DNA of 64,000 nucleotides, taken from contig OY759316.1 in NCBI GenBank assembly GCA_963662275.1, forward strand, positions 3,040,001-3,104,000, given 5' to 3'. Below the pieces are notes generated by a model. It was not told the DNA's origin. It ran no database searches and saw only the letters and a program-made list of their open reading frames with translations. Position numbers and translations under genes: made by a program. The stretch comes from Candidatus Cloacimonadales bacterium. Lineage in GTDB: Bacteria; Cloacimonadota; Cloacimonadia; Cloacimonadales; DAONDQ01. Shown here in pieces: positions 1 to 64,000 of the stretch (within the stretch, counting starts at the first letter, position 1; each line of letters starts with the position of its first letter).

Positions 1-192
1 ACTCTGAGGACTATAATTCTTGACGTTATGCAGGTAGACAAAATATGTTCTTACCTGTTCAATAGATAGTGTGCCGGGGTCTTGACCATAATATGATGCT
101 AAAGAAGTGACTTGTCTGATGTAATTGTATTTTGTCTCTCGGGACACGCCTCGAAGATCAAGGCACTCTAAAAAGCGAACTTCGTATGATTC

Positions 193-228
193 CATACTTA
201 CCTCCAGTTAATTTTGGGGGTAAGTATG
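193..228. terminator. Stem-loop, possible intrinsic terminator
   Basis: CATACTTACCTCCA...TGGGGGTAAGTATG inverted repeat followed by CTTTT on +. Confidence 0.35.
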
Positions 229-315
229 CTTTTAGTGAGGGTTCAGTATATCAATAGTTTAAATGCATGAAACACGAGTTTACTGCGAACGGTACTGCTG
301 CTTGCAGCTTCGTTC

Positions 316-578
316 AACAGCTTACAAAGCTATGGTACAGTCGGTGGCTACTCCTTCAGACTGTGAAAAGTTTACTTCAGTAAACTGAGAAACACTTATG
401 ACCCTAAAGTGTCCTTTACATAAGCAACGTAAACGAGGCTGCCACGATTCCTGAAGTAATCACCACATTCGTTGCATAAGATTGTATCTTGTTTTCTCCG
501 ATGGTTTGAAACCTCGGAGTCTTCCAGAGTTGTGGGATTCAATCCCAACAACATAACAGCTTACAAAGCTATGGTACA
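316..578. repeat. 24-bp exact direct repeat AACAGCTTACAAAGCTATGGTACA at 316-339 and 555-578
   Basis: Read directly. Contains a small AGCTT-ACA-AAGCT hairpin; the second copy lies 14 bp past the stop of ORF 593-1690. Confidence 0.85.
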
Positions 579-592
579 AGCATTCTGTAAAA

Positions 593-1690
593 TCAAGGGG
601 CAATCCTACACACTCGGAAGCCCAGAGCGGTGTCGTAGAAAGTCGCATTGATACCGCTCCGTCTTGAAAGGTGGCAATCGCCTAAATAGTAGGGAAAACT
701 ACCACCGCGGTACACACGACCAACCCCACTGACAGCACCATGGGGATTGGTCTGTGTACCGCCAGGATAATCACCCTCGATATCCCAATTCCATTCCCAG
801 ACGTTACCGCTCATATCAAAAAGACCCAACTCATTCGCAGTTTTTGTGCCAACTGTATGAGTCGTATTACCTGAATTCTCCCCGTACCAAGCTACTTCAT
901 TGATATCTTCGCTACCGCTATAGGCATAATTGTGCGTCGAGTTACCACCTCGAGCTGCAAATTCCCATTCAGCTTCAGAAGGAAGTCTATAGCCATTGGC
1001 TATCCAATTACAGAATTCATTGGTATGATTGCCATCGCTTGTATTCCACCCCGAAGGCCAGGTAGCAGGATTAGTACCATAAGTAAGATAACTGTAGCAT
1101 GGGGTCAGACCTTCGTTGATGCTCCGCTTGTTGCAATACTCAATCGCATCGAACCAAGATACCTGCTCCACAGGACCATTAACTACATTCGTAAACCAGG
1201 ATGGATTACTCCCCATCACTGCTTGATATTCGGCTTGCGTTAGCTCATATCTTTCCAGATAAAAGGATGATACTGTCACATTTGAAGTGCCGTTATTGAA
1301 TGTTCCACCGGTAACCATTACAAAGTCAGAAGGTATTTCACCATCATCAGCATAGACACGATACAGATAATTATTAGCATTCAAGGTGTAGCTTTCTGCA
1401 CCTGCATTCCAGATGATATGTTTACTCGTTCCTGCAGGCAGGTCATTGCCTATATCACCGCTGAGGTTGGCAGGACTGGGGACGATGTCATAGCTGGTAC
1501 CACCATTGGCAGAGACTCTAACTGTAATGTCGCATAAGTCATTATCTGCATCTGCCAGATCATAATGGATGTCCACGATCTTACTGCCATCGGTGCGCTG
1601 GCTGGCAGTAACATTGGAAACTATTGGAGCAATGGAATATATTCGGCTGTATATTGCTATAATAGCTATTAACAGTATTATGCGTTTCAT
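593..1690 (-). CDS. Secreted FGE-sulfatase (SUMF1/EgtB, C-type-lectin fold) domain protein with N-terminal Ig-like region
   Basis: Signal peptide; motifs YELTQAEY, PVEQVSWFDA, GYRLPSEAEWEFAARGG, NELGLFDMSGNVWEW, RVYRGGS, GFRV. Confidence 0.9.
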   Translation of the reverse strand: MKRIILLIAIIAIYSRIYSIAPIVSNVTASQRTDGSKIVDIHYDLADADNDLCDITVRVSANGGTSYDIVPSPANLSGDIGNDLPAGTSKHIIWNAGAESYTLNANNYLYRVYADDGEIPSDFVMVTGGTFNNGTSNVTVSSFYLERYELTQAEYQAVMGSNPSWFTNVVNGPVEQVSWFDAIEYCNKRSINEGLTPCYSYLTYGTNPATWPSGWNTSDGNHTNEFCNWIANGYRLPSEAEWEFAARGGNSTHNYAYSGSEDINEVAWYGENSGNTTHTVGTKTANELGLFDMSGNVWEWNWDIEGDYPGGTQTNPHGAVSGVGRVYRGGSFPYYLGDCHLSRRSGINATFYDTALGFRVCRIAP

Positions 1691-2448
1691 TCTGCACTTC
1701 TCTCAAGGGTCTGTAACGCATCTTTCCATAATAGTCGCTTTGTAAGAGCATTCTTTTCAAGCTCTTGAAGGCTTTCCTCACGGTAATTTTTATAGGCAAC
1801 AACTTTATAATACATTTGAGAGCGGAATTCTGCCACATCATGATGTGTATAAGTATTGGTGAAACTTCTACCGAGGAAATAATAGAACTGCGTCCCCTCA
1901 TATGGTGTTTCATTGTATAGCACGATATAGCCATCCGGCGCGATGGGAGTGCTGTAAATCGTCTGTGTGACCGGTTGCCAGGTGATAACTGCATCGAGAT
2001 TATTGGAAGTATCGATGTTTACTCCCAGGGGTGCAGAAGGTGGTACGTAGGTAATAGAAAAAGGAGAAGCAGAGGATTTTTGGGTGAAGTTGCCAAAGCT
2101 GTCACTAACCTTGATACGAACTTTGGTGTTGTAACTCTGAATGGATGGCATTGCCCAAGGGTAGCTGCCGCTATTTGTGATAGCTGACGCGATTGGTGTA
2201 TAGCTCGTTCCGCCATCCATCGTGTACCATAGATAAATGCTATTTGGGTTGAGATTGGTGTCAGTAGCAGTCCAGGTGATGTTATTAGTATCACCTATGT
2301 ACCAGGCTTCACCACCATTGGGAGCAAGAATAGTAAGAGATGGATCGACGTTATCATTTGCCACAGGTGCTGAAGTACCATATCCGATAAGCCCTGAGAG
2401 TCCGCCTGTAAGGATGAAAAACATACTGACCAGCAATAGTATTTTCAT
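1687..2448 (-). CDS. Secreted beta-sandwich (Ig/FN3-like) protein, coupled to the FGE gene
   Basis: GGAGG RBS before ATG at 2448; signal peptide; PNGGE..W...ITW repeat motif; 4-bp overlap with the next gene. Confidence 0.7.
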   Translation of the reverse strand: MKILLLVSMFFILTGGLSGLIGYGTSAPVANDNVDPSLTILAPNGGEAWYIGDTNNITWTATDTNLNPNSIYLWYTMDGGTSYTPIASAITNSGSYPWAMPSIQSYNTKVRIKVSDSFGNFTQKSSASPFSITYVPPSAPLGVNIDTSNNLDAVITWQPVTQTIYSTPIAPDGYIVLYNETPYEGTQFYYFLGRSFTNTYTHHDVAEFRSQMYYKVVAYKNYREESLQELEKNALTKRLLWKDALQTLERSAE

Positions 2449-2782
2449 TATTACCTCCAATTAAGTGAAATATTATAATTACAACGCCAATAAATGAAAA
2501 TATCTAATAGAATGTCAACATCTAAAGTGCACTTCGAAGCAATCGTTGGAGTTTACAAAAAAGCTAAGGCTTTGGAGTTCAATTGCCCTAACGGATTATC
2601 AATGAATACCTGGCTAATAGGGCAAATGGACTTCAAACTGACATTTTCATCTTCGGTAGCGAAAACAAGCAATTCATTACAAGTGGGAGAACTGCCACTC
2701 AATCACCGGATTAAAATCCAGTGTTAATATCTTTCTTCCCGATGGGAATCAGAAAAGAAATCCACCCTCATTCCTAAAGTGC

Positions 2783-2850
2783 ATTACGGTATCAATACGG
2801 TAGCATTACGGTAGCATTACGGTAAAAAACCGTATTAGTACCGTAATTGT
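2783..2850. repeat. 11-bp tandem repeat (ATTACGGTAGC-like x4) followed by inverted copies
   Basis: attacggtatc aatacggtagc attacggtagc attacggtaaa, then accgtattagt accgtaattgt. Confidence 0.75.
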
Positions 2851-2975
2851 ATAGTAATTGTACCACAGTATATTTAAGATTTAAGAAGGAGGATTGAAGA
2901 TTTTGCAGAGAAGAGAAGAAATGCCCCCCCTATACTTCGACTTCGCTCCCCTTCTCAAGGGGGGATGAAATTCAT

Positions 2976-3051
2976 TGTAGAGACGTGCAACTTGCGCGTC
3001 TCATTCCCCTACTCATTCAAATAGAGACGCCCAAGTTGGGCGTCTCTACAA
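2976..3051. repeat. Pair of GTAG-type REP-like palindromes
   Basis: GTAGAGACGTGCAACTTGCGCGTCTC and TAGAGACGCCCAAGTTGGGCGTCTCTAC. Confidence 0.7.
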
Positions 3052-3121
3052 ATTCTCCTTGTCACGAAAAGCCTGTTATTAAATATCAACCTATTGAAAT
3101 AACTTACAAAAAGGAATTGAT

Positions 3122-4300
3122 ATGAAAAAAGATGCAAAATTCACGACCCGACTGATTCATGCGGGTTTTCACGAAAATGAAGAACTGGCAGTAGTAACCC
3201 CGATCTATCAAACTTCCACATTTGCTTTCAAAAATGCCCAGCATGGTGCTGACCTCTTTGCCGGTGAAGGCGAAGGCTACATTTATACACGCTTGGGCAA
3301 TCCTACTATCCGTGCTTTGGAAGATGCTGTTGCTAATCTCGAAGGCGGTTTCGGCGGTATTGCTGTTGCTTCCGGAATGGCTGCAGTAACCACGATTTAT
3401 ATGGGCTTACTGGGAGCAGGAAGTCATATTGTTTCCACAGATGCTGTCTATGGTGCATCCCGAGGCGCATTGGAAAAACATTTTCCCCGTTTTGGCGTGG
3501 AAGCTACTTTTGTTGATACTTCCAATATCGCTTTGATCGAACCTGCCATCAAACCGAATACAAAGGTTCTCTTCATCGAAACGCCAGCGAATCCCACCAT
3601 TGCCATCACCGATATCGCAGCCTGTGCTGAGATCGCTCACCGTCATGGCTTGAAACTGGTTGTGGATAACACATTCTGTTCACCATATCTGCAAAGACCA
3701 CTTGAACTCGGTGCTGACATCGTTTTCCATTCCATCACTAAATTCATCAATGGTCATGCGGATGTCGTCGGTGGCATTATCGTTACTAAAACAGAAGAAG
3801 ATTACAAGTACTTATACAATGTCATGACTACCATGGGACCAAACATGGATCCGCACCAGGCGTACCTGGTCAGCCGTGGACTCAAGACTTTAGCCATCCG
3901 TATGGAAAGAGCGCAGGAAAATGCCATGAAGATCGCAGAATATCTTGAGAAACACCCCAAGATCGCTTGGGTTCGTTACCCCGGGTTAAAATCACATCCT
4001 CAATTTGAACTGGCGAAACGTCAGATGAGCGGTTCCGGCGCTATGATTTCTTTCGGTCTCAAAGGTGGCTTTGAAGCTGGCAGAATCTTGATGGATAATG
4101 TGCATATTGCTGAACTTGCAGTATCATTGGGTGGAATTGAAACTCTCATCCAGCATCCTGCTTCCATGACCCATGCGAAAGTTTCTAAAGAAGCCAAGCT
4201 CCTTGCCAATATCACAGATGATCTTGTACGTTATTCTGTCGGTATCGAAGATGCCGATGACCTGATCCAGGATTTGGATGAAGCGTTAGCGTTGATATAA
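3122..4300 (+). CDS. megL: PLP-dependent methionine gamma-lyase (Cys/Met metabolism family)
   Basis: YIYTRLGNPT, ETPANPT, DNTF, SITKFINGHADV (PLP lysine), AVSLGGIETLIQHPASMTH. Confidence 0.85.
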   Translation: MKKDAKFTTRLIHAGFHENEELAVVTPIYQTSTFAFKNAQHGADLFAGEGEGYIYTRLGNPTIRALEDAVANLEGGFGGIAVASGMAAVTTIYMGLLGAGSHIVSTDAVYGASRGALEKHFPRFGVEATFVDTSNIALIEPAIKPNTKVLFIETPANPTIAITDIAACAEIAHRHGLKLVVDNTFCSPYLQRPLELGADIVFHSITKFINGHADVVGGIIVTKTEEDYKYLYNVMTTMGPNMDPHQAYLVSRGLKTLAIRMERAQENAMKIAEYLEKHPKIAWVRYPGLKSHPQFELAKRQMSGSGAMISFGLKGGFEAGRILMDNVHIAELAVSLGGIETLIQHPASMTHAKVSKEAKLLANITDDLVRYSVGIEDADDLIQDLDEALALI

Positions 4301-4307
4301 GAACGCT

Positions 4308-4358
4308 GTCCGGAACGCCGATTTCTTATCGGCGTGCGAGGCGAATTCCTTTCGCCTC
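4308..4358 (+). repeat. REP-like double-hairpin element downstream of RAYT
   Basis: Near-exact reverse complement of 5063-5113 and 5139-5188. Confidence 0.85.
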
Positions 4359-4412
4359 CTCCCCTCTGCAGTATGTTTTTTTTGGGGCGAATTCTTTTCG
4401 CCCCTCTTTCTT

Positions 4413-5036
4413 TTACAGCTCACAAACCCAACTCCATTTCCACTCACTAGCTTCTTTAACAAGTCCCGCCTTCACCGGATTCAACAGAATATAATTTGTA
4501 ATATTCAACATTTCAGTTTCACTTCTCGCACAATAATCATAGTATTCTCTCTGCCAAAATCTGCCTTCACTACCTATAATTCTATTAATTTCACGTGTTG
4601 TTATGCTTTTGATCTTTTTTACAATGAAAGCCATTTCATGTGGTTCACCAGATTCTCTGTTCAGGATGCGGAAAAGAATATGCACATGATTCGGCATGAT
4701 CGTATAACAGAAAAGATTATAAAGAGTGCCGTCGAATTCATGAAGAGTATCAGCGAAAATCTGAGAAATATCAGAATTTGAGAGGAAATTATTTTTAAGG
4801 TCGCTTTTACATAACAGGGAATCATAGAAGGCGAATATCTTTTTTTGGCGAACGTTTTGGTAATCTGAGCGGTCTTTGGTAGTTTTTGAGATTTGTAATT
4901 TGTAATCGTTGAATTGTCTGATTATTTCATTTGGCATTGTCTCTGATAATCTGAAAGTGAGAAAGAGTGTTGCGTCTTTGGGTTGGATATGAGGAATTCG
5001 ACGCCAGTAGTACTTGGTTTCGTCGTTATCTAACAT
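4413..5036 (-). mobile_element. REP-associated tyrosine (HUH, Y1) transposase, RAYT
   Basis: FLTFRL, MPNHVHIL (HUH), FWQREYYD, YILLNPVKAGLV, WKWS; AAGGAG RBS before ATG at 5036; flanked by inverted REPs. Confidence 0.85.
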
Positions 5037-5062
5037 AGTGATCTCCTTTATACCAGAAAAGA

Positions 5063-5188
5063 GAGGCGAAAGGAATTCGCCTCGCACGCCGATGAGGAAT
5101 CGGCGTTCCGGACATTTTGCATTCGATTGCAGAGAAGAGAGGCGAAAGGAATTCGCCTCGCACGCCGATGAGGAATCAGCGTTCCGGA
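5063..5188 (-). repeat. Two tandem REP-like copies upstream of RAYT (5063-5113, 5139-5188)
   Basis: GAGGCGAAAGGAATTCGCCTCGCACGCCGATGAGGAATCRGCGTTCCGGA x2. Confidence 0.85.
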
Positions 5189-5189
5189 T

Positions 5190-7745
5190 CTACATCTTTA
5201 CTATCTTCTTACATACAATTCTGTTATTAGCTGAAACACGAACTATATACACCCCTATAGCCACTTCCCTATGATTCTCATCCTTTCCATTCCACAATAC
5301 ATCTATCTGTTGAGATTTGGTTTCAGGAAAATGATAAACTTGCTGCCCTCGAATATTATAAATATCGATATTTGAAATGCCTTTATCGGAATTCGCAAGT
5401 TGAATCCTGCATTGTGAATGAAATGGATTAGGAAACACGGATAATGTAGGAAAAGGTTGAGGAATAGAAATATCTTCATTACCCACATATCCCCCATCAG
5501 AAATGACCTTGAACTCATCCAAGGCAAACATACAGCAATCATAAGAAACACATTGCACTGCAATCAAAATATCCTGACCATCATACATAGATAGGTCATA
5601 TGAATACTCTATCCAATGATCAGGAGCCTGTAGATACGGTTCATCGCTGATCATTTGAAATGAATCCGGATCTGCAAGATTTGTTGATATCCCCACTCTG
5701 AAGCGCTCAGCACCGTATTCAGTAGAAAGTGAACGCGCTTGAAAAGTGAGAATTGAACCTGTTCCCATGTGTAATTTAGGAGTAATCAGCCAATCATTGT
5801 TGGGCGGTGGGGAATCAGGAAAGACAGCCAGGTACTGTTGTCCCTCAAATGCTTCAACATCATTGAAGATTGGATTACACTCTCCTGGATTGAACACTAT
5901 GAAAGCTGAAGGTTCCTCTTCATTGGGAAAATCGGTTGTTGGCAGACCGAATGTATCATGCTGATCAATATCAAGATCGAACCAGGGGACAGATACTCTT
6001 ATAAAAGAATCGTACATTTCAAAACCATCATAAAAAAGCGGTTCTTCAGTAAACAGACAGTTCAGGCTTGTGGAGGCACTGGTTGCTGATTCCGAGCCAC
6101 TTTCATTTAAAGCAGTTATGAAATAGGAGTAATTCTGTCCCTGGACGACCGAAGCATCATTATACTCTGAGATAATGCTTGTTCCCAATAAATGATTATT
6201 CCGGTAGACCTTATATCCTGTAGGAATGTAAGAAGTAGGAGCAGTCCATTGGAGATGAATAATATTGCCTACAACCTGCGCTGAAGGATTTCCTGGAGGC
6301 TCGATTGATAAAGAACTTTCCATCATGATTCTTAAGTCATCAATAAATAGATCGCAGTCCTGGTTGGATACAGTTGATTCACCATAAAAACCAATGCGGA
6401 ATATACCTGCAGGTAATGATAGAGAGATGTTATTATCGATTGGCAGGGGATCTTCAACAGTCCATTCATGCAAGGCACTTGCTGTTGAAAGAGTTGCGTT
6501 TGTCCCTGGAAATAAAACCAGCTTAAATGAATCATCAACACCCAACTGCCCCTGGTTTGTGGAATTCCAGTTTGTTAAAAGTGCTTGAAAAGAAATGACT
6601 GCTTGTGTTCCAATCACACCGGATAGAGGGGGGGAAATCAGCCAGTGAAAGCAGTCACGTCCATATATATTCAATTTGGCTGAACCGTTGGGAGAGTTTG
6701 ACTGGTTTCCAAAACAATCCCAATTCCATCCATGTGTAGTGGGAACAAGCGATGCGTTAAGCTGATACAAACCTTCCATTCTAAGCCATTGATCAGGGGG
6801 AAAGGCATTTAAATCGTAACACTCCAGGAAAGGAATGCCCATACCAATCGTACTACCTGTCGTAAAATGCCAGATTGGACTTTCAACAGTTTGCGCACCA
6901 TAATGGGCACGGATTTGCCACCAATAAGTCGTATTCGCTAGTAAAAGATTACTACTCGACCAGCTTTCAACGGTTAATGAAGAAGCTTGCACTGACAATT
7001 GATCTGATTGTTGACCAATTAGTAAATCATAATTATCTGCACTACATGTCCATGTGAATTGAGGCAGCAATTCTACGAATTCTGCTACATTGGCAGGATA
7101 TGGATTAGATGGAGGAGGGAAATCCGTTATCATTTGCAACCTGATATTCGCAATATAGAATCTTGGATTAGAGGAATTTGCACTTGGAGGTGAAGCAGGA
7201 TCAGGATTGATTGTATCATTATGATATTCGATACTTTGAGCCCTATTCGCTTGAGAACATATGAATTTATCTGATAAGATTGTACAACCTGGTTGATTCT
7301 CATCAAAAGCAATAATCAAATTATGGATATTATCGTAATCAAAATTTGTAGTAAGAGGAATAGATACCCACCCATCTCCGGGTGGACCAATAGAAAAGTT
7401 GGATACATCCCAATTCCCATCAAATACAAGTTGCAATGAATCCAAGGGAAACCAATCTGAATTTGATTGAAAACAAGTTCGATCCGAAAGCCCCATATAT
7501 ATTTTTAATTGGTTTACATTACTCATAAAATTATTCGAAACGATATGATATGGGTAGCAAATCTGAGTTATCATGCCATTCTGATTGATTTCAGATCTAT
7601 TATAAATAACTTGTGAATAAGAATAATGATAGGGAGCATCAAACGGCAAAGGTTGATTATTTATCTGTCCCGTTCCGATACTGATAGTAATCGCACTAAT
7701 TGATAATTGAAATAAAACCAGGAAAAAAATTAAAACCCATTTCAT
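5190..7745 (-). CDS. Secreted protein with FN3 and cleaved-adhesin/choice-of-anchor J-like domains and a C-terminal FlgD/T9SS-like sorting tail
   Basis: Signal peptide; NNDWLITP...AERFRVGIST; FPNPF...IDIYNIRGQQV...WNGKD...GVY tail. Confidence 0.8.
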   Translation of the reverse strand: MKWVLIFFLVLFQLSISAITISIGTGQINNQPLPFDAPYHYSYSQVIYNRSEINQNGMITQICYPYHIVSNNFMSNVNQLKIYMGLSDRTCFQSNSDWFPLDSLQLVFDGNWDVSNFSIGPPGDGWVSIPLTTNFDYDNIHNLIIAFDENQPGCTILSDKFICSQANRAQSIEYHNDTINPDPASPPSANSSNPRFYIANIRLQMITDFPPPSNPYPANVAEFVELLPQFTWTCSADNYDLLIGQQSDQLSVQASSLTVESWSSSNLLLANTTYWWQIRAHYGAQTVESPIWHFTTGSTIGMGIPFLECYDLNAFPPDQWLRMEGLYQLNASLVPTTHGWNWDCFGNQSNSPNGSAKLNIYGRDCFHWLISPPLSGVIGTQAVISFQALLTNWNSTNQGQLGVDDSFKLVLFPGTNATLSTASALHEWTVEDPLPIDNNISLSLPAGIFRIGFYGESTVSNQDCDLFIDDLRIMMESSLSIEPPGNPSAQVVGNIIHLQWTAPTSYIPTGYKVYRNNHLLGTSIISEYNDASVVQGQNYSYFITALNESGSESATSASTSLNCLFTEEPLFYDGFEMYDSFIRVSVPWFDLDIDQHDTFGLPTTDFPNEEEPSAFIVFNPGECNPIFNDVEAFEGQQYLAVFPDSPPPNNDWLITPKLHMGTGSILTFQARSLSTEYGAERFRVGISTNLADPDSFQMISDEPYLQAPDHWIEYSYDLSMYDGQDILIAVQCVSYDCCMFALDEFKVISDGGYVGNEDISIPQPFPTLSVFPNPFHSQCRIQLANSDKGISNIDIYNIRGQQVYHFPETKSQQIDVLWNGKDENHREVAIGVYIVRVSANNRIVCKKIVKM

Positions 7746-7878
7746 AGATCACACTCCGTTTATATATTATCCCGTTTAATCAAAAAATAAACAAAATGTA
7801 TGGAAAGTCAAGAAATAATCTTTACTAAGTTAAGACTATTATTCAAAATAGTCTGGATAAAAATAAGATGAGGTTTGA

Positions 7879-8904
7879 TTGGCAAAACAGATACGCATCC
7901 TATTCATTGCTGATACGCATTTGGGATTCGATTATACTTTCAATGCACGGATAGAGCGAAGGCGTCGAGGCAATGATTTTTTTGGAAATTATGAATTAGC
8001 ACTTCAGCCAGCTTTTAAAAAAAAAGTTGATATCGTTGTACATGGCGGTGATTTGCTTTTTCGTAGTAAAGTGCCTTCTAAGCTTGTCTGGATGGCATTT
8101 CAGCCTCTTCTTAAAATCGCTGATCTTGGAATTCCTATTTATCTTGTTCCTGGGAATCACGAACGATCCGCAATTCCATATGAACTTCTAGGGGCACATC
8201 CGCTTATACATATTTTCAGGGAACCTCAGACATATCTCTGGCAAAAAGATGATATCCGTTTTGCATTCAGCGGTTTTCCTTGCGACCGCGATGAGGTCCG
8301 TGATAATTTTCGTTCACTTCTATCTGAAACTCAATGGAACGAAGTACCTGCAGAATATCGTTTTCTTTGCCTGCACCAAGCTGTTGAAGGAGCTCAAGTA
8401 GGGGTACAAAACTACACTTTTCGTTACAATTCAGATGTGATAAAGGGTAATGATCTCCCTCCAGAATTTACGGCTACTTTGACCGGGCATATTCATCGGG
8501 CACAAGTATTATCATATGATCTGCAAGGTAATCCGCTCCCCTGCCCTGTTTTTTATCCCGGTTCTATCGAAAGAACTGATTTTGCTGAAATGAATGAACA
8601 AAAAGGTTACTATATTCTCAAGATAGATCCTCAGCTAACTCCTCCATTATCATATGAGTTTATCGAATTGCCTACGAGACCTATGTTCAAAATTGAAGTT
8701 CCTGCAAGTATCGCGACTGAAATCGAGATGGAGACTTTTATCAGGGAGTCTGTGGAGAATTTACCTCCAGATGCAATTATCAAATATCGTTTCAGTCAGA
8801 GTATGGATATCTCATATTTTCCTTGTCTTCATGCTAATAATATGAGAGAAGTAATTCCTGGAACCATGAATTACGAAATCTCAACCAGGAGAAATTATGC
8901 TTAA
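7879..8904 (+). CDS. SbcD/Mre11-like calcineurin-fold metallophosphoesterase (DNA repair exonuclease family)
   Basis: ADTHLG, GGDL, PGNHE, LHQ, GHIH, YPGSIER motifs; TTG start. Confidence 0.8.
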   Translation: MAKQIRILFIADTHLGFDYTFNARIERRRRGNDFFGNYELALQPAFKKKVDIVVHGGDLLFRSKVPSKLVWMAFQPLLKIADLGIPIYLVPGNHERSAIPYELLGAHPLIHIFREPQTYLWQKDDIRFAFSGFPCDRDEVRDNFRSLLSETQWNEVPAEYRFLCLHQAVEGAQVGVQNYTFRYNSDVIKGNDLPPEFTATLTGHIHRAQVLSYDLQGNPLPCPVFYPGSIERTDFAEMNEQKGYYILKIDPQLTPPLSYEFIELPTRPMFKIEVPASIATEIEMETFIRESVENLPPDAIIKYRFSQSMDISYFPCLHANNMREVIPGTMNYEISTRRNYA

Positions 8905-9484
8905 GAAACTGGACATTGCTGATGAAAAACCTTCCTTTTCGAATCCTGTACTTAGTTCCCTTTCGGAAATACTATCATTAAAATTCCTCTTTCGCCAAGG
9001 TTGGTTACAAAAAGGTTTATCAAAAGGTCTGTGTGAATCAGTAGCTGATCATAGTTTCAGCACAGCAATGATGGCTTGGATTCTAGCTATGGAGTATTTT
9101 CCTGAATTGGATGCATCTAAAGTCCTGCAATTAGCCATAATGCATGAGATCGGTGAAATTTATGCTGGAGATATTACTCCATCTGATGCTATTTCGAATT
9201 CAGATAAGCATAATTTGGAAAAGGATTCAGTGTACAAAGTCCTTGAGAAGCTATCGAAGGGTTCACATTTGATTGCAATTTGGGATGAATTTGAAACAGG
9301 CAATACATTAGAAGCTGATTTTGTGAGGCAAATAGATAAACTTGAAATGTCATTCCAAGCTCTGCATTATGAAGCAGCCACAGGTATGGATGTACATACA
9401 TTTATTGAGAGCACTGATAAGGTGATTACCAGTGAAAAGTTAAGGGAGATTTGGCAGGAGGTGCTAGGTGCTAGGTGCAAGTAA
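8897..9484 (+). CDS. HD-domain hydrolase (YfbR/HDDC2-like 5'-deoxynucleotidase)
   Basis: RQGW, ESVADHS, MHEIGEIYAGDITP, DKLEM; note HE replaces HD. Confidence 0.75.
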   Translation: MLKKLDIADEKPSFSNPVLSSLSEILSLKFLFRQGWLQKGLSKGLCESVADHSFSTAMMAWILAMEYFPELDASKVLQLAIMHEIGEIYAGDITPSDAISNSDKHNLEKDSVYKVLEKLSKGSHLIAIWDEFETGNTLEADFVRQIDKLEMSFQALHYEAATGMDVHTFIESTDKVITSEKLREIWQEVLGARCK

Positions 9485-10547
9485 GCTGCTGCTTCAGTAC
9501 ATCCACAAGAGCATTCAATGCTTTATCCGAGTCATCAACATCTACGATCTCTAATTCCCTCCAATCTGTAAAAAGAACAAGTTTCACATCATGTTCAGCT
9601 TTTTTATCCTGGGAGAGGGCATCTATTCCATCTTTTTGCACATTATGAATCAGTTCTTCAGTAACATATTCTGCCAAAGGAAAATCATGAAAGAGGTTAC
9701 GAATCCTGTTCATTGTTTTTTCGTTGATTCTACTCAATCTAAAGCTAAGCAAGGCTGCAGCATGTATGCCAAAAACCACAGCAATCCCGTGAGGTATATC
9801 GCAAAGAGATATCGATTCCAATACATGTGCAAATGAATGCCCAAGATTCAACATTCTGCGTCCTTCTCTGTCCCGTAAGTCAGAAGCACAAATAGCCATT
9901 TTCAATTTGGCTGCTTCCCATATCACTTCCTTAGGAGGCAAATAGTTAATATCAAGTTTTTCAGGTAATTCCATCTCTTTATGAATCAAGTATATCTTCA
10001 CAATTTCTGCCCATCCATTCAGAATATCAACTGGTTCAATTGACTTCAGAAAATCATGGCAAAAGTAGACTACACTGGCAGGATAGAACGTTCCAATCAT
10101 ATTTTTCAGATGATGAATATCAAATGCAGTTTTTCCACCAAGTGAAGCATCAACCATACCTACAACCGTTGTTGGGATCAATTCCAGATGAACACCACGC
10201 TTAAAAGTGGATACAGCAAAAGCAGCTAAGTCTGTAAGTGTACCGCCTCCAAAAACAAATACAGTCATGTTCCGTTGAACTCTTTCCTTGAGAAGGAACT
10301 CATAGATAAGGTTTAATTCCTGGAGATTCTTCGTATTCGATTTGACTTCAATCGGCAAAACTGGTATGGAAATAGGGATACTACGAAAAAAAACCGAATG
10401 TCTTTTCATAAAAACTAAATCAGATATGATAACAGCGTTGAACGGGAAGTTGGACATCACTGAAGCCAGTTCAGCTTTAGTAACTTGTTGAATTTCCGTA
10501 TCGAAAGCTATTTTAAAGCGAAATTTGAGACGATTTGTTTGCTTCAT
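9471..10547 (-). CDS. aroB: 3-dehydroquinate synthase
   Basis: GGGTLTDLAAF, PTTVVGMVDASLGGKT, KNMIGTF, LNLGHSFAH, PHGIAV. Confidence 0.85.
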   Translation of the reverse strand: MKQTNRLKFRFKIAFDTEIQQVTKAELASVMSNFPFNAVIISDLVFMKRHSVFFRSIPISIPVLPIEVKSNTKNLQELNLIYEFLLKERVQRNMTVFVFGGGTLTDLAAFAVSTFKRGVHLELIPTTVVGMVDASLGGKTAFDIHHLKNMIGTFYPASVVYFCHDFLKSIEPVDILNGWAEIVKIYLIHKEMELPEKLDINYLPPKEVIWEAAKLKMAICASDLRDREGRRMLNLGHSFAHVLESISLCDIPHGIAVVFGIHAAALLSFRLSRINEKTMNRIRNLFHDFPLAEYVTEELIHNVQKDGIDALSQDKKAEHDVKLVLFTDWRELEIVDVDDSDKALNALVDVLKQQLTCT

Positions 10548-10565
10548 TTTGCATCCATATCTTCA

Positions 10566-13049
10566 TCAACCTCGAATTAAAGCAATCTTACCTCGAACCG
10601 TATCGCCATCTTTGACTGAAATTACATAGTAATAGACACCGGAACTGCATTTTTTACCACTACTATTCAGTCCATTCCAAGTAAAAGGAAGATAACGGTT
10701 TTGCTTTAACTCCAGGACAAGATCACCGCTGAGGTCATAAATTCGACAGAAGCTGGTCGGAAAAACACCTGATGATGAAGCTGTATTTTCTATAGTAACC
10801 ACTTGATCACGATCAGGTTTGAAAGGATTTGGGTAGGCTCTTACTTTTTTCAAACTGACTTGAGGAGGATTTTCAAACCCGATTTGAAAAGTGTTCAACC
10901 CATCCGGAGTTCCGATATAAAGTGATCCTTGAGAAGGATCATAACCTAAAGAAAGTACATAATTTGAAATCAAAGGAGAATTGGATATATTATAATTAGT
11001 AAATCTCTCGGTGGAAGGATCGTACATACTAAAACCATTATCACGACTTCCAAGCCAGATTCGACGGAAAGGATCGAGGTATATTGCAGTAGGATTCGTA
11101 TGAACCGATCCAAAAAGCCTTTCTTCATCATAATAATAGAGACCATTCAGATCAGTTTCCCAAGTTCCATTACGAAAGATTCGTCTTTTCACATCAACAT
11201 CATATTTAAACCAATTTGTGCCATTGTATGAGTAAATACCATTTGAAGCAGCGATCCATGTTTCATTTTCACCAAAATCATTCGTGAAAGAAACGATGCC
11301 ATAAACCCAGCAATTATTCAAATCGGTTGATTGAGGATTATGCCAATAGTTATTGTTGCTCGCAGAAGGTAAAAGATCCATATTTGACCAATATGATACC
11401 CCATGATCATTTGCTGTTCCAAAGAAATATGCTGATTCGGATTCAGCAACCAGGATGACACCTTGCCTGGCACTGTTTGGAATCTGGAAACTTGTAATTT
11501 TTTGGTAAAGGGAATCCAGAACTATGATCCCACCATTATAGCAGCAAACGAACATACGATTATCAGAATCGTGGTAAACATATGTCAAAGTTTGAGATAA
11601 CATAGCCGGAGTTGTAGAAATCTGACGATATGTTATAACGGGATCAATATAGTGATACAATCCATATGTATCCATCCAATCCCAAGAATTATTACTAGGA
11701 TCATAGATATTCAAGCCATTACCCCAACCATACGTATTATTAGTTGGTGTATAGTAAGCCGCCATCCATAATCTATCTTTATCGTCTACAGCCAAAGAAA
11801 GAATATTATCACTAATCAGGGGACTATTTTTTACTGTGAATGTTTGCCAGGTATTGCCATCAAAACTACTAATTCCTCTAGTTCCCTTCTTTGTTTTACC
11901 AATACCAAGATTACCACTTCCAAACCAAGTCTTACCTTTTGAATGAGTAATACAACTAACTGTATTGAAACCGATAGAGTTCGTGATTACATTGAACCAA
12001 TTAGGTGTGGCATCGAAAAACAAACCATCTCCCCAAGAAGATAGAGACATCTTTCCATTCAGATTCTTAATCTTAGTTACAGCTTTATTATTTAATCCTA
12101 AAGTACCTTCAGGAATCTTCGTTAAATGCCCATCAGCAGATAAGATATTCAAAGCAGTATTGCTCTCATTATTTAGTGTCATGATGTTTTCATGCCAAGC
12201 GCCATAAGAGAAATATAGATCCCCAGAAGCGGAATAATTAATCGAATAAACAGAATCCGATTCAAGTCCATTTGAAGAATTATACTCAATCCAATTATTG
12301 GGAAAAACACTTAAATCGACAATTCCTAATCCCTTCGTTGTTGAAACTGCAATCTTCTGCTCAAATAGAGCTATTTGAGAAATTCTATCCCCAGGTATAT
12401 TGGAATTAGTTGTGTTCCAAGTATGCCACCTGGAATTAATATTTAATGAATCAATGTGAACATAACTTAGCCCTTGTGGCGTTCCTAAATATAGATAATT
12501 GGTTGGGGCAAGTTTCATAAAGAAAAGGCTATCATTAACTAAACCACCTTCTGTATATGAATTTGTATAAACCTGACTCAATAGGGGAAAACTGACTTGA
12601 GCCATTTGATAGAATACAGCAAGCCCCTTATCAGTAGAAACAAAAAAAAGCGTATCGGAATGAGCAATACCAGTGATCTTATTCGAAGGTAAACCTGATG
12701 TCTCATTCAGAATTTTGATGCCTTGAGGAGTCAGAATATTTACTCCACCTGCATAAAGACCCATCCATAACTGATCCGTTGCAGGTATATAATCCAGTAC
12801 TCTTACATCGTTATTACTTAACCCATCAATATTTGTGTAGGTATGGTCTAGTTCATAAGCCTCTGCACCGGTTAATGTGGTGTCATGCTTAAAGACAGCC
12901 AAGCCTCCCCAAGTGGCAACATAAAGCTTATTGTTCGCTTCAATATAATCATTAACATACGTAGTATTCGTATATGTTTTCCACCTTGTTGCAATAAGAG
13001 GTGATAAAACCACCAGGCACAGTGCTAATGTCAGTAGATGCTTATTCAC
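10566..13049 (-). CDS. PorZ-like secreted beta-propeller protein with C-terminal FlgD/CTD Ig domain
   Basis: Signal peptide; repeated Reg_prop-like blades (GLSNNDV, GLPSNKI, SPLISDNI, SPLISNYV); YPNPF...IYDLSG...WNG...SGVY tail; GTG start overlapping the upstream stop. Confidence 0.7.
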   Translation of the reverse strand: MNKHLLTLALCLVVLSPLIATRWKTYTNTTYVNDYIEANNKLYVATWGGLAVFKHDTTLTGAEAYELDHTYTNIDGLSNNDVRVLDYIPATDQLWMGLYAGGVNILTPQGIKILNETSGLPSNKITGIAHSDTLFFVSTDKGLAVFYQMAQVSFPLLSQVYTNSYTEGGLVNDSLFFMKLAPTNYLYLGTPQGLSYVHIDSLNINSRWHTWNTTNSNIPGDRISQIALFEQKIAVSTTKGLGIVDLSVFPNNWIEYNSSNGLESDSVYSINYSASGDLYFSYGAWHENIMTLNNESNTALNILSADGHLTKIPEGTLGLNNKAVTKIKNLNGKMSLSSWGDGLFFDATPNWFNVITNSIGFNTVSCITHSKGKTWFGSGNLGIGKTKKGTRGISSFDGNTWQTFTVKNSPLISDNILSLAVDDKDRLWMAAYYTPTNNTYGWGNGLNIYDPSNNSWDWMDTYGLYHYIDPVITYRQISTTPAMLSQTLTYVYHDSDNRMFVCCYNGGIIVLDSLYQKITSFQIPNSARQGVILVAESESAYFFGTANDHGVSYWSNMDLLPSASNNNYWHNPQSTDLNNCWVYGIVSFTNDFGENETWIAASNGIYSYNGTNWFKYDVDVKRRIFRNGTWETDLNGLYYYDEERLFGSVHTNPTAIYLDPFRRIWLGSRDNGFSMYDPSTERFTNYNISNSPLISNYVLSLGYDPSQGSLYIGTPDGLNTFQIGFENPPQVSLKKVRAYPNPFKPDRDQVVTIENTASSSGVFPTSFCRIYDLSGDLVLELKQNRYLPFTWNGLNSSGKKCSSGVYYYVISVKDGDTVRGKIALIRG

Positions 13050-14098
13050 TTAAGATTCTCCCTTTTAAAAAGCATATATGATATAACTAATAATACAAAC
13101 AATAAAACGACAAAAATCATAAACAGTAATTTTTTTGTTGAAAAAGAAAAGCCAAATGCCATCAAAGCAAAGAGAAATGTAATAAAATAGGCAATTAAAG
13201 CTACCGTTTTCTGAGATAAACCAAGATCAAGCATTTTGTGATGTAAATGTGCTTTATCAGGTTTGGAGATGTTTGTTCTATTCTTTATTCGTCTGCATAC
13301 TGCAAGAAATATATCAAAAAATGGCAGTAGCAGTGCAATGATAGGAACAAGTAAAGTCATTGCTGTGATACCCTTGAACTGTGAGTTTCCGGCAGTGGAT
13401 ATCGCTGCAATATTTAATCCGAGGAACATACTGCCAGAATCGCCCATGAATATGGAGGCTGGATAAAAATTAAATCGCAGAAAAGCCAAGGTTCCAGCAA
13501 CCATAATTAGAGAAAAGAAACTGACTAATGGATTATGGCTCATGATTCCCAAAACGGATAGTAATAGAGAAATAATCACAGTTATTCCTGCTAAAAGTCC
13601 ATCAAGCCCATCAATAAAATTGATAGCATTAATCACGAGTACATACCAGAAAATTGTGATGGGAAATGACAGATATCCCAATTGGAATTCACTTCCCAAA
13701 GGATTTGTCATCGTTCTGATTTGGAAACCACTAAAATACATGACAACGGCAAGCAGAACTTGGTATAATAATTTGAATCTTGCAGAAGACTCATATTTAT
13801 CATCCATTAAACCAACAAATAAAGTCAGAATACCCAGTAGGACAAGTTTCTGCGTCTGGGCTGCAAAAGGCTGTCCGATAGGTAAAAGTGAAAAGACATA
13901 TTGCATAATTATAATTGGAATCGCAAAAGAAAATCCTCCTGAGGAAGGAATAGCAATTGTATTTATCCTCCTTGGTCCAGGTTTGTCAATAATACCGAAC
14001 CTTGTTGACAGTTTTCGGTTCAAAGGAACGATGATAATAGTGGCAATAAAGACGAGTATAAAACCAGCAACTAATAGCGTCAGTGTATTAGGATTCAT
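13046..14098 (-). CDS. Undecaprenyl-phosphate GlcNAc-1-phosphate transferase (WecA/TagO, MraY family)
   Basis: GLMDDK, NAINFIDGLDGL, IFMGDSGS, HLHH; multi-TM. Confidence 0.9.
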   Translation of the reverse strand: MNPNTLTLLVAGFILVFIATIIIVPLNRKLSTRFGIIDKPGPRRINTIAIPSSGGFSFAIPIIIMQYVFSLLPIGQPFAAQTQKLVLLGILTLFVGLMDDKYESSARFKLLYQVLLAVVMYFSGFQIRTMTNPLGSEFQLGYLSFPITIFWYVLVINAINFIDGLDGLLAGITVIISLLLSVLGIMSHNPLVSFFSLIMVAGTLAFLRFNFYPASIFMGDSGSMFLGLNIAAISTAGNSQFKGITAMTLLVPIIALLLPFFDIFLAVCRRIKNRTNISKPDKAHLHHKMLDLGLSQKTVALIAYFITFLFALMAFGFSFSTKKLLFMIFVVLLFVLLVISYMLFKRENLK

Positions 14099-15194
14099 AA
14101 ATTCCCTGATATCTCTTAATGAATTCTTTCATGCTAAATCTCTGCAAAACTTCTTTACGAGAGTTTTCTCCCCAATTCTTGATTTCATTTTTCCTTTCCG
14201 GTAAACCATGCAATATCTCAGCCAAGATTTCAGGTTTTCCGGGAAGTACCAATATACCATTCAAATCGCTTACCAATTCATTATTTCCCTGGATATTTGA
14301 AGCGATGATTGGAAGTCCGACTGCCATTGCTTCCAATATTGATAATGATAATCCTTCCCAAAGTGAGTAAAGGAGAAAACAGTTAAATTGCAGCAACCAG
14401 GTTTGTATGTTTTTTTCCCACCCAGGTAGAAAGATGGAATCTGCTAGATTAGCTGTTTTTACCATTTTTAAACATAATTGATAATATTCGCCATCGCCAA
14501 TGAACACAAAAGCGAGGTGTGGATTTCTTCTACAGGCAATAATTGCCGCTTCCATCGTCTGAACAATATTCTTCTGTTTTGAAAACCTAAGACTACTTCC
14601 AATGACAAAACGATCCTTAAGAAAGGCAAATCTCTCAACCTCCGTATTTTTTTTGGGAATCAATACTCCGTTATATATGGACTGAGTGTTTACTCCATGA
14701 AATAATAGGTTATTTTCTGTAAATATCCTATCAGAATCATTCACAAAGATCATGAAATCACAAAAATGCGCAGCAAAAGCTTCCATAAATAAGTAAAATA
14801 GCTTTGGAATAATAGGTTGATATGGATGAAATGAAAAGCCGTGAACTGTATGTATGATTTTCGGTACACCAGCCAATCTTGCGGCAATTCGTCCAATAAA
14901 ACCTGTTTTAGAGGAATGCGTATGAATGATATCAAATCGTCCTCTTCGACAGATTCTATAGAGTTCTATAAAAGCCAGCACATCCTTGATTGATAGATGG
15001 TGTTCCATCGCATACAAAGGAATGAAGTGATATCTGCGATTTTCAATTTCTTGAATCAGTTCACCATTGGGACGGCACGCTATAAAAATCTCATATTTGT
15101 CCTGATCTAAGCCATCAAGGAGATTCAGCATCATGTTTTGGACACCAGATAAAAGAGGTAATAATTGGATGTGAAGGATTCTGATTTTCTTCAA
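14088..15194 (-). CDS. Glycosyltransferase family 4
   Basis: DIIHTHSSK, SLWEGLSLSILEAMAVGLP. Confidence 0.9.
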   Translation of the reverse strand: MKKIRILHIQLLPLLSGVQNMMLNLLDGLDQDKYEIFIACRPNGELIQEIENRRYHFIPLYAMEHHLSIKDVLAFIELYRICRRGRFDIIHTHSSKTGFIGRIAARLAGVPKIIHTVHGFSFHPYQPIIPKLFYLFMEAFAAHFCDFMIFVNDSDRIFTENNLLFHGVNTQSIYNGVLIPKKNTEVERFAFLKDRFVIGSSLRFSKQKNIVQTMEAAIIACRRNPHLAFVFIGDGEYYQLCLKMVKTANLADSIFLPGWEKNIQTWLLQFNCFLLYSLWEGLSLSILEAMAVGLPIIASNIQGNNELVSDLNGILVLPGKPEILAEILHGLPERKNEIKNWGENSRKEVLQRFSMKEFIKRYQGIYES

Positions 15195-17578
15195 GAATGC
15201 TGTCCTAAGCGATTTTCAACAAACTTGATAAATTTTTTTGTTTGTTCTTCCCTGGAATATTCTTGGAATAACATACCTTCACCTGCTTTCAGAGTTGCTT
15301 TTTGATAAGCTTCAAGTATTAGCTCCTTAATCTTTTGTACATCTTCCATAGGACAGATCAGGCTATGTCCAAACTTACGCAGGATCATTGCTGCATCACC
15401 ATTCGGAGGCACTAATCCAAGTATAATACTTTGACATCTTACATATTCGAATATCTTTCCGGTCGATATATAATCACCATCAACAGAAGCAACTATCAGA
15501 ACCAGGATATCTGAATTATACATCAAATCTAATGCTTCCCGATGTTGTTGCTGAGTGATAATCTTCAACTGTGATCCAAGACGGGACTGTAACAATACGT
15601 TTTGTTCTTCAGCATAATAATTTCCAAGAAAAGTAATCTCTAAATCAGAGGGCAAAGCATGATTCTGTTTCAGTTCCCTCATCGCTTGCAGTAAATACTT
15701 GGCAGTTCGATTTCCATACAGTGATCCAATATAGGACATCCGTATGATCTTACTGGGTTCTTTTTTTACTAAATCCGTAAAATCAGTTTCATCCCAACCA
15801 TTAAACATCACATGGATCTTATCAGCCAGATGATCGCCAAAGTTCTTACACAAATCATTCTTCATACCTTCGCTGATTACCGTAATGCCTGTTGAATAGT
15901 TAAGCAATTTCTTTTCCCAGGAATGGGCATGTCTGAAATGTAATTTTGATATATATGTTAAATAATGATATAGCGTCCATGGATCACGATAATCCATAAA
16001 TAATGGTATTTGACGCAGTTTGGCTAAGCGATAGGCTGCTATTGCAGCAGAATATGGACCAACAGTAACCAGGATAGCATCGTAATGCCTCATTGAAGTA
16101 GCTTTTACTCCAGCTAGATATGCAAAAGGAATCCACCCAATCTTGTCATCAATAGGAAAGCTTCTTCTTATGAAACGCTTGATTTTTTCAGGAGTTCCAA
16201 AATAGATTTTCTGATTTGATTCTTTGCTTATCGTTGCTTTCTTCATCAAAGCCATTGGATCTAATGATGATGTTCTATATACGTGAGTTGCTCTTGATTC
16301 CTGGAGTAAAGATTCATCTTCAGAATGGAAAACAATATTCTTCACCGTAATGACGTCTGTATCCCATCCTTCATTCCATAGGTATTTTGTCAGTTTTACA
16401 GGTCTCTGCACTCCAGATCCCCCAAGTGGTGGATAAAAATAGGCAAATAACAACATGTGTTTCTGATTCGTCAGAATGGGCATAAGAGACTGTATTTTTG
16501 TCAGCAGCAAAGGTTCCTGGGTTTCCCAGTTCAATTCAGTGCGTACAAGTTCTCTGCTTTTCATTGCAGTCTGGAGGAAATAGTCATCGTTTTTTTGTAA
16601 TAGAAGGTCGATTTTATCAGACAATACTCTGGAATTATATGGAATGCAATAACCCAATTCCTGGTGCTCAATAATATCCCTGATTTGCTGAAAATCATTT
16701 GCTATAATTGGCAGACCGGCTTCCAGGTATTCAATAACCTTAATAGGAACTCCTAACTGATATCTCTTTATTCTTGGATCAAGAAGGCATATACCAATTC
16801 GGGATTTCACTAATAGATCGTACACCTGGCAATGAGGCAACATTCCCATGAAGAGAACATGCTTCGTAAGATTAAGGTCAATAATCGTTTTTTCATATTT
16901 ATTTTGAAAGTCACGATTTTTGAATTCTCCAGCAATAACCGCTTTAAAATCAGGATGTTTGTTTTTTAGAATGGAGATTGCTTTTAATATCTTCAGTATT
17001 CCTCTTTCCTGATAAACGCCTCCAACATAAACAATGTCATACTGTTTCTTTCCTTCATGTTGTTCGCATCCCTTGAGATGTGGATAATTTGCGCAAGTTA
17101 TAGTGTCGAGAGAATAACGCCGGTAGTACTTTCGTAAATGATTGTTTACAGTAATTACTAAGTCCGTTTTTGAGAAGAGCTTTTTTTCTATTCGAGAATA
17201 AAGAAAATTAGCTAACTGCTTAAATGGAGAAAATAGCCTTTCACCCATTGCCAAGGAAAAATATTCATGAACATCATATACTAACTTACAACCAATCTCA
17301 CGCTTTAATTTTTGCCCGACAATCAATGTGAGAGGTTCAACACAAACAATGATATCCGGTTTATAGGATTTAATTAAGTGATATGCATTTTGCAAATAAG
17401 TGAACTTAGTTGCATTGGGAATAATAGAAACAGATGGATTAAGGTCAAAATCGTCTAATCCAATCGGAGCAAAAATCCTTACATCAGCAATCTTAGCCAG
17501 GCTTGTGCCAATCTTGCCATGAAGTCGAACATCATCAGAACGATGAGAATTTGTCAGGATCGCAATCTTACTCGACAT
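15191..17578 (-). CDS. Tandem fusion of two GT-B (GT4-like) glycosyltransferases
   Basis: Domain 1: YDVHE, PIKVIEYLEAGLP. Domain 2 starts LLFAYFYPPLGGSGVQR, with DYRDPW and TGKIFEY. Confidence 0.8.
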   Translation of the reverse strand: MSSKIAILTNSHRSDDVRLHGKIGTSLAKIADVRIFAPIGLDDFDLNPSVSIIPNATKFTYLQNAYHLIKSYKPDIIVCVEPLTLIVGQKLKREIGCKLVYDVHEYFSLAMGERLFSPFKQLANFLYSRIEKKLFSKTDLVITVNNHLRKYYRRYSLDTITCANYPHLKGCEQHEGKKQYDIVYVGGVYQERGILKILKAISILKNKHPDFKAVIAGEFKNRDFQNKYEKTIIDLNLTKHVLFMGMLPHCQVYDLLVKSRIGICLLDPRIKRYQLGVPIKVIEYLEAGLPIIANDFQQIRDIIEHQELGYCIPYNSRVLSDKIDLLLQKNDDYFLQTAMKSRELVRTELNWETQEPLLLTKIQSLMPILTNQKHMLLFAYFYPPLGGSGVQRPVKLTKYLWNEGWDTDVITVKNIVFHSEDESLLQESRATHVYRTSSLDPMALMKKATISKESNQKIYFGTPEKIKRFIRRSFPIDDKIGWIPFAYLAGVKATSMRHYDAILVTVGPYSAAIAAYRLAKLRQIPLFMDYRDPWTLYHYLTYISKLHFRHAHSWEKKLLNYSTGITVISEGMKNDLCKNFGDHLADKIHVMFNGWDETDFTDLVKKEPSKIIRMSYIGSLYGNRTAKYLLQAMRELKQNHALPSDLEITFLGNYYAEEQNVLLQSRLGSQLKIITQQQHREALDLMYNSDILVLIVASVDGDYISTGKIFEYVRCQSIILGLVPPNGDAAMILRKFGHSLICPMEDVQKIKELILEAYQKATLKAGEGMLFQEYSREEQTKKFIKFVENRLGQHS

Positions 17579-19259
17579 CCGGTTTATGATTCCCTGTTTT
17601 GATTTCAATAATGGCAATTTGATTTGCTTTGATATCACTGAATGTTACATTCTGTTTGTTTACAACAGCCTCAGCGCCACTGATATCCCCAATTTCCGTA
17701 TCCCCAAGAACTTTAATCGTAAAAAACTTGATATCACTGGGAAAATAGATACTTATTTCATATTCACTTTCTTCAATCGTGACTTGACGTCTCATATCCC
17801 ACCAGGTAGCAATTTCTTTGGCTGTCGTGAAATATACTGATTTTGTTTGCAGCAATTCCAACACATAAGAATAGATCTTCTCCAAATATGGTAATTCTTC
17901 GAAATTAGATAAACAAAAATCAAAAGATATTAAACCGTTAGAACGTTGTGTATTTTCTATCAATTTCTTGATATGATTTTTACTCTTCTCCAGTGGTACT
18001 TGTTTATATTTAGAGATACGTAGAGATTCATCTTTGACATTAATTGGAATTTCCACATGATTACTCCGCTTATTGTCAAAATAGGGATAAAAAGGATAAG
18101 CTATACCGCGCATAAAACCCATTCGATCCGTGTAACCTAGGGAAGAATCATATAAAAAATGTGTATGTTGCTGCTGTTCCAGTTTCTGATGTTGAAAATA
18201 TGTATTCATATTCCTGATACCATAAGTAGTTAATCCAGTCAGCTTTTGAAAAGCCATTTTCTGATGTCTCAAATAATCAGAATCTGTTTTTCTTCGTGTA
18301 TCATAAATACCGATATCATGTCCTTCAGCCAGTATATGTTTAATTGTAGATTGTATTTCTTCATCATTACCCGCATCATAATCTATGTGATCTGATTTCA
18401 AAGGTGCGAGATAGTAGGTTGTCTTGACTTGATAATTCTTATCTAGACTCAGATACTCCTCAAAGTTCCAATACATTTCATAATTAGTAAATATGTATTT
18501 GATCTTACTTGCCATATTTTTGGAAAGAGATGCCCAGCGAAAAGTGACTAATAACTTAATATCTTCGAAAACAGAATACATGAGAGAATTCAGATTCCAT
18601 TTCTGAAGATGATCAACATCATGAGAGACTGTAGCAGCAAATGTCTGTGCCTGGGGCCAATATGTTCTCTGTGCTAAAACCATCTTTTTCTTTGTTACCT
18701 GATCACCTAGCATCTTGTCCATTGCCCAGAAAAAATTATGAAGAAAAGGCATGTCTCGATATTCATTAAAAACACTGGCATTATCAGGATATCTCCCATT
18801 ATGATCATGTTTTTTCTCTACTGATTCTTCCATTCCGGCAATATGAAAATAGATATTACCTATCAAGTCGAAATTGAACTTCCCCCCATAGATCTCTGAC
18901 CCTGAAAATACTTCTAATGGGATTTCTGTAAGTTTCTTTTCAGAAAGTACAGGAGTTGTAGTATGAATCTTAATTTGATAAAGTTGATTACGAATCTGCT
19001 CCGCATTCATATCACATTTTTGGAACAAAAAAGGTTCAGCAGGGATATAGATCGTAATATTATTTTTTGCATAATTATAAAGCTCTTCTGGAGAAGGATG
19101 AATCATCCAATATAGGATCAGAATATCACGTGTTCCTACTTGGCTGGGATCCTGGATAAAACGATGACTATAACCTAAAGTCTGAAATAGAAAGTCAAAA
19201 CTATAGCGAATTTGACTATCAATTTTTTCAAGTAGATGATCTATGTTAACAGTGATCAT
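17568..19259 (-). CDS. Polysaccharide deacetylase-like (NodB/CE4-type) protein
   Basis: VSHDVDH, YDSSLGY..GF.RG..YPF, VEIP motifs. Confidence 0.65.
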   Translation of the reverse strand: MITVNIDHLLEKIDSQIRYSFDFLFQTLGYSHRFIQDPSQVGTRDILILYWMIHPSPEELYNYAKNNITIYIPAEPFLFQKCDMNAEQIRNQLYQIKIHTTTPVLSEKKLTEIPLEVFSGSEIYGGKFNFDLIGNIYFHIAGMEESVEKKHDHNGRYPDNASVFNEYRDMPFLHNFFWAMDKMLGDQVTKKKMVLAQRTYWPQAQTFAATVSHDVDHLQKWNLNSLMYSVFEDIKLLVTFRWASLSKNMASKIKYIFTNYEMYWNFEEYLSLDKNYQVKTTYYLAPLKSDHIDYDAGNDEEIQSTIKHILAEGHDIGIYDTRRKTDSDYLRHQKMAFQKLTGLTTYGIRNMNTYFQHQKLEQQQHTHFLYDSSLGYTDRMGFMRGIAYPFYPYFDNKRSNHVEIPINVKDESLRISKYKQVPLEKSKNHIKKLIENTQRSNGLISFDFCLSNFEELPYLEKIYSYVLELLQTKSVYFTTAKEIATWWDMRRQVTIEESEYEISIYFPSDIKFFTIKVLGDTEIGDISGAEAVVNKQNVTFSDIKANQIAIIEIKTGNHKPDVE

Positions 19260-19579
19260 ATTATTTCCTTCTTCTCAAGCAGGTATCATTTTAATTTTCA
19301 CGATGCTTGCTTGTGTGTCAAGCCTTTATGAATTATTTCTTTGAATATTCTAATTATTCAGTATTGTTTATCCAAAATTTCCTGAGTGATTTATTTATTA
19401 AAACTCTATCATGACTTAGAATACGGAAAGCTTTAAAAAAAAGGTATTTTTTTATTGACCGATTGGAGATTAATGACTTACTTTGTAATATTAGAAGTTG
19501 GAGTTAATCAAATCATTTTGGATACTTCTAATTATGAATTATTATATATACTTCTAAAGTGAACATAATGGAGTCAATA

Positions 19580-19939
19580 ATGAACCGTCTTATTTTACTT
19601 GTCGATGATGACTTATTACTACGCGAAGTAGTCAGCGACTATTTAGAACGCTTTGATTATGTCGTTGAAACTGCTGAAAATGCTGAGCAAGCTCTGACAA
19701 TGTTCGAACCTGGAAAATACAGTTTAGGTATCCTGGATTTGGTTATGCCTGGAATGAATGGACTTGATCTGATGAAACAACTCCTCAAACAGGATCCAAG
19801 TTTCTTTGTCATCATTATGACCGGATATCCTACAGTAGATAGTGCTTATAAGGCTATGGTGGAAGGAATTTCCGACTATATCATCAAACCCTTCCGGTTT
19901 GATGAACTGCTTCAGACTGTTCAAAAATACGTTCCATAA
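19580..19939 (+). CDS. Stand-alone response regulator receiver
   Basis: LLVDDD, LDLVMPGMNG, MTGY, KPF; GGAG RBS. Confidence 0.9.
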   Translation: MNRLILLVDDDLLLREVVSDYLERFDYVVETAENAEQALTMFEPGKYSLGILDLVMPGMNGLDLMKQLLKQDPSFFVIIMTGYPTVDSAYKAMVEGISDYIIKPFRFDELLQTVQKYVP

Positions 19940-19942
19940 ATA

Positions 19943-20878
19943 ATGCAATATCAAATACATCATTTGCCTTTGGATAAACTTCCTCCCTTGGCAATGAAGT
20001 TTTCTCTCTATTGCCAACCGGATTTTCTTGCTGCATTTGCATCTGCATATCAAGCTGAAGTATTTTATTTAGCTACTTGGAATGGAACCGAATACGTTGC
20101 CTGTATGCCGGTCTTCGAACGAAAAAAACTGGGTTTTCTAACAATCATAAATCCACAGCTTTATTATTATCATTTTCTTTCTTTCAACATGCAGAAGAGT
20201 ATGCATCCGAATCGTATCCAACAACGAAAGCTGGATATATTGGAAGCAATCTCACATTATATGCAGAAAAACTACCATAAAGTATTGTTTAATCTGAACC
20301 CGGAAATCCAGGATATTCGAGGTTTCACATGGACAAAAATGAAAGCCATTCCATTGTATACATATCTTGTATCATTGAAAAATATCAACTCTTCTCACTT
20401 TTTTGTAAATGAACGTAATTCCATTCATAAAGCAGAAAGAGAGGGTGTTACTATTGCAGAATTTATCAATTATAATGAGTTTATCCGATTAATGAAAATG
20501 ACGAATCAAAGGCAGGGAAGAGAATTAGCTCTTTCGGAAGAACAACATATAAAATTACTTCAAGATTTATTCAATATCCAAGCTGTCAGACAGTTTAATG
20601 CGCTTATTGATAATAAGATCATTGCCGTTTTTCTTGTTTTGCAGGATCATGGATTGGATACCGTATATGCTTGGCAGCATTATACTGACCCTGCTTATTT
20701 CAATACAGGGGTCAGCCCTTTTTTCTTTAATACTCTGTTCAACCTTCTCAAAGATGACTTCTCCACATTTGATCTTTGTGGTGCCAACCATCCTGCGATA
20801 TCAAGATATAAAGCAGCACTGGGAGCTAATCTACAAGTATTCTTCAGGATTCAGGGAAATATGCTGACCTGGAAATGA
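19943..20878 (+). CDS. GNAT/FemAB-like acyltransferase
   Basis: R..I.KA...G, FDLCGAN...I..YK...G motifs. Confidence 0.7.
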   Translation: MQYQIHHLPLDKLPPLAMKFSLYCQPDFLAAFASAYQAEVFYLATWNGTEYVACMPVFERKKLGFLTIINPQLYYYHFLSFNMQKSMHPNRIQQRKLDILEAISHYMQKNYHKVLFNLNPEIQDIRGFTWTKMKAIPLYTYLVSLKNINSSHFFVNERNSIHKAEREGVTIAEFINYNEFIRLMKMTNQRQGRELALSEEQHIKLLQDLFNIQAVRQFNALIDNKIIAVFLVLQDHGLDTVYAWQHYTDPAYFNTGVSPFFFNTLFNLLKDDFSTFDLCGANHPAISRYKAALGANLQVFFRIQGNMLTWK

Positions 20879-20879
20879 T

Positions 20880-22337
20880 TTAGAAATCTGTTTCAGCAAT
20901 TAAAGAACAAATCGCATCCTGGATTTTAGTCATCTCTTCATCATTCTTATAATCGTTTATGAGTATCGTAATTGCAAACAGTGTATGATTTCGATTCATC
21001 GCATATCCGCTCAAATTCCTAACATATCGCATAGAACCTGTTTTGGCAAAGATTTTCCCTATCGTGGGAATTGCTTTCATTCGTTTACTCAAGGTACCAT
21101 CCATTCCTGCCATAGGTAATGATGCTAGAAATGTGGAAAACTCTGGTTTTCCAGCCATGTAAACCAGTAGTTTGGAACACTGGGAAGCAGTGCACATATT
21201 ATAGCGTGATAAACCTGAACCATCAGCTATGTATATGGAATCAGGGTTGATATTCATACTTTGCAGCTCATACTTCAAGATGTTAATCGAATTTTTATCC
21301 GTTCTGCCTAATGTAAGTAATAAGGCTTCCGAAGCTAGATTAAGACTTTGTTTATTTGTGAACCTGGTAATCTTCGCTAAAGTTGGAGAAGCATGTTCAA
21401 AAATTAGTGTCATTTTAGGATGTTTCAACTCTTGCATCGAATGAATCACCCGTACTTTCCCCTTGCACTTGATTCCTTTCTGCATCAAAATAGAATGAAG
21501 TATTTTACCGGAAACAACTTCAGGATTGGGAATAGCAAAGAACTCCTCATCCTGATGATTGGGTTTGAGTGAACCGGTAAGCCTGATACCTTTTCCATCC
21601 ATCATAGATGTTAACTGAACAGAGTCTTTTGTAATGTTTGAGTCTGTTACTACATCATTCTGAACAGGAATCTCAATATTCTCAGGTTTCATGATCATGG
21701 CAGGTGATTGACCATCTTCTGTACCGATAAGTACCAGGTAACCTCGATTTTCATTAAAAATGAAACTCGTTCTTTCTGCTGTATAATCATATGCGAGATC
21801 ATCCCAATTCCAGCCTGCCCCCCAGGATTTCACCTGAAAAAGAGTATCCAGGATCACAATATCCCCTTTAATCCTATGAATATGATGAGCCAGTAAGCTA
21901 TCAGCCCAATTTATAAAAACTGTTTCAGCATCTCCTTGATAAAAACGATCTGACATAGAAGGATCACCGGAACCGGCAATTATCAAGTCACCTTTGATCT
22001 TATGACCTTTCATCTTTCCGGTATACATTACTGGAGTTTTATATTGATAATCCTCTCCCAGCTTCAATAAACATACAGATGTAGTAAACAGCTTTTGGAT
22101 GGATGCAGGTGTCATGTAAGCATTGGCATATTTTGCATATAGCAGGGAATCATTTGATACATCCTGGATATCGATTCCTATACTGGCGCCATTATTCACT
22201 ATTGGAGCTAACAAACTATCGATTCTAGCCGATAGTGTTAATTTTGAATCAGGTATTGGAGTAATAATTTCTTGAGCAAAAAGAGGCAAAACACAGAAGA
22301 AAACGAAAATGGTAAGAACACATATTCTAATCGTCAT
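20880..22337 (-). CDS. dacB: D-Ala-D-Ala carboxypeptidase/endopeptidase PBP4 (peptidase S13)
   Basis: PASIQK (SxxK), SLN (SxN), KTG, GSGDPS, DGSGLSRYN. Confidence 0.9.
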   Translation of the reverse strand: MTIRICVLTIFVFFCVLPLFAQEIITPIPDSKLTLSARIDSLLAPIVNNGASIGIDIQDVSNDSLLYAKYANAYMTPASIQKLFTTSVCLLKLGEDYQYKTPVMYTGKMKGHKIKGDLIIAGSGDPSMSDRFYQGDAETVFINWADSLLAHHIHRIKGDIVILDTLFQVKSWGAGWNWDDLAYDYTAERTSFIFNENRGYLVLIGTEDGQSPAMIMKPENIEIPVQNDVVTDSNITKDSVQLTSMMDGKGIRLTGSLKPNHQDEEFFAIPNPEVVSGKILHSILMQKGIKCKGKVRVIHSMQELKHPKMTLIFEHASPTLAKITRFTNKQSLNLASEALLLTLGRTDKNSINILKYELQSMNINPDSIYIADGSGLSRYNMCTASQCSKLLVYMAGKPEFSTFLASLPMAGMDGTLSKRMKAIPTIGKIFAKTGSMRYVRNLSGYAMNRNHTLFAITILINDYKNDEEMTKIQDAICSLIAETDF

Positions 22338-22420
22338 GATACCTCTTATGAAACCAGTTTTGTTACGTGATGATAAGTCAGTATTTGAGATTTTATGTCA
22401 ATGAAAAGATGAACCGCCGA

Positions 22421-22827
22421 CTTCAGGGGTGACACTTTTACCGGAACGCTGTTTTCAAACGGCTATGCTCTGCAACATCGAACTTCACACTTCGTACTTC
22501 CATAGAACGCACGGGGTGCGTTTTGCCACCTCACGGGGTGAGGCGTTCCTGCTCTGCGAATTCATACTTCCATTGATCCATCTGCTCTACTAATTCGTAA
22601 TTCCCCCTCCTCCAATCTCGTAGAGATGAAATCCGATAGCTAACGTGTAAGCCTCACGAAACCAATCACCAAATCCATCCGAATCTCGTAGAGATGGCAG
22701 ATCATAGCCTGTGGTGGAACGAAGTGGAACCACAGGAAACACGCAATACACCCCCATTTCAAACCCCTTCAAGGGTGACACTTTTACCGGAACGCTGTTT
22801 TCAAACGGCTATGCTCTGCAACATCGA
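22421..22827. repeat. 61-bp direct repeat (22421-22481, 22767-22827) within a REP-rich intergenic mosaic
   Basis: CTTCARGGGTGACACTTTTACCGGAACGCTGTTTTCAAACGGCTATGCTCTGCAACATCGA, one mismatch. Confidence 0.8.
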
Positions 22828-23126
22828 CATTGGATGAACTGCTTTAGCCGTTCATTAGGGTTTCAACCCAATCTGTAGCAACTACTTCAGTCGTTGGATG
22901 AACTGCCGTAGTTCGCGACCTCCGGGCGTGATATATGGCTGCCGGGAAGTCAGCCACTACTGATATAAGGCTGCCGGGACGTCAGCCCCTACTGTTAGAT
23001 TTTTACCATTGAAATGGATTTGGTTTGATGAATCAAACCGGTACAACGAATAAATTCGTTGCTACTGCTCTCCGGAACTTCTGACTTCGAACCTCGCACC
23101 TCACACTTATAAAATGAGCTGGGTTT

Positions 23127-23170
23127 CATCTAGGGATCATCTAGGGATCATCTAGGCATCATCTAGACTT
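23127..23170. repeat. 11-bp tandem repeat CATCTAGGGAT x~4
   Basis: Read directly. Confidence 0.75.
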
Positions 23171-23511
23171 TCTTAGATTTTCTTAGGAAGATGCTTTATT
23201 CATATCCTTTTTCAACCTTTTTGTATTAAAAGATATATCCATATGGCTCATGAACCGCTCCTAAGTCAGATAGTAACCAGGTACTAGTCAGATCCTAACC
23301 AGCTCCTAAAGTATTTTAGAGTTTGAATGGCTTCTGATTAGTAGGTTTTTAGTTTCACATATGTTTGTCTTTCAAGAGACATTTGAAGAAGGTAAGAAGG
23401 ACAGAAGGACAGGAGGAGAAGAGAAGAAGACCCCCCTACCCCCCTTCCCAAGGGGGGATGAAGATTTGCTGCCGTAAATCCCTACCATCTTCCATCTACA
23501 ATCTTAAATTT

Positions 23512-25372
23512 GAGACTGTTCAGGCATTTATTCATAATATACAATAAGTTAGGAAGTATCAAGTTGCGAAAAGTGGTCGAAACGATCATAATTTGATATC
23601 ACTTCCAGAATTGACATATCGGCATCTCCTATAACCCAAACTCTCAAGCTAAGCTTTTTGATTAAAAGCAAAAGATAAGCGATAGTAAGTAATTTTTCGA
23701 CTCCACTATTGACTATAAGTGTATCTAAAAGTATATAAAATAGTTCTTTACAAGTTTATTGCTATAGCTTCAATGGCATTTGTTACCTGGTAACAAAAGG
23801 GAGGATATTATGACAAAAAAACACTCCAATTCAAGAAGCTGTAAGTGTCAGTCATGAAAGTAACCAATACCATGTAAGTATTAACGTACCATGTTCATTT
23901 TGTTTGCCTGAAACGACATCCAACCACAAGTTTTTAATGGTATTCCTCCGCTTAATAACAGGAATAAACGGAGGCAATCTTCTCACATTTCAGCAAATAG
24001 CTAATCTGTTTAACTATGCAGACCGCAGGAATGTGCATAATTTCTGGCAGGAGTTTGAGCAACATGGCAAAGATATTCTGGCGTATCTGAGCCGGAAAGT
24101 TGACCTGCTGGAGTGTATTCCTCAGATCGAGAGTTTTGTTATCGATAACCTGCTTTTACCTTTAAATGTAATGTATCAGGAGTTCATCAGCCATCATGAT
24201 TTTCAAATGTCGTATGCCACTTTCTGCAAATATGCTTCTCAGATCAATGTCCTGTCTGTGGTTAAGCAAGCTCAGAAGCTTCTTCTGAAAAAGACAGTAG
24301 GCAGTGATGCTGTACATCTACTGAAACTGCTTGCCGGTCAGCAAAATACACCTGTTATCTGTGACAGACTCCTGGAACAAATGAAGACTGCTAAAGGCAA
24401 TGCATCGCATAGAATAGCCGATTCAAAGCCATTCCATAGTCTGGAACGCAAGAACCTGTGTCTGCTTGTGCATTACCTGGTTGGAAGCGGTATGAACTTC
24501 GAGACAATAGCTTTGCTGCTCAACACCTGTAAAGCTACAGTCTCAAATCTCTGGCATGAAATCGGTGATTTGCAGAGCCTGATTCTGAACTCAATCGGTA
24601 AGTGGAGCGGAAAGATCAGCATTGATGAGAAATATGTGAAGATCAAAGGTATTCCGTACTATGTCATCAGTATTGTGGATTTTGTGACTCACATCCCTCT
24701 ATTTTGTGAGTTGTATCCTGACACAAAGAAAGAATCATTCGAAGCATGTTTCAGAACCTTCAGACAGCTCTATAGAAAAGATCCTATCCTGGTTGTCAGT
24801 GATGGCAGTAAAGCATTAGCGGCTGCCAGAAAAACCGTGTTTCCCAAAGTCCATTATCAGCTCTGCAAATTCCATAAAATACGAAACCTCTTCAAAAGAA
24901 TCAGTCAATGTCATCTCCCTGAAGAGGGAGACAAGTTCTTTAAGAAGAGGATTATGAAAGCTTTCCGAAGAGAAACGGCGGGCGGAAGGAAAAAGGGTAT
25001 CTCAAGCCTGACAGCTATTACTCCCCCAACCGCCGCCGAATACATCAAAAGCAATATCATTAGTGATTGGAGACACCTCAGCAAAGGTTTGACTTCCAAT
25101 GTCTCTGAACGCTGGAACCGCAAAATCAAGAAAGTGACATCCGGCAGATTTGGTCTAAAATCTGAAGAAACCACTCGCAACCTTGTGTTTTCGCTTTGGT
25201 TCAAAGAACTGGTCGATAAAGGACAACCAATCCTGCGTCAGGAATCGCTTTTAGCCAGTTTAAATATCTCTCGGATATGTCAAGAAAATGTGGACTGGTC
25301 GCACTTAGACCACTTTTTCTCTGTCAGTACCAATAAGGCTGCATAAAATGGAGGTTAATTTTGAACAGTCTC
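23512..25372 (+). mobile_element. Insertion sequence, IS256/Mutator-like, 1861 bp, copy 1
   Basis: Terminal IR GAGACTGTTCA...TGAACAGTCTC; 8-bp target duplication TTAAATTT (23504-23511, 25373-25380). Confidence 0.9.
23904..25346 (+). CDS. DDE transposase (true start probably upstream at 23810 via frameshift)
   Basis: SIDEKY, VSDGS, QLCKFHKIRN (CxxH), TSNVSERWN. Confidence 0.85.
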   Translation: MPETTSNHKFLMVFLRLITGINGGNLLTFQQIANLFNYADRRNVHNFWQEFEQHGKDILAYLSRKVDLLECIPQIESFVIDNLLLPLNVMYQEFISHHDFQMSYATFCKYASQINVLSVVKQAQKLLLKKTVGSDAVHLLKLLAGQQNTPVICDRLLEQMKTAKGNASHRIADSKPFHSLERKNLCLLVHYLVGSGMNFETIALLLNTCKATVSNLWHEIGDLQSLILNSIGKWSGKISIDEKYVKIKGIPYYVISIVDFVTHIPLFCELYPDTKKESFEACFRTFRQLYRKDPILVVSDGSKALAAARKTVFPKVHYQLCKFHKIRNLFKRISQCHLPEEGDKFFKKRIMKAFRRETAGGRKKGISSLTAITPPTAAEYIKSNIISDWRHLSKGLTSNVSERWNRKIKKVTSGRFGLKSEETTRNLVFSLWFKELVDKGQPILRQESLLASLNISRICQENVDWSHLDHFFSVSTNKAA

Positions 25373-25406
25373 TTAAATTTTCAATCTTAAATCTTAAATT
25401 TATTTC

Positions 25407-25453
25407 TTGACAGCCAACTAGTTTGTAATAAATATAGGTTTGTATTGCAAACC
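25407..25453 (+). promoter_or_regulatory. Putative sigma70 promoter with palindromic operator
   Basis: TTGACA at 25407 (weak -10); GGTTTG-TATTG-CAAACC palindrome 25437-25453 upstream of the membrane-protein/regulator operon. Confidence 0.5.
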
Positions 25454-25507
25454 ACAAAGAAGAATGAAGTGATTTGATACCTGATCTAAAATATGGGAGG
25501 ATTAGTG

Positions 25508-26497
25508 ATGAAACAAAATGATGCTTTTGACTCGATCCAGCAATTTGGTCATGAATCGCTGAACAAATATGAAACAGCCGGAGGTTTACTGGATATCGGT
25601 TGCGGAATCTATCTCCTGGCTTCCAGTTCTTTTCTGTTCGTTCATAAGATTGGATATTGGATGTATCTTTGGTGGATCATACTGCTCGGTCTGTTTCTTA
25701 TCGCTCTGTACTTAAGAAAGAAGATCATCCTTCCCCGTATCGGTATGGCTAAATTCTCAAAACAAATTCAAGAGCCAAAAAGAAATCTGATTTCTCGCAT
25801 TGAGTTGATCATCGTTTTCTTTGTATATTCCTTATGGCTGATAGCAGATCCGCATTTCCTGCCAACTGCCAATATCGTCATGTGTTTCAACTTTGGAATT
25901 ATAGGTTCTAAATCCCTGGCGAAGGTAAAATACTACTTCATAGCAGCCTTTGCTTCTGTACCCTTCATTTACCCATATTTTAAACCGGATTACCAAAACA
26001 CACTGGTTGCAGCATTTTTACTCTTTGTTATGGCTCTAATTTCGAAATGGATTTGGACGAAATCTAGCTGGGAACCTTGTAAAAAAGAAGTGAAACCAAA
26101 GAACTTCCTGCAAATGATTTTTATGCTCATCATTGCATTGGCTATTGAATGCTTCCTATTTACTATTTTCAGACCTGATGTTGCAGAATTCATGAGGAAT
26201 TGGACATCTCATCATACAATATTGACCGTTGGATTGGTAATCTCTATCCTGATGATACTCCTGGGTATTTTGCAGCGGACTCCCCGTATGTATGGTTATG
26301 CCGTTCTTGTCATCGGCATGTCCTCTTTATCGAACCTCATGAATGCCATTCATATCAACCCAGGACTGCTGATACTGAGTTCCGGTATCATCATTCTCTT
26401 ATCAGGTATCCGGATATTGAGACAATTCATCAAAAATAATCCCATATTAGAAGACGATAACTTTCTAGAGGATAAGGTGCTATATGATACAAAATGA
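25508..26497 (+). CDS. Multi-pass membrane protein, paralog 1 of 4
   Basis: MKQND start; G.LDI..G, K....PRIG, F...P C-terminal motifs; GGAGG RBS. Confidence 0.8.
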   Translation: MKQNDAFDSIQQFGHESLNKYETAGGLLDIGCGIYLLASSSFLFVHKIGYWMYLWWIILLGLFLIALYLRKKIILPRIGMAKFSKQIQEPKRNLISRIELIIVFFVYSLWLIADPHFLPTANIVMCFNFGIIGSKSLAKVKYYFIAAFASVPFIYPYFKPDYQNTLVAAFLLFVMALISKWIWTKSSWEPCKKEVKPKNFLQMIFMLIIALAIECFLFTIFRPDVAEFMRNWTSHHTILTVGLVISILMILLGILQRTPRMYGYAVLVIGMSSLSNLMNAIHINPGLLILSSGIIILLSGIRILRQFIKNNPILEDDNFLEDKVLYDTK

Positions 26498-27458
26498 TAA
26501 GATCGACACAGTCATGAAAAACACATTTCTTATGTATAATATTGAAGATGGTTTTTTTGACATTCTTTTTGGGTTTTCATACTTGATCTACTCTTTTCTA
26601 TTCATGAAATGTAATACAAATCACTGGCTGGGTTTTGTTGTAATTAGTGCTTGTATCCTCATGTTTATCAAAGGAAAGATCGTAAAGCCTCGTATTGGTT
26701 ATGCAGTTTTCAAAAAATATTCCGCCCCTGCTTTTAACAGAGCGATGGTCGCAACGATTTGTACGATTCTAGTATCAACAGCAGGAATCATTCTTTCATT
26801 CCCTCTTGTCAACTCTGTAAAGGAAACTTATAGCTATTTCTATATTTGGGCATTTATCGGATTAGCAATCGTAGTAATTGGCGGAATCAGGCAGCAGGTA
26901 AGATATTACCTTTATGCAGCATTGATGATGGTACCTGTCCTATTTCCTGCTTTTTATCAAAAGAACCCTATTTTCGTTATCATAACTTTTATGTTATTTG
27001 CTCTTTCAATCATGATGATGGAAAAATTCTCAAAGAATGAGCTTTCTCCATCGATCAAACCGCATTATGTGAAATCATTGCATGCAGAAATGATAGTCTT
27101 TGCTTTGTTACTCGGATTGTACATAATACTTAGCTCTTTGTTTCCAAATCTATCAAAGTTCTTCAGCTCCTTATGGGATGAGGATGTGTTTTTTTTATTT
27201 GGTAATTACTTTGGTTTGATTATTTTTGGAATTGGATTAGCACTTTTAGTTAAAAGATTTATGATTTATGCTGCCTGTATTCTTGCGATTATTTATCTTC
27301 CCGCAATTATTCCCTTTTTTAAGCATGCTTTTCTGCCAATGATGATTTTACTTGGAATTTCCATGTTAACAATCGGGTTTGTTCTTCTATTTCGTTTTAT
27401 CAAGAAAAACCCGGTAATTGAAATTTCTGATCAGGAGGAGTTAAATGAAACAAAATGA
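26484..27458 (+). CDS. Multi-pass membrane protein, paralog 2 of 4
   Basis: MIQND, EDGFFDILFG, KPRIGY, RFIKKNP. Confidence 0.8.
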   Translation: MIQNDKIDTVMKNTFLMYNIEDGFFDILFGFSYLIYSFLFMKCNTNHWLGFVVISACILMFIKGKIVKPRIGYAVFKKYSAPAFNRAMVATICTILVSTAGIILSFPLVNSVKETYSYFYIWAFIGLAIVVIGGIRQQVRYYLYAALMMVPVLFPAFYQKNPIFVIITFMLFALSIMMMEKFSKNELSPSIKPHYVKSLHAEMIVFALLLGLYIILSSLFPNLSKFFSSLWDEDVFFLFGNYFGLIIFGIGLALLVKRFMIYAACILAIIYLPAIIPFFKHAFLPMMILLGISMLTIGFVLLFRFIKKNPVIEISDQEELNETK

Positions 27459-28413
27459 TGCAATCGAAACGGTGAAACAAAATACGTATGTCAGATACAA
27501 CATGGAAGATGGAGTGTGGGATATTTTACTTGGTTTTGGCATGGTATTCCTGGCTTTATGCTTACAGTATAACATGCTTTCATTTTTTGGCTTATTTGCT
27601 GTTTTTGCTCCAATGATAACCAGGATTCTAAAAAGAAAATATGTGTATCCCCGCATAGGAGTCGTTTTATTCAGAAAGTACCCGAAAGCTCATCGCCCAA
27701 GAATAATCATGGGTTCAATCTTTGTTATTATCATTTCTTTCATCGGAGTTGCTTTTACTCTTTATACAAAAGCCTCCCCCATCATTACATTCGCTTACTC
27801 CTACCCTTGGGGATTTATCATCCTGGCAATACTCATTGCAGGAGGAATCATGCAGGATAACAAATTCTACTTATATGCCTTCATGATGTGCATTCCCATA
27901 TATTTTACTCATCTATTCAATACCAATACGTATTACCGGAGCATTACAGTCATACTCCTGGTCGTTCTTCTGATTTGCATGGAAAAGATAGTGAAGAAGG
28001 GTACAGTCAAGAAAACGATACAAATCAAGCAGCGTTATGCTCGTTTCGAACATGATTTGGTCATTGTACTCTCTGTGATCGGAGGTATAGCTCTATACTT
28101 CAATATGAAAAATGTATCCCTGGCAAATCAATTAAGGGATTTTGGACTTACGCATCTTTCGATTGTAATTGGCAATTTTGTGGCGTTCCTGCTGCTGGTG
28201 ATCGGTATGGCTTTCACATCATTCAGATATATCCTATACGGGTTTCTACTGAGCGCTATCGTGTTTATCCCCTACCTAATTGCTGACGAAAAGGCTAATT
28301 TGTGGCATTTCCTGCTTTCACTAGGTGTCTTTATTATTTCGATAGGAATTACAGTTCTCATGAGGTTTATTAAAAAGTATCCTGTTCTCGAGGTGACAAA
28401 TGAAACAAAATGA
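27445..28413 (+). CDS. Multi-pass membrane protein, paralog 3 of 4
   Basis: MKQND, EDGVWDILLG, YVYPRIG, RFIKKYP. Confidence 0.8.
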   Translation: MKQNDAIETVKQNTYVRYNMEDGVWDILLGFGMVFLALCLQYNMLSFFGLFAVFAPMITRILKRKYVYPRIGVVLFRKYPKAHRPRIIMGSIFVIIISFIGVAFTLYTKASPIITFAYSYPWGFIILAILIAGGIMQDNKFYLYAFMMCIPIYFTHLFNTNTYYRSITVILLVVLLICMEKIVKKGTVKKTIQIKQRYARFEHDLVIVLSVIGGIALYFNMKNVSLANQLRDFGLTHLSIVIGNFVAFLLLVIGMAFTSFRYILYGFLLSAIVFIPYLIADEKANLWHFLLSLGVFIISIGITVLMRFIKKYPVLEVTNETK

Positions 28414-29392
28414 TGTCATTAATGAAGTAAAACTCGAAACTTACTTCAAATACTTTCTGGAAGATGGGATTGCGGATATCAGAGGGGGTTTAAGCTTAAT
28501 AGCTTTAGGGTTTATATTTCTATACAATCAATTTTCCATAACTCCTATCCTGATCCTGATAGCAATTACATTCTTTCTTAGACCCATGACAAAAAGATTG
28601 AGTGAGAAATATGTATATCCGAGAATCGGTTATGTAGTTTTCAATAAAAAATGCAAAATCAATTTCGAAAATAAACGAACCTATATGCTGTCTGCTTATT
28701 TCGTGATCAGTATATGTCTCGGTGTTGTCTTTTCGCTATCTGTCACTGAATCGACTAAATTTGCCTTTCATTATGTAAATCTGTGGATAACTGGCATACT
28801 ATTTATTCTAACGCTTGGTAGTTTCATGAGGAATGCAAAGTATTATCTCTACGCTGCCATGCTAATTCCTCCCATTGCTTGTCCAGCAACCTTCGCATGT
28901 AATTTCTACTACATCATTGCTAACATTGTTTTCTTTCTGATCGCTATCTCTCTGTTTGAAAAACCGGGTTTCTGGAATGACCAGGAACCGGAGTTATCCT
29001 TGAAATATAGGATATTAGGACACAATATCATATTTATCTTGTCTTCTTTAGCCCTGATATATATGATTTTGATTGTGAGTCATTCGATATATGGAAAATC
29101 AATCACCCATTTCGTTAATCGTCTTTTTGGAACGACTTATGAGAACATAATGATCAGTGTTGTTATCATAATTCAGTTAGGCATCGGTTATTTCCTGCAT
29201 TCCTGGAGAAACATTCTATATGCATTCCTGCTAATTGTTTTAATCAATTTAAAGAGCCTTGCACCATCATTGCTTCTTAATCAGTGGCAAATTGTCATGT
29301 TTTCGGGAATAGTCGTCATGGGGACAGGAATCTATGTTTTGAATAGATTTGTCAGAAAATACCCCATAATAGAGGTTCCTGATGAAAGATAA
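28400..29392 (+). CDS. Multi-pass membrane protein, paralog 4 of 4
   Basis: MKQND, EDGIADIRGG, YVYPRIGY, RFVRKYP. Confidence 0.8.
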   Translation: MKQNDVINEVKLETYFKYFLEDGIADIRGGLSLIALGFIFLYNQFSITPILILIAITFFLRPMTKRLSEKYVYPRIGYVVFNKKCKINFENKRTYMLSAYFVISICLGVVFSLSVTESTKFAFHYVNLWITGILFILTLGSFMRNAKYYLYAAMLIPPIACPATFACNFYYIIANIVFFLIAISLFEKPGFWNDQEPELSLKYRILGHNIIFILSSLALIYMILIVSHSIYGKSITHFVNRLFGTTYENIMISVVIIIQLGIGYFLHSWRNILYAFLLIVLINLKSLAPSLLLNQWQIVMFSGIVVMGTGIYVLNRFVRKYPIIEVPDER

Positions 29393-29726
29393 GCAAAAGG
29401 AAGTAACCTATCCCTTGAATCCAGAACCAGCAATTCCTAACATGGTTGCAGAGGATATCGATAAAATTATTCATGAACCGGGAAGACTGATGATCCTCCT
29501 GCATCTATTTGTAGTTGTGAGTGCTGATTTCATTTATCTGATGAGACAAACAGGACTTTCCAAGGGGAATCTCTCCTCTCATCTCAGCAAATTGGAAGAA
29601 GCCGGATATGTGATGATTATGAAGGAATTCATAGATAAGAAACCACATACCCTGATTTCACTTACGGAAGCTGGAAGAAAGGCTTTTGAAACGTACAAGG
29701 AAACGATTAAGGAGCTGTTGAAGTAG
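29382..29726 (+). CDS. Winged-helix transcriptional regulator (ArsR/MarR-like, HTH_34 type)
   Basis: DKIIHEPGRL, GLSKGNLSSHLSKLEEAGYV, KKPHT..LT..GR.AF. Confidence 0.9.
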   Translation: MKDKQKEVTYPLNPEPAIPNMVAEDIDKIIHEPGRLMILLHLFVVVSADFIYLMRQTGLSKGNLSSHLSKLEEAGYVMIMKEFIDKKPHTLISLTEAGRKAFETYKETIKELLK

Positions 29727-29732
29727 CCATTT

Positions 29733-30117
29733 GCGGAAGCGGACAGCATACAGGGTACAGCGTACAGCGGACAGCGGACAGGGCAGAGAAACAGAAGGGA
29801 ATAGCGAATAGCGGAAGCGGACAGCATACAGGGTACAGCGGACAGCGGACAGCGGACAGGGCAGAGAAACAGAAGGGAATAGCGAATAGCGGAAGCGGAC
29901 AGCATACAGGGTACAGCGGACAGCGGACAGCGGACAGGGCAGAGAAACAGAAGGGAATAGCGAATAGCGGAAGCGGACAGCATACAGGGTACAGCGGACA
30001 GCGGACAGCGGACAGGGCAGAGAAACAGAAGGGAATAGCGAATAGCGGAAGCGGACAGCATACAGGGTACAGCGGACAGCGGACAGCGGACAGGGCAGAG
30101 AAACAGAAGGGAATAGC
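29733..30117. repeat. 78-bp tandem repeat x~5 built from heptamers (ACAGCGG, ACAGGGT, GGAATAG)
   Basis: Units start at 29733, 29811, 29889, 29967, 30045; inverted heptamer tract follows at ~30167-30255. Confidence 0.95.
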
Positions 30118-30323
30118 AAAGCTGCAATCGATTTAACCCGGAGCTACATCTCACTTCTGCTCTGAACTATTCCCTGTATGCTGTCCGCTGTACCCTGTAT
30201 GCTGTCCGCTTCCTGTCTGCTGTACCCTGTTCGCTGTCCGCTGTACCCTGTACGCTTTTTTCATTATTTTCTTTACAGCAAAAACTATGATAATATATGT
30301 AACGCTGGTATATGGGAGGTCTT

Positions 30324-31049
30324 ATGAGATTAAATCAAATGTTAATCTTATGTTTGTTATTTTTTACAATATCATGCATATCAGCAGAATCCAGACCTTA
30401 CTATAAATTAACTCTAAGCAATGGCAATAATTACGAAGGAACTATTCTGAAAGAAAAGCCGGATGGGAGTATCCTGTTCCGAACAAAAGACGGGGTAAAG
30501 TACTTATTACATAAAGATGAGATATCCAGTCTTACTGAAATGGCTATACCATTCGCGCAGACTAACAAGATACAGAATCTAGGAATTCCCTACAAGGGCA
30601 ATTTTGGTGTGGGAATAGGCATACCATATGGTATATTTGGTTTCGGAGCTGATTACTTTGTTAGACCTCGTATCGCAGCAACAATCGGTTTAGGGACTGC
30701 TTTCATCGGTGGCGCATATGATGTTGGGATTCGCTATTTCCTTCGGGACATGGACCATACATGGCGTCCAAGGTTATCTGCATATTATGGCATTAACTCG
30801 TTTGAACTCGTCCAGACAGCGGATAATGAATTGGATAAAAAAAATAGTGACACATTTGCTGGTTTGACACTTGGGATTGGACAGCAATGGTCATGGGGAA
30901 AAAGTAAGCATACCGGTATTGAATTAGATATGAATTACCTGGTCACAACAGGTGTTTTTGATCGTATAGATGAACTAAAAGCACATGGTTATGATGTGTC
31001 AGAAGCTAGTCGGATTCAAATGTCAATTGGTATCCGTCATAATTTCTGA
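30324..31049 (+). CDS. Exported protein, probable small outer-membrane beta-barrel with N-terminal Sm-like domain
   Basis: Signal peptide; amphipathic Gly/aromatic strands; terminal Phe (IGIRHNF). Confidence 0.55.
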   Translation: MRLNQMLILCLLFFTISCISAESRPYYKLTLSNGNNYEGTILKEKPDGSILFRTKDGVKYLLHKDEISSLTEMAIPFAQTNKIQNLGIPYKGNFGVGIGIPYGIFGFGADYFVRPRIAATIGLGTAFIGGAYDVGIRYFLRDMDHTWRPRLSAYYGINSFELVQTADNELDKKNSDTFAGLTLGIGQQWSWGKSKHTGIELDMNYLVTTGVFDRIDELKAHGYDVSEASRIQMSIGIRHNF

Positions 31050-31095
31050 CCAGAATTATTAACATACATAATGAAACAATCTCAAAGGGGAATCT

Positions 31096-32799
31096 ATGAA
31101 TGTCAATCCTACTCCTACTACAAATGGAACACATCAGCAAATCCCACATATAACTTTTAATCTGCCGAAAAATAAGTCATTCAATATCCTATTCACGATC
31201 ATTTGTCTGCTGATCATTATTGGATTGTATTACTTCAATCTGCCAGTTTTCTCATTTAAATTTGCCAGTTTGTACATAAGTATAATGTTTGCTTTGTTAT
31301 TGCTAGCTAGGAACTTCCTTCCCAAAAACTTAAAAAAAGTTATGGTAGGATTGGCATTTCTAAGTTTTGCCTCAATGATCGTTTTCTCAATTTTATCTCA
31401 ACCTTTATTTAGATCTGCTGATTATCGTAATTTACTGGGTCAGGTAAAGGAAACTGAATTTCAGAAACTAATCTCACCCATCAATCTTGACCAAATACCT
31501 ATTGTTGATCCTGCCTTTGCTTTAAGTCTCGCTGAAAAGAAACTTGGTGATGATTTTGCCTTGGGAAGCAGAGTTATTCTTGGTAATCCAACTCGTCAAA
31601 TGATTAATGGTCATCTGTATTTTGCTATACCACTTCTTCATAGCGGTTTCTTTAAATGGCTTACCAATAGAGAACAGGGAACCCCTGGTTTTATTATTGT
31701 TTCTGCCACCAATCCACAGGACATTCAATTCATTAGGGATGTAAACGGAAAACCCGTGCACTTAATCTATCAGCCTAATTCTTTTTGGGATCAGAATTTG
31801 AAACGTATAATCTATATGAGTGGTATCAGGAATTTGGGAATTGGTGATTTTACCTTTGAACTGGATGATCAATTTCACCCTTGGTGGACAGTCACAATAT
31901 ATGATCATAAGATTGGTCTCATGGGTTCTGATGCCATTGGAACAGCAATTGTTAATCCTGAAACAGGAAATGTTACTTATTATGATGTAAAGGATACACC
32001 TGGATGGGTAGACCGAATTCAGCCTTCTCAATTTGTGATGTGGCAACTGGATTTTTGGGGAAATTATATTCACGGTTTCTGGAACACTATGTTCGGGAAA
32101 CGTGATATGCTGATGACCACGGAAGGTTATAACGTCATTTACGGGACGGATAATAAATGTTATTTCTATACTGGAATGACAAGTGTCGGAGCAGATGAAG
32201 GCGCAGTAGGATTCATGCTTGTTAATACTCGAAATAAGGAAACACATTTCTATAAAATATCCGGTGCTACAGAGACAGCAGCTATGTCATCTGCTGAAGG
32301 AAAAGTTCAGAATTTCAAGTATTCCTCCACCTTCCCCATCCTATTGAATGTTTCCCAAATACCAACATTCTTCATGACTTTAAAGGATACTGCCGGATTA
32401 GTTAAGATGTATGCTATGGTTTCAGTGAAAGATTTCAGCCTGGTAGGTGTTGGTGAATCTGTGAAACAAGCTCGTGATGCTTACATCAATGCTTTATCCA
32501 TGCAAAGGAATACGAATGTTTCTCTATCCGGAAATGATAAAATATCGATTCAAAGCACAGTTACCCGTATCGGATCAGACATTAAGAACGGCAGGTCTTT
32601 CTATTATGTGATTGTGGCTTCTCAGCCTAATATCGTTTTTATCGTTAACACTGATCTCTCAGATTTTCTACCTGTGACTAATATTGGTGATCCAGTTCAA
32701 TTGGAATTTCTGTCAGCTACAGATCAAACGGTTAACTTGCTTTCTTTTACAAATCTAAAATTGCAAAAAGGAAAAGAGCAGGAGCAAGTAAAAAACTGA
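31096..32799 (+). CDS. Conserved hypothetical membrane protein (3 N-terminal TM helices, large extracytoplasmic region)
   Basis: 567-aa ORF with RBS and hydrophobic N-terminus. Confidence 0.65.
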   Translation: MNVNPTPTTNGTHQQIPHITFNLPKNKSFNILFTIICLLIIIGLYYFNLPVFSFKFASLYISIMFALLLLARNFLPKNLKKVMVGLAFLSFASMIVFSILSQPLFRSADYRNLLGQVKETEFQKLISPINLDQIPIVDPAFALSLAEKKLGDDFALGSRVILGNPTRQMINGHLYFAIPLLHSGFFKWLTNREQGTPGFIIVSATNPQDIQFIRDVNGKPVHLIYQPNSFWDQNLKRIIYMSGIRNLGIGDFTFELDDQFHPWWTVTIYDHKIGLMGSDAIGTAIVNPETGNVTYYDVKDTPGWVDRIQPSQFVMWQLDFWGNYIHGFWNTMFGKRDMLMTTEGYNVIYGTDNKCYFYTGMTSVGADEGAVGFMLVNTRNKETHFYKISGATETAAMSSAEGKVQNFKYSSTFPILLNVSQIPTFFMTLKDTAGLVKMYAMVSVKDFSLVGVGESVKQARDAYINALSMQRNTNVSLSGNDKISIQSTVTRIGSDIKNGRSFYYVIVASQPNIVFIVNTDLSDFLPVTNIGDPVQLEFLSATDQTVNLLSFTNLKLQKGKEQEQVKN

Positions 32800-32946
32800 T
32801 ATCTATAAAATGAATATTAATGAATATATCTGAACAGATTACTTGATAAATCGATAATTACGAGAGATAGATTAAATTGTATCGAGATGAAACGGAACAA
32901 TTTACTTAATCCAAAGTACGATTCTCCTAATTGGTGAACTAATCAC

Positions 32947-33192
32947 TCAAATCACGTTATTAAAATCAGATGTATTAGATTGTGTTTGAGGAGAATAGGG
33001 ATACTTAGCATTCGGTTCTGATTCGGAACTATCTGCTTGATAAGTAGCCCGATAATTCACTGTTAAGCACTTGTTTAAACGTTCCGTCAGTTTACGACGT
33101 TTGTGATATCGCATATGATAATTACTACCAATACCTAAGAATGACTTAATCATATGCAATATTAAGTGATATGCTTCAAAAATAAAATTCAT
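32947..33192 (-). CDS. Possible small hypothetical protein
   Basis: AAGGGGAG RBS-like sequence before ATG; no recognisable motif. Confidence 0.3.
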   Translation of the reverse strand: MNFIFEAYHLILHMIKSFLGIGSNYHMRYHKRRKLTERLNKCLTVNYRATYQADSSESEPNAKYPYSPQTQSNTSDFNNVI

Positions 33193-33336
33193 CGTTAATC
33201 TCTCCCCTTTACGAAGAACATACTTATCACAATCAGAATATTACAAATTCCTCTTCTACATTTCTCATTATCTTAAACCATATCTTATATTTACTTGTCA
33301 AGAAAATAAAATTAGTTTTTCCCCTAATGATTTTAT

Positions 33337-35197
33337 GAGACTGTTCAAAATTAACCTCCATTTTACGCAGCCTTATTGGTAGTGACAGAGAAAAAGTGGT
33401 CTAAGTGCGACCAATCCACATTTTCTTGACATATGCGGGAGATATTTAAACTTGCTAAAAGTGATTCCTGACGCATGATTGGTTGACCTTTATCGACCAG
33501 TTCTTTGAACCAAAGCGAAAACACAAGGTTGCGGGTGGTTTCTTCAGATTTTAGTCCAAATCTACCGGATGTCACCTTCTTGATTTTGCGGTTCCAGCGT
33601 TCAGAGACATTGGAAGTCAAACCTTTGCTGAGGTGTCTCCAATCACTAATGATATTGCTTTTGATGTATTCGGCGGCGGTTGGGGGAGTAATAGCTGTCA
33701 GGCTTGCGATACCCTTTTTCCTTCCGCCCGCCGTTTCTCTTCGGAAAGCTTTCATAATCCTCTTCTTAAAGAACTTGTCCCTGTCTTCAGGGAGATGACA
33801 TTGACTGATTCTTTTGAAGAGATTTCGTATCTTATGGAACTTACAGAGTTGGTAATGGACTTTTGGAAACACTGTTTTTCTTGCAACTGCTAACGATTTA
33901 CTGCCATCACTGACAATCAGGGTTGGATCTTTCCTGTAGAGCTGTCTGAAGGTTCTGAAACATGCTTCGAATGATTCTTTCTTTGTGTCAGGATACAACT
34001 CACAAAACAGAGGGATGTGAGTCACAAAATCAACAATACTGATGACATAGTACGGAATACCTTTGATCTTCACATATTTCTCATCAATGCTGATCTTTCC
34101 GCTCCACTTACCGATTGAGTTCAGAATCAGGCTCTGCAGGTCAGCGATTTCATGCCAGAGATTTGAGACTGTAGCTTTACAGGTGTTGAGCAGCAAAGCT
34201 ATCGTCTCGAAGTTCATACCGCTTCCAACCAGGTAATGTACCAGCAGACACAGGTTCTTGCGTTCCAGACTATGGAACGGCTTTGCATCGGCGGTTCTAT
34301 GGGATGTATTGCCTTTAGCAGTCTTCATTTGTTCCAGGAGTCTGTCACAGATAACAGGTGTATTCTGCTGACCGGCAAGCAGTTTCAGCAGATGTACAGC
34401 ATCACCGCCTACTGTCTTTTTCAGAAGAAGCTTCTGAGCTTGCTTAACTACAGACAGAGAATTGACCTGAGAAGCATATTTGCAGAAAGTGGTATAGGAC
34501 ATTTTAAAATCATGATGGCTGATGAACTCCTGATACATGACATTTAAAGGTAAAAGCAGGTTATTGATAACAAAATTCTCGATCTGAGGAATACACTCCA
34601 GCAGGTCAACTTTCCGGCTTAAATATGCCAGGATATCATGACCATGCTGCTCAAACTCTTGCCAGAAATTATGTACATTCCTGCGGTCTGCGTAGTTAAA
34701 CAGATCAGCTATTTGCTGAAGTGTAAGGAGGTTGTCTCCGCCTATTCCTACTAATAAGCGTAGAAACGCTATTAAGAACTTGTGGTTTGATGTTGTCTCA
34801 GGCAAAGTGAATGAAAATGGTACGTTAATACTTACATGGTATTGGTTACTTTCATGACTAACACTTACCGCTTCTTGAATTGGAGTGTTTTTTTGTCATA
34901 ATATCCTCCCTTTTGTTACCAGGTAACAAATGCCATTGAAGCTATAGCAAAAAACTTGTAAAGAACTATTTTATATGATTTTAACTACACATTTAGTCAG
35001 AAACGGCTTCGAAACATTACTTATAATCGCGTGTTTTTCAATTTTAGTCAAAAAGCTTAACTTGTGATTTGGTGTCCTTAGCAGAGCTTATCTGTCAATT
35101 CTGGAAGGTATGTTAAATTATGACCGTTTCGACCACTTTTTTCAACTTGCTACTTTCTAACTTATTGAATATTATGAATAACTTCATGAACAGTCTC
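33337..35197 (-). mobile_element. Insertion sequence, IS256/Mutator-like, 1861 bp, copy 2 (diverged isoform)
   Basis: Same IR GAGACTGTTCA; its own 8-bp target duplication GATTTTAT (33329-33336, 35198-35205). Confidence 0.9.
33363..34805 (-). CDS. DDE transposase, close paralog of 23904-25346
   Basis: Same length (480 aa) and motifs, scattered substitutions. Confidence 0.85.
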   Translation of the reverse strand: MPETTSNHKFLIAFLRLLVGIGGDNLLTLQQIADLFNYADRRNVHNFWQEFEQHGHDILAYLSRKVDLLECIPQIENFVINNLLLPLNVMYQEFISHHDFKMSYTTFCKYASQVNSLSVVKQAQKLLLKKTVGGDAVHLLKLLAGQQNTPVICDRLLEQMKTAKGNTSHRTADAKPFHSLERKNLCLLVHYLVGSGMNFETIALLLNTCKATVSNLWHEIADLQSLILNSIGKWSGKISIDEKYVKIKGIPYYVISIVDFVTHIPLFCELYPDTKKESFEACFRTFRQLYRKDPTLIVSDGSKSLAVARKTVFPKVHYQLCKFHKIRNLFKRISQCHLPEDRDKFFKKRIMKAFRRETAGGRKKGIASLTAITPPTAAEYIKSNIISDWRHLSKGLTSNVSERWNRKIKKVTSGRFGLKSEETTRNLVFSLWFKELVDKGQPIMRQESLLASLNISRICQENVDWSHLDHFFSVTTNKAA

Positions 35198-35288
35198 GAT
35201 TTTATTCCAATTACAGTCAGTTTTTGATGCAAACTGCCAAGAATAATAATCTTGTATTGCTCTAATAAAAATCAAACAATTATTCGGT

Positions 35289-36611
35289 TTACTTCTCGAT
35301 TTCTCTTAATTTCCGATGCAGCGTTTTTCGATCAATGCCAAGAATATCCGCAGCTTGGGATTTGTTGCCATGGCACATGCTTAATACATGTTGAATATGA
35401 TCCTGCTCAACCTGGTTTAAGGTTTGTTGCCAGTGATTCGGAGAATGCAGCGAGTATCTTAGATGCTCGGGTAGATCTGATATTTCTATCATTGCTTTAT
35501 CATTCAGGACCATAGCTCTCTGAATAAAATTCTCTAACTCTCGGATATTCCCCGGATAATGATATTTCAGTAAAGCTTCCAACGCTCTATCTGTTATATG
35601 GGGAATGCTATGCCCTAACTCAGCAGCATGTTTTTGCACAAAATAACGAATGAGGAGAGGGATATCTTCCTTATGTTCAATCAATGGTGGAATATCTATG
35701 TTGATAACGTTCAATCGATAATACAAGTCTTCGCGGAACAATCCTTTTTCAACCAGTGACAGCAGATTTTTATTTGTAGCAGTGATAATCCTCACGTCGA
35801 TCTTCTCTGCTTTATAGCTTCCCACCATGGAAACCTCCCTATCCTGGACAACACGTAGTAGTTTTGCCTGCATAGGAAGAATCATTTCAGATACTTCATC
35901 CAGGAATATTGAACCACCCTGGGCAGCCTGGAAGAAGCCTTTTCTTGTGATACCCGCACCAGTGAAGGCACCTTTAAGATGACCAAAGAACTCACTCTCC
36001 AATAATTCCTGGGGAATAGCTGCACAATTCACAGGGATAAATGGTGAAGTTGGATGGGCAGATTGATAATGTATGGCTCTTGCAACAAGTTCCTTTCCCA
36101 CACCACTTTCTCCTGTAATCAGGACAGTAGCTTTTGATTGACTAGCCTTCCTGATGATCTCATAGATTTTTTGCATTTCTAGTGATTTTCCGATGATCCC
36201 AGCAAAAGATTCAGGTTTCTCCACTTGAACAAGTCGTCTCTGTTGTAATTTATGCAATACTCTCTGTACGACCTGGAGTAATTCTTCCTGGGTGAACGGT
36301 TTCGAGAGGTATTCATCTGCACCCATCTTGATAGCTTTTACTGCTCCAGTAATTGTGGCGTATCCTGTCATCATAATCATAGCAGTATATTCATGATTAT
36401 CTTTAATATAACGGACAAGATCCAATCCCGTCAGCCCTGGCATCTTGAAGTCAGTGATTACTAAGTCGATGGGAGTATTCTTCAGAATACTTAAAGCTGC
36501 TTCAACGCTACTGGCAATGAGGATATTGACCTTGATATCTTCAAGTTGACGAGTTAGCATCTCCAGAGTATCTGGAGAATCATCCACAATTAAAACTGTA
36601 TTTTTTTTCAT
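35289..36611 (-). CDS. Sigma54-dependent response regulator (NtrC/AtoC family)
   Basis: REC domain; GESGVGKE Walker A; GAFTGA; FLDE; REDLYYRLN; GNIREL; Fis-type HTH. Confidence 0.95.
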   Translation of the reverse strand: MKKNTVLIVDDSPDTLEMLTRQLEDIKVNILIASSVEAALSILKNTPIDLVITDFKMPGLTGLDLVRYIKDNHEYTAMIMMTGYATITGAVKAIKMGADEYLSKPFTQEELLQVVQRVLHKLQQRRLVQVEKPESFAGIIGKSLEMQKIYEIIRKASQSKATVLITGESGVGKELVARAIHYQSAHPTSPFIPVNCAAIPQELLESEFFGHLKGAFTGAGITRKGFFQAAQGGSIFLDEVSEMILPMQAKLLRVVQDREVSMVGSYKAEKIDVRIITATNKNLLSLVEKGLFREDLYYRLNVINIDIPPLIEHKEDIPLLIRYFVQKHAAELGHSIPHITDRALEALLKYHYPGNIRELENFIQRAMVLNDKAMIEISDLPEHLRYSLHSPNHWQQTLNQVEQDHIQHVLSMCHGNKSQAADILGIDRKTLHRKLREIEK

Positions 36612-38086
36612 ATAATACGCTCCGGAAAGCCGATTGTAAATGTAGTTCCAATATTTGGCTTGCTGTTCACTTCAATCCTGGCATGATGACTCTTCAAAAT
36701 TCCATGCACCACTGCTAAACCCAAACCTGTACCTTGTCCAGTGGGTTTAGTGGTAAAGAAGGGAAGAAATATCTTTTTCTGAATTTCCTTATTCATTCCA
36801 TGACCTGTATCTCGAATGCTAAAATATACCCAACCGGCTTCATACCAGGTTCTTAGATATAGTTCTCCACCACGTTCCATAGATTGAATGGAATTTACTG
36901 TAAGATTAACAACAACTTGTATCAGTTGACCCGAGTCTGCATCAATGAAAGGCAAGTTCGAATCGAATTCCTTGACTACCTTGATGTTTTCACGAGTACA
37001 TCGATATTCAAGAAAGTATAGACCTTCTTCAAGAATTGTATTAAGATTTACTTCTCTGATATGAACCGGCATTTGCCTGGAAAAGAAAAGCAATTTCTTC
37101 ACAATTTCCCGAGTATGGAGGCTTGATTTGATAATCTTTTCCAAATCTGCTTTTACTCGTTCAGGGTCATGTAATGCTTTTTTTGCCAGTTCAGCAAATC
37201 CCAGTATGTTCGTGAGAGGTTCATTGATCTCATGGGCAATACCTGCTGTGAGAGTACCAAGTGTTGCTAAACGGTCAGCATGACGAAGCTGTTCCACCAT
37301 ATTTCTCTCAGCATCCCTGGCTGCCTTACTTTCCAAATATTGAGCCAGTTTTTGAGCAATTAACTCCAGGAGTTTAGCTTCTTCTTCAAGAAAGAATATA
37401 GGTTCTAATGATATTTTATCTGCTGAATAAGAGACTTGTATCTCACCCCAAGATTCATGCTGTGTTTGTATTATAGTTCTCAATTGCATGATATCAGGTG
37501 TAAAGCCTGGCGTTTGAACCGTTTCCCCGCCAATTATAATTCGGCATCCAGCCACTGATGGATATTGAAAAGCAGGTGGAATCAGATGCACTATCTTATC
37601 AAAAAGAATATCCGAAGGAAGATCATTTTGCAGGACTTCATTCAATTGATACATACAAGTCAATTCTTTGATACGTTCCTGCAAGGCATTATTTGTCCTT
37701 CTCAAGAACATAATGCTTCCTAAGACAGTAGCAATATAAACGTAATCAAGTTCTTTCATGAAAGGCAAAATCAGAATCCCTAACATCTGAGTCCCAGCGT
37801 GTATTTTCAGGTAGCAGGAGGTTTTATGAAAGTATATTTCCTCTGCGTGCCTGATAAATATCGCAGCATCCCTTTCTTTTCCTGTCTTAGGATACTTAAT
37901 CCAATTCCGGTATTGCATACTGAATTGCGGTTTGGTTTGAAACACATATTCATGCTGGGAATCCGAACACAGGAATATCAGCGAAGATAATTTCATCTCC
38001 CTTTGTAACAAATCTGCCATCCTTATGAGGAATTCAACACGTGTAAGATGTAACTCAACTAAGTTCATTAACTCTTTTTCAAACAT
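36608..38086 (-). CDS. Cytoplasmic sensor histidine kinase (NtrB-like) with GAF-like domain
   Basis: AHEINEPL H-box; N, DTGHG, FLPFFTTK, GTGLGL boxes; AAGGA RBS before ATG at 38086. Confidence 0.9.
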   Translation of the reverse strand: MFEKELMNLVELHLTRVEFLIRMADLLQREMKLSSLIFLCSDSQHEYVFQTKPQFSMQYRNWIKYPKTGKERDAAIFIRHAEEIYFHKTSCYLKIHAGTQMLGILILPFMKELDYVYIATVLGSIMFLRRTNNALQERIKELTCMYQLNEVLQNDLPSDILFDKIVHLIPPAFQYPSVAGCRIIIGGETVQTPGFTPDIMQLRTIIQTQHESWGEIQVSYSADKISLEPIFFLEEEAKLLELIAQKLAQYLESKAARDAERNMVEQLRHADRLATLGTLTAGIAHEINEPLTNILGFAELAKKALHDPERVKADLEKIIKSSLHTREIVKKLLFFSRQMPVHIREVNLNTILEEGLYFLEYRCTRENIKVVKEFDSNLPFIDADSGQLIQVVVNLTVNSIQSMERGGELYLRTWYEAGWVYFSIRDTGHGMNKEIQKKIFLPFFTTKPTGQGTGLGLAVVHGILKSHHARIEVNSKPNIGTTFTIGFPERII

Positions 38087-38144
38087 AGTATCATCCTTTA
38101 AAAGATAATAATCAGTTTGCAGTTTGTGTGGCAAGGTATTTACG

Positions 38145-38269
38145 GGGCATTTTACCCCACTGCGAATAATAGTCCCATGAAAACTCTCGACGCACCACTA
38201 GGTTGAGATGTTCTAAATGCATATACTACCAGAGATTATGGATCATTGAATGTTTGGCGGAAGAAATGC
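38145..38269 (+). promoter_or_regulatory. Putative sigma54 -24/-12 promoter for gdh (38255-38269) with upstream palindromic activator site (~38144-38159)
   Basis: TGGCggaagaaaTGC has correct GG-N10-GC spacing; GGGGCATTTTACCCC palindrome ~100 bp upstream; adjacent sigma54 activator gene. Confidence 0.55.
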
Positions 38270-38523
38270 GTTCTATGATTGTGGATTTGGTCAATAGAAA
38301 CGGTTGGGGTTTGATTCTGTTAAACCCCAACCTGTTTCAAAAAGCATAAACAGGAGTGTTCATTTTGATGGAAGTTCGAAAAGACCGGAACGTAACAAAA
38401 AGCAGAGAAAGCATTGAATCTGTAAAAACAGCTATCAAATTATGGTTTTCCGATTACTTTATCGATAGAGTATAAACACAAGCATCAAACTCACAAACAC
38501 AAATACAAAAATAGAGGTGAATT

Positions 38524-39810
38524 ATGAAAGAACAAGGATTCAATCCCTTCCTGATGGCTCAGGAGCAATTCGACAAAGTCGCTGATATACTGAACCTGGA
38601 CACAGCAACACGTGAACTTCTTCGTACACCCATGCGGGAATATCATTTCAGTATTCCGGTAAAAATGGATGACGGAAATGTGCAGATCTTCAAAGGCTAC
38701 AGATTTCAACACAATGATTCTCGTGGTCCTGCCAAAGGTGGTATCCGTTTCCATCCTCAAGAGACTGCTGATACGGTCAGAGCGTTATCCATGTGGATGA
38801 CTTGGAAGACTGCTGTCGTTGATATTCCTCTCGGTGGAGCTAAAGGTGGAGTCATATGTGACCCACATAACCTCAGTATGCGCGAACAGGAGTTGATTTG
38901 CCGTGGTTACGTCAGACAGGTTGCCCAGAATATTGGACCGCTGCGTGATGTGCCGGCACCTGATGTTATGACGAATGGTCAGCATATGCTTTGGATGCTT
39001 GATGAATATGAAACTATTATGGGTGCAAAATACCCTGGTATGATTACGGGGAAACCTGTTGGCATGGGTGGTTCTTTGGGACGTACAGAAGCCACTGGTT
39101 ATGGTGTGGTATTTATCTTACGTGAAGCTCTTAAGGAAATGAATCTGAAACCTCAGAACACAACCGCGTCTGTTCAAGGATTCGGAAATGTCGCTCAATA
39201 TGCTATCCGTTTGTATAATCAATTAGGTGGAAAAGTGATTGCGGTTGCCTGTTGGGATCAAAAAGAACAGAAATCCTTCACATTACGTAATAAAGACGGG
39301 ATCAATATCGATCAATTAGTTGGTATCACTGACAGATTCGGTGGAATCGATCGTCAGCAGGCTCAAACATTGGGATATGAAGTTCTAACCGGAGACGCGT
39401 GGCTTTCACAGGAAGTTGATATACTGATACCGGCTGCAATGGAAAATCAAATCACCGATAAGAATGTTAAACAGATATCATCACGCGTCAAGATTATCGC
39501 TGAAGGTGCAAATGGTCCAACGACCCCTGAAGCAGATAAAGTTATCCAGGAAATGGGAATCTTCATGCTTCCGGATTTTCTGACGAATGCCGGTGGTGTA
39601 ACTTGCAGTTATTTTGAACAAGTACAATGTAATATGAACTACTATTGGGAAAAAGATGAAGTTCTTGGGAAGCTTGATGTCAAGATGACTTCAGCATTCC
39701 TGGCTGTCTCTCACTTAGCAAAGACCAGGAAGCTTTACATGCGCGATGCTGCCTATGTCATTGCGATCAATCGTGTAGCTGAAGCATGCAAACAGCATGG
39801 CTGGGTTTGA
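38524..39810 (+). CDS. gdhA: Glutamate dehydrogenase (Glu/Leu/Phe/Val family)
   Basis: GPAKGGIRFHP, GGAKGG, DVPAPD, GRTEATGYG, QGFGNV, EGANGP, NAGGV. Confidence 0.92.
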   Translation: MKEQGFNPFLMAQEQFDKVADILNLDTATRELLRTPMREYHFSIPVKMDDGNVQIFKGYRFQHNDSRGPAKGGIRFHPQETADTVRALSMWMTWKTAVVDIPLGGAKGGVICDPHNLSMREQELICRGYVRQVAQNIGPLRDVPAPDVMTNGQHMLWMLDEYETIMGAKYPGMITGKPVGMGGSLGRTEATGYGVVFILREALKEMNLKPQNTTASVQGFGNVAQYAIRLYNQLGGKVIAVACWDQKEQKSFTLRNKDGINIDQLVGITDRFGGIDRQQAQTLGYEVLTGDAWLSQEVDILIPAAMENQITDKNVKQISSRVKIIAEGANGPTTPEADKVIQEMGIFMLPDFLTNAGGVTCSYFEQVQCNMNYYWEKDEVLGKLDVKMTSAFLAVSHLAKTRKLYMRDAAYVIAINRVAEACKQHGWV

Positions 39811-39851
39811 TAGATTCCTTCTAATCAGATCATGATAGAGTAAAAATATAA

Positions 39852-39880
39852 AAGGGAGGACTGGATTCTTGTCCTCCCTT
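39852..39880. terminator. Stem-loop between gdh and the next gene
   Basis: AAGGGAGGAC...GTCCTCCCTT 10-bp stem; no long U tract on +. Confidence 0.5.
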
Positions 39881-39897
39881 AAATTCAGGATGATATT

Positions 39898-41607
39898 ATG
39901 ACTAATCCAACCCCCTATATCAGAAAAGTGAATGATGTATTCACTTATCTTGGTACCGGTGAATTCGGTGAAAAAGCGCATGGTTTGATTAATACGCTTA
40001 CTTATCTGAATGATGCTTTCCCCGGAAATGAATTCGAAGGAATTGAGATATTCATCCCGAAATCACTTGTTATCTTGAGTGATGTATTTACGCTATTCAT
40101 GGATGAAAACTCACTATGGGAATTAGCTCTTACTGATTTATCTGATGAACACATCGCCCAAATATTTCAAAAAGCAAGTCTCCCAGCTCTCTTAAGCGGT
40201 GACCTGTATGAATACGCAGTAGCAACAACATATCCATTGGCAGTAAGGTCATCAAGCATTTTAGAAGATTCTCTGAACGAACCATTCGCTGGTGTATATC
40301 ATACAAAGATGTTACCAAACTATTACTTAGACCCACAATTGCGCTTCCAGAAACTCGTCCAGGCTGTAAAACTAATTTGGAGCAGTGTCTATACACAGTC
40401 TTCTAAAAGATATTTTCAGGCAATTAAAAGAGATATCCTGACAGAAAGAATGGCAGTTCTCATCCAGGAAGTTGTTGGTAAACGCTATAAAGATAGGTAT
40501 TATCCAACCATTAGCGGTGTTGCCCGTTCTTACAATTATTACGCATATAAAGACAATCAACCGGAAGATGGCATCATAAACCTAGCATTAGGTTTGGGAA
40601 AGTCTATCGTTGATGGTGAAAATGTGTGGCAATATACCCCATCAAGTCCTGCCAGTCCACCTCCGTTTTCTCTTGCTGATATCCTGCAAAACACACAATC
40701 ATCTTTCTATGCAGTTCATATGGGAGAAAAAAGTGAATATGATCCGATTAATCCGGATGAATTTCTTACAAAACATTACCTTGATGAAGCAAAGAAGGAT
40801 GGCACGCTGGTTGTTTGTGGAAGACCTTATAATGAGAATTCCGATAACAATGAATCGGGTCCTTGGCTAGTTGATTTCTCACCTGTACTTAAATATGATA
40901 TCATGCCTCTGAACCGGTTGCTGCAAAAGCTTCTTCAAATCTGTGAAAATCTTTATGGATTGAAAGTGGAAATCGAGTTCGCTGTCACAGCGGATGAAGA
41001 TTCAAAGCCACATTTTGGTTTTCTCCAGGTACGTCCTATGATCATGCAGGGTGGTAGTGTGGAAGTGAAAGAAGAAAGTGGAAAACAAGTTCTGTTATAT
41101 AGTGAAAATGTGCTTGGAAATGGCATTGTCAGTGATATCACAGATATCATTATGATTAAAAGAGAAGTATTTAACCCAAAAGATTCCTATGCCATAGCGC
41201 AGGAAATGGATGTGTTTAACAAGGATTTCTTAGATAACGATAAAAGATATCTTCTGCTTACTTATGGGCGTTTAGGCAGTTCAGATCCATGGCTTGGTAT
41301 TCCTGTCGACTGGAGCAGTATAGGTAAGGTTTCAGTCATAGTTGAATCGGCATTACCGGGATTCAATCCCGAGCTAAGTCAAGGTTCTCATTTCTTTCAC
41401 AATCTCCTGGCTTTCCAGGTGAAGTACTTTTCCATCTGTGAATCTGATATGAATGATCTTGACTATTCGTGGCTGGATTCCCAACCCGTGATGAAGAATG
41501 GCAAGTATCTGAAACATATCGTTTTAAACAAGCCTTTACTGATAAAAGTTGACGGAAGGGAACGGAAAGGTATTATTTACAAAAACGGAGATGAGAAAAT
41601 ATTATGA
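39898..41607 (+). CDS. PEP synthase/PPDK N-terminal (ATP-grasp) domain protein without the pyruvate-binding barrel
   Basis: AVRSSSILED...FAGVY, MAVLIQEVVG, GLGK, VEIEFA, LQVRP, ELSQGSHFF. Confidence 0.8.
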   Translation: MTNPTPYIRKVNDVFTYLGTGEFGEKAHGLINTLTYLNDAFPGNEFEGIEIFIPKSLVILSDVFTLFMDENSLWELALTDLSDEHIAQIFQKASLPALLSGDLYEYAVATTYPLAVRSSSILEDSLNEPFAGVYHTKMLPNYYLDPQLRFQKLVQAVKLIWSSVYTQSSKRYFQAIKRDILTERMAVLIQEVVGKRYKDRYYPTISGVARSYNYYAYKDNQPEDGIINLALGLGKSIVDGENVWQYTPSSPASPPPFSLADILQNTQSSFYAVHMGEKSEYDPINPDEFLTKHYLDEAKKDGTLVVCGRPYNENSDNNESGPWLVDFSPVLKYDIMPLNRLLQKLLQICENLYGLKVEIEFAVTADEDSKPHFGFLQVRPMIMQGGSVEVKEESGKQVLLYSENVLGNGIVSDITDIIMIKREVFNPKDSYAIAQEMDVFNKDFLDNDKRYLLLTYGRLGSSDPWLGIPVDWSSIGKVSVIVESALPGFNPELSQGSHFFHNLLAFQVKYFSICESDMNDLDYSWLDSQPVMKNGKYLKHIVLNKPLLIKVDGRERKGIIYKNGDEKIL

Positions 41608-44600
41608 CAGAATCACGGCAGAAAGAACTCTTGGACAGCTTATCGGAAAGAGCGAAGGAACTTAATTGCCTGTATCAAATCGAAGAATTGCTCAAGGATT
41701 ATGAGCGTCCACTGTCTGATATCTTTCACGAACTTGTTCAAATCATTCCCCAAGGCTGGCAATTCCCCAATGATACTTCAGTTCGCATCCAGAACAGAGG
41801 GGATGTTTTTGAAAGCTTAAATTTCCTGGCATCTGAGACAAAATTACAAGCTAACATGGATGTGCAGAACGAAAATGTAGGATATTTGGAGATCTACTAT
41901 CATGGCAACGACAAGCTGGCAAATCCGTTTTTACCGGAAGAACAAAAATTACTGAGTACCATTGCCCAATGGGTGAGTCATTACCTATATTATCGGGATT
42001 TGAATACTCAATCAGCCCTGGCGATTCAGAATAAAAATAAAATAGCTTCCCGAAATGAATGGCAGGCAGTTGTTGAAATGATACGGAAGACAGATTCGGA
42101 TTTTTACCTGAGGCTTTCCCGGAAAATGATGAATTATCTATGTTGGTTAGGAATACCGGAAGCAAGGCACATTTTGCAATCATTTGCTGAAGATAATGCT
42201 CTTTTGGGAGATAATACCGAAGAAAATAAACCAGGAAGAAGAAACGTGGGATTGATGAAAATGGCAGGGGAGAGAATTTTTGAACTAGCTTCCCACTCCA
42301 TTAGTGATGAAGAGATCTTAAATCAAATCAAACGCTGGTTTCAACAAGATAAGATCATGTTTTTCCTGGAGAATCTGGAAAATCTTTCTACTTCCATGAG
42401 TGATTTACACAATGCCCTCACGCGTTTCTCTCATCTTGATAAAATGGACATTTCAGAGCATACCTATTTAAATCTGAAAGTACTCCTGATCTATCGCTTC
42501 TTTACTGAACAACCTGAATTTATCAACATTGCAAAACATTTTGTCGATCCTGAAGATTTTTATGATCTTATCCAGCATATTATCTATCCTTCAAGAGGGC
42601 AAGGAAAGCTGGGTGGAAAAGCAGCAGGAATATTCCTGGCAACCAGCATACTGAAATCAAGTAAGCTGAATTACAAAACACCTAAAACCTGGTATATCAC
42701 TTCGAATGCGTTGCTTTCTTTCCTTAACTACAACAATCTTCGTGAGATTATCGAACAAAAGTATAAAAATGGGGAACAGATTCGTGAAGAATATCCGAAT
42801 ATCATACAAATTTTCAAAAATTCATACTTTTCTCCTGAAATTACGAAAGGACTGCAGCAAGCGCTGAATGATTTTGGTGAAAAACCTCTGATCGTACGCA
42901 GTTCAAGTCTGTTAGAAGACAGGATCGGGGCGACTTTTTCCGGCAAATACAAAAGTCTGTTCCTTGCGAACCAGGGAACGTACCAGGAACGTTTGGCAGC
43001 CTTGATGGATGCAATTACGGAAGTGTATGCTTCTACTTTTGGTCCTGATCCAATCGAATACCGTAAAGAGCGTAATCTTCTTGATTTTCATGAGGAAATG
43101 GCTATTCTCATCCAGGAAGTTGTAGGCGTAAAAGCTGGAAAATATTTCTTCCCCGCCTTTGCGGGAGTGGCATTTTCTTATAATGAATTCCGCTGGTCAC
43201 CTCGTTTGGAAAGGGATAATGGTCTTTTACGCTTGGTACCAGGTTTGGGTACACGGGCTGTTGATCGCATTGGTGATGAATACCCGTTGCTGCTGGCTCC
43301 CGGTCAACCATCCCTAAGAGTAAACACCAATCCTGAAGAAATTTCACTTTATTCACCTCATAGAATAGATGTCATCGACTTGGAAGAAAATACATTTGTT
43401 ACCCATGACCTGGATCTTTTACTGAAAGAGATCAAGGATGAATTTCCACAGGTGGAACAGATGTTCAGCGTGTACAATGATGGTACGATCGTTGAGAAAA
43501 CGAAATTTGGCATCGATTTTGAAAAAGATACACTACTTTTTACGATGAATAGTTTTCTAAAAAACAGTCCTTTTTTGAGCAATATGCGTCAACTTCTCAA
43601 TGTATTAAGGGAGAAGATCGGGATTGGGGTCGATATCGAATTTGCCCACGATGGAAAAGATCTGTATATTCTTCAATGCAGAGGTCAGGGGCTCAGTTCA
43701 GAAAATGCTCCATCCTTAATACCGCAGGATATCAATGAGCAAAATATCATTTTCAATGCAAATACCTATATTTCCAATGGTGCTGTTCCTGAGATCTTGC
43801 ATATTGTCTATGTGGATCCTGCCGGTTATAAAAAACTAACCAACCTTGAAGATTTGAAACGGGTCGGCAGAGCAATAGGACAATTGAATGGAATTCTGCC
43901 CAAACGGAAGTTTATACTGATGGGTCCCGGACGTTGGGGTTCCAAAGGTGATATCAAGCTCGGCGTAAAAGTGACTTATTCGGATATCAATAATACTGCT
44001 ATGCTGATCGAAATTGCCCGTTGTGAAGGAGGCTATTTACCCGATCTATCATTCGGAACGCATTTCTTCCAGGATCTTGTGGAAGCTTCTATTCGTTATT
44101 TACCACTATATCCCGATAATGAAGGGATCATTTTTAATGACCAGTTCCTGGACATTTCTTCCAATATTCTATCTAATTTATTACCTGAATATGCGGATTT
44201 AGAAGAAGTGATCAAAGTAATCGATGTGCAGGGAAATTCGCAGGGAAAGATCTTACGTGTTCTCATGAATGCGGATTTAAACCTGGCAATTGCATATCTT
44301 GATCTTCCGACTTCTTCCAGCACGAATCTAAATATTCCAATTAAAAATACCCCATATTCTACGGAAGCTCCTTGGGTCTGGAGACTGCGTATGGCTGAAG
44401 CTATCTCAAATATGATGGATGGAAAACAATTTGGAGTGAAAGCTATCTATCTGATTGGCAGTACAAAGAATGCAAACGCTGGACCAGCTAGTGATATTGA
44501 TCTTCTTCTCCATTTTACCGGAAATGCTGTGAAAAGAAGAGAACTTCTTAAATGGCTGGAAGGATGGGGTTTGGCACTTGCAGAGATGAATTTTCTGAAA

Positions 44601-44729
44601 ACAGGTTATCGTACAGATAGTTTGCTTGATGTTCATTTAGTTACGGATCATGATATTTCTGAGAAAACAAGCTATGCAGTGAAGATCGGAGCAATCACCG
44701 ATGCAGCCAGGTTACTGAAAGCCTTTTAA
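41604..44729 (+). CDS. GAF-like + PEP synthase/PPDK ATP-grasp + C-terminal nucleotidyltransferase fusion
   Basis: GKLGGKA, VRSSSLLED, DIEFA, LQCR, DLSFGTHFF; C-terminal YLIGST...SDIDL...LDVHLV (Pol-beta GS/DxD/D). Confidence 0.8.
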   Translation: MTESRQKELLDSLSERAKELNCLYQIEELLKDYERPLSDIFHELVQIIPQGWQFPNDTSVRIQNRGDVFESLNFLASETKLQANMDVQNENVGYLEIYYHGNDKLANPFLPEEQKLLSTIAQWVSHYLYYRDLNTQSALAIQNKNKIASRNEWQAVVEMIRKTDSDFYLRLSRKMMNYLCWLGIPEARHILQSFAEDNALLGDNTEENKPGRRNVGLMKMAGERIFELASHSISDEEILNQIKRWFQQDKIMFFLENLENLSTSMSDLHNALTRFSHLDKMDISEHTYLNLKVLLIYRFFTEQPEFINIAKHFVDPEDFYDLIQHIIYPSRGQGKLGGKAAGIFLATSILKSSKLNYKTPKTWYITSNALLSFLNYNNLREIIEQKYKNGEQIREEYPNIIQIFKNSYFSPEITKGLQQALNDFGEKPLIVRSSSLLEDRIGATFSGKYKSLFLANQGTYQERLAALMDAITEVYASTFGPDPIEYRKERNLLDFHEEMAILIQEVVGVKAGKYFFPAFAGVAFSYNEFRWSPRLERDNGLLRLVPGLGTRAVDRIGDEYPLLLAPGQPSLRVNTNPEEISLYSPHRIDVIDLEENTFVTHDLDLLLKEIKDEFPQVEQMFSVYNDGTIVEKTKFGIDFEKDTLLFTMNSFLKNSPFLSNMRQLLNVLREKIGIGVDIEFAHDGKDLYILQCRGQGLSSENAPSLIPQDINEQNIIFNANTYISNGAVPEILHIVYVDPAGYKKLTNLEDLKRVGRAIGQLNGILPKRKFILMGPGRWGSKGDIKLGVKVTYSDINNTAMLIEIARCEGGYLPDLSFGTHFFQDLVEASIRYLPLYPDNEGIIFNDQFLDISSNILSNLLPEYADLEEVIKVIDVQGNSQGKILRVLMNADLNLAIAYLDLPTSSSTNLNIPIKNTPYSTEAPWVWRLRMAEAISNMMDGKQFGVKAIYLIGSTKNANAGPASDIDLLLHFTGNAVKRRELLKWLEGWGLALAEMNFLKTGYRTDSLLDVHLVTDHDISEKTSYAVKIGAITDAARLLKAF

Positions 44730-45583
44730 TGAAAGCGATATACGTTACTGATTTGCATGGTCGGACAAAGTTATTCAATTTACTGATGGAATACATCTTA
44801 AAGGAAAAACCGGAAGTCTTATTCATAGGTGGTGATATCTTTCCGGGTGGTAGAGGATTGATGGCAGCCTTAAACTATGAATGTGAAGATTTTGTGAATG
44901 AGTTCCTGGTTGAATGGTGTAATCATCTTAAAACTGAATTAACGAATCAGTATCCAAAGATCTTCCTTATCATGGGTAATGATGATTCTGCCTATGATGA
45001 ATTTGCTCTACAATCACATCCCCATTTATGGACATACTGTCACAACCAGGTAGTAATGTGCAATGAATTCACTATTATCGGTTATAATTGCATCCCTCCA
45101 TCTCCATTTCTTAATAAGGATTGGGAACGTTATGATATTTCCAGGTTCGTCGATCCCGGTTGTATTCCTCCTGATGAAGGACGACATACTTACCCTCCTG
45201 ACGAATACGAATATCGGAAAACTATACAAGATGAATTGAATGAGGTAACTGAAGATTTGAATTTTTCACAAACAATCTGTCTATTTCACTGTCCGCCCTA
45301 CAACACGAATTTAGATCGTGCCGCCTTGGATGGTAAAAGTTTTGATTATGCCCCTCTTGATGTTCATATTGGCAGCATCGCCATCCGTCGGTTTATTGAA
45401 GACAACCATCCTATGCTGGGATTATTCGGGCATGTCCATGAAAGCAGTAGAATAACCGGCGTACGTTCAGAAATGTTAGGTCAGACTTTGTGTATTAACT
45501 GCGCAACTGACGATGGCAGCTTATGTATTGCTCAATTTGATTTGTTTGATTTATATACAAGACCCGTATTATATAATCTATAA
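44729..45583 (+). CDS. Icc-like calcineurin-fold metallophosphoesterase
   Basis: TDLHG, GGDI, MGNDD, FHCPP, GHVHE; TAATG overlap with the upstream stop. Confidence 0.85.
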   Translation: MKAIYVTDLHGRTKLFNLLMEYILKEKPEVLFIGGDIFPGGRGLMAALNYECEDFVNEFLVEWCNHLKTELTNQYPKIFLIMGNDDSAYDEFALQSHPHLWTYCHNQVVMCNEFTIIGYNCIPPSPFLNKDWERYDISRFVDPGCIPPDEGRHTYPPDEYEYRKTIQDELNEVTEDLNFSQTICLFHCPPYNTNLDRAALDGKSFDYAPLDVHIGSIAIRRFIEDNHPMLGLFGHVHESSRITGVRSEMLGQTLCINCATDDGSLCIAQFDLFDLYTRPVLYNL

Positions 45584-46127
45584 TTACAAATTATTGCTGC
45601 ATCTCCCATAAATAACTACAAGATAAATACTGAGAATAAGTTTATTACTGAGAAAAAGCATCGGTATGATAAGACAAAAAATACAACATCGAGTTACGAA
45701 GAAATCTGAACAGAAAACTGATTTTTTAAGTAATAAGTTCTATTTGGGCATCTTATGTATAAATATATAATGATTCCTGATCGGGGTTTTGCGAGAAGAC
45801 TGTTCTGTTTAAGAGTTATGATTTGATTCAGTGAATTTAATCATTCTCTGCAAGAGCGTTTCGCTTCGGTGATGTCTATTCATGTAATTACCACGAATAC
45901 CCATGAAGAGCTTAACTATATTAACAACTTGCTGCATCGAATGCGAATGAATTAGAACCCCCTAAAATCACACTAATGATTCATGGATATTCATTTTTTT
46001 TACCAACAAATCAACTTAGAAATCATATATAAGAATTTAATCAGATTCTGGAATTTGCCAAATTATTATATTGCATTTTTTTCTCTGAAAAGACTATTAA
46101 GTATTTGAAATGAATATATTTGAACAA

Positions 46128-46156
46128 AAGAACCACCCAGAAAATGGGTGGTTCTT
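46128..46156 (-). terminator. Intrinsic terminator of the 1469-aa gene
   Basis: AAGAACCACCCA/TGGGTGGTTCTT stem with T-rich tail on -. Confidence 0.75.
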
Positions 46157-46169
46157 ACTTGTATTTTAT

Positions 46170-49100
46170 CTACTTCAAGAGTAGAATTTTTCGTACTTCT
46201 ACACACTCCCCTGCCTTCATTTTTACAAAATAGACTCCTGAAGGACAAGCTTTTCCAATGAGATTGATACCACTCCAAGTTGTCTGATAAATACCCGCTT
46301 TGTCATTGTTTTTATGAAAGGAAGCCATCAACTGACCTTTCACATTATAGATGGAAATCTCGACTTGGTTAGGGGTTTTTAATGAATAACGAATGGTTGT
46401 ATCTCCAATGAATGGATTCGGAAAGATGCTTTCAAGTCTTGTTAGTTCGGGTATGATTGGTGGTACATCCGGATTGTCATTCTGTTCAACAAAGATGGAA
46501 ACAGGTCCATGAAAACCACTGGTTCCATCCGTGTTTACATATTGAAGCCAATAGTATAATAGAACAGGAGCTTCGATTTCTTCATCCACGAATTGGTATG
46601 TCTGTTGGGTGGATGTATTCAAGGCTGCTACCATGATGTTCATATCCTCTGCCGTCTGCAGGGTATTCTCAGTGCTGCGTAAGATACGATAGCCAACCAA
46701 GTTCGTTTCTGATTGGGTAATCCAATTCAATTGGACATAATTCTGCTGAGTTGTAATAGCCGTGAATGAAGTCAATTCAACAGGAAGGGTCTCGTTTTCT
46801 GCACCAACAGTCCATTCAGAGAACTCGTTTGTATTCACTTGGATCATCCTGGGATTTAATAATGACACATCTACAGGAGTACCTACTGGCTGCCAGCTAG
46901 TGCCATTATACCGATACACTATCGCCTTGTTTTCTGGAGAAAATACATGCCCATTATCAGCAGTGGAGGGCCACACAAGTGTTAGTTGTGAAGTACCTGT
47001 AAATGAACCGTTAATTGTCCATTTCCGATGAATACCACTTTTCCCAAAAACGTCAACCGCCTGATCAAGATGAGTAGCCTGGAAACCAGTAATTTCCAGT
47101 CCGTTTGCCACATGAACACCAACTGCATCATTATTGAATCCTTTTATTCCAATTTCCTGGCTAACCGTTCCAAAAATCTCTGTATTCTGGTTCGTATTCA
47201 AAATTGCTGTTGGTTTCAATACCAAAGATGAAGAAGCCGTATTTAACTGTGAGTTGATTAGAAGCGTCACTGAGCTTTCCACATAGGCATTGGAATTAAG
47301 AGTAACAAGTATACTCGGTGAGATGATGATACTGTTGAGAATCCCAGAACTGGAAGGAATTTCATTGCCTGTGACCACAGTGCTCTGATAGAATAAATTC
47401 ACTGTTCCTTGCCATACAGGTTCCACATCCAATGCCCCAAGACCTCGATTGATTGTTGTGTTATCAATGAAAACGAGATACTGAGAGTTTGTCAGCTCTC
47501 CCTTGAGCAGGTAAAAAGCAGAATAGATATACACATAATCTGTTAATGTTGCTCCGTCAGCACGATCCAGTGTGAAATATCCCAACGTAACTCCGGAAAG
47601 TTCTAAGCCAGTACCCGCTCCTGAGATCGTCAATGATGAAGTCTGAGACCCTGTAAAACTTCCCGTTCCCATAGTGAGATCACCGGTTATCGACAGGCTG
47701 TTATTATTCAGATTCAATGATCCTGCTGTTAGATAAAGATCTTCAACAGTTAGACTTCCACCCATGAGCATTCCGCTTGGTCTGTCTAATACAAGTTCCT
47801 GAAGTGTAACTGACGGAACAGTAGCAGCCAATGCAGTGCCATTAATTGTCAGCTTGGCATCTGCTCCACCTGTCAGGCTTCCCATAAATTGGGTAATGAT
47901 TCCACCCACTGTTAATCTGTGAGAACTCAATAATAAAGCTCCCCTGTTTAAATTCAGATTCGTCGTGATAACATCCCCCGTTAAGGTACAGCCATTCATG
48001 CGACTAATCCCTAAAGTCCCCACTGTAAGGCCTCTCAAGTTAAAATTCAATCCATTGCCACCGATCAATAGGCTGGAAGAAGAATCCGTAATTAATGTAC
48101 CTAAAAATTCGCTCATGATCATGTTGATCGTTAGTTGATTAGCACCTACAGTAAAATGACCGCTGATCAAGTTTAAATTATTAACAGATACATTTCCAAT
48201 CATCGTACACCCACTTGCACGTGAAAGAGATAAATTTCCTAATGTGATTGCTTCCAGGCTGAATGTGGATACAGCACCACCTATCGTTAATGATGAACTG
48301 GTAGTTCCAGTCATGAGTGAACTACCTGTTTTCGTACCATTCATTAAAAGAGTACTCGAACCAATAGAAAGTCCACCGGAAGTGAGTGCAAGTGTACCAT
48401 TAATACTTACTGTCCCACTGATGGCAATGCCATTAGCACGGAGGACATTCAGATTGTTCAGCACAACAGATGGTAATGTTGTTTGAGGTGTGCTGATTGT
48501 TCCCCCAATTATGATGTTGGAAGAAGTACCTCCTGTTAAACTCCCACTTGTTGTATTAATGTAATCGGTAATCGTAAGTGTATTAGAGCTAATCGTTAAA
48601 CTACCAGATAGCAGATCAAGGGAAGTCAGTGATAATACGCCTCCCATTGTCGCCCCTAAAGGTCTGTTTAACGTCAGATTGTGAATACTGAGAGAAGCAG
48701 GAATTGCAAAATTTGCTGCTGTTCCACCAACTGTAATATCGGAACTGCTGCCGGCATTCAAGCTTCCGGAGCCGAAAGAAAGAGCTCCATTCAATGTCAG
48801 ACGATGACTTCCTACCGTAAATGCTCCTGATGTCAGTATCAGGTCAACGGTCGTGATATCGGCACCCATTGTAGCGCCATTACTCCTGTTTAATGTCAAT
48901 TGATTAAGAGTAATCGTTTCTATTGAGAAATTCAATCCGCTTCCACTGATGATCATATTTGAACTGGAACTGCCAACGATCAGGCCTGCTCCGCTTTTTG
49001 TACCTGACATGGTAAAAGTATGACCGTTAATACCCATATTCCCTGTCAAACTTAAAGTCCCGGTTACTGTAACGGCACCGCTTAGCGTAATGCCGCTTGT

Positions 49101-50579
49101 TCGGGAAACAGTAAGATTGTTCAGTGACACTGAAGGTAACCCTGTTGAAGCCCCGCTTCCTCCATAAGTAATATTAGAAGAAACTCCGCCTGTTAAAGTT
49201 CCGGAACCGGATACTGCACCATTGAGTGTTAGAGTATTTGAACCAATAGACAGCGGTCCATTCAATGCAAAAGTACTACCTACTGTTGTTGCACCTGAAA
49301 TGGATTTAGTTCCAGTTGAGGATATCGTCATGTTAGAATAATCAGTTCTCGCAGTCACTACTTGCGCTGAAGCCGAATTGTATTCAATTGTGCAACCACT
49401 CCAGAGCACAATTGAAGGACTATTTGTGCTGGAAACAGTTGTGGATGAAGTACCGGAAAAACCACTTGTATTAGCAGTTTTCAACGTTCCATAAAAGTTG
49501 AAGAGAGCGCTTGAACCCACACCCTTCAATTGATATGTACCTGCATCAAGAATACCTCTTTCATGGAATTGCATACTCGAACCCATTGATACATTATCTA
49601 CCAAAGTATAAGAAGCACCAGACCCGATGTCAATATTATGATGTGCTTGAGCATCATAAGTCAGATCACCAATACCAAAGTTTTTACCTACACCCGTCAA
49701 ATAATAGGTTGGATATCCACCATTAATGACGTTAACAGAATAGAAGAAACCCGCGGAATGCACAAAACTCCCGCCAATGTTATAAGTATTATAGGGCAGA
49801 GTATAGTTATCACGGTAAGTGCCATAAAATTGTCCACCACTGATGAGTAAATCACCCCCAATATTGTAAGTACAATATCCACCACCATTCGACCCATAAA
49901 AGATACCTCCATCCATCGTGATACTTCCACTCATATTGAAAGTATCATTAGCGCCACCATCAGAACCAATAAATGTTCCATTATGTACATAGATATTGGC
50001 AATGCTGAGAGTTTGGTCATCAGTCGTTTGACCACCCTCGAAAGTTCCACCATCAAGTTGCAATGTTCCTCTAACTTCAAAACCAGCAGTACTTCCAGTA
50101 CAATCTGCTATTCCTTGCTTCACAATCAGATTTCCATAGGATACCTGATCCTTGAATGTGATAGGATTATGGTTGAGAACAAAATTGCTTGTATCCTCGA
50201 GGTAACCATTACCACCCCAACCGAGATTACTATACGTGTCATTAGTAACTTCATAAGTACCACCGTTATTTACTCTGCCGGTAATCTGGTGATCAAACAA
50301 GCCGGTGATTATTTTGCCATTGTTTTCTATAATGACATAGGAATTTGAACCGCTGACCGTCCATTTTGCCGAAGCAATCATCACATCATAACCTTCGACG
50401 TAAAATACCTGGTTATCAGCAGTAAAATTGGATGGATGAGAACCGGAGTTGTTCCTGTTTGTCCACCAACTTGTCGTAAGGTTCACATTGAGACTGCCAC
50501 CGGAATAATAATTGGTTGCAAAAAGCAGGGTAAATGGACTTAAAATGAAAATAAGTAGAAACAAATGTGCAATTTTCAT
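46170..50579 (-). CDS. Large secreted Gly/Ser/Thr-rich beta-helix-like repeat protein with FlgD/T9SS-like C-terminal tail
   Basis: Signal peptide; repeated L..LTL.R..G..M.G modules; LPVELTSFTA, FPNPF, IYNVKGQ, SGVYF tail. Confidence 0.85.
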   Translation of the reverse strand: MKIAHLFLLIFILSPFTLLFATNYYSGGSLNVNLTTSWWTNRNNSGSHPSNFTADNQVFYVEGYDVMIASAKWTVSGSNSYVIIENNGKIITGLFDHQITGRVNNGGTYEVTNDTYSNLGWGGNGYLEDTSNFVLNHNPITFKDQVSYGNLIVKQGIADCTGSTAGFEVRGTLQLDGGTFEGGQTTDDQTLSIANIYVHNGTFIGSDGGANDTFNMSGSITMDGGIFYGSNGGGYCTYNIGGDLLISGGQFYGTYRDNYTLPYNTYNIGGSFVHSAGFFYSVNVINGGYPTYYLTGVGKNFGIGDLTYDAQAHHNIDIGSGASYTLVDNVSMGSSMQFHERGILDAGTYQLKGVGSSALFNFYGTLKTANTSGFSGTSSTTVSSTNSPSIVLWSGCTIEYNSASAQVVTARTDYSNMTISSTGTKSISGATTVGSTFALNGPLSIGSNTLTLNGAVSGSGTLTGGVSSNITYGGSGASTGLPSVSLNNLTVSRTSGITLSGAVTVTGTLSLTGNMGINGHTFTMSGTKSGAGLIVGSSSSNMIISGSGLNFSIETITLNQLTLNRSNGATMGADITTVDLILTSGAFTVGSHRLTLNGALSFGSGSLNAGSSSDITVGGTAANFAIPASLSIHNLTLNRPLGATMGGVLSLTSLDLLSGSLTISSNTLTITDYINTTSGSLTGGTSSNIIIGGTISTPQTTLPSVVLNNLNVLRANGIAISGTVSINGTLALTSGGLSIGSSTLLMNGTKTGSSLMTGTTSSSLTIGGAVSTFSLEAITLGNLSLSRASGCTMIGNVSVNNLNLISGHFTVGANQLTINMIMSEFLGTLITDSSSSLLIGGNGLNFNLRGLTVGTLGISRMNGCTLTGDVITTNLNLNRGALLLSSHRLTVGGIITQFMGSLTGGADAKLTINGTALAATVPSVTLQELVLDRPSGMLMGGSLTVEDLYLTAGSLNLNNNSLSITGDLTMGTGSFTGSQTSSLTISGAGTGLELSGVTLGYFTLDRADGATLTDYVYIYSAFYLLKGELTNSQYLVFIDNTTINRGLGALDVEPVWQGTVNLFYQSTVVTGNEIPSSSGILNSIIISPSILVTLNSNAYVESSVTLLINSQLNTASSSLVLKPTAILNTNQNTEIFGTVSQEIGIKGFNNDAVGVHVANGLEITGFQATHLDQAVDVFGKSGIHRKWTINGSFTGTSQLTLVWPSTADNGHVFSPENKAIVYRYNGTSWQPVGTPVDVSLLNPRMIQVNTNEFSEWTVGAENETLPVELTSFTAITTQQNYVQLNWITQSETNLVGYRILRSTENTLQTAEDMNIMVAALNTSTQQTYQFVDEEIEAPVLLYYWLQYVNTDGTSGFHGPVSIFVEQNDNPDVPPIIPELTRLESIFPNPFIGDTTIRYSLKTPNQVEISIYNVKGQLMASFHKNNDKAGIYQTTWSGINLIGKACPSGVYFVKMKAGECVEVRKILLLK

Positions 50580-50999
50580 GATACCTCCTATAATCTTGCG
50601 TTTTTTTTCGTAACTCTACGACAATCTTATCGAGCGTAAATTGAGAATTGCATTTTATTCTGACCAATTTGAGTAAGAGTCATGAATGCAACTCTCAACC
50701 CTAACTGAACCACATTCAATAATATGTATTTGTTTCTAAGCTTGTCAACAAAAATTTTATTAATGTATTAATAGCTTTTTCCCTTCAGCCTATCATTTTA
50801 ATAACTCTCACTGTAACACCTTATTTTTATGATATCCCGCTGAATTCATTCTGGTATTTCAAAATCAGAACTATCTCAGTATTGCTGAATCAGTATTTCG
50901 GAATACTTTGTGAATAATACACGACAAGACTCCGCCTTCATACTAGCAGCCTGAATCCAAATTCAAGCCAGGTTCAAACTTGACTCATACCAGTTTCTC

Positions 51000-51139
51000 G
51001 AAACAGGAATGAAACAGGAATGAAACTGGTATGAAACAGGATTGAAATTGGTATAGTCTTTGTGGGCGAAAGGAGCCAATAGGACACAAACTTGGTATAA
51101 ATCGTGGCATAAGATTCCGATCGTGGCATAAGATTCCGA
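51000..51139. repeat. 11-bp tandem repeat GAAACAGGAAT x~5 and 19-bp duplication TCGTGGCATAAGATTCCGA x2
   Basis: Read directly. Confidence 0.75.
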
Positions 51140-51296
51140 TCTTATGGACATTTTGCATTGGTAGTATGATGAAACAACTGATGGAAGATTATCATTGATT
51201 GAAGATTGAAGAGTTGTCATGTTCTTCTTTCTTCATCTGAAACTATTCCCTATTCCCTATTCCCTTCTGCAATACCGGTAAGTCATGCTTTTCAGA

Positions 51297-51400
51297 TTGT
51301 AGCACTGACTTCAGGCGGTAATCTTAAAACCTTGAGTATTCATCACATATAGCTTATAAATGCAGTAAGTACTCATAACCTCCTGAAGTAAGCGCTACAA
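51297..51400. repeat. GTAG-type inverted repeat pair (REPIN-like hairpin)
   Basis: TTGTAGCACTGACTTCAGGCGGT...ACCTCCTGAAGTAAGCGCTACAA, 23-bp arms with 3 mismatches. Confidence 0.7.
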
Positions 51401-51708
51401 AATTCTGAACCTTTTCGCTGTACCCTGTATGCTGTCACCTTCTGCAGATCATTCTTCTCGAGAAGTCACACTTCATTCAACTAAAAGCTAATAACTATAA
51501 ACTAAAAGTTATCAGATTCTTCCCTCTTCATCTACAGATTACATTACATTCTAATACAATCCTGTCAACTTCAACCTAAGTCGCAAAGAATGCGATCTAT
51601 CCACCTCTTGAAAAGAGGCGTTGCATCTGCTCTGAGCTATTCCCTATTAGCTAATCCCTATTCCCTTCTGCAACATCTGAACCTGTAAGCTGTTCCCTGT
51701 ACGCTGTC

Positions 51709-51995
51709 ACCTTCTGCAACATTCTTCTCGAGAAGTCATGCTCAAATACATTGAAGATTTAAGAGTTAAGATTGAAGATTTGTCAAACTCTTCTTTCTTT
51801 ATCTAAACCTATTACCTAATACCTAAAACCTAGAACCTTCTGCAACATTCTTCTCGAGAAGTCATGCTCAAATACATTGAAGATTTAAGAGTTAAGATTG
51901 AAGATTTGTCAAACTCTTCTTTCTTTATCTAAACCTATTACCTAATACCTAAAACCTAGAACCTTCTGCAACATTCTTCTCGAGAAGTCATGCTT
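51709..51995. repeat. 126-bp tandem duplication, each unit carrying a truncated CRISPR repeat core
   Basis: ATTCTTCTCGAGAAGTCATGCT at 51721, 51847 and 51973; identical intervening sequence. Confidence 0.9.
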
Positions 51996-52283
51996 TTCAA
52001 TAAGATGCTCTGAAATGTTTCAAAATTCAACACCTTAAGTCTCAATTCTTCTCGAGAAGTCATGCTTTTCAATTCCAAAAGAAGTTCCAAAGTTATGATC
52101 ACAATGTTTTGTCTCAATTCTTCTCGAGAAGTCATGCTTTTCAATACGCAAAGGTTCCAATGGCCGTAGTTTTCGTCATCAGTCTCAATTCTTCTCGAGA
52201 AGTCATGCTTTTCAATAAGATATCAACAAATCTTCAAGGTGACAACATGTCTCAATTCTTCTCGAGAAGTCATGCTTTTCAAT
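51967..52283 (-). CRISPR. CRISPR array: 5 repeats of 35 bp (ATTGAAAAGCATGACTTCTCGAGAAGAATTGAGAC on -), 4 spacers of 32, 36, 37 and 37 bp
   Basis: Repeats at 52249-52283, 52182-52216, 52111-52145, 52039-52073 and a degenerate terminal repeat at 51967-52001; 3' ATTGAGAC tag and internal CTTC-TCGA-GAAG hairpin. Confidence 0.95.
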
Positions 52284-52457
52284 ATAGGTATGCTGGGAGG
52301 TAGATTTGATGCGGGTCGAATATGGCATTTTCGGCAACCTCATCAAAATGGAGTGGTTTTATCACGCTGAAGGGGGAGGTTGCAGAAAATATAGATAACT
52401 TCTTATGATATATGCAGTTATGTTTTAACATATTCTAACCTCCTAATTTATAGACAG
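52284..52457 (-). promoter_or_regulatory. CRISPR leader
   Basis: Non-coding, between cas2 and the non-degenerate array end; 14-bp inverted repeat at 52328-52341 / 52376-52389. Confidence 0.7.
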
Positions 52458-52718
52458 TTATGCGATAATCACGAATTCACTGTGCGCATTCATCGCCACA
52501 GTTTTTTCACTACAGCCTCGGCATAAATGAAAAACATGGATGATGCCATTCCCTTCATTCAGCTTTTCCAGATTCCTGAGTAATTTCTTATATCCCCACG
52601 CATCAATGTCAACTAAAAAAACGGATTCCTGGATGCGTCTACCTTCTTTTTCCAAGGCTCTGCTGACACGACCTCGAATACGGTCGCTGCTGATGTCATA
52701 TGCTATGATCTTTCTCAT
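52458..52718 (-). CDS. cas2: CRISPR-associated Cas2
   Basis: IIAYDIS...R..RV...L...G.RIQESVF; TAATG overlap with the cas1 stop. Confidence 0.92.
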   Translation of the reverse strand: MRKIIAYDISSDRIRGRVSRALEKEGRRIQESVFLVDIDAWGYKKLLRNLEKLNEGNGIIHVFHLCRGCSEKTVAMNAHSEFVIIA

Positions 52719-55399
52719 TATTTCATCCTGAAATGTTTGTAGGGAAGTCCCAATTTCAAACAGGTAACCAGGTTTCGACAAGCTCCATCGATTATCTCTA
52801 CGTAAGTTCGCTGTCCTAAATCAGGTAGTGTTATGCTTTCATTCAGCATCCATTCAAATCGATGTATGAATTCCCGGAAACCTTCATCATTCATATAGGT
52901 AATTGTTTTCCCGGATGCCGGTTTATTCTCAAAGCAGGAAGCTGTCACAAGTTTCAATCTGATTACTGCGATAACAGCCCTGTCTGCGAGAAAGCGAAAA
53001 GATTCTAAAACATCCGAAGCCAAGGCATACTGTGCTCCATGCCTTTCATGGAACAATCCAATATCAGGATTGATACCTGATGCCATTAAGGATTCTGCAA
53101 TACGATTGTATAAAAGAGTATATCCGAATGAAAGCATGGCATTTACCGGTCCCTGTGGTGGGTGATAAGATCTGCTGTCAAATTCAAAGGGATCGACCAA
53201 AGGTTTGAATCTTTCAAAATACACTGCTGCCGTTGCACCTTCCTTGCCTCGCAATGCTTCGATATCAGATATGCCTTCGAGAGAATCTTCCCACTCCTTC
53301 AGTTTGGGTTCATCAACCTGGTTTTGTTTTAACAGAGTTCGCTGATTATGTATTTTCGCTGCTACCAGGTCACGGACATACTGAATCCGATAATTACTGA
53401 AGTCTGTATCATACTTGGGAAAGATGTCTTTGATCTGCTCCAGGCTTCTTTGAGGATAGAATCCGCCAATCGTCTTTCCGGTTACCGTCATAAATGTGAT
53501 TGGTTTCTGTCCTTCCAAAGCTGTTTTAATGACATTCGCAGAAACACGCGGTCTTCCAATGATGATAATTCTCTGCACATGTGACCAGGGGATCTTGCGT
53601 TTCATCTTGTCTGATTCAATGACAAGATCATTTCCTTCAGACCGTACCGAAGTCTGATAAAAACTCACATAGACTGGAACACCCTGAATCTCTGACTGAT
53701 TGAGAGCCGGTTTCCATAAATCCGGTTCATCCGGTTCCACTTTTACTATCTTCTCATAGCCTTTAGGCGTAATGTGGAAACCAAGATAATCATATTCTGA
53801 ATCCGGTTCTATCTGCATGATCTTATCTGAATTCAGTTTCAGGTTCAATTTTAGCAGCGAGGTTTCCACCACTTCATTGATTTTGTCGTCACTCTTTGGC
53901 GATAAGATCACAAAGTCATCTCCAAAACGAATTGGTTCCCAATCATGACGACTGATCTCATGATCCCAGCAACTCATGAATATATTTGATAAAACAGGTG
54001 AAATAGGCATTCCCTGCGAAAGACCCTTTGCCGTTTGTGAGAGAAATAACTCTATACATTCGATAATAGGATCATTTCGTAACAGTCCTTTTAAGAGGTT
54101 CTGCAACAATACTCGGGGAATCGAAGGGTAGAATTCATCAATATCCCCCTTCATTCCATATTTGAATCCCTGGTTGTATAGACTTTTAATCGCTTTCACA
54201 GCCTTATAGGTACCGTATCCCTTTCTATAGGCAAAGGAACCGATTGCCAGCACAGGATCAATGGCATCATCAAGAATGGAGGCAATCGACTTGCATACCA
54301 ATCGATCGGCAAGATTCTGCACTTCCAATAGACGTACATCACCATTATCTTTTGTTACTTCATAGGAGAGAATGCTACCAGGTTTGTAGGTTCTTTCATT
54401 GATCTGCTTCTGCAAATCAGAGATGAATGGTGAATCATTTTCTGCAATGTCCTTGTATGTTAAGCCATCTTCACCGGCAGAAGAATCCTTCATTTCAGAC
54501 AGGCAGAATTGCAATTGCTCTTTCGATATTGCTCTGTTCAGTAGATTTGTTGAAGTTTTCCAGGTATGAATACAATTATCTCTCTGCAATCCTGATATCT
54601 GGTAAGAATTGAGACCAAAGCTCCGATTCTTGCCAAAACCAATATACTGACCGGCTGTCAGTAGAAAACGCTCCAACTCTGCCATATCTCCTGTTATTTG
54701 AATGGAACCAAGGAACCCGCCCATAGCACTTGTGTGGGGAATATCTATCCAGAATAGAATGACATTTGAACCTGATAGACTACTTGTTTCAGGTGAATAG
54801 TCAGAAATATCTAATTCAGCAGCTATCTTAGCTAAAAATTGAGGAATGGAAAACCAATCCATATCAAAGAATTTATGCTTTGCTGTCTTGAAGCCTTCCG
54901 GTCTGTTCAATCTTAAAGGCGTTTGAAAGATAAGCGTTATATTCTGTTGTTCTTTCAGAGATTCAACTTCCTGCAAAATACTCTTCTCATCAAGAGGTAT
55001 CCAACTCAGAGGATTATTTCCCACTAAGCAGTAATGCTTCACAAAATGCAGGCTGGAACGTGTGCCGAAATGATCATGATACTTGAGGTCAAGACCTTTG
55101 CCATCGTTCTTTTCCAAAACAGCAACCAGCTTCTCAACATACTGCTTCACCGGCTCAGGAAAAGAAAGAATCACACCTATTTTATCACCCGTTGTATAAT
55201 TACGAATTCCATTCTGAGCAGGAAATACTCTCAGCCCAGTACCATTCGGGTCTTTCAATCCTACCTGTGACAGCGCATTCCAGATAAAGCCAGCCCAATG
55301 TATCCCAGCATAAAACGGCAGATTCGTAATGTCACGAATACATTCAAATTCGAGAGCAAGGAAGTAGGTGGGGGGGAAGGTCATAACACTTACATCCAC
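52718..55399 (-). CDS. cas1: Cas6-reverse transcriptase-Cas1 fusion
   Basis: Cas6: FQTPLRL, GGFLG, GQYIGFGKNRSFGL. RT: SAGEDG, SFAYRKG, GDIDEFYPSI, GLSQGMPISPVLSN, RFGDDF. Cas1: LRGKEG, NAMLSFGY, GLFH, ASDVLESFR. Confidence 0.92.
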   Translation of the reverse strand: MDVSVMTFPPTYFLALEFECIRDITNLPFYAGIHWAGFIWNALSQVGLKDPNGTGLRVFPAQNGIRNYTTGDKIGVILSFPEPVKQYVEKLVAVLEKNDGKGLDLKYHDHFGTRSSLHFVKHYCLVGNNPLSWIPLDEKSILQEVESLKEQQNITLIFQTPLRLNRPEGFKTAKHKFFDMDWFSIPQFLAKIAAELDISDYSPETSSLSGSNVILFWIDIPHTSAMGGFLGSIQITGDMAELERFLLTAGQYIGFGKNRSFGLNSYQISGLQRDNCIHTWKTSTNLLNRAISKEQLQFCLSEMKDSSAGEDGLTYKDIAENDSPFISDLQKQINERTYKPGSILSYEVTKDNGDVRLLEVQNLADRLVCKSIASILDDAIDPVLAIGSFAYRKGYGTYKAVKAIKSLYNQGFKYGMKGDIDEFYPSIPRVLLQNLLKGLLRNDPIIECIELFLSQTAKGLSQGMPISPVLSNIFMSCWDHEISRHDWEPIRFGDDFVILSPKSDDKINEVVETSLLKLNLKLNSDKIMQIEPDSEYDYLGFHITPKGYEKIVKVEPDEPDLWKPALNQSEIQGVPVYVSFYQTSVRSEGNDLVIESDKMKRKIPWSHVQRIIIIGRPRVSANVIKTALEGQKPITFMTVTGKTIGGFYPQRSLEQIKDIFPKYDTDFSNYRIQYVRDLVAAKIHNQRTLLKQNQVDEPKLKEWEDSLEGISDIEALRGKEGATAAVYFERFKPLVDPFEFDSRSYHPPQGPVNAMLSFGYTLLYNRIAESLMASGINPDIGLFHERHGAQYALASDVLESFRFLADRAVIAVIRLKLVTASCFENKPASGKTITYMNDEGFREFIHRFEWMLNESITLPDLGQRTYVEIIDGACRNLVTCLKLGLPYKHFRMK

Positions 55400-55435
55400 T
55401 ATACTATATCATGTTCAAAGCTTGAATACAAGTCG

Positions 55436-55987
55436 TTATTTCTTTTTTGTTGGCATGATTTCGTAAATTGCAACCAATTGACTTAAAAGGCGAATAGATG
55501 TATTCACTGTATCGCAATAGGGTTGAACAGAAAAAATAGCCTGATGTTCATCCGTAACTCTTATCGGATGGGGACTATAAATAATAATTGGTATGTTATC
55601 ATTTCCGGTTTTTGCATCTTGGGCGATATCCTGATAAATTTTGTTCGGACAATCTATGTCGTAATCTATAATATAAATAGATTTCCGATTTCCGGTTCCT
55701 AAATAATCAGTATAATCTTTTCTTGAATATATCTCATCTTCAACTTTAAAAAGCCCATTTTCTTTTACCGTTTTCAATAATTTAGAGACATCACGTGTGT
55801 CATTTAATCCAAAAAAAACGACTTTCCGGTTGCTGTTTCTCCAAAATCTGGTTTTCTTAAAGAAAAATAAATATATGAATTCTCTAATTCCAAAACCAAC
55901 CCCCATTAAGCTGAAAACCATAGCAATGACTTCCCAGATAAGATTACCAACAAAAAAAGACTCGATCAATTTAACAACGTGTAACAT
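55436..55987 (-). CDS. Membrane-anchored Rossmannoid/REC-like protein, candidate type III ancillary effector (Cam2/NARF-like)
   Basis: One N-terminal TM helix; alpha/beta domain RKVVFFG, ENGLF, IYIIDY, PIIIYSP, VNTSIRLLSQL; lies between csx1 and cas6-RT-cas1. Confidence 0.55.
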   Translation of the reverse strand: MLHVVKLIESFFVGNLIWEVIAMVFSLMGVGFGIREFIYLFFFKKTRFWRNSNRKVVFFGLNDTRDVSKLLKTVKENGLFKVEDEIYSRKDYTDYLGTGNRKSIYIIDYDIDCPNKIYQDIAQDAKTGNDNIPIIIYSPHPIRVTDEHQAIFSVQPYCDTVNTSIRLLSQLVAIYEIMPTKKK

Positions 55988-56137
55988 GCATTCCTCCATT
56001 TAGTAAGCACATTTTTTCTATTTGTCGAGTTAGTAACTAGGTTAAGCTGTCTGTATTTTCCAAAATACTGAGTCTCTCCTCATGCAAGTCACTAGATTCA
56101 TAGTTCAATCAGAATAACTTCAATTCCTTCTTATCAA

Positions 56138-57346
56138 CTAAAACTGTTTCATGATTTGAATGCTCTTTTCAATATACTGTTCAAGTTTAGTGATGTATGT
56201 GCCTAATTGTACGTTCTTATTGGGAAGACAGTGAGCAATTTTGTTACGGATTTTAGATACTTCAGATCGAATCTTAAAAAGTTCCTTACATCCTGGGTCT
56301 TCGCTCAATGCAATAATAATGGCTTTAATTGTTTTTGTAACAAATTTACCTTCATATTTTGAATTTACTTTAAGATAAGTCAATATTCTATCTTCTATTG
56401 CACATTGCAACGCTAAGTAAGATAAGCCGTAATTATGTGTTTTGGCATAGAATTGAGATAAATTCATCAAGAATTGAATTTCATCTATAGACGAAAAATC
56501 TTCAAATGTCTGGTTGATTATATGGTTCAAATTATCTTGTAACACATCTGAACCTGTATCCGGTAACGGTGAATAATTACAGATATTTGGTTGTAATGCC
56601 ATCAAATATCCTAATGAATATGCTTGGCTAAAATTCCTGTACTCATTTCTTAATTTGCTATTTGATTTGTAATGCTGATTGATTAAGTCGGACAACGGAT
56701 GTGGATTCCCATATTCATGGAAATAGTTTAAAGCTCTGCTCCACTGCCCAAATTCAAATAATGAAAGCAGATTAACGATTGGTTTGATAGTCTCTTTCAC
56801 TTCCACCATACCATAGTATATGCCTGATAAGACGATTTTTTTACCAATAGCTTTCATATAATCGATCATTACGTAAGACATTAAAGCTAAAGAACGAAAG
56901 GAATGTGTAATATCAAGATAGATTTCGTCGCCATCCTGTATCTCTTTAGCAGCTTCAACAAATAAGCCGAAATTCTCTCTGATTTCAACATCGTTAATAC
57001 CATATTTAATTAAGAAACAACATGAGCTCAAATCTGATTCCAAATATGTTCGTATTTGTTCAGCTATTTTGCATATATCAAATTGATTTACCAGGCTATC
57101 TTTCTGTTTCAGGCATAGATTTTGTTTAAATTCTTCATCGACACCCCCGAAAGCCTTATATGCCCAATCCCAAATAGAACCAGTTGTTCCAAAAAGAAAA
57201 ATACGATCTACTCTGAGCCCAGTTGACAAGACTTTCGCAACAGAAGTATCTTCTTGAATTATTCCATTAAACTCATATTTCGCTGTTCTGTATCCACCAG
57301 CATCTTTATTACCTGTTCCGAGATTTGAAATTAGAACTTTTGACAA
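56138..57346 (-). CDS. csx1: CARF-HEPN ribonuclease, Csx1/TM1812 family
   Basis: ISNLG, Y..A.Y, GTTGS.W, LDITHSFRS (CARF), RNKIAH (HEPN RxxxxH). Confidence 0.88.
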   Translation of the reverse strand: MSKVLISNLGTGNKDAGGYRTAKYEFNGIIQEDTSVAKVLSTGLRVDRIFLFGTTGSIWDWAYKAFGGVDEEFKQNLCLKQKDSLVNQFDICKIAEQIRTYLESDLSSCCFLIKYGINDVEIRENFGLFVEAAKEIQDGDEIYLDITHSFRSLALMSYVMIDYMKAIGKKIVLSGIYYGMVEVKETIKPIVNLLSLFEFGQWSRALNYFHEYGNPHPLSDLINQHYKSNSKLRNEYRNFSQAYSLGYLMALQPNICNYSPLPDTGSDVLQDNLNHIINQTFEDFSSIDEIQFLMNLSQFYAKTHNYGLSYLALQCAIEDRILTYLKVNSKYEGKFVTKTIKAIIIALSEDPGCKELFKIRSEVSKIRNKIAHCLPNKNVQLGTYITKLEQYIEKSIQIMKQF

Positions 57347-57379
57347 AGTACCACCTCTTCATAAAGATCAGTTCATATT

Positions 57380-59605
57380 TTATTCAAATTCAATAGGTTT
57401 CTTAAGTATTTCTCTACCTCTTTCTCTAAAACGTTTCAAAGGCATATAGTCGGTTTCAGAATTTGAAGGAGCATTTTCATAATCCAACATTCGTTTTAGG
57501 CTTAAATACCTATCCGTAGCATTCCAGAGATCATTTGTCTGAAGATTTAGTTTTGCTTTCATGAAATCACAAAAAGCCATAACATACTGTTGTACATCTG
57601 GTTCTTGCCCTATACCATTGAATTCTGAAAGAAATGTACCATATCTTTCAAAAGGTTTTGAAAGATACAAAGCAGGTATTATTTTCACAGATCCCAGTCC
57701 GTAAGGTTTTGCCATCCCAAGCTTATGACAACAGCCTACAGGCAGATTTAATGCAAATAACAAAGAACCAAGTTCGACATCTGAGAGATTTTCAAACCTG
57801 ATTTTACCCGAAAATTGACAGCCTGGATTTAAAGGCTGGATAGAAGTGTATAGTTTGGGTTTATCATCAACGTTTACGTGGCTTTCTTCCCACTGAACCT
57901 TTGGTCTATGCCAGTACATTTTATAACCTCTAATCTGAGCATTATCACTGTTATAGTTCTTTAATCCAACCAGCTTTGTGCCATTAATTGAAATAGGTCC
58001 AGGTTGTTTCAAATACAATTGGAAGGATGTAGGTTTGGGACTTGAAAGAATTTTTGGATGTGATGGTTCGAAACACCCTTGATCAGTATCTTTATCAATA
58101 ACAGCATCTTCTACAAAAACTCTTCCTGGTAGTGAAGGTAATTTAGATGATTTACCATCAGCATCAATTGTACCAAACATGAACTCAGGAAAGTCATAAT
58201 AATTAGAATCATTAGTATGAATGGAATCACTAATTTTTTTGTTATAAGGTATTCTCATCAGACCAGTATGTCCAATAGAGATGATATTATTATCATCCAA
58301 ACAATAAAAGCAAGGAATTCGATTATGTGCAATACCCTCTCTAAGATCAATCCCCTCTTTGCGGGTAATATCATTACCATATTTTGTCACAGCATTTGTT
58401 GCATTGATTCTGGTCTCAGATGTATCTTCAGCACCGATAACCCAATGCATCTGTTTCCCTCTTCTTTGGTTACCAACCCAACCGGTAAGAATTAGAAAAC
58501 CCTCTGAATATCCAGACGGAGTCGTGGTAGTTTTTGTTTTTAATTGAATATCTTGTACTTTTTTATGCCATAAATTAACGCTATGACTTTCATCTGTATC
58601 AGGATCCATTGACATACTTTTATAGTAAATTGGAATAACTTTTCTGGATTTGATTAAGCTAGAATATTTTGAGTTTTCTTTGTATTTTCCTCTATCAGTA
58701 TCCCATACAGCCATCTTATCTGTAATAATTCCGCTTGATATGACATCTGATTCTTCAATCCGGCACACTTCAGTAGCCGGTTGAATGAAATAATCCTTTC
58801 CTTCTTTGAATAAATAACCACCCAGAGATTCAACAGAATAGCCTTTCACAGCATTTCCACTTGTCATGATATGAGAATACAAATCATTGTATTCGAGAGA
58901 ACTGTCCTTGAATGCTCTAAAATATAGATATTTATCATCAATTTGAGATAATTTACCATAAGATATCATGTTCACCATACTTCTAAGCATACCACGAATA
59001 GACGAACCTGGTATCTTGAACAAGCCATTTCCTGGTGCATAATGCTTACTAATAGTCCAAAGAAATTCGCGTTTTCTCCTCAGTACATCATCACCACTAT
59101 TCTCAATGTCGGCCAAAGTTATTAATTCTGACTGAGTCATTGTTCGACGTATATATAGAGGAGTCTTATTTTCAATATTAACTTCTATGTAGCCAGTGAG
59201 TTTAGTTGAATCATATCTACTAAAATCAATGTCCCTTCGGTCTGGTGAAACCACGTGCCCTGTATATGGTACAAAATTGTAAGGTGCTGTTGCGGTATAA
59301 TAACGGTTAAGTTGTTCCCTTGAGGTGGGAGAATCCTGATTTTCAGAAATAGCTTCATTGTTATTCTCTGATTTTTCTTCACCAATAATTACTTGATCGG
59401 GAAGGCTAAAATAATACCAGATATTTCTATCAAAATCATATGTAACTTGAAACTCAGCATTATTAATTCTATCAAAAACAGGATGTTTAGTAATTTCTTT
59501 TGATTCTATCCTACGTGGCTTACTCCACTCAGAACTAACAAGTTCAAAGATCTTTCTACCATTGTTCTGTGATATTATTAAAGTCCCTGGTTTTCTCCCT
59601 TCCAT
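57380..59605 (-). CDS. Type III-D Cas7 with large insertion (TIGR03986-like RAMP)
   Basis: APYNFVP, IPGSSIRGMLR, LSSPKPTSFQLYL, RGYKMYWH, RFENLS..ELG.L, KLGMAKPYGLGSV. Confidence 0.88.
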   Translation of the reverse strand: MEGRKPGTLIISQNNGRKIFELVSSEWSKPRRIESKEITKHPVFDRINNAEFQVTYDFDRNIWYYFSLPDQVIIGEEKSENNNEAISENQDSPTSREQLNRYYTATAPYNFVPYTGHVVSPDRRDIDFSRYDSTKLTGYIEVNIENKTPLYIRRTMTQSELITLADIENSGDDVLRRKREFLWTISKHYAPGNGLFKIPGSSIRGMLRSMVNMISYGKLSQIDDKYLYFRAFKDSSLEYNDLYSHIMTSGNAVKGYSVESLGGYLFKEGKDYFIQPATEVCRIEESDVISSGIITDKMAVWDTDRGKYKENSKYSSLIKSRKVIPIYYKSMSMDPDTDESHSVNLWHKKVQDIQLKTKTTTTPSGYSEGFLILTGWVGNQRRGKQMHWVIGAEDTSETRINATNAVTKYGNDITRKEGIDLREGIAHNRIPCFYCLDDNNIISIGHTGLMRIPYNKKISDSIHTNDSNYYDFPEFMFGTIDADGKSSKLPSLPGRVFVEDAVIDKDTDQGCFEPSHPKILSSPKPTSFQLYLKQPGPISINGTKLVGLKNYNSDNAQIRGYKMYWHRPKVQWEESHVNVDDKPKLYTSIQPLNPGCQFSGKIRFENLSDVELGSLLFALNLPVGCCHKLGMAKPYGLGSVKIIPALYLSKPFERYGTFLSEFNGIGQEPDVQQYVMAFCDFMKAKLNLQTNDLWNATDRYLSLKRMLDYENAPSNSETDYMPLKRFRERGREILKKPIEFE

Positions 59606-59606
59606 C

Positions 59607-60173
59607 TTACTCCTCCCCGCTTTTAACAACAAAATCAAGAAAACGGCAATCATTGTAACTGAGCTGCCCATTGTCCCATTGTTCAAGATAATTACGAGTT
59701 TTTACAGCATACCTAGTTTCAAGAGTAACAGAAGTATTTTCGATAAGAGGCATTATCAGCTCAAATCCTCTTTGTTCAAAAATCCTAATGAAATCTGAAC
59801 CAGTGCTCTCTGAGTTAGTACCAAGCAGTATCTGTTCAACATCCTTGTAATATACTTCTTCACCCTGGGTATCAAAGCGTTTTCTTCCAAACAGTTTATT
59901 GGTTATAATGCTATCTATATTTGTTATACTTACTCTCCAAAAAAGCAATTCTTCATCCAGGTTGAAGATGCGTAGCTTCTGTATGTAGTCGAATACAAAA
60001 GCAGTGCTATCATGAAAAGAAAATCTCCCTGTTTGATATCTTCCGATTAGAAGCGCATTGTCTAGATATGCAACCACAAAATATTCTTTGTCCTGATCAA
60101 GAGAATCTTCAATGTCCTTCATGTTGTTTGCTAACAATGATGAAACACTAGTTTTTATTTTCAGTTCTAACAT
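59607..60173 (-). CDS. csx19: Csx19 (type III-D)
   Basis: LRIFN...ELLFWR, Q.L.G, RNY, D.RF; lies between cas7-cas7 and cas7-insertion. Confidence 0.8.
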   Translation of the reverse strand: MLELKIKTSVSSLLANNMKDIEDSLDQDKEYFVVAYLDNALLIGRYQTGRFSFHDSTAFVFDYIQKLRIFNLDEELLFWRVSITNIDSIITNKLFGRKRFDTQGEEVYYKDVEQILLGTNSESTGSDFIRIFEQRGFELIMPLIENTSVTLETRYAVKTRNYLEQWDNGQLSYNDCRFLDFVVKSGEE

Positions 60174-61530
60174 CTGAATCCTCCTTGTAACCATATGTTT
60201 GCAATCTGGGAAGATAGGGGTTATTATCAGTACTCAGCTTCTGTAACGAAATGACTTTTTCATTGAGAAACTCCATATCGCAACTATTTTCAATTGAGTT
60301 CGAGTCTATAGCAATAGTCTTGCCTTTCCAATTGATCTCTGCTTTGAGTCCTTGAAGCACACCTCTTCCAATGCTTTTCTCTCCACCAATCGGAAGCATT
60401 CGTGTCCAGAGGTCTTTCAGGAGTAAAAGAGCTAAGCCAGCATCCTCTTCATGAGCATCCTTAATTTCTAATTGAATTGTTAGGTTCTTCTGGGTTTTGT
60501 TTTCCAGTTTATTAAATATGGGCATTGTTTCCAACAAAGCACCTTTAATTGTTCCACCTGTAAATTGATCGATCTTAATACGTGTTTGCTGTTCCATTGA
60601 AACAGAATCAGCATCTAAAACTTCTTCTCTCACAATGAATCTAGAGGGAATTGCATAAATGCTGACATCTTTTTTATCTGAAACATATCCAAAAAGATCG
60701 TTTATACAATTTTCAACAACTATTGGATTAATAGACAATGTATTTAGAATTTTGCGTGCTCTTGCCCTTAATACACCTTTCAATGAAGAACCTGGAATAA
60801 TTGGATTTCCGTTTGACATCAATTGCACATTATCAGGAGCTGAAGAATCATGAGGGTAAGTCCTAACAATGAGTGAATTCACAAGACTAAAATCAGCACA
60901 TATCTTAAAATTTGTATTTGTGGAATGATGAATCAACTGAGATGTAATATCCAAACCCGGAAGCTTCGGACTAAGTAGCCAAGCTATTGAATGATTTTTT
61001 TCAGAAAGATTATATTGATGTATCGTTAAGGTATTAACTCTTAACAAACCTAAACCTTTACTTGTATGTGCCCCAACACTCATTCCCGATAATAGTAGAT
61101 ATTGAATATTGCTCAAAATAGGCTTCATATCTAAATCTTTTTCAACCTTGTCGAATTCCATTTGAAGTTCGAAGCTAATTCCTGGCTCCAGAATTTGATA
61201 ATCAAATAAACCTCCATCATCAACTAACCCCGATTGATGAACAATTTTTATGCCCTCTCGATGCGATATACTGAAATTCGTTCCAATTAGAGTAAGGTCT
61301 GAACACCTGACACGTGACTGATTTAATTTACTTCCCCATATTGATAGATTCATTGCAACATTATCTAATTCTGAGTATAACTTTCCACTAAATGAAGATG
61401 CAGGGATATAGGGTTTACCCTCACTATCTATGATAATATCGCTGTTAGTATCTTCGGATTCACCAGAACCAATACATAGGGGAGTAGTTAATTCCAAATT
61501 CGCTTTAAGTAGGTACTTAATCACTGACAT
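60148..61530 (-). CDS. Cas7-Cas7 double RAMP (Csm3 group 7)
   Basis: Two RAMP units: PLCIGSG/YIPASS/VGAHTSKGLG and IPGSSLKG.LR/IDQFTGG/IGGEKSIGRG. Confidence 0.88.
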   Translation of the reverse strand: MSVIKYLLKANLELTTPLCIGSGESEDTNSDIIIDSEGKPYIPASSFSGKLYSELDNVAMNLSIWGSKLNQSRVRCSDLTLIGTNFSISHREGIKIVHQSGLVDDGGLFDYQILEPGISFELQMEFDKVEKDLDMKPILSNIQYLLLSGMSVGAHTSKGLGLLRVNTLTIHQYNLSEKNHSIAWLLSPKLPGLDITSQLIHHSTNTNFKICADFSLVNSLIVRTYPHDSSAPDNVQLMSNGNPIIPGSSLKGVLRARARKILNTLSINPIVVENCINDLFGYVSDKKDVSIYAIPSRFIVREEVLDADSVSMEQQTRIKIDQFTGGTIKGALLETMPIFNKLENKTQKNLTIQLEIKDAHEEDAGLALLLLKDLWTRMLPIGGEKSIGRGVLQGLKAEINWKGKTIAIDSNSIENSCDMEFLNEKVISLQKLSTDNNPYLPRLQTYGYKEDSDVRTENKN

Positions 61531-62990
61531 AATTTTCCCCCTTGTGCTTGCTTGATCCTATTTCGTAATACAGAGAAATAGACTTTTAGATATTCTCTCT
61601 CAAGTTGAACAACACTCAAGGTAGTTATTGAGATGCCAATTATCGGAGCAAGACTACTGATGTTAGTATCACGGGACAGAATTGATTCCAAATGATCGTT
61701 GAGCCTTTCTGATGTGCTTTCTAGGTGATTCATTACACCTACATTTTTAATATATGTGTTTGATAACTTATCCTTAGCATCTTTCCTAAGATGCTGAAGA
61801 TTTATGTGGAAATTGTTCCCAAGTGCAAAACCTTCTAATCTGCCAACTAAGGATTTTGATAGACTTTGATCTGTAAGATCAGTGTCCGTTGCATCCTTCA
61901 ATGCATTATTATGAATCTCGGATAAAATGTAATTTTCCACTATCCTTCTACATATATCCTTTGCTAATTCACTATTGATACTAATTTGTGTTGTTGGATG
62001 GTTTGATAGTGCTTGTTGATTATATTCATATATTTGAAGGGGCTGAAACGAAACCATACCAAATCCAACATTACGTCTTTCTCCAATTCCTGATTCTTCT
62101 ATTTGCTGCCAATTAGGAGGAAGTGAGTTAAGATAAAAAACCGAACCTGCACTGAATGCATTCTCAGATGGAAGAGACGTTTTCCAAACACCAAGCATTC
62201 CCTGAATTTGTTTTACCTGAATCATACTATGTATAATTTTTGTGTTAAGATGCTTTTCCATTTCCTCAATAGATGTCACAGAGAAGCCATTATCATTGTA
62301 GATTATTGTATCAGATAACAGTGTCATTGAGTATGGCGGTGTTAGCTCTTCAGAATTAACCTCTGGTGTAATATCTCCATACGAGAGGATAGCTTTACCA
62401 TATTGGGCTGTTTTTGATCTTCCAATTGAGATTTCACTTGAATCAGAAATAAGACTTTTTATAAGATTGAGATCATTTTCCTTTCCTGTGATGTAACCTT
62501 TGAAGATTTGACCAGGTGATAAGGCTTCATATGTTAATATAACGCCTTGTTGGGAAATACAAGTTTTTTTGTTCCTTTCATGATGAAAAGCTAGTTCAGT
62601 TCTGAAAGGAATAAAAGTGATATCATTTCCCGAAATTATACTATAAGGTGAACATGAGACATATTTGGTTGCACTATCTTTTTCATTATATTTGAACTCA
62701 TTGATAATCACATCATTGTTGTTTTTTGGATGCTTGATGATCAATGGAGTCGGTTGCGTCAGCTTTCCATGATGTGAAATCAATAGATTCTTAAAAACAA
62801 TATCACCATGGACGAATAACCTAAGAAATTCATGATCTGGAATTCTAGATTTAAGATAGTTATAAGCGAAAACCCCCATCATTGTACTGCCAGGAATATG
62901 ATCATGCGTTGATGTAAGAGTGGCATCCCCTGACCGACGAGAAATAATAACACTGCTAACTGTTTGAATGGATATTTCAAGCTTGTGCAT
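61521..62990 (-). CDS. csx10: Csx10/Cas5-group RAMP with probable C-terminal Cas11-like helical extension
   Basis: HIPGST, IGRSKTAQYG, GIGERRNVGFG, then ~170 aa helical region (LSKSLVGRL). Confidence 0.75.
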   Translation of the reverse strand: MHKLEISIQTVSSVIISRRSGDATLTSTHDHIPGSTMMGVFAYNYLKSRIPDHEFLRLFVHGDIVFKNLLISHHGKLTQPTPLIIKHPKNNNDVIINEFKYNEKDSATKYVSCSPYSIISGNDITFIPFRTELAFHHERNKKTCISQQGVILTYEALSPGQIFKGYITGKENDLNLIKSLISDSSEISIGRSKTAQYGKAILSYGDITPEVNSEELTPPYSMTLLSDTIIYNDNGFSVTSIEEMEKHLNTKIIHSMIQVKQIQGMLGVWKTSLPSENAFSAGSVFYLNSLPPNWQQIEESGIGERRNVGFGMVSFQPLQIYEYNQQALSNHPTTQISINSELAKDICRRIVENYILSEIHNNALKDATDTDLTDQSLSKSLVGRLEGFALGNNFHINLQHLRKDAKDKLSNTYIKNVGVMNHLESTSERLNDHLESILSRDTNISSLAPIIGISITTLSVVQLEREYLKVYFSVLRNRIKQAQGGKLCQ

Positions 62991-63642
62991 AAATTGCCTC
63001 CAATTCCTTAACAGCTAAGTCTTTCAAATTTGCACTGCCTATTATTTCTAAATTAATAGATCCTAATCCATGATTCCTTGTAGTACCCATTCGATCAGCA
63101 TATAGACTTACAAGACCTAACAGATACTCGATATCAGGATTTGTATTATCAATCGTCAATTTACCAACAAATTCATGCTTTTTGTTCACAACTCTCATGG
63201 TTCGGAGTGAGTGTTCTTTTGCTATACCTGGTTTCTTTTCATCAATCGCTGTCTGCTTTCTTAAAGAAGTAAAATATCCTAACACATTCTGAGAACTAAC
63301 CAGATTGCTTAATGAAGAAGCATATCTGATTTCTTCCCTGAGTTTTTCATAATCGGGTAAGTATAGATTTGTTACATTGAATGTTACAACAGGAGTATTC
63401 TTCCCAACATCTCCAAAAAGGTCATCTACATTTGTCAATTGTATTGATTTAGGTAAGATAATATGAAACTGTTCCACTAAATCTTGGCAGGCATTTCTTA
63501 GTATGCCTTTGACCCTCTTTGCTGGAATATAGGGTAAGCCAAGATCATCAAAGACAACATCTGTATCAATCACATTACCACTACTAAGAGCTGATCCTAT
63601 AAGAGTATCAGAAATCAATTTGATGGATATAACGTATTCCAT
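62977..63642 (-). CDS. Cas7/Csm3-like RAMP
   Basis: DTDVVFDDLGLPYIPAKRVKG.LR, TAID, SLR, MGTTRNHGLG. Confidence 0.88.
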   Translation of the reverse strand: MEYVISIKLISDTLIGSALSSGNVIDTDVVFDDLGLPYIPAKRVKGILRNACQDLVEQFHIILPKSIQLTNVDDLFGDVGKNTPVVTFNVTNLYLPDYEKLREEIRYASSLSNLVSSQNVLGYFTSLRKQTAIDEKKPGIAKEHSLRTMRVVNKKHEFVGKLTIDNTNPDIEYLLGLVSLYADRMGTTRNHGLGSINLEIIGSANLKDLAVKELEAIYAQA

Positions 63643-63654
63643 ACACTCCTCCAT

Positions 63655-64000
63655 TTAGGGATAAGTAATCATATCAATGAGTTCAATAATGTCACCGTAA
63701 ATAGTATGATGGTTAGAATCAAAAAGACTTTTTGAGAATATCTTATCAAATCCAACATTATACAATTCATCACCTCTATTTCTCATAATATCTAGAAACT
63801 CTTCTTGTTCCTTTGTGGTTTGATAAAGAACATCTCTGAGTTTCATGATGCGCGAAGACGACCATTTATCTTGAAATTTATCTGCATTTTTTTGAAGAGA
63901 GTTGATATCAGTGATTGAATAGGGTTTTGAGGATAATCTCATACATTCAGAGTTTATAAATTCATTCTTTCTAATTGACTCGATATCAGAAAGGGTGGAA
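63655..64000 (-). CDS. cas10: C-terminal fragment, probably Cas10 (runs off the window)
   Basis: Frame open to the window edge (..IESIRKNE..LSSKPY..WSSSRIMKLR..DIIELID); first in the III-D gene order; Palm/HD motifs not visible. Confidence 0.6.
   Translation of the reverse strand, partial: STLSDIESIRKNEFINSECMRLSSKPYSITDINSLQKNADKFQDKWSSSRIMKLRDVLYQTTKEQEEFLDIMRNRGDELYNVGFDKIFSKSLFDSNHHTIYGDIIELIDMITYP

Follow-up and report, generated by a model that had tools for sequence, protein, structure and literature searches.

A conserved glutamate dehydrogenase-linked module of two truncated dikinases, a nucleotidyltransferase and a phosphoesterase, with a proposed regulatory role

Why should a glutamate dehydrogenase (GDH) gene be followed by two PEP-synthase-like genes, the second of which ends in a nucleotidyltransferase (NTase) and overlaps a phosphoesterase gene? 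The arrangement lies in a 64,000-nucleotide stretch of a Candidatus Cloacimonadales genome (the window), and an earlier note had proposed a signalling or modification system around GDH. In Table 1, we list the features of the locus; the open reading frames and Pfam domains bear out the gene set and coordinates given in that note. We found no paper on the gdh/PPDK_N/NTase/phosphoesterase module.

Table 1. Features of the gdh locus in the window
Feature	Position	Strand	Description
NtrC-like sigma-54-dependent response regulator	35289..36611	-	receiver with D54, AAA+ with GAFTGA, Fis-type HTH
Histidine kinase, cytoplasmic-looking	36608..38134	-	HisKA + HATPase_c (Pfam)
Candidate degenerate sigma-54 -24/-12 element TGGCGGAAGAAATGC (GG-N10-GC)	38254..38268	+	269 nt 5' of gdh
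gdh, glutamate dehydrogenase, small hexameric class, 428 aa	38524..39810	+	ELFV_dehydrog + ELFV_dehydrog_N (Pfam)
10-bp GC-rich stem-loop, gdh/PPDK_N-1 gap	39852..39880	+	RNA fold -23.4 kcal/mol, z only -1.89
PPDK_N-1 = P0001, 569 aa	39898..41607	+	ATP-grasp ~13-390; C-terminal domain 393-569 with GRxGS and S-Q-G-S-H498-F-F
PPDK_N-2/NTase = P0002, 1041 aa	41604..44729	+	sensor 11-128, helical linker ~140-330, ATP-grasp 335-707
Metallophosphoesterase = P0003, 284 aa	44729..45583	+	Metallophos, E 2.1e-10 (Pfam)

The window GDH has GdhA_Arch as its top NCBIfam match (473.6 bits, below the GdhA_Arch cut-off) and is 55-91% identical to the GDHs heading related loci. The stem-loop behind gdh, which was not called by the terminator scan, is possibly a partial terminator or an mRNA-stabilising element. 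PPDK_N is the sole Pfam domain of P0001 (residues 48-389, E 6.6e-32). P0002 matches PPDK_N (335-707, E 2.6e-52) and NTP_transf_2 (943-986, 22.2 bits against a cut-off of 21), and its C-terminal half consists of a C-domain with G-T-H820-F-F (~715-905) and a predicted MNT-type NTase (~920-1041). The P0001 stop and P0002 start codons overlap in ATGA (41604-41607), and the overlap of P0002 with the phosphoesterase gene noticed earlier is TAATG (44727-44731).

Is the link to GDH functional? The earlier note had suggested a neighbourhood analysis, and in it the gene order proved to be kept across phyla, in genomes and metagenomes alike. With P0002 as bait, we counted 47 related genome loci with at least 3300 nt upstream, from genomes that are related and not independent; a P0001 orthologue is present in 38, a gdh of at least 50% identity in 38, and both in 37. 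Of the 47 loci whose flank is long enough, 37 show the order gdh, PPDK_N-1, PPDK_N-2-NTase, and at least eight different phylum labels are represented (record titles: Cloacimonadota, Calditrichota, Zixibacteria, Acidobacteriota, Ignavibacteria, Myxococcota, a “Deltaproteobacteria” MAG and an “Eubacteriales” MAG). A P0002-like protein occurs in 23 metagenome loci, with the same order wherever upstream flank is present. In a 151-genome sample of the phylum, P0002 is found in 35 genomes; this GDH class (at least 64% identity) is present in 34, every one of which also holds P0002 at full length. A second branch of the family, made up of tandem pairs of pseudo-receiver-bearing proteins (~990 aa), lies next to a different GDH class in five of seven picked loci; these GDHs share 31-33% identity with the window GDH and 67-71% with the second GDH of the genome. 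The gene linkage is far beyond chance. Together, the gene order across phyla, the second GDH class with the second branch and the near-perfect co-occurrence are strong evidence for a functional link between the module and GDH. Fusions of GDH to PPDK_N or NTase were absent among 69 longer GDH forms.

What kind of proteins are P0001 and P0002? They are paralogs, as first thought, with 29% identity over 238 aa (BLASTP, E 2e-19) and C-terminal domains that align with each other (hhalign, Prob 99.8%). The S-x-G-(S/T)-H-F-F motif that the earlier note saw in both reads LSQGSHFFHNL in P0001 and LSFGTHFFQDL in P0002. H498 is near-invariant among 37 P0001-like sequences and H820 invariant among 34 P0002-like sequences; the ATP-grasp residues VRSSS, Q and E are, like the motif His, invariant or nearly so. 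The strict form G[ST]H[FYW][FYWL] is found in 129 of 150 family representatives; among the other 21, the His is kept in 16 as a G-x-H variant (mostly SQG-A-HFF), three have an unrelated G-x-H only, and two have none. The pyruvate-binding barrel and the TSH phosphocarrier are missing, again as had been noticed: Pfam gave no PEP-utilizers or PEP-utilizers_C match in the locus proteins at E ≤ 0.01, nor in the C-terminal pieces of the PPDK_N proteins even at E ≤ 10. P0001 and P0002 are cut-down dikinases, with an ATP-grasp and a probable mobile His domain but no PEP/pyruvate barrel. P0001+P0002 fusions exist: 16 of the 119 listed homologues are longer than 1500 aa and have two His motifs each; one of the fused homologues, P0010, is 44% identical to P0001 and 52% to P0002. 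Since the stop and start codons of the two genes overlap and fused forms exist, P0001 and P0002 would act jointly.

The AF2 model of P0001 (pLDDT 88.7) matches RPH, HpeI, PPDK and PEP synthase (Foldseek, VIA). RPH, a small-molecule kinase (5hv1, Z 24.9), and HpeI (9goj, Z 18.5) are the top ATP-grasp matches, and the alignment with PPDK (1vbg, Z 12.3) extends over the ATP-grasp and central domain; in the model, the ATP-grasp is RPH/PPDK-like. The C-domain is probably a swivel His domain, with moderate support. It aligns with the PPDK phosphoryl carrier domain 2fm4 over 116 residues (Z 6.7) and with the C-terminal domain of 2e28 (Z 6.3), and the full-domain matches among those listed are all PEP-utilizer-type phosphocarrier domains, at a moderate Z of 6.3-6.7. 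The His of the HFF motif is placed where a helix has its N-terminus. From sequence alone, the C-domain is not identified as a phosphohistidine domain: besides Pfam, hhalign against 23 PPDK/PtsI swivel domains gave Prob <1%, and a search of PDB profiles gave no match there. The model of P0002 residues 715-1041 has a pLDDT of 82.6, falling below 50 around the His loop, and no swivel domain is among the matches listed for its His-domain part. In the model, ATP-grasp and C-domain together take up all of P0001 and leave no space for a further substrate-binding domain.

The C-terminal NTase of P0002 looks intact, as had been read from its GS, DID and D motifs: G952-S953, D964-I965-D966 and D1009 show no variation across 34 sequences. 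Its model indicates an MNT-type enzyme, with 100 of 104 residues aligned to the MNT antitoxin 8xeh_E (Z 8.3; Foldseek E 2.8e-4) and further matches to 2rff (Z 8.0), 1no5 (Z 7.3) and ANT(4') (Z 7.2). No cyclase or CD-NTase is among the matches listed, which makes the earlier idea that the module makes a nucleotide signal less likely. Pfam detected no HEPN domain in the nine ORFs scanned (31096 to 50579), and NCBIfam no GlnE or GlnD in the locus proteins. P0003 carries all metal ligands (D8, H10, D36, N84, H187, H235, H237; at least 95% conserved in 69 homologues), and its motif III is GNDD, which we take to mark a phosphodiesterase-like enzyme.

The linkage between NTase and phosphoesterase, which the earlier note held to be critical, is kept. 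The phosphoesterase adjoins the P0002 orthologue in 24 of 40 genome loci, is present in 28 and is absent within 10 kb in 12; it also adjoins a small sensor-NTase in 32 of 41 loci and in all four picked genome loci. Sensor-NTase and phosphoesterase are a separate module in their own right. Among 51 loci of this small kind, GDH is found in five (three of 25 when the locus is at least 7 kb) and a P0001-like gene in one. Because the pair is mostly remote from any GDH, its target may be other than GDH.

What might the module sense? The histidine kinase carries at residues 149-267 (window 37334-37690) the same sensor domain as the P0002 N-terminus (29% identity to residues 11-128, BLASTP E 2e-13; recovered by genome self-search as well). 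This domain is also fused to the small NTases, and relatives in the family have pseudo-receiver N-termini. The sensor and pseudo-receiver domains and a two-component system with a common sensor point to a regulatory role. The divergent NtrB/NtrC-like pair described earlier was confirmed, with kinase and NtrC-like gene on the minus strand and gdh on the plus strand. The regulator has REC, Sigma54_activat, AAA_lid_14 and HTH_8 (Pfam), shows both GAFTGA and Walker A motifs, and has ntrC as top NCBIfam match (426.5 bits, under the equivalog cut-off of 558.6). The pair lies beside only 11 of 38 related loci, and the same pair adjoins second-branch clusters in three loci (L072, L073, L075). Sigma-54 control, claimed from the window, is clear in relatives: canonical -24/-12 elements (TGGCAC-N5-xTGCA) lie 54-117 nt 5' of gdh in nine related loci, and rpoN is encoded in the genome. 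The window itself has only the degenerate TGGCGGAAGAAATGC, which is conserved in position and has TGGTGCACGAATTGC as its aligned counterpart in the closest relative (L004); with three mismatches to consensus, it is weak alone.

Most likely, the module switches GDH, a central nitrogen enzyme, on and off. Our leading reading, held with about even confidence, is an uncharacterised GDH-dedicated module in which a sensor-gated, VadK-like dikinase pair and an NTase/phosphodiesterase writer-eraser act on GDH. P0001 and P0002 would most likely form a heteromer and, by analogy with VadK, autophosphorylate with ATP on the invariant HFF His, with P0002 gated through the ligand-sensing domain at its N-terminus. 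A conserved pair, the phosphodiesterase and the MNT-type NTase with which it is co-translated, would be eraser and writer: the NTase may put a nucleotide monophosphate on a protein hydroxyl and the phosphodiesterase take it off again; the most likely candidate target is GDH, or else a component of the module. The divergent kinase, with the same sensor, may act through the NtrC-like activator and sigma-54 so that gdh operon transcription follows the signal that P0002 senses. If so, how much GDH there is and how active it is would both be governed by a single metabolite, since kinase and P0002 have the sensor in common. Of the cycle first proposed, the writer/eraser core fits the conserved pair, a regulatory role fits the sensor and pseudo-receiver domains, and the nucleotide-signal variant has lost ground; the link to energy state and amino-acid fermentation is speculation.

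Alternatively, the PPDK_N pair could act as kinases on a cofactor or on some metabolite of the glutamate/2-oxoglutarate node, much as small molecules are the substrates of RPH, HpeHI, PEP synthase and glucan-water dikinase, with the NTase adenylylating and the phosphoesterase trimming the same or a related metabolite and GDH a pathway neighbour. We consider this rather unlikely. The nearest solved ATP-grasp structures are small-molecule kinases, aminoglycoside adenylyltransferases are among the NTase matches, and pathway genes typically share an operon with an enzyme gene; against this, P0001 as modelled has no space for a PEP barrel or a domain like the rifampin-binding domain of RPH (~430 residues), the family bears sensor and pseudo-receiver domains, and its tie to two such divergent GDH classes fits the enzyme as partner. 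Nor is glutamate catabolism known to include a phosphorylation step that depends on ATP. Equally doubtful is non-covalent regulation, in which GDH or some other enzyme is bound by the dikinase pair, with an effect set by the pair's own phospho-His state, and in which NTase and phosphoesterase mark the dikinase rather than GDH, e.g., next to its catalytic His in the manner of PDRP on PPDK. This would agree with the binding-based model of VadK in the accessible part of its report (PMC13400623), with the fusion of the MNT-like NTase to a dikinase, given that the protein which an MNT enzyme modifies is its bound partner (PDB titles), with the occurrence of the NTase/phosphoesterase pair apart from GDH, and with the S, T or A just before the motif His; however, that residue is not kept as a hydroxyl, Ala being common, and the small sensor-NTase/phosphoesterase pairs usually have no PPDK_N nearby. 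That these are ordinary PEP synthase or PPDK genes that happen to neighbour gdh is extremely improbable: homologues are annotated “pyruvate, water dikinase” or “pyruvate, phosphate dikinase” and PPDK_N is there, but the domain content contradicts it (no PEP-utilizers_C barrel, no PF00391 match), PEP synthase equivalog scores are 59.5 against a cut-off of 598 and 55.4 against 739.75, a canonical PPDK (926-aa frame) is elsewhere in the genome, and sensor and NTase domains are extra.

How does the GDH-linked module compare with known systems? With PEP synthase and PPDK, P0001 and P0002 have the PPDK_N ATP-grasp in common (1vbg, Z 12.3), without the PEP/pyruvate TIM barrel and the T-S-H motif. RPH and HpeHI, the top ATP-grasp structural matches, follow the same domain logic, in which a swivel His domain (in P0001 and P0002 a probable one) comes after the ATP-grasp. 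As far as the available text describes it, HpeHI is a two-component dikinase with the kinase split over two proteins, HpeI being a small-molecule kinase (PMC12167813). P0001 and P0002 have no rifampin- or substrate-binding domain, each unites ATP-grasp and His-type domain, and sensor, NTase and phosphoesterase are added. In fold and motifs, the P0002 NTase resembles MNT antitoxins (MntA of HEPN-MNT pairs) and aminoglycoside adenylyltransferases, and the PDB titles of matched structures describe MNT enzymes that AMPylate a partner protein. Unlike the antitoxins, it is fused to a dikinase or sensor domain and has a metallophosphoesterase as conserved neighbour. GlnE, the glutamine synthetase adenylyltransferase, and GlnD, the PII uridylyltransferase/uridylyl-removing enzyme, set the activity of nitrogen assimilation enzymes by reversible nucleotidylation in response to a metabolite. 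The proposed module would follow the same logic, with a metallophosphoesterase as candidate eraser in place of their NTase-like or HD domain. In mammals, AMPylation by SelO inactivates GDH, according to the accessible text of PMC12375108; there GDH is a proven target, here a candidate. A further close parallel is VadK (Rv1127c) of Mycobacterium tuberculosis, in the accessible text a truncated PPDK that autophosphorylates His422 and binds methylcitrate-cycle enzymes (PMC13400623). By that description, VadK resembles P0001 and P0002 in having an ATP-grasp and a phosphocarrier-type domain without PEP/pyruvate barrel, but VadK is one protein, with a good overlay on solved PPDK, whereas the His domain of P0001/P0002 is too divergent for Pfam or hhalign; the window proteins are a paralogous pair or fusion, with sensor and NTase on one and a phosphoesterase next to it. 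Both systems, as far as VadK is described there, sit beside a central-metabolism enzyme (GDH here, methylcitrate-cycle enzymes there), and for both, His autophosphorylation and control of a metabolic enzyme are proposed.

The module consists of gdh, the genes of two PPDK_N proteins (P0001 and P0002) and that of a metallophosphoesterase (P0003), with a histidine kinase and an NtrC-like regulator transcribed divergently beside gdh. Each domain that the earlier note had named from the DNA alone was recovered by Pfam. The stop codon of P0001 overlaps the start of P0002 (ATGA), and P0002 overlaps the phosphoesterase gene, as had been claimed (TAATG). The two PPDK_N proteins (PF01326; E 6.6e-32 for P0001, 2.6e-52 for P0002) are indeed paralogous: their ATP-grasp domains share 29% identity (E 2e-19), and their C-terminal domains align with an hhalign probability of 99.8%. 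Both contain the S.G(S/T)HFF motif described in the note, as LSQGSHFFHNL in P0001 (histidine H498) and LSFGTHFFQDL in P0002 (H820). The lack of a pyruvate-binding barrel held up as well. In Pfam, neither PEP-utilizers (PF00391) nor PEP-utilizers_C is matched by P0001 or P0002, and relaxing the threshold to E ≤ 10 brings up neither family for the C-terminal parts of the two; the motif reads G-(S/T/A)-H-F-F, not T-S-H.

Features of the module, its surroundings and related loci (window coordinates unless a genome or locus is named)
Feature	Position	Strand	Basis
567-aa ORF, no Pfam family at E ≤ 0.01	31096-32799	+	Pfam
480-aa ORF, MULE / Mutator-family transposase domains	33363-34805	-	Pfam
Sigma-54-dependent response regulator	35289-36611	-	ORF + Pfam
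Histidine kinase	36608-38134	-	ORF + Pfam
Putative -24/-12 element TGGCGGAAGAAATGC	38254-38268		
gdh leader hairpin and about 150 nt of leader missing from L004, the closest relative	38303-38335 and 38345-38495		
gdh	38524-39810	+	ORF + Pfam
P0001, PPDK_N protein, 569 aa	39898-41607	+	ORF + Pfam
P0002, PPDK_N protein with terminal nucleotidyltransferase, 1041 aa	41604-44729	+	ORF + Pfam
P0003, metallophosphoesterase, 284 aa	44729-45583	+	ORF + Pfam
590-nt non-coding spacer	45584-46169		
Strong terminator-like hairpin	46128-46156		
1469-aa protein, Por_Secre_tail (T9SS C-terminal sorting domain) + FlgD_ig	46170-50579	-	Pfam
Second GDH, classical class (outside the window)	G000:C1:3115349-3116089		
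Extra P0001-like gene and second ELFV dehydrogenase, Acidobacteriota (example)	L029:3223-6434		
PEP-utilizers domain in frames of about 1370 aa, relatives (others exist)	G010:C9:48676-48921; G016:C1:145494-145733; G030:C16:270609-270851		
Weak PF00391 matches in frames of about 600 aa, relatives	G001:C13:2593; G019:C1:3470553		

The source genome is a single 4.38-Mb contig, which elsewhere contains one canonical gene of PPDK size, one gene of PtsI size, and rpoN. The closest relatives are labelled Cloacimonadota (best 78% identical). The module is flanked by the Mutator-family transposase gene, directly past the NtrC-like gene, and on the other side by the T9SS-sorted protein, whose gene is preceded by the non-coding spacer; it may border on DNA that is mobile or has been rearranged.

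Is the gene set kept in other genomes? Our synteny sample comprises 63 loci from a scan with P0002, one genome per species, searched by tblastn with six window proteins; related genomes are non-independent samples, and P0002 was the bait. At the 47 loci with at least 3300 nt upstream, a P0001 orthologue lies directly upstream in 38 cases and a gdh of at least 50% identity is found in 38; some ELFV dehydrogenase is present in the fetched stretch at 42. The misses are mostly shorter forms without the sensor (the N-terminal domain of P0002) and the nucleotidyltransferase (NTase), labelled Fermentibacteria and Melioribacter. The loci bear the labels Cloacimonadota, Calditrichota, Zixibacteria, Acidobacteriota (Thermoanaerobaculia, Holophagae), Ignavibacteria and Myxococcota, and further ones, from MAGs, are labelled Deltaproteobacteria and Eubacteriales. 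An independent metagenome scan, with small sensor-NTase proteins as bait, gave 23 further loci with a P0002-like protein, in the order gdh/P0001/P0002 wherever an upstream flank exists. The neighbourhood analysis that the earlier note had called for thus finds both gdh and P0001 kept at 37 of the 47 P0002 loci, under many phylum labels, as well as at those metagenome loci that have an upstream flank. Given this taxon breadth, chance adjacency is untenable, despite the non-independent genomes and the bait. Among the 38 loci whose upstream flank is 6500 nt or longer, 11 have the kinase/regulator pair. In Acidobacteriota (L023-L050), an extra P0001-like gene (34-37% identity), then a second ELFV dehydrogenase (about 31% identity), lies upstream of gdh/P0001/P0002, so that these loci hold three PPDK_N proteins and two dehydrogenases.

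The family is much larger than these loci: an exhaustive profile-free search with P0001 returned 2710 representatives at E ≤ 1e-3. Many of them are about 1000 aa long, with the P0001-like part C-terminal. At the N-terminus they match Response_reg and DUF5752 weakly and show no GDH; these relatives are not GDH fusions. In a possibly shifted MAFFT alignment of 60 such sequences to the window's receiver, the position of the acceptor Asp is M, F or T in 50, and the N-termini look like pseudo-receivers. Because of these replacements, we dropped the idea that the kinase phosphorylates these relatives.

In the phylum sample, 119 of 151 genomes match P0002 at E ≤ 1e-20; about 35 have a full-length orthologue, and most of the others have forms of roughly 990 aa, often in tandem pairs. 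We fetched hand-chosen loci of this second branch (seven tandem pairs and two single genes). A GDH of the classical class comes next after five of the seven pairs, 67-71% identical to the second GDH of the source genome and 31-33% to the window's gdh; in three of these five it is followed by a kinase that bears the same sensor and shares 42-45% identity with the window's kinase, and by an NtrC-like regulator (51-54%). No GDH was found near the two single genes or the other two pairs. Since five of the seven pairs adjoin a classical-class GDH, two branches of the family are attached to two GDH classes, and this pairing therefore indicates a function in connection with GDH rather than a hitch-hiking gene. 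The classical-class GDH of the source genome itself lies about 35 kb downstream of the window and is 33% identical to the window's gdh; the roughly 990-aa tandem pair is absent from this genome.

Co-occurrence points the same way. Of the 151 phylum genomes, 34 have a gdh that shares 64% identity or more with that of the window, and all 34 hold a full-length P0002 orthologue. P0002 without a gdh of this class was found in one genome only (G049; 96% complete, about 190 contigs), and four genomes have a more distant gdh of the class (44-53% identical) and no P0002. In this sample the window's GDH class travels with the module, and we consider a functional link of the module to GDH very probable. 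Neither PF01326 nor PF01909 is fused to GDH in any of 69 longer GDH forms, which is weak evidence by the search's own warning. Metagenomic GDH fusions with other domains were seen (P0289 with HD-GYP and GGDEF; P0296 with HD, PAS and a receiver; P0316 with CBS and a SpoIIE phosphatase); each is a single case and may reflect an error of assembly or gene calling.

When P0002 was searched against its own genome, the neighbouring histidine kinase was matched. Kinase residues 149-267 can be aligned to P0002 residues 11-128 (29% identity, E 2e-13), and both regions bear the signature ERxKELxC(L/M)YQ ... GWQ(F/Y)P ... FL.EE.KLL, in which E, L, C and Y do not vary across the P0002 family or the small sensor-NTase proteins. 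By this alignment, the kinase and P0002 carry one input domain. The domain has no Pfam model, and in the ESM Atlas it finds unnamed clusters only, plus a weak GAF lead (0.88-0.90). The kinase presumably controls transcription. Of the NtrB/NtrC-like pair proposed earlier, the divergent sigma-54-dependent response regulator with a HisKA kinase stands, but the level of NtrC/NtrB equivalogs is not reached: in NCBIfam the regulator scores 426.5 bits against ntrC (cut-off 558.6) and the kinase 101.8 against NR(II) (cut-off 240). The pair is a generic one of its kind.

The regulator has the GAFTGA motif and the receiver Asp, and rpoN is in the genome. In the window, TGGCAC-N5-TTGC with at most two mismatches occurs 47 times versus 39.45 expected, which is not above chance, and none is usefully placed. 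The best candidate, TGGCGGAAGAAATGC, lies 269 nt upstream of gdh and aligns with TGGTGCACGAATTGC of the closest relative, L004, base for base; next to it, just downstream in the gdh leader, is a conserved hairpin, GGTTGGGGTTT...AAACCCCAACC. An Rfam search of the gdh leader and the gdh/PPDK_N spacer returned one sub-threshold chance match only. Canonical elements (TGGCAC/TGGTAC/TGGCAT-N5-xTGC) are found 54-117 nt upstream of gdh at nine related loci (L005, L009, L012, L017, L018, L021, L037, L040, L045), eight of which also encode the regulator; at L006, L016 and L027, which encode it too, nothing matches the promoter patterns searched. Sigma-54 control, as the earlier note had proposed, is well supported for the family by these nine loci, but for the window, with only the weak element at -269, it is plausible but weak.

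What kind of proteins are P0001 and P0002? The 569 residues of P0001 are taken up by the ATP-grasp domain (about 13-390) and the domain that carries the HFF histidine (C-domain, 393-569), after which the protein ends; in P0002 the NTase comes after the C-domain. By domain accounting from Pfam and the model, P0001 has an ATP-grasp and a His domain only. Its AlphaFold2 model (pLDDT 88.7, pTM 0.86) matches rifampin phosphotransferase (E about 5e-14), HpeI, PEP synthase and PPDK by Foldseek. A structure search independent of Foldseek gave RPH (5hv1, Z 24.9), HpeI (9goj, Z 18.5) and maize PPDK (1vbg, Z 12.3), the last aligning model residues 6-566 with chain residues 3-514, that is, the ATP-grasp and central domains. 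Two matches are confined to the C-domain. In one, 2fm4, the isolated phosphoryl carrier domain of PPDK, 116 residues are aligned within model 393-566 at Z 6.7 and rmsd 3.7; the other (Z 6.3, model 396-569) is 2e28, the pyruvate kinase C-terminal domain from B. stearothermophilus, which we take to be a PEP-utilizer-type domain; Z 6-7 is a range for which the search itself advises caution. H498 in the model opens helix 497-505, after a strand and a loop, a placement presumably like that of the catalytic His of swivel domains. The model thus lends moderate support to a PEP-utilizer-type phosphocarrier (swivel) fold for the C-domain of P0001.

Profile comparisons place no swivel domain there: hhalign probabilities stay below 1% whether the C-domain is compared with PPDK and PtsI of the genome itself or with 23 aligned swivel domains (7 of 30 loci, with no match to the His-motif regular expression, were left out), and matches in PDB profile searches are confined to the ATP-grasp or NTase, with none in the C-domain. 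The model of P0002 715-1041 (pLDDT 82.6) has low confidence at the His loop; no swivel domain is among the 50 matches listed for it, mostly NTases, and the few listed on its residues 1-189 are MccF-like and DRTGG proteins (Z about 5). Should P0001 and P0002 autophosphorylate in an ATP- and Mg-dependent reaction of the VadK type, the acceptor would be this conserved His, which in the P0001 model lies at the N-terminus of a helix. Among the P0002 homologues listed, 16 of 119 are longer than 1500 aa with two His motifs; in one such fusion, P0010, the first 578 residues resemble P0001 (44% identity) and the remainder P0002 (52%). These fused forms and the overlapping codons argue that P0001 and P0002 work as one unit.

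The Pol-beta NTase at the end of P0002 is as intact as it had looked: G952-S953, D964-x-D966 and D1009 are the same in all 34 sequences compared, and PF01909 is matched by 34 of 34 family members. The fold is MNT-type, the model matching the MNT antitoxin 8xeh_E (Z 8.3, 100 of 104 residues aligned), 2rff (Z 8.0), 1wot (Z 7.6), 1no5 (Z 7.3) and aminoglycoside adenylyltransferases. Enzymes of the MNT and aminoglycoside adenylyltransferase kinds transfer AMP onto a hydroxyl of a protein or small molecule. The suggestion that the system makes a nucleotide signal is less likely, there being no cyclic-nucleotide synthase among the fold matches listed. Pfam finds no HEPN partner in the nine ORFs between 31096 and 50579; the neighbour of the NTase is the metallophosphoesterase. 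Anti-phage defence was rejected, PADLOC giving no meaningful match, only weak NTase-domain ones. P0003 (Pfam E 2.1e-10) carries the calcineurin-like metal-ligand motifs DxH, GD, GNx[DE], H and GHxH, and across 69 homologues the conservation of D8, H10, D36, N84, H187, H235 and H237 is 95% or higher. Motif III reads GNDD, which we take to be the phosphodiesterase-like rather than the protein-phosphatase-like variant. A PDB sequence search with P0003 gave no match.

Forty loci have an NTase end that is complete and a downstream flank of 2400 nt or more. The phosphoesterase is the immediate neighbour at 24 of these, 8 times on the same strand and 16 times on the opposite one; it lies at a greater distance at 4 and was not detected at the other 12. 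The NTase domain is present in 41 of the 151 phylum genomes, 7 of which have it unfused to a PPDK_N protein; at all four unfused loci fetched, an NTase of 127-128 aa or a sensor-plus-NTase protein of 314-323 aa is directly followed by the phosphoesterase. All 7 genomes with the unfused NTase also have the PPDK_N family, but this carries no information, as 119 of the 151 genomes have that family. Shorter sensor-bearing proteins (45 matches) are mostly sensor-NTases of 270-330 aa. Metagenomes yielded 51 small sensor-NTase loci, 41 of which extend 300 nt or more downstream; at 32 of these the phosphoesterase is the next gene, on the same strand in 29 cases and on the opposite one in 3, and at 9 it is absent. 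The linkage of NTase and phosphoesterase is thus conserved (24 of 40 genome loci, 32 of 41 small sensor-NTase loci), and the counts at stand-alone loci make the two a robust two-gene module. GDH, always of the classical class, lies within the fetched stretch at 5 of the 51 small sensor-NTase loci (3 of the 25 of at least 7 kb), and also at the partial loci L125, L127, L129 and L130. The tie of NTase and phosphoesterase to GDH is real, though it is not an obligatory one.

How might these parts act together? We think it fairly probable that the module is regulatory, not metabolic. The reading we favour, with about half of our belief behind it, is that a regulatory dikinase heteromer, gated by a sensor, works together with a pair of enzymes that add a nucleotide to, and remove it from, GDH or the complex. 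P0001 and P0002 would form the heteromer, gated by a ligand through the P0002 sensor; the NTase would nucleotidylate, and the phosphodiesterase-type P0003 denucleotidylate, GDH or the complex; and the kinase, the NtrC-like regulator and sigma-54 would set transcription in parallel. We favour it because of the coupled ATP-grasp/His proteins, the shared sensor, the NTase, the phosphodiesterase-type enzyme and the link to GDH, and because VadK and the AMPylation of GDH by SelO are precedents. That the covalent mark is on GDH itself we hold somewhat doubtful.

A small-molecule dikinase/adenylyltransferase pathway is improbable: rifampin phosphotransferase and aminoglycoside adenylyltransferases among the structural matches speak for it, but domain accounting leaves P0001 no dedicated small-molecule-binding (rifampin-binding-like) domain. 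We also give little credence to a regulator of the binding type whose NTase and phosphoesterase would modify the dikinase rather than GDH; in its favour, the NTase is fused to P0002 here, and stands alone beside the phosphoesterase elsewhere. An ordinary PEP synthase, the name under which many homologues go, is contradicted by the domain content and is hardly credible; the NCBIfam PEP synthase scores of the pair are about a tenth of the cut-offs.

The regulatory dikinase reading has a bolder form, which we offer tentatively and think unlikely as a whole: a new class of metabolic switch, in which paired dikinase-type histidine kinases and an NTase/phosphodiesterase pair mark GDH, and a classical histidine kinase with the same sensor governs transcription via sigma-54, for two unrelated GDH classes in many phyla. 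In such a kinase, the ATP-grasp would replace the GHKL ATPase and the swivel His domain the DHp helix. The paired dikinases would read an intracellular metabolite via their dedicated sensor; the fused MNT-type NTase would write, and the phosphodiesterase erase, a covalent mark on glutamate dehydrogenase.

GDH is where carbon and nitrogen metabolism meet, and we know of no covalent on/off system for small bacterial GDHs, unlike glutamine synthetase with its GlnE. If the favoured reading is true, a widespread, sensor-gated GDH module would supply a level of nitrogen control that has so far been missing for several groups, among them Cloacimonadota (anaerobic digesters), Acidobacteriota of sediments, Calditrichota and Ignavibacteria. 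The view that truncated PPDKs serve as regulatory kinases, which VadK has only lately suggested, would extend to a family of thousands of representatives, and many "PEP synthase / PPDK" annotations, which now mislead metabolic reconstructions, would be corrected. Database names of the homologues are generic or misleading (e.g., "pyruvate, water dikinase"). Full-text literature searches found no paper on the module, none on DUF5752, none that joins "pyruvate-binding domain-containing protein" with "glutamate dehydrogenase", and none that joins "minimal nucleotidyltransferase" with "metallophosphoesterase"; the excerpts of the PPDK_N literature do not treat the module.

Each part of the module is of a known kind, and the idea of a truncated PPDK with a regulatory role has already been published. 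GlnE and GlnD models are not among the NCBIfam matches at E ≤ 0.01, and the module resembles these enzymes in logic only. Mammalian GDH is a proven target of AMPylation, via the unrelated SelO, according to the excerpted report (PMC12375108). VadK, as the excerpts of its report describe it, is a PPDK without the barrel that autophosphorylates His422, binds enzymes that belong to the methylcitrate cycle and tunes their flux (PMC13400623). P0001 and P0002 are like it in architecture only (ATP-grasp and His domain, no barrel), and VadK is, by analogy, the closest functional precedent for the module.

Follow-up and report, generated by a model that had tools for sequence, protein, structure and literature searches.

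In a 64,000-nucleotide stretch of DNA from a Candidatus Cloacimonadales bacterium (hereafter the window), a small gene for a membrane-anchored protein lies inside a CRISPR-cas operon, next to the RNase gene csx1. This arrangement raises the question of what such a protein contributes to a locus that already encodes a complete effector. To our knowledge, no arm of cyclic-nucleotide immunity is less well understood than its membrane effectors, and we know of no flavodoxin-like or REC-like domain that has been shown to bind or sense a nucleotide. The window protein, which combines one predicted transmembrane (TM) helix with a domain of this kind, provides a concrete test case for REC-like nucleotide sensing.

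The open reading frame (ORF) occupies positions 55436..55999 on the minus strand and encodes 187 aa from its first ATG. A GGAGGA sequence is located 5 nt 5' of the second ATG (55987), which is for this reason the likely start and gives the 183 aa proposed in the original prediction. The start region, 28 nt long (AAATGGAGGAATGCATG...), is duplicated, occurring at 55976-56003 in this gene and at 63631-63658 in the single-domain cas7 (repeat family D9), and this repetition at cas7 also makes 183 aa a better call than 187. Reading from the first ATG adds a spurious MEECM N-terminus to both genes. The csx1 gene lies 150 nt upstream and cas6-RT-cas1 36 nt downstream, all three being co-oriented, and no terminator-like site was found in the interval that holds them (55200-57600). 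The original observation of a membrane-anchored gene in a type III operon, co-oriented with the cas genes, is confirmed, the gene standing between csx1 and cas6-RT-cas1 of a type III-D locus. The ORF is a genuine gene and not a fortuitous frame, because it has 24 matches at E<=1e-3 and a family profile score of 1.5e-50.

Table 1 Features of the type III-D locus and of the 1TM/REC-like protein (positions in the window; L002 coordinates extend past its right end).
Feature	Position	Strand	Basis or remark
3' end of cas10 (last 114 codons)	63655..64000	-	whole gene L002:655-2079, 474 aa, past window end
Single-domain cas7 (RAMP)	62977..63654	-	profile matches
cas5 of type III-D (Csx10-like)	61521..62990	-	PDLC02090, E 4.2e-52
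cas7-2x (two RAMP domains)	60148..61530	-	PDLC02111, E 2.5e-96
csx19 (type III-D)	59607..60194	-	TIGR03984, E 3.5e-26
cas7 with large insertion (type III-D)	57380..59686	-	PDLC02114, E 6.5e-132
csx1 (CARF-HEPN RNase)	56138..57346	-	PDLC01826, E 3.7e-87; TIGR02221; DxTHG motif
Gene for 183-aa 1TM + REC-like protein (C3a59 / CBASS 1TM effector; Cam2-like)	55436..55987	-	
Predicted TM helix, residues 16-34	55886..55942	-	hydropathy; AlphaFold2 helix 16-52
Flavodoxin-like (REC-like) (beta-alpha)5 domain, residues ~53-180	55448..55831	-	model, structural matches, family alignment
cas6-RT-cas1 fusion	52718..55399	-	Pfam Cas6, RVT_1, Cas1
cas2	52458..52781	-	profile match
Short CRISPR array: 4 good + 1 degenerate repeat, ~35 nt, spacing 67-72 nt	51967..52291		repeat family D1

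The surrounding genes constitute a complete type III-D CRISPR-Cas locus with Cas10, Csx19, Cas5-IIId and Cas7 fusions (Table 1). Cas10 matches the 462-position type III-D Cas10 model from end to end (E 7.4e-113) and carries GGDD at residues 270-273, so that the co-occurrence with a GGDD-intact Cas10, suggested as a check in the original prediction, is present in this locus; an HD dipeptide is absent from all 474 aa. Csx1 carries DITHS at residue 145 and RNKIAH (R-x4-H) at residue 367. The true start of the insertion-bearing cas7 is probably downstream of the listed TTG. Because Cas7-2x is present, we infer a III-Dv-like locus under the type III-D subtype scheme outlined in PMC13294483.

Several further elements were observed around this operon. 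A second CRISPR array of ~25 repeats lies upstream of cas10 (L002:3306-5073, ~2.3-4.1 kb past the right end of the window). The palindromic core of its repeat reads CTTACCGGTAAG, compared with CTTCTCGAGAAG in the window array, and the changes are compensatory, keeping the stem. Beside both arrays are blocks of direct repeats of 126 nt and longer (window 51197-51994 and L002:2307-3281). In each block a CT-rich unit is followed by part of a CRISPR repeat (..ATTCTTCTCGAGAAGTCA..), and the blocks resemble leader-repeat junctions that have degenerated or been duplicated. About 8 kb upstream of cas10 (L002:10272-11639), a reverse transcriptase of 455 aa with YADD is encoded that resembles group II intron maturases. 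Immediately downstream of the region of the CRISPR array (46170-50579), the minus strand encodes a secreted repeat protein of 1469 aa whose C-terminal tail is sorting-domain-like.

Comparison with defense-system profiles placed the window protein in a catalogued family. It matches the PADLOC model PDLC01057, 'C3a59, trans-membrane' (E 2.7e-12), with residues 20-178 of the 187-aa ORF aligned to profile positions 14-159 (146/167). The C3a59 model corresponds to cluster 59 in Shah et al. 2018 (RNA Biol; PMC6546367), where it is entered as a type III accessory of subtypes A, B and D with seven members (example Nos7107_2826), labelled 'trans-membrane' in an entry that gives no function. When 1.84 billion representatives were searched exhaustively with phmmer, 24 proteins were returned at E<=1e-3, 23 of them sized 127-204 aa; P0010, a repeat protein of 373 aa whose match is short and local, was left out and the other 23 were aligned (alignment A1). 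All but one of these 23 match C3a59, and 11 match PDLC00664, the CBASS 'Effector 1TM' model (best E 6.2e-15). Since the relative at locus L013 (genome G348) matches both models strongly (6.4e-65 and 9.6e-52), the C3a59 and CBASS 1TM models describe one family. PDLC00664 gave no match to the window protein itself at E<=0.01. The window gene is a new, divergent addition to this family, which has been catalogued but not characterised by experiment.

A word-indexed search with the window protein alone found only itself, and the same kind of search with the family profile found 34 proteins. Neither the window protein nor its relative P0020 had a tblastn match among plasmids, and a metagenome scan with the relative P0039 found nothing. 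The ESM Atlas holds unnamed clusters of ~175-aa hypothetical proteins (scores 0.92-0.94), which we treat as leads only. A ThsA-Macro identity was set aside, the match being marginal (E 0.009) and with no stretch. Within the phylum of the source, one of 232 genomes, namely the source genome, carries the gene; two marginal partial matches (E 6.9e-4 and 9.3e-4), of which one contains 3 stops, were left uncounted. This distribution suggests that the gene was horizontally acquired along with the type III-D locus.

The genomic neighbours of the relatives were informative about function. Among 23 homologue loci, a CD-NTase gene immediately adjoins the family gene in 18 scanned loci and the family gene lies inside a cmr (type III-B) operon in 2, a ratio that is not a population estimate because it derives from two query sets and mostly CPR-like contigs. 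The remaining three are L030, uncounted as a duplicate of the L031 layout, and L021 and L025, whose contigs are too short. In the genome loci L006, L007, L012 and L013, the CD-NTase gene is directly downstream in 4/4. Two of them, L006 and L007, belong to CPR genomes labelled Roizmanbacteria and Saccharibacteria and encode a 175-aa relative, 35% identical to the window protein, whose gene overlaps that of a 444-aa CD-NTase at the latter's start (PDLC00785, E ~1e-178; Pfam SMODS + AGS_C). Running the family profile over 401 genomes of the CPR phylum yielded three carriers including the starting genome; both newly found loci adjoin a cyclase, one also with an E2 gene. For the 19 metagenome loci, scanned with a tighter alignment (A3), a cyclase was found immediately downstream in 14 (L014-L020, L022-L024, L028, L029, L031 and L032), with an E2 gene too in six of these (L014, L015, L017, L018, L028 and L029); some of the cyclases are cut by contig ends, and that of L023 is split in two. 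The two type III-B copies lie between cmr6 and cas6 (L026) and after cmr3-cmr4-cmr5-cmr6 (L027). The window gene itself has cas genes as neighbours and no adjoining CD-NTase. The family is placed near-exclusively beside CD-NTase or Cas10-system genes, and these settings support the original reading of a second cyclic-oligonucleotide effector.

The same neighbourhoods bear on two other explanations. With only 36 nt between its stop and the start of cas6-RT-cas1, the window gene could encode an accessory of the adaptation module that works with Cas6-RT-Cas1 and Cas2 outside signalling. We regard this as very unlikely, as RT-Cas1 adjoins the family gene in 0/21 homologue loci with readable neighbours, which are cyclases or cmr genes instead. 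Alternatively, the protein could be a membrane-tethered buffer or regulator that binds the Cas10 signal without killing, acting as a sponge that sets the threshold of Csx1 or as a recruitment site; its small size, its single TM helix and the co-occurrence of Csx1, a complete effector, would suit such a role. However, the family protein is the sole partner of the cyclase in the two-gene CBASS operons of L006, L007, L013, L020, L022, L024 and L031, and these would be left without any effector if it were a buffer, which makes this explanation improbable, if less so than a role in adaptation. As the cyclase has no other partner in these operons, sensing of the signal and action on the cell must both fall to the family protein.

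Some loci showed features of separate interest. The metagenome contigs of L030 and L031 (24% GC) open up only when read with code 25 (TGA=Gly). Their effector-cyclase pair interrupts a type I restriction-modification locus, separating its methylase gene from its specificity gene. A divergently oriented gene for a LexA-like repressor (S24 peptidase + LexA DNA-binding domain) is located directly upstream of the effector-cyclase pair at L006:2436-3062 and L007:2-775, and a 208-aa ORF takes its position in L014 and L015; the repressor hints at DNA-damage-controlled expression of CBASS. Restriction-modification genes flank several loci of this LexA-like/effector-cyclase kind. In the type III-B locus L027, a 171-aa ORF with no PADLOC match (L027:4663-5178) comes after the family gene, overlapping its end, and may be a further accessory.

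A maximum-likelihood tree of 42 rows was built, in which the window protein was joined by 20 proteins from the loci, whether or not their context is known, and by 21 search matches; fragments and P0010 were left out. Both type III-B copies are nested in a clade of 22 rows with 100/99 support that includes 13 CBASS-linked copies. The window copy falls outside this clade, its exact position being unsure because of a long branch (2.21), and the type III label takes two changes on the tree. Since the III-B copies are nested and the window copy is outside, type III loci appear to have recruited the family at least twice, suggesting that it moved more than once between CBASS and type III loci. NucC and TIR-SAVED are likewise described in both settings (PMC11229360).

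Turning to the protein itself, a single hydrophobic stretch was detected, peaking at residues 16-34 (Kyte-Doolittle 2.03), which agrees with the one TM helix of the original prediction. The basic stretch KKTRFWRNSNRK follows directly after this helix and, by the positive-inside rule, suggests that the C-terminal domain is on the cytoplasmic side. An AlphaFold2 model based on the 23-sequence alignment (mean pLDDT 92.3, pTM 0.80) consists of a long helix (residues 16-52) followed by five strand-helix units, so that the alpha/beta domain noted earlier is now confidently modelled as a (beta-alpha)5 domain. In this model the topology is flavodoxin-like and CheY-like, which does not amount to demonstrable homology with REC domains. 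A Foldseek search against the PDB returned nothing at E<=1e-3; the best structural matches, among those listed, are receiver domains, and for the relative P0044 B12-binding domains score as well as receivers. No CARF chain occurs among the 50 structural matches listed for the window protein, and no PADLOC CARF model matches it at E<=0.01. Two relatives have weak matches to 'Mem_04', a model that PADLOC annotates as possibly a highly diverged CARF. Neither NCBIfam nor, at E<=0.01, Pfam gave a match to the window protein.

To define conserved positions, we used 77 distinct sequences from 82 collected, having dropped fragments <140 aa, proteins >210 aa and duplicates. Five polar residues stand out, N51 (99%), R54 (95%), Y109 (96%), N162 (95%) and R166 (100%), all of them retained in the window protein; F80 and P133 are likewise family-conserved. 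On a secondary-structure map, the five polar residues fall on the juxtamembrane linker and on strands 3 and 5, at the C-terminal end of each. The active site of receivers lies on the face to which the C-termini of the strands point. We propose that the corresponding conserved face of the modelled domain is the ligand site.

The fold and its conserved positions allow two further explanations to be weighed. As receiver domains head the listed structural matches, the protein might be a canonical two-component receiver phosphorylated by a histidine kinase. This is hardly credible: Pfam Response_reg (PF00072) is absent from the window protein at E<=0.01 and matches 0/11 relatives at E<=1, the family profile found no REC among PDB sequences, and no histidine kinase gene was seen among the ORFs of the locus. 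In addition, the end of strand 3, as assigned from secondary structure, shows Gly in 83% of the 77 sequences and the conserved tyrosine Y109, and no conserved Asp is present there. The second explanation is a decaying or silent hitch-hiker gene without function in the window locus, a notion that the very divergent, long-branch sequence and the restriction to the source genome among 232 of its phylum might encourage. Nevertheless, the frame is intact, every family-conserved polar residue is kept, the Shine-Dalgarno sequence is good and the fold is predicted with high confidence, and we judge a functionless gene to be quite unlikely, more so than a buffer but less so than an adaptation accessory.

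We therefore return to the reading of a nucleotide-activated membrane effector beside Csx1, which is the most economical because the family protein is the sole effector candidate in the two-gene CBASS operons, and which we consider probable for the window protein. In the proposed mechanism, one TM helix would anchor a cytoplasmic REC-like domain, making the 183-aa protein a self-contained sensor-killer. Once target RNA is encountered by the type III-D complex, Cas10 would make an oligoadenylate signal, which the REC-like domains may bind with the juxtamembrane linker and with strands 3 and 5 at their C-terminal ends, that is, through N51, R54, Y109, N162 and R166. Binding could then alter the oligomeric packing of the REC-like domains such that the TM helices perturb or open the membrane, leading to depolarisation and growth arrest in parallel to RNA cleavage by Csx1. 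As a template, by analogy with Cam1, Csx23 and Cap1, we envisage an oligomer that binds one ring and whose TM bundle opens.

The ligand is most likely cA3. Cyclic triadenylate cA3 is a ring made by both CD-NTases and Cas10, and because the family shuttles between these enzymes, its ligand should be a ring that both classes make. The partner cyclases have as their closest structurally solved relatives PaCdnD (6p82/6p8j/6p8u) and EcCdnC (6p80), at E 4e-14 to 6e-4, both of which are described as making cAAA (PMC8096243); by analogy, this lends slight support to the published cA3 prediction for Cam2. What speaks against cA3 in the window locus is the adjoining effector Csx1, regarded by Hoikkala et al. 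as activated by cA4 (PMC11229360), and the alternative ligand is cA4, shared with Csx1. Either Cas10 supplies rings of two sizes to two effectors, or the divergent window member has shifted to cA4. The fuller proposal, that the 1TM/REC-like family is a portable sensor-killer cassette reading cA3 and that the 474-aa Cas10 drives both a cA3 membrane effector and a cA4-dependent Csx1, is put forward tentatively and with more doubt than confidence; a dual-signal type III system is presented as an exception by Hoikkala et al. (PMC11229360).

Collectively, these results unify the type III 'C3a59' and CBASS '1TM effector' entries as one family, place type III copies within a clade of CBASS copies and offer a residue-level hypothesis for the sensor site. 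The shared family membership and the nesting therefore narrow the candidate ligands to products common to both enzyme classes. We also record a compact III-Dv-like locus that pairs a short Cas10 with Csx1 and the 1TM/REC-like protein.

Among known systems, REC/CheY-like receivers have the (beta-alpha)5 fold in common with the window protein, but they differ in that it shows no sequence similarity to them and no conserved phospho-acceptor Asp. Cam1, Csx23 and Cap1 resemble the proposed effector in joining TM helices to a cytosolic nucleotide sensor and are oligomeric, depolarising and cA4-activated (for Cap1, PMC12642688). They have two or more TM helices and other sensors, namely CARF in Cam1, a unique tetrameric domain in Csx23 and a CARF-like mixed sheet with DUF4579 in Cap1 (PMC12642688), whereas the window protein has one TM helix and an all-parallel flavodoxin-like domain. 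Cap1 (2TM + CARF-like) was rejected as a relative, given the mixed five-strand sheet of its sensor and its DUF4579 (PMC12642688).

Closer likenesses are found within the family. C3a59 proteins are described as ~170 aa long with an N-terminal TM helix, beside cas genes of the type III subtypes A, B and D (PMC6546367), and the window protein, with its profile match, 183 aa and TM segment inside a type III-D operon, is a divergent member; the catalogue entry differs in giving 'trans-membrane' only, with no fold, ligand or mechanism (PMC6546367). The CBASS 1TM effector (PDLC00664) has the same family and architecture but is driven by a CD-NTase rather than by Cas10, and in the literature found the class is listed without description (PMC12480259).

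A further parallel is Cam2, described by Hoikkala et al. 2024 as an N-terminal TM helical domain followed by a REC-like domain that was overlaid on PDB 3lua, present in 26 type III loci without a kinase and modelled as a trimer (PMC11229360). Its activation by cA3 was predicted from the presence of NucC in one locus and SAVED-CHAT in two, 3/26 loci in all (PMC11229360). In the literature searched, Cam2 in the CRISPR sense appears only in PMC11229360, and the 'NARF' label of the original prediction was not found with CARF/type III or cyclic oligoadenylate. The window protein differs from Cam2 in having Csx1, not NucC or SAVED-CHAT, as its neighbour, and its 474-aa Cas10 is below the 500-aa limit under which loci were left out of that survey (PMC11229360). 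The resemblance to Cam2-type proteins proposed originally nonetheless stands on architecture, with every feature fitting: a TM helix and a C-terminal REC-like domain, encoded in a kinase-free type III locus with a cyclase-positive (GGDD) Cas10. Compared by published description rather than by sequence, the C3a59 / CBASS 1TM family is probably Cam2, and the window protein likely belongs to it.
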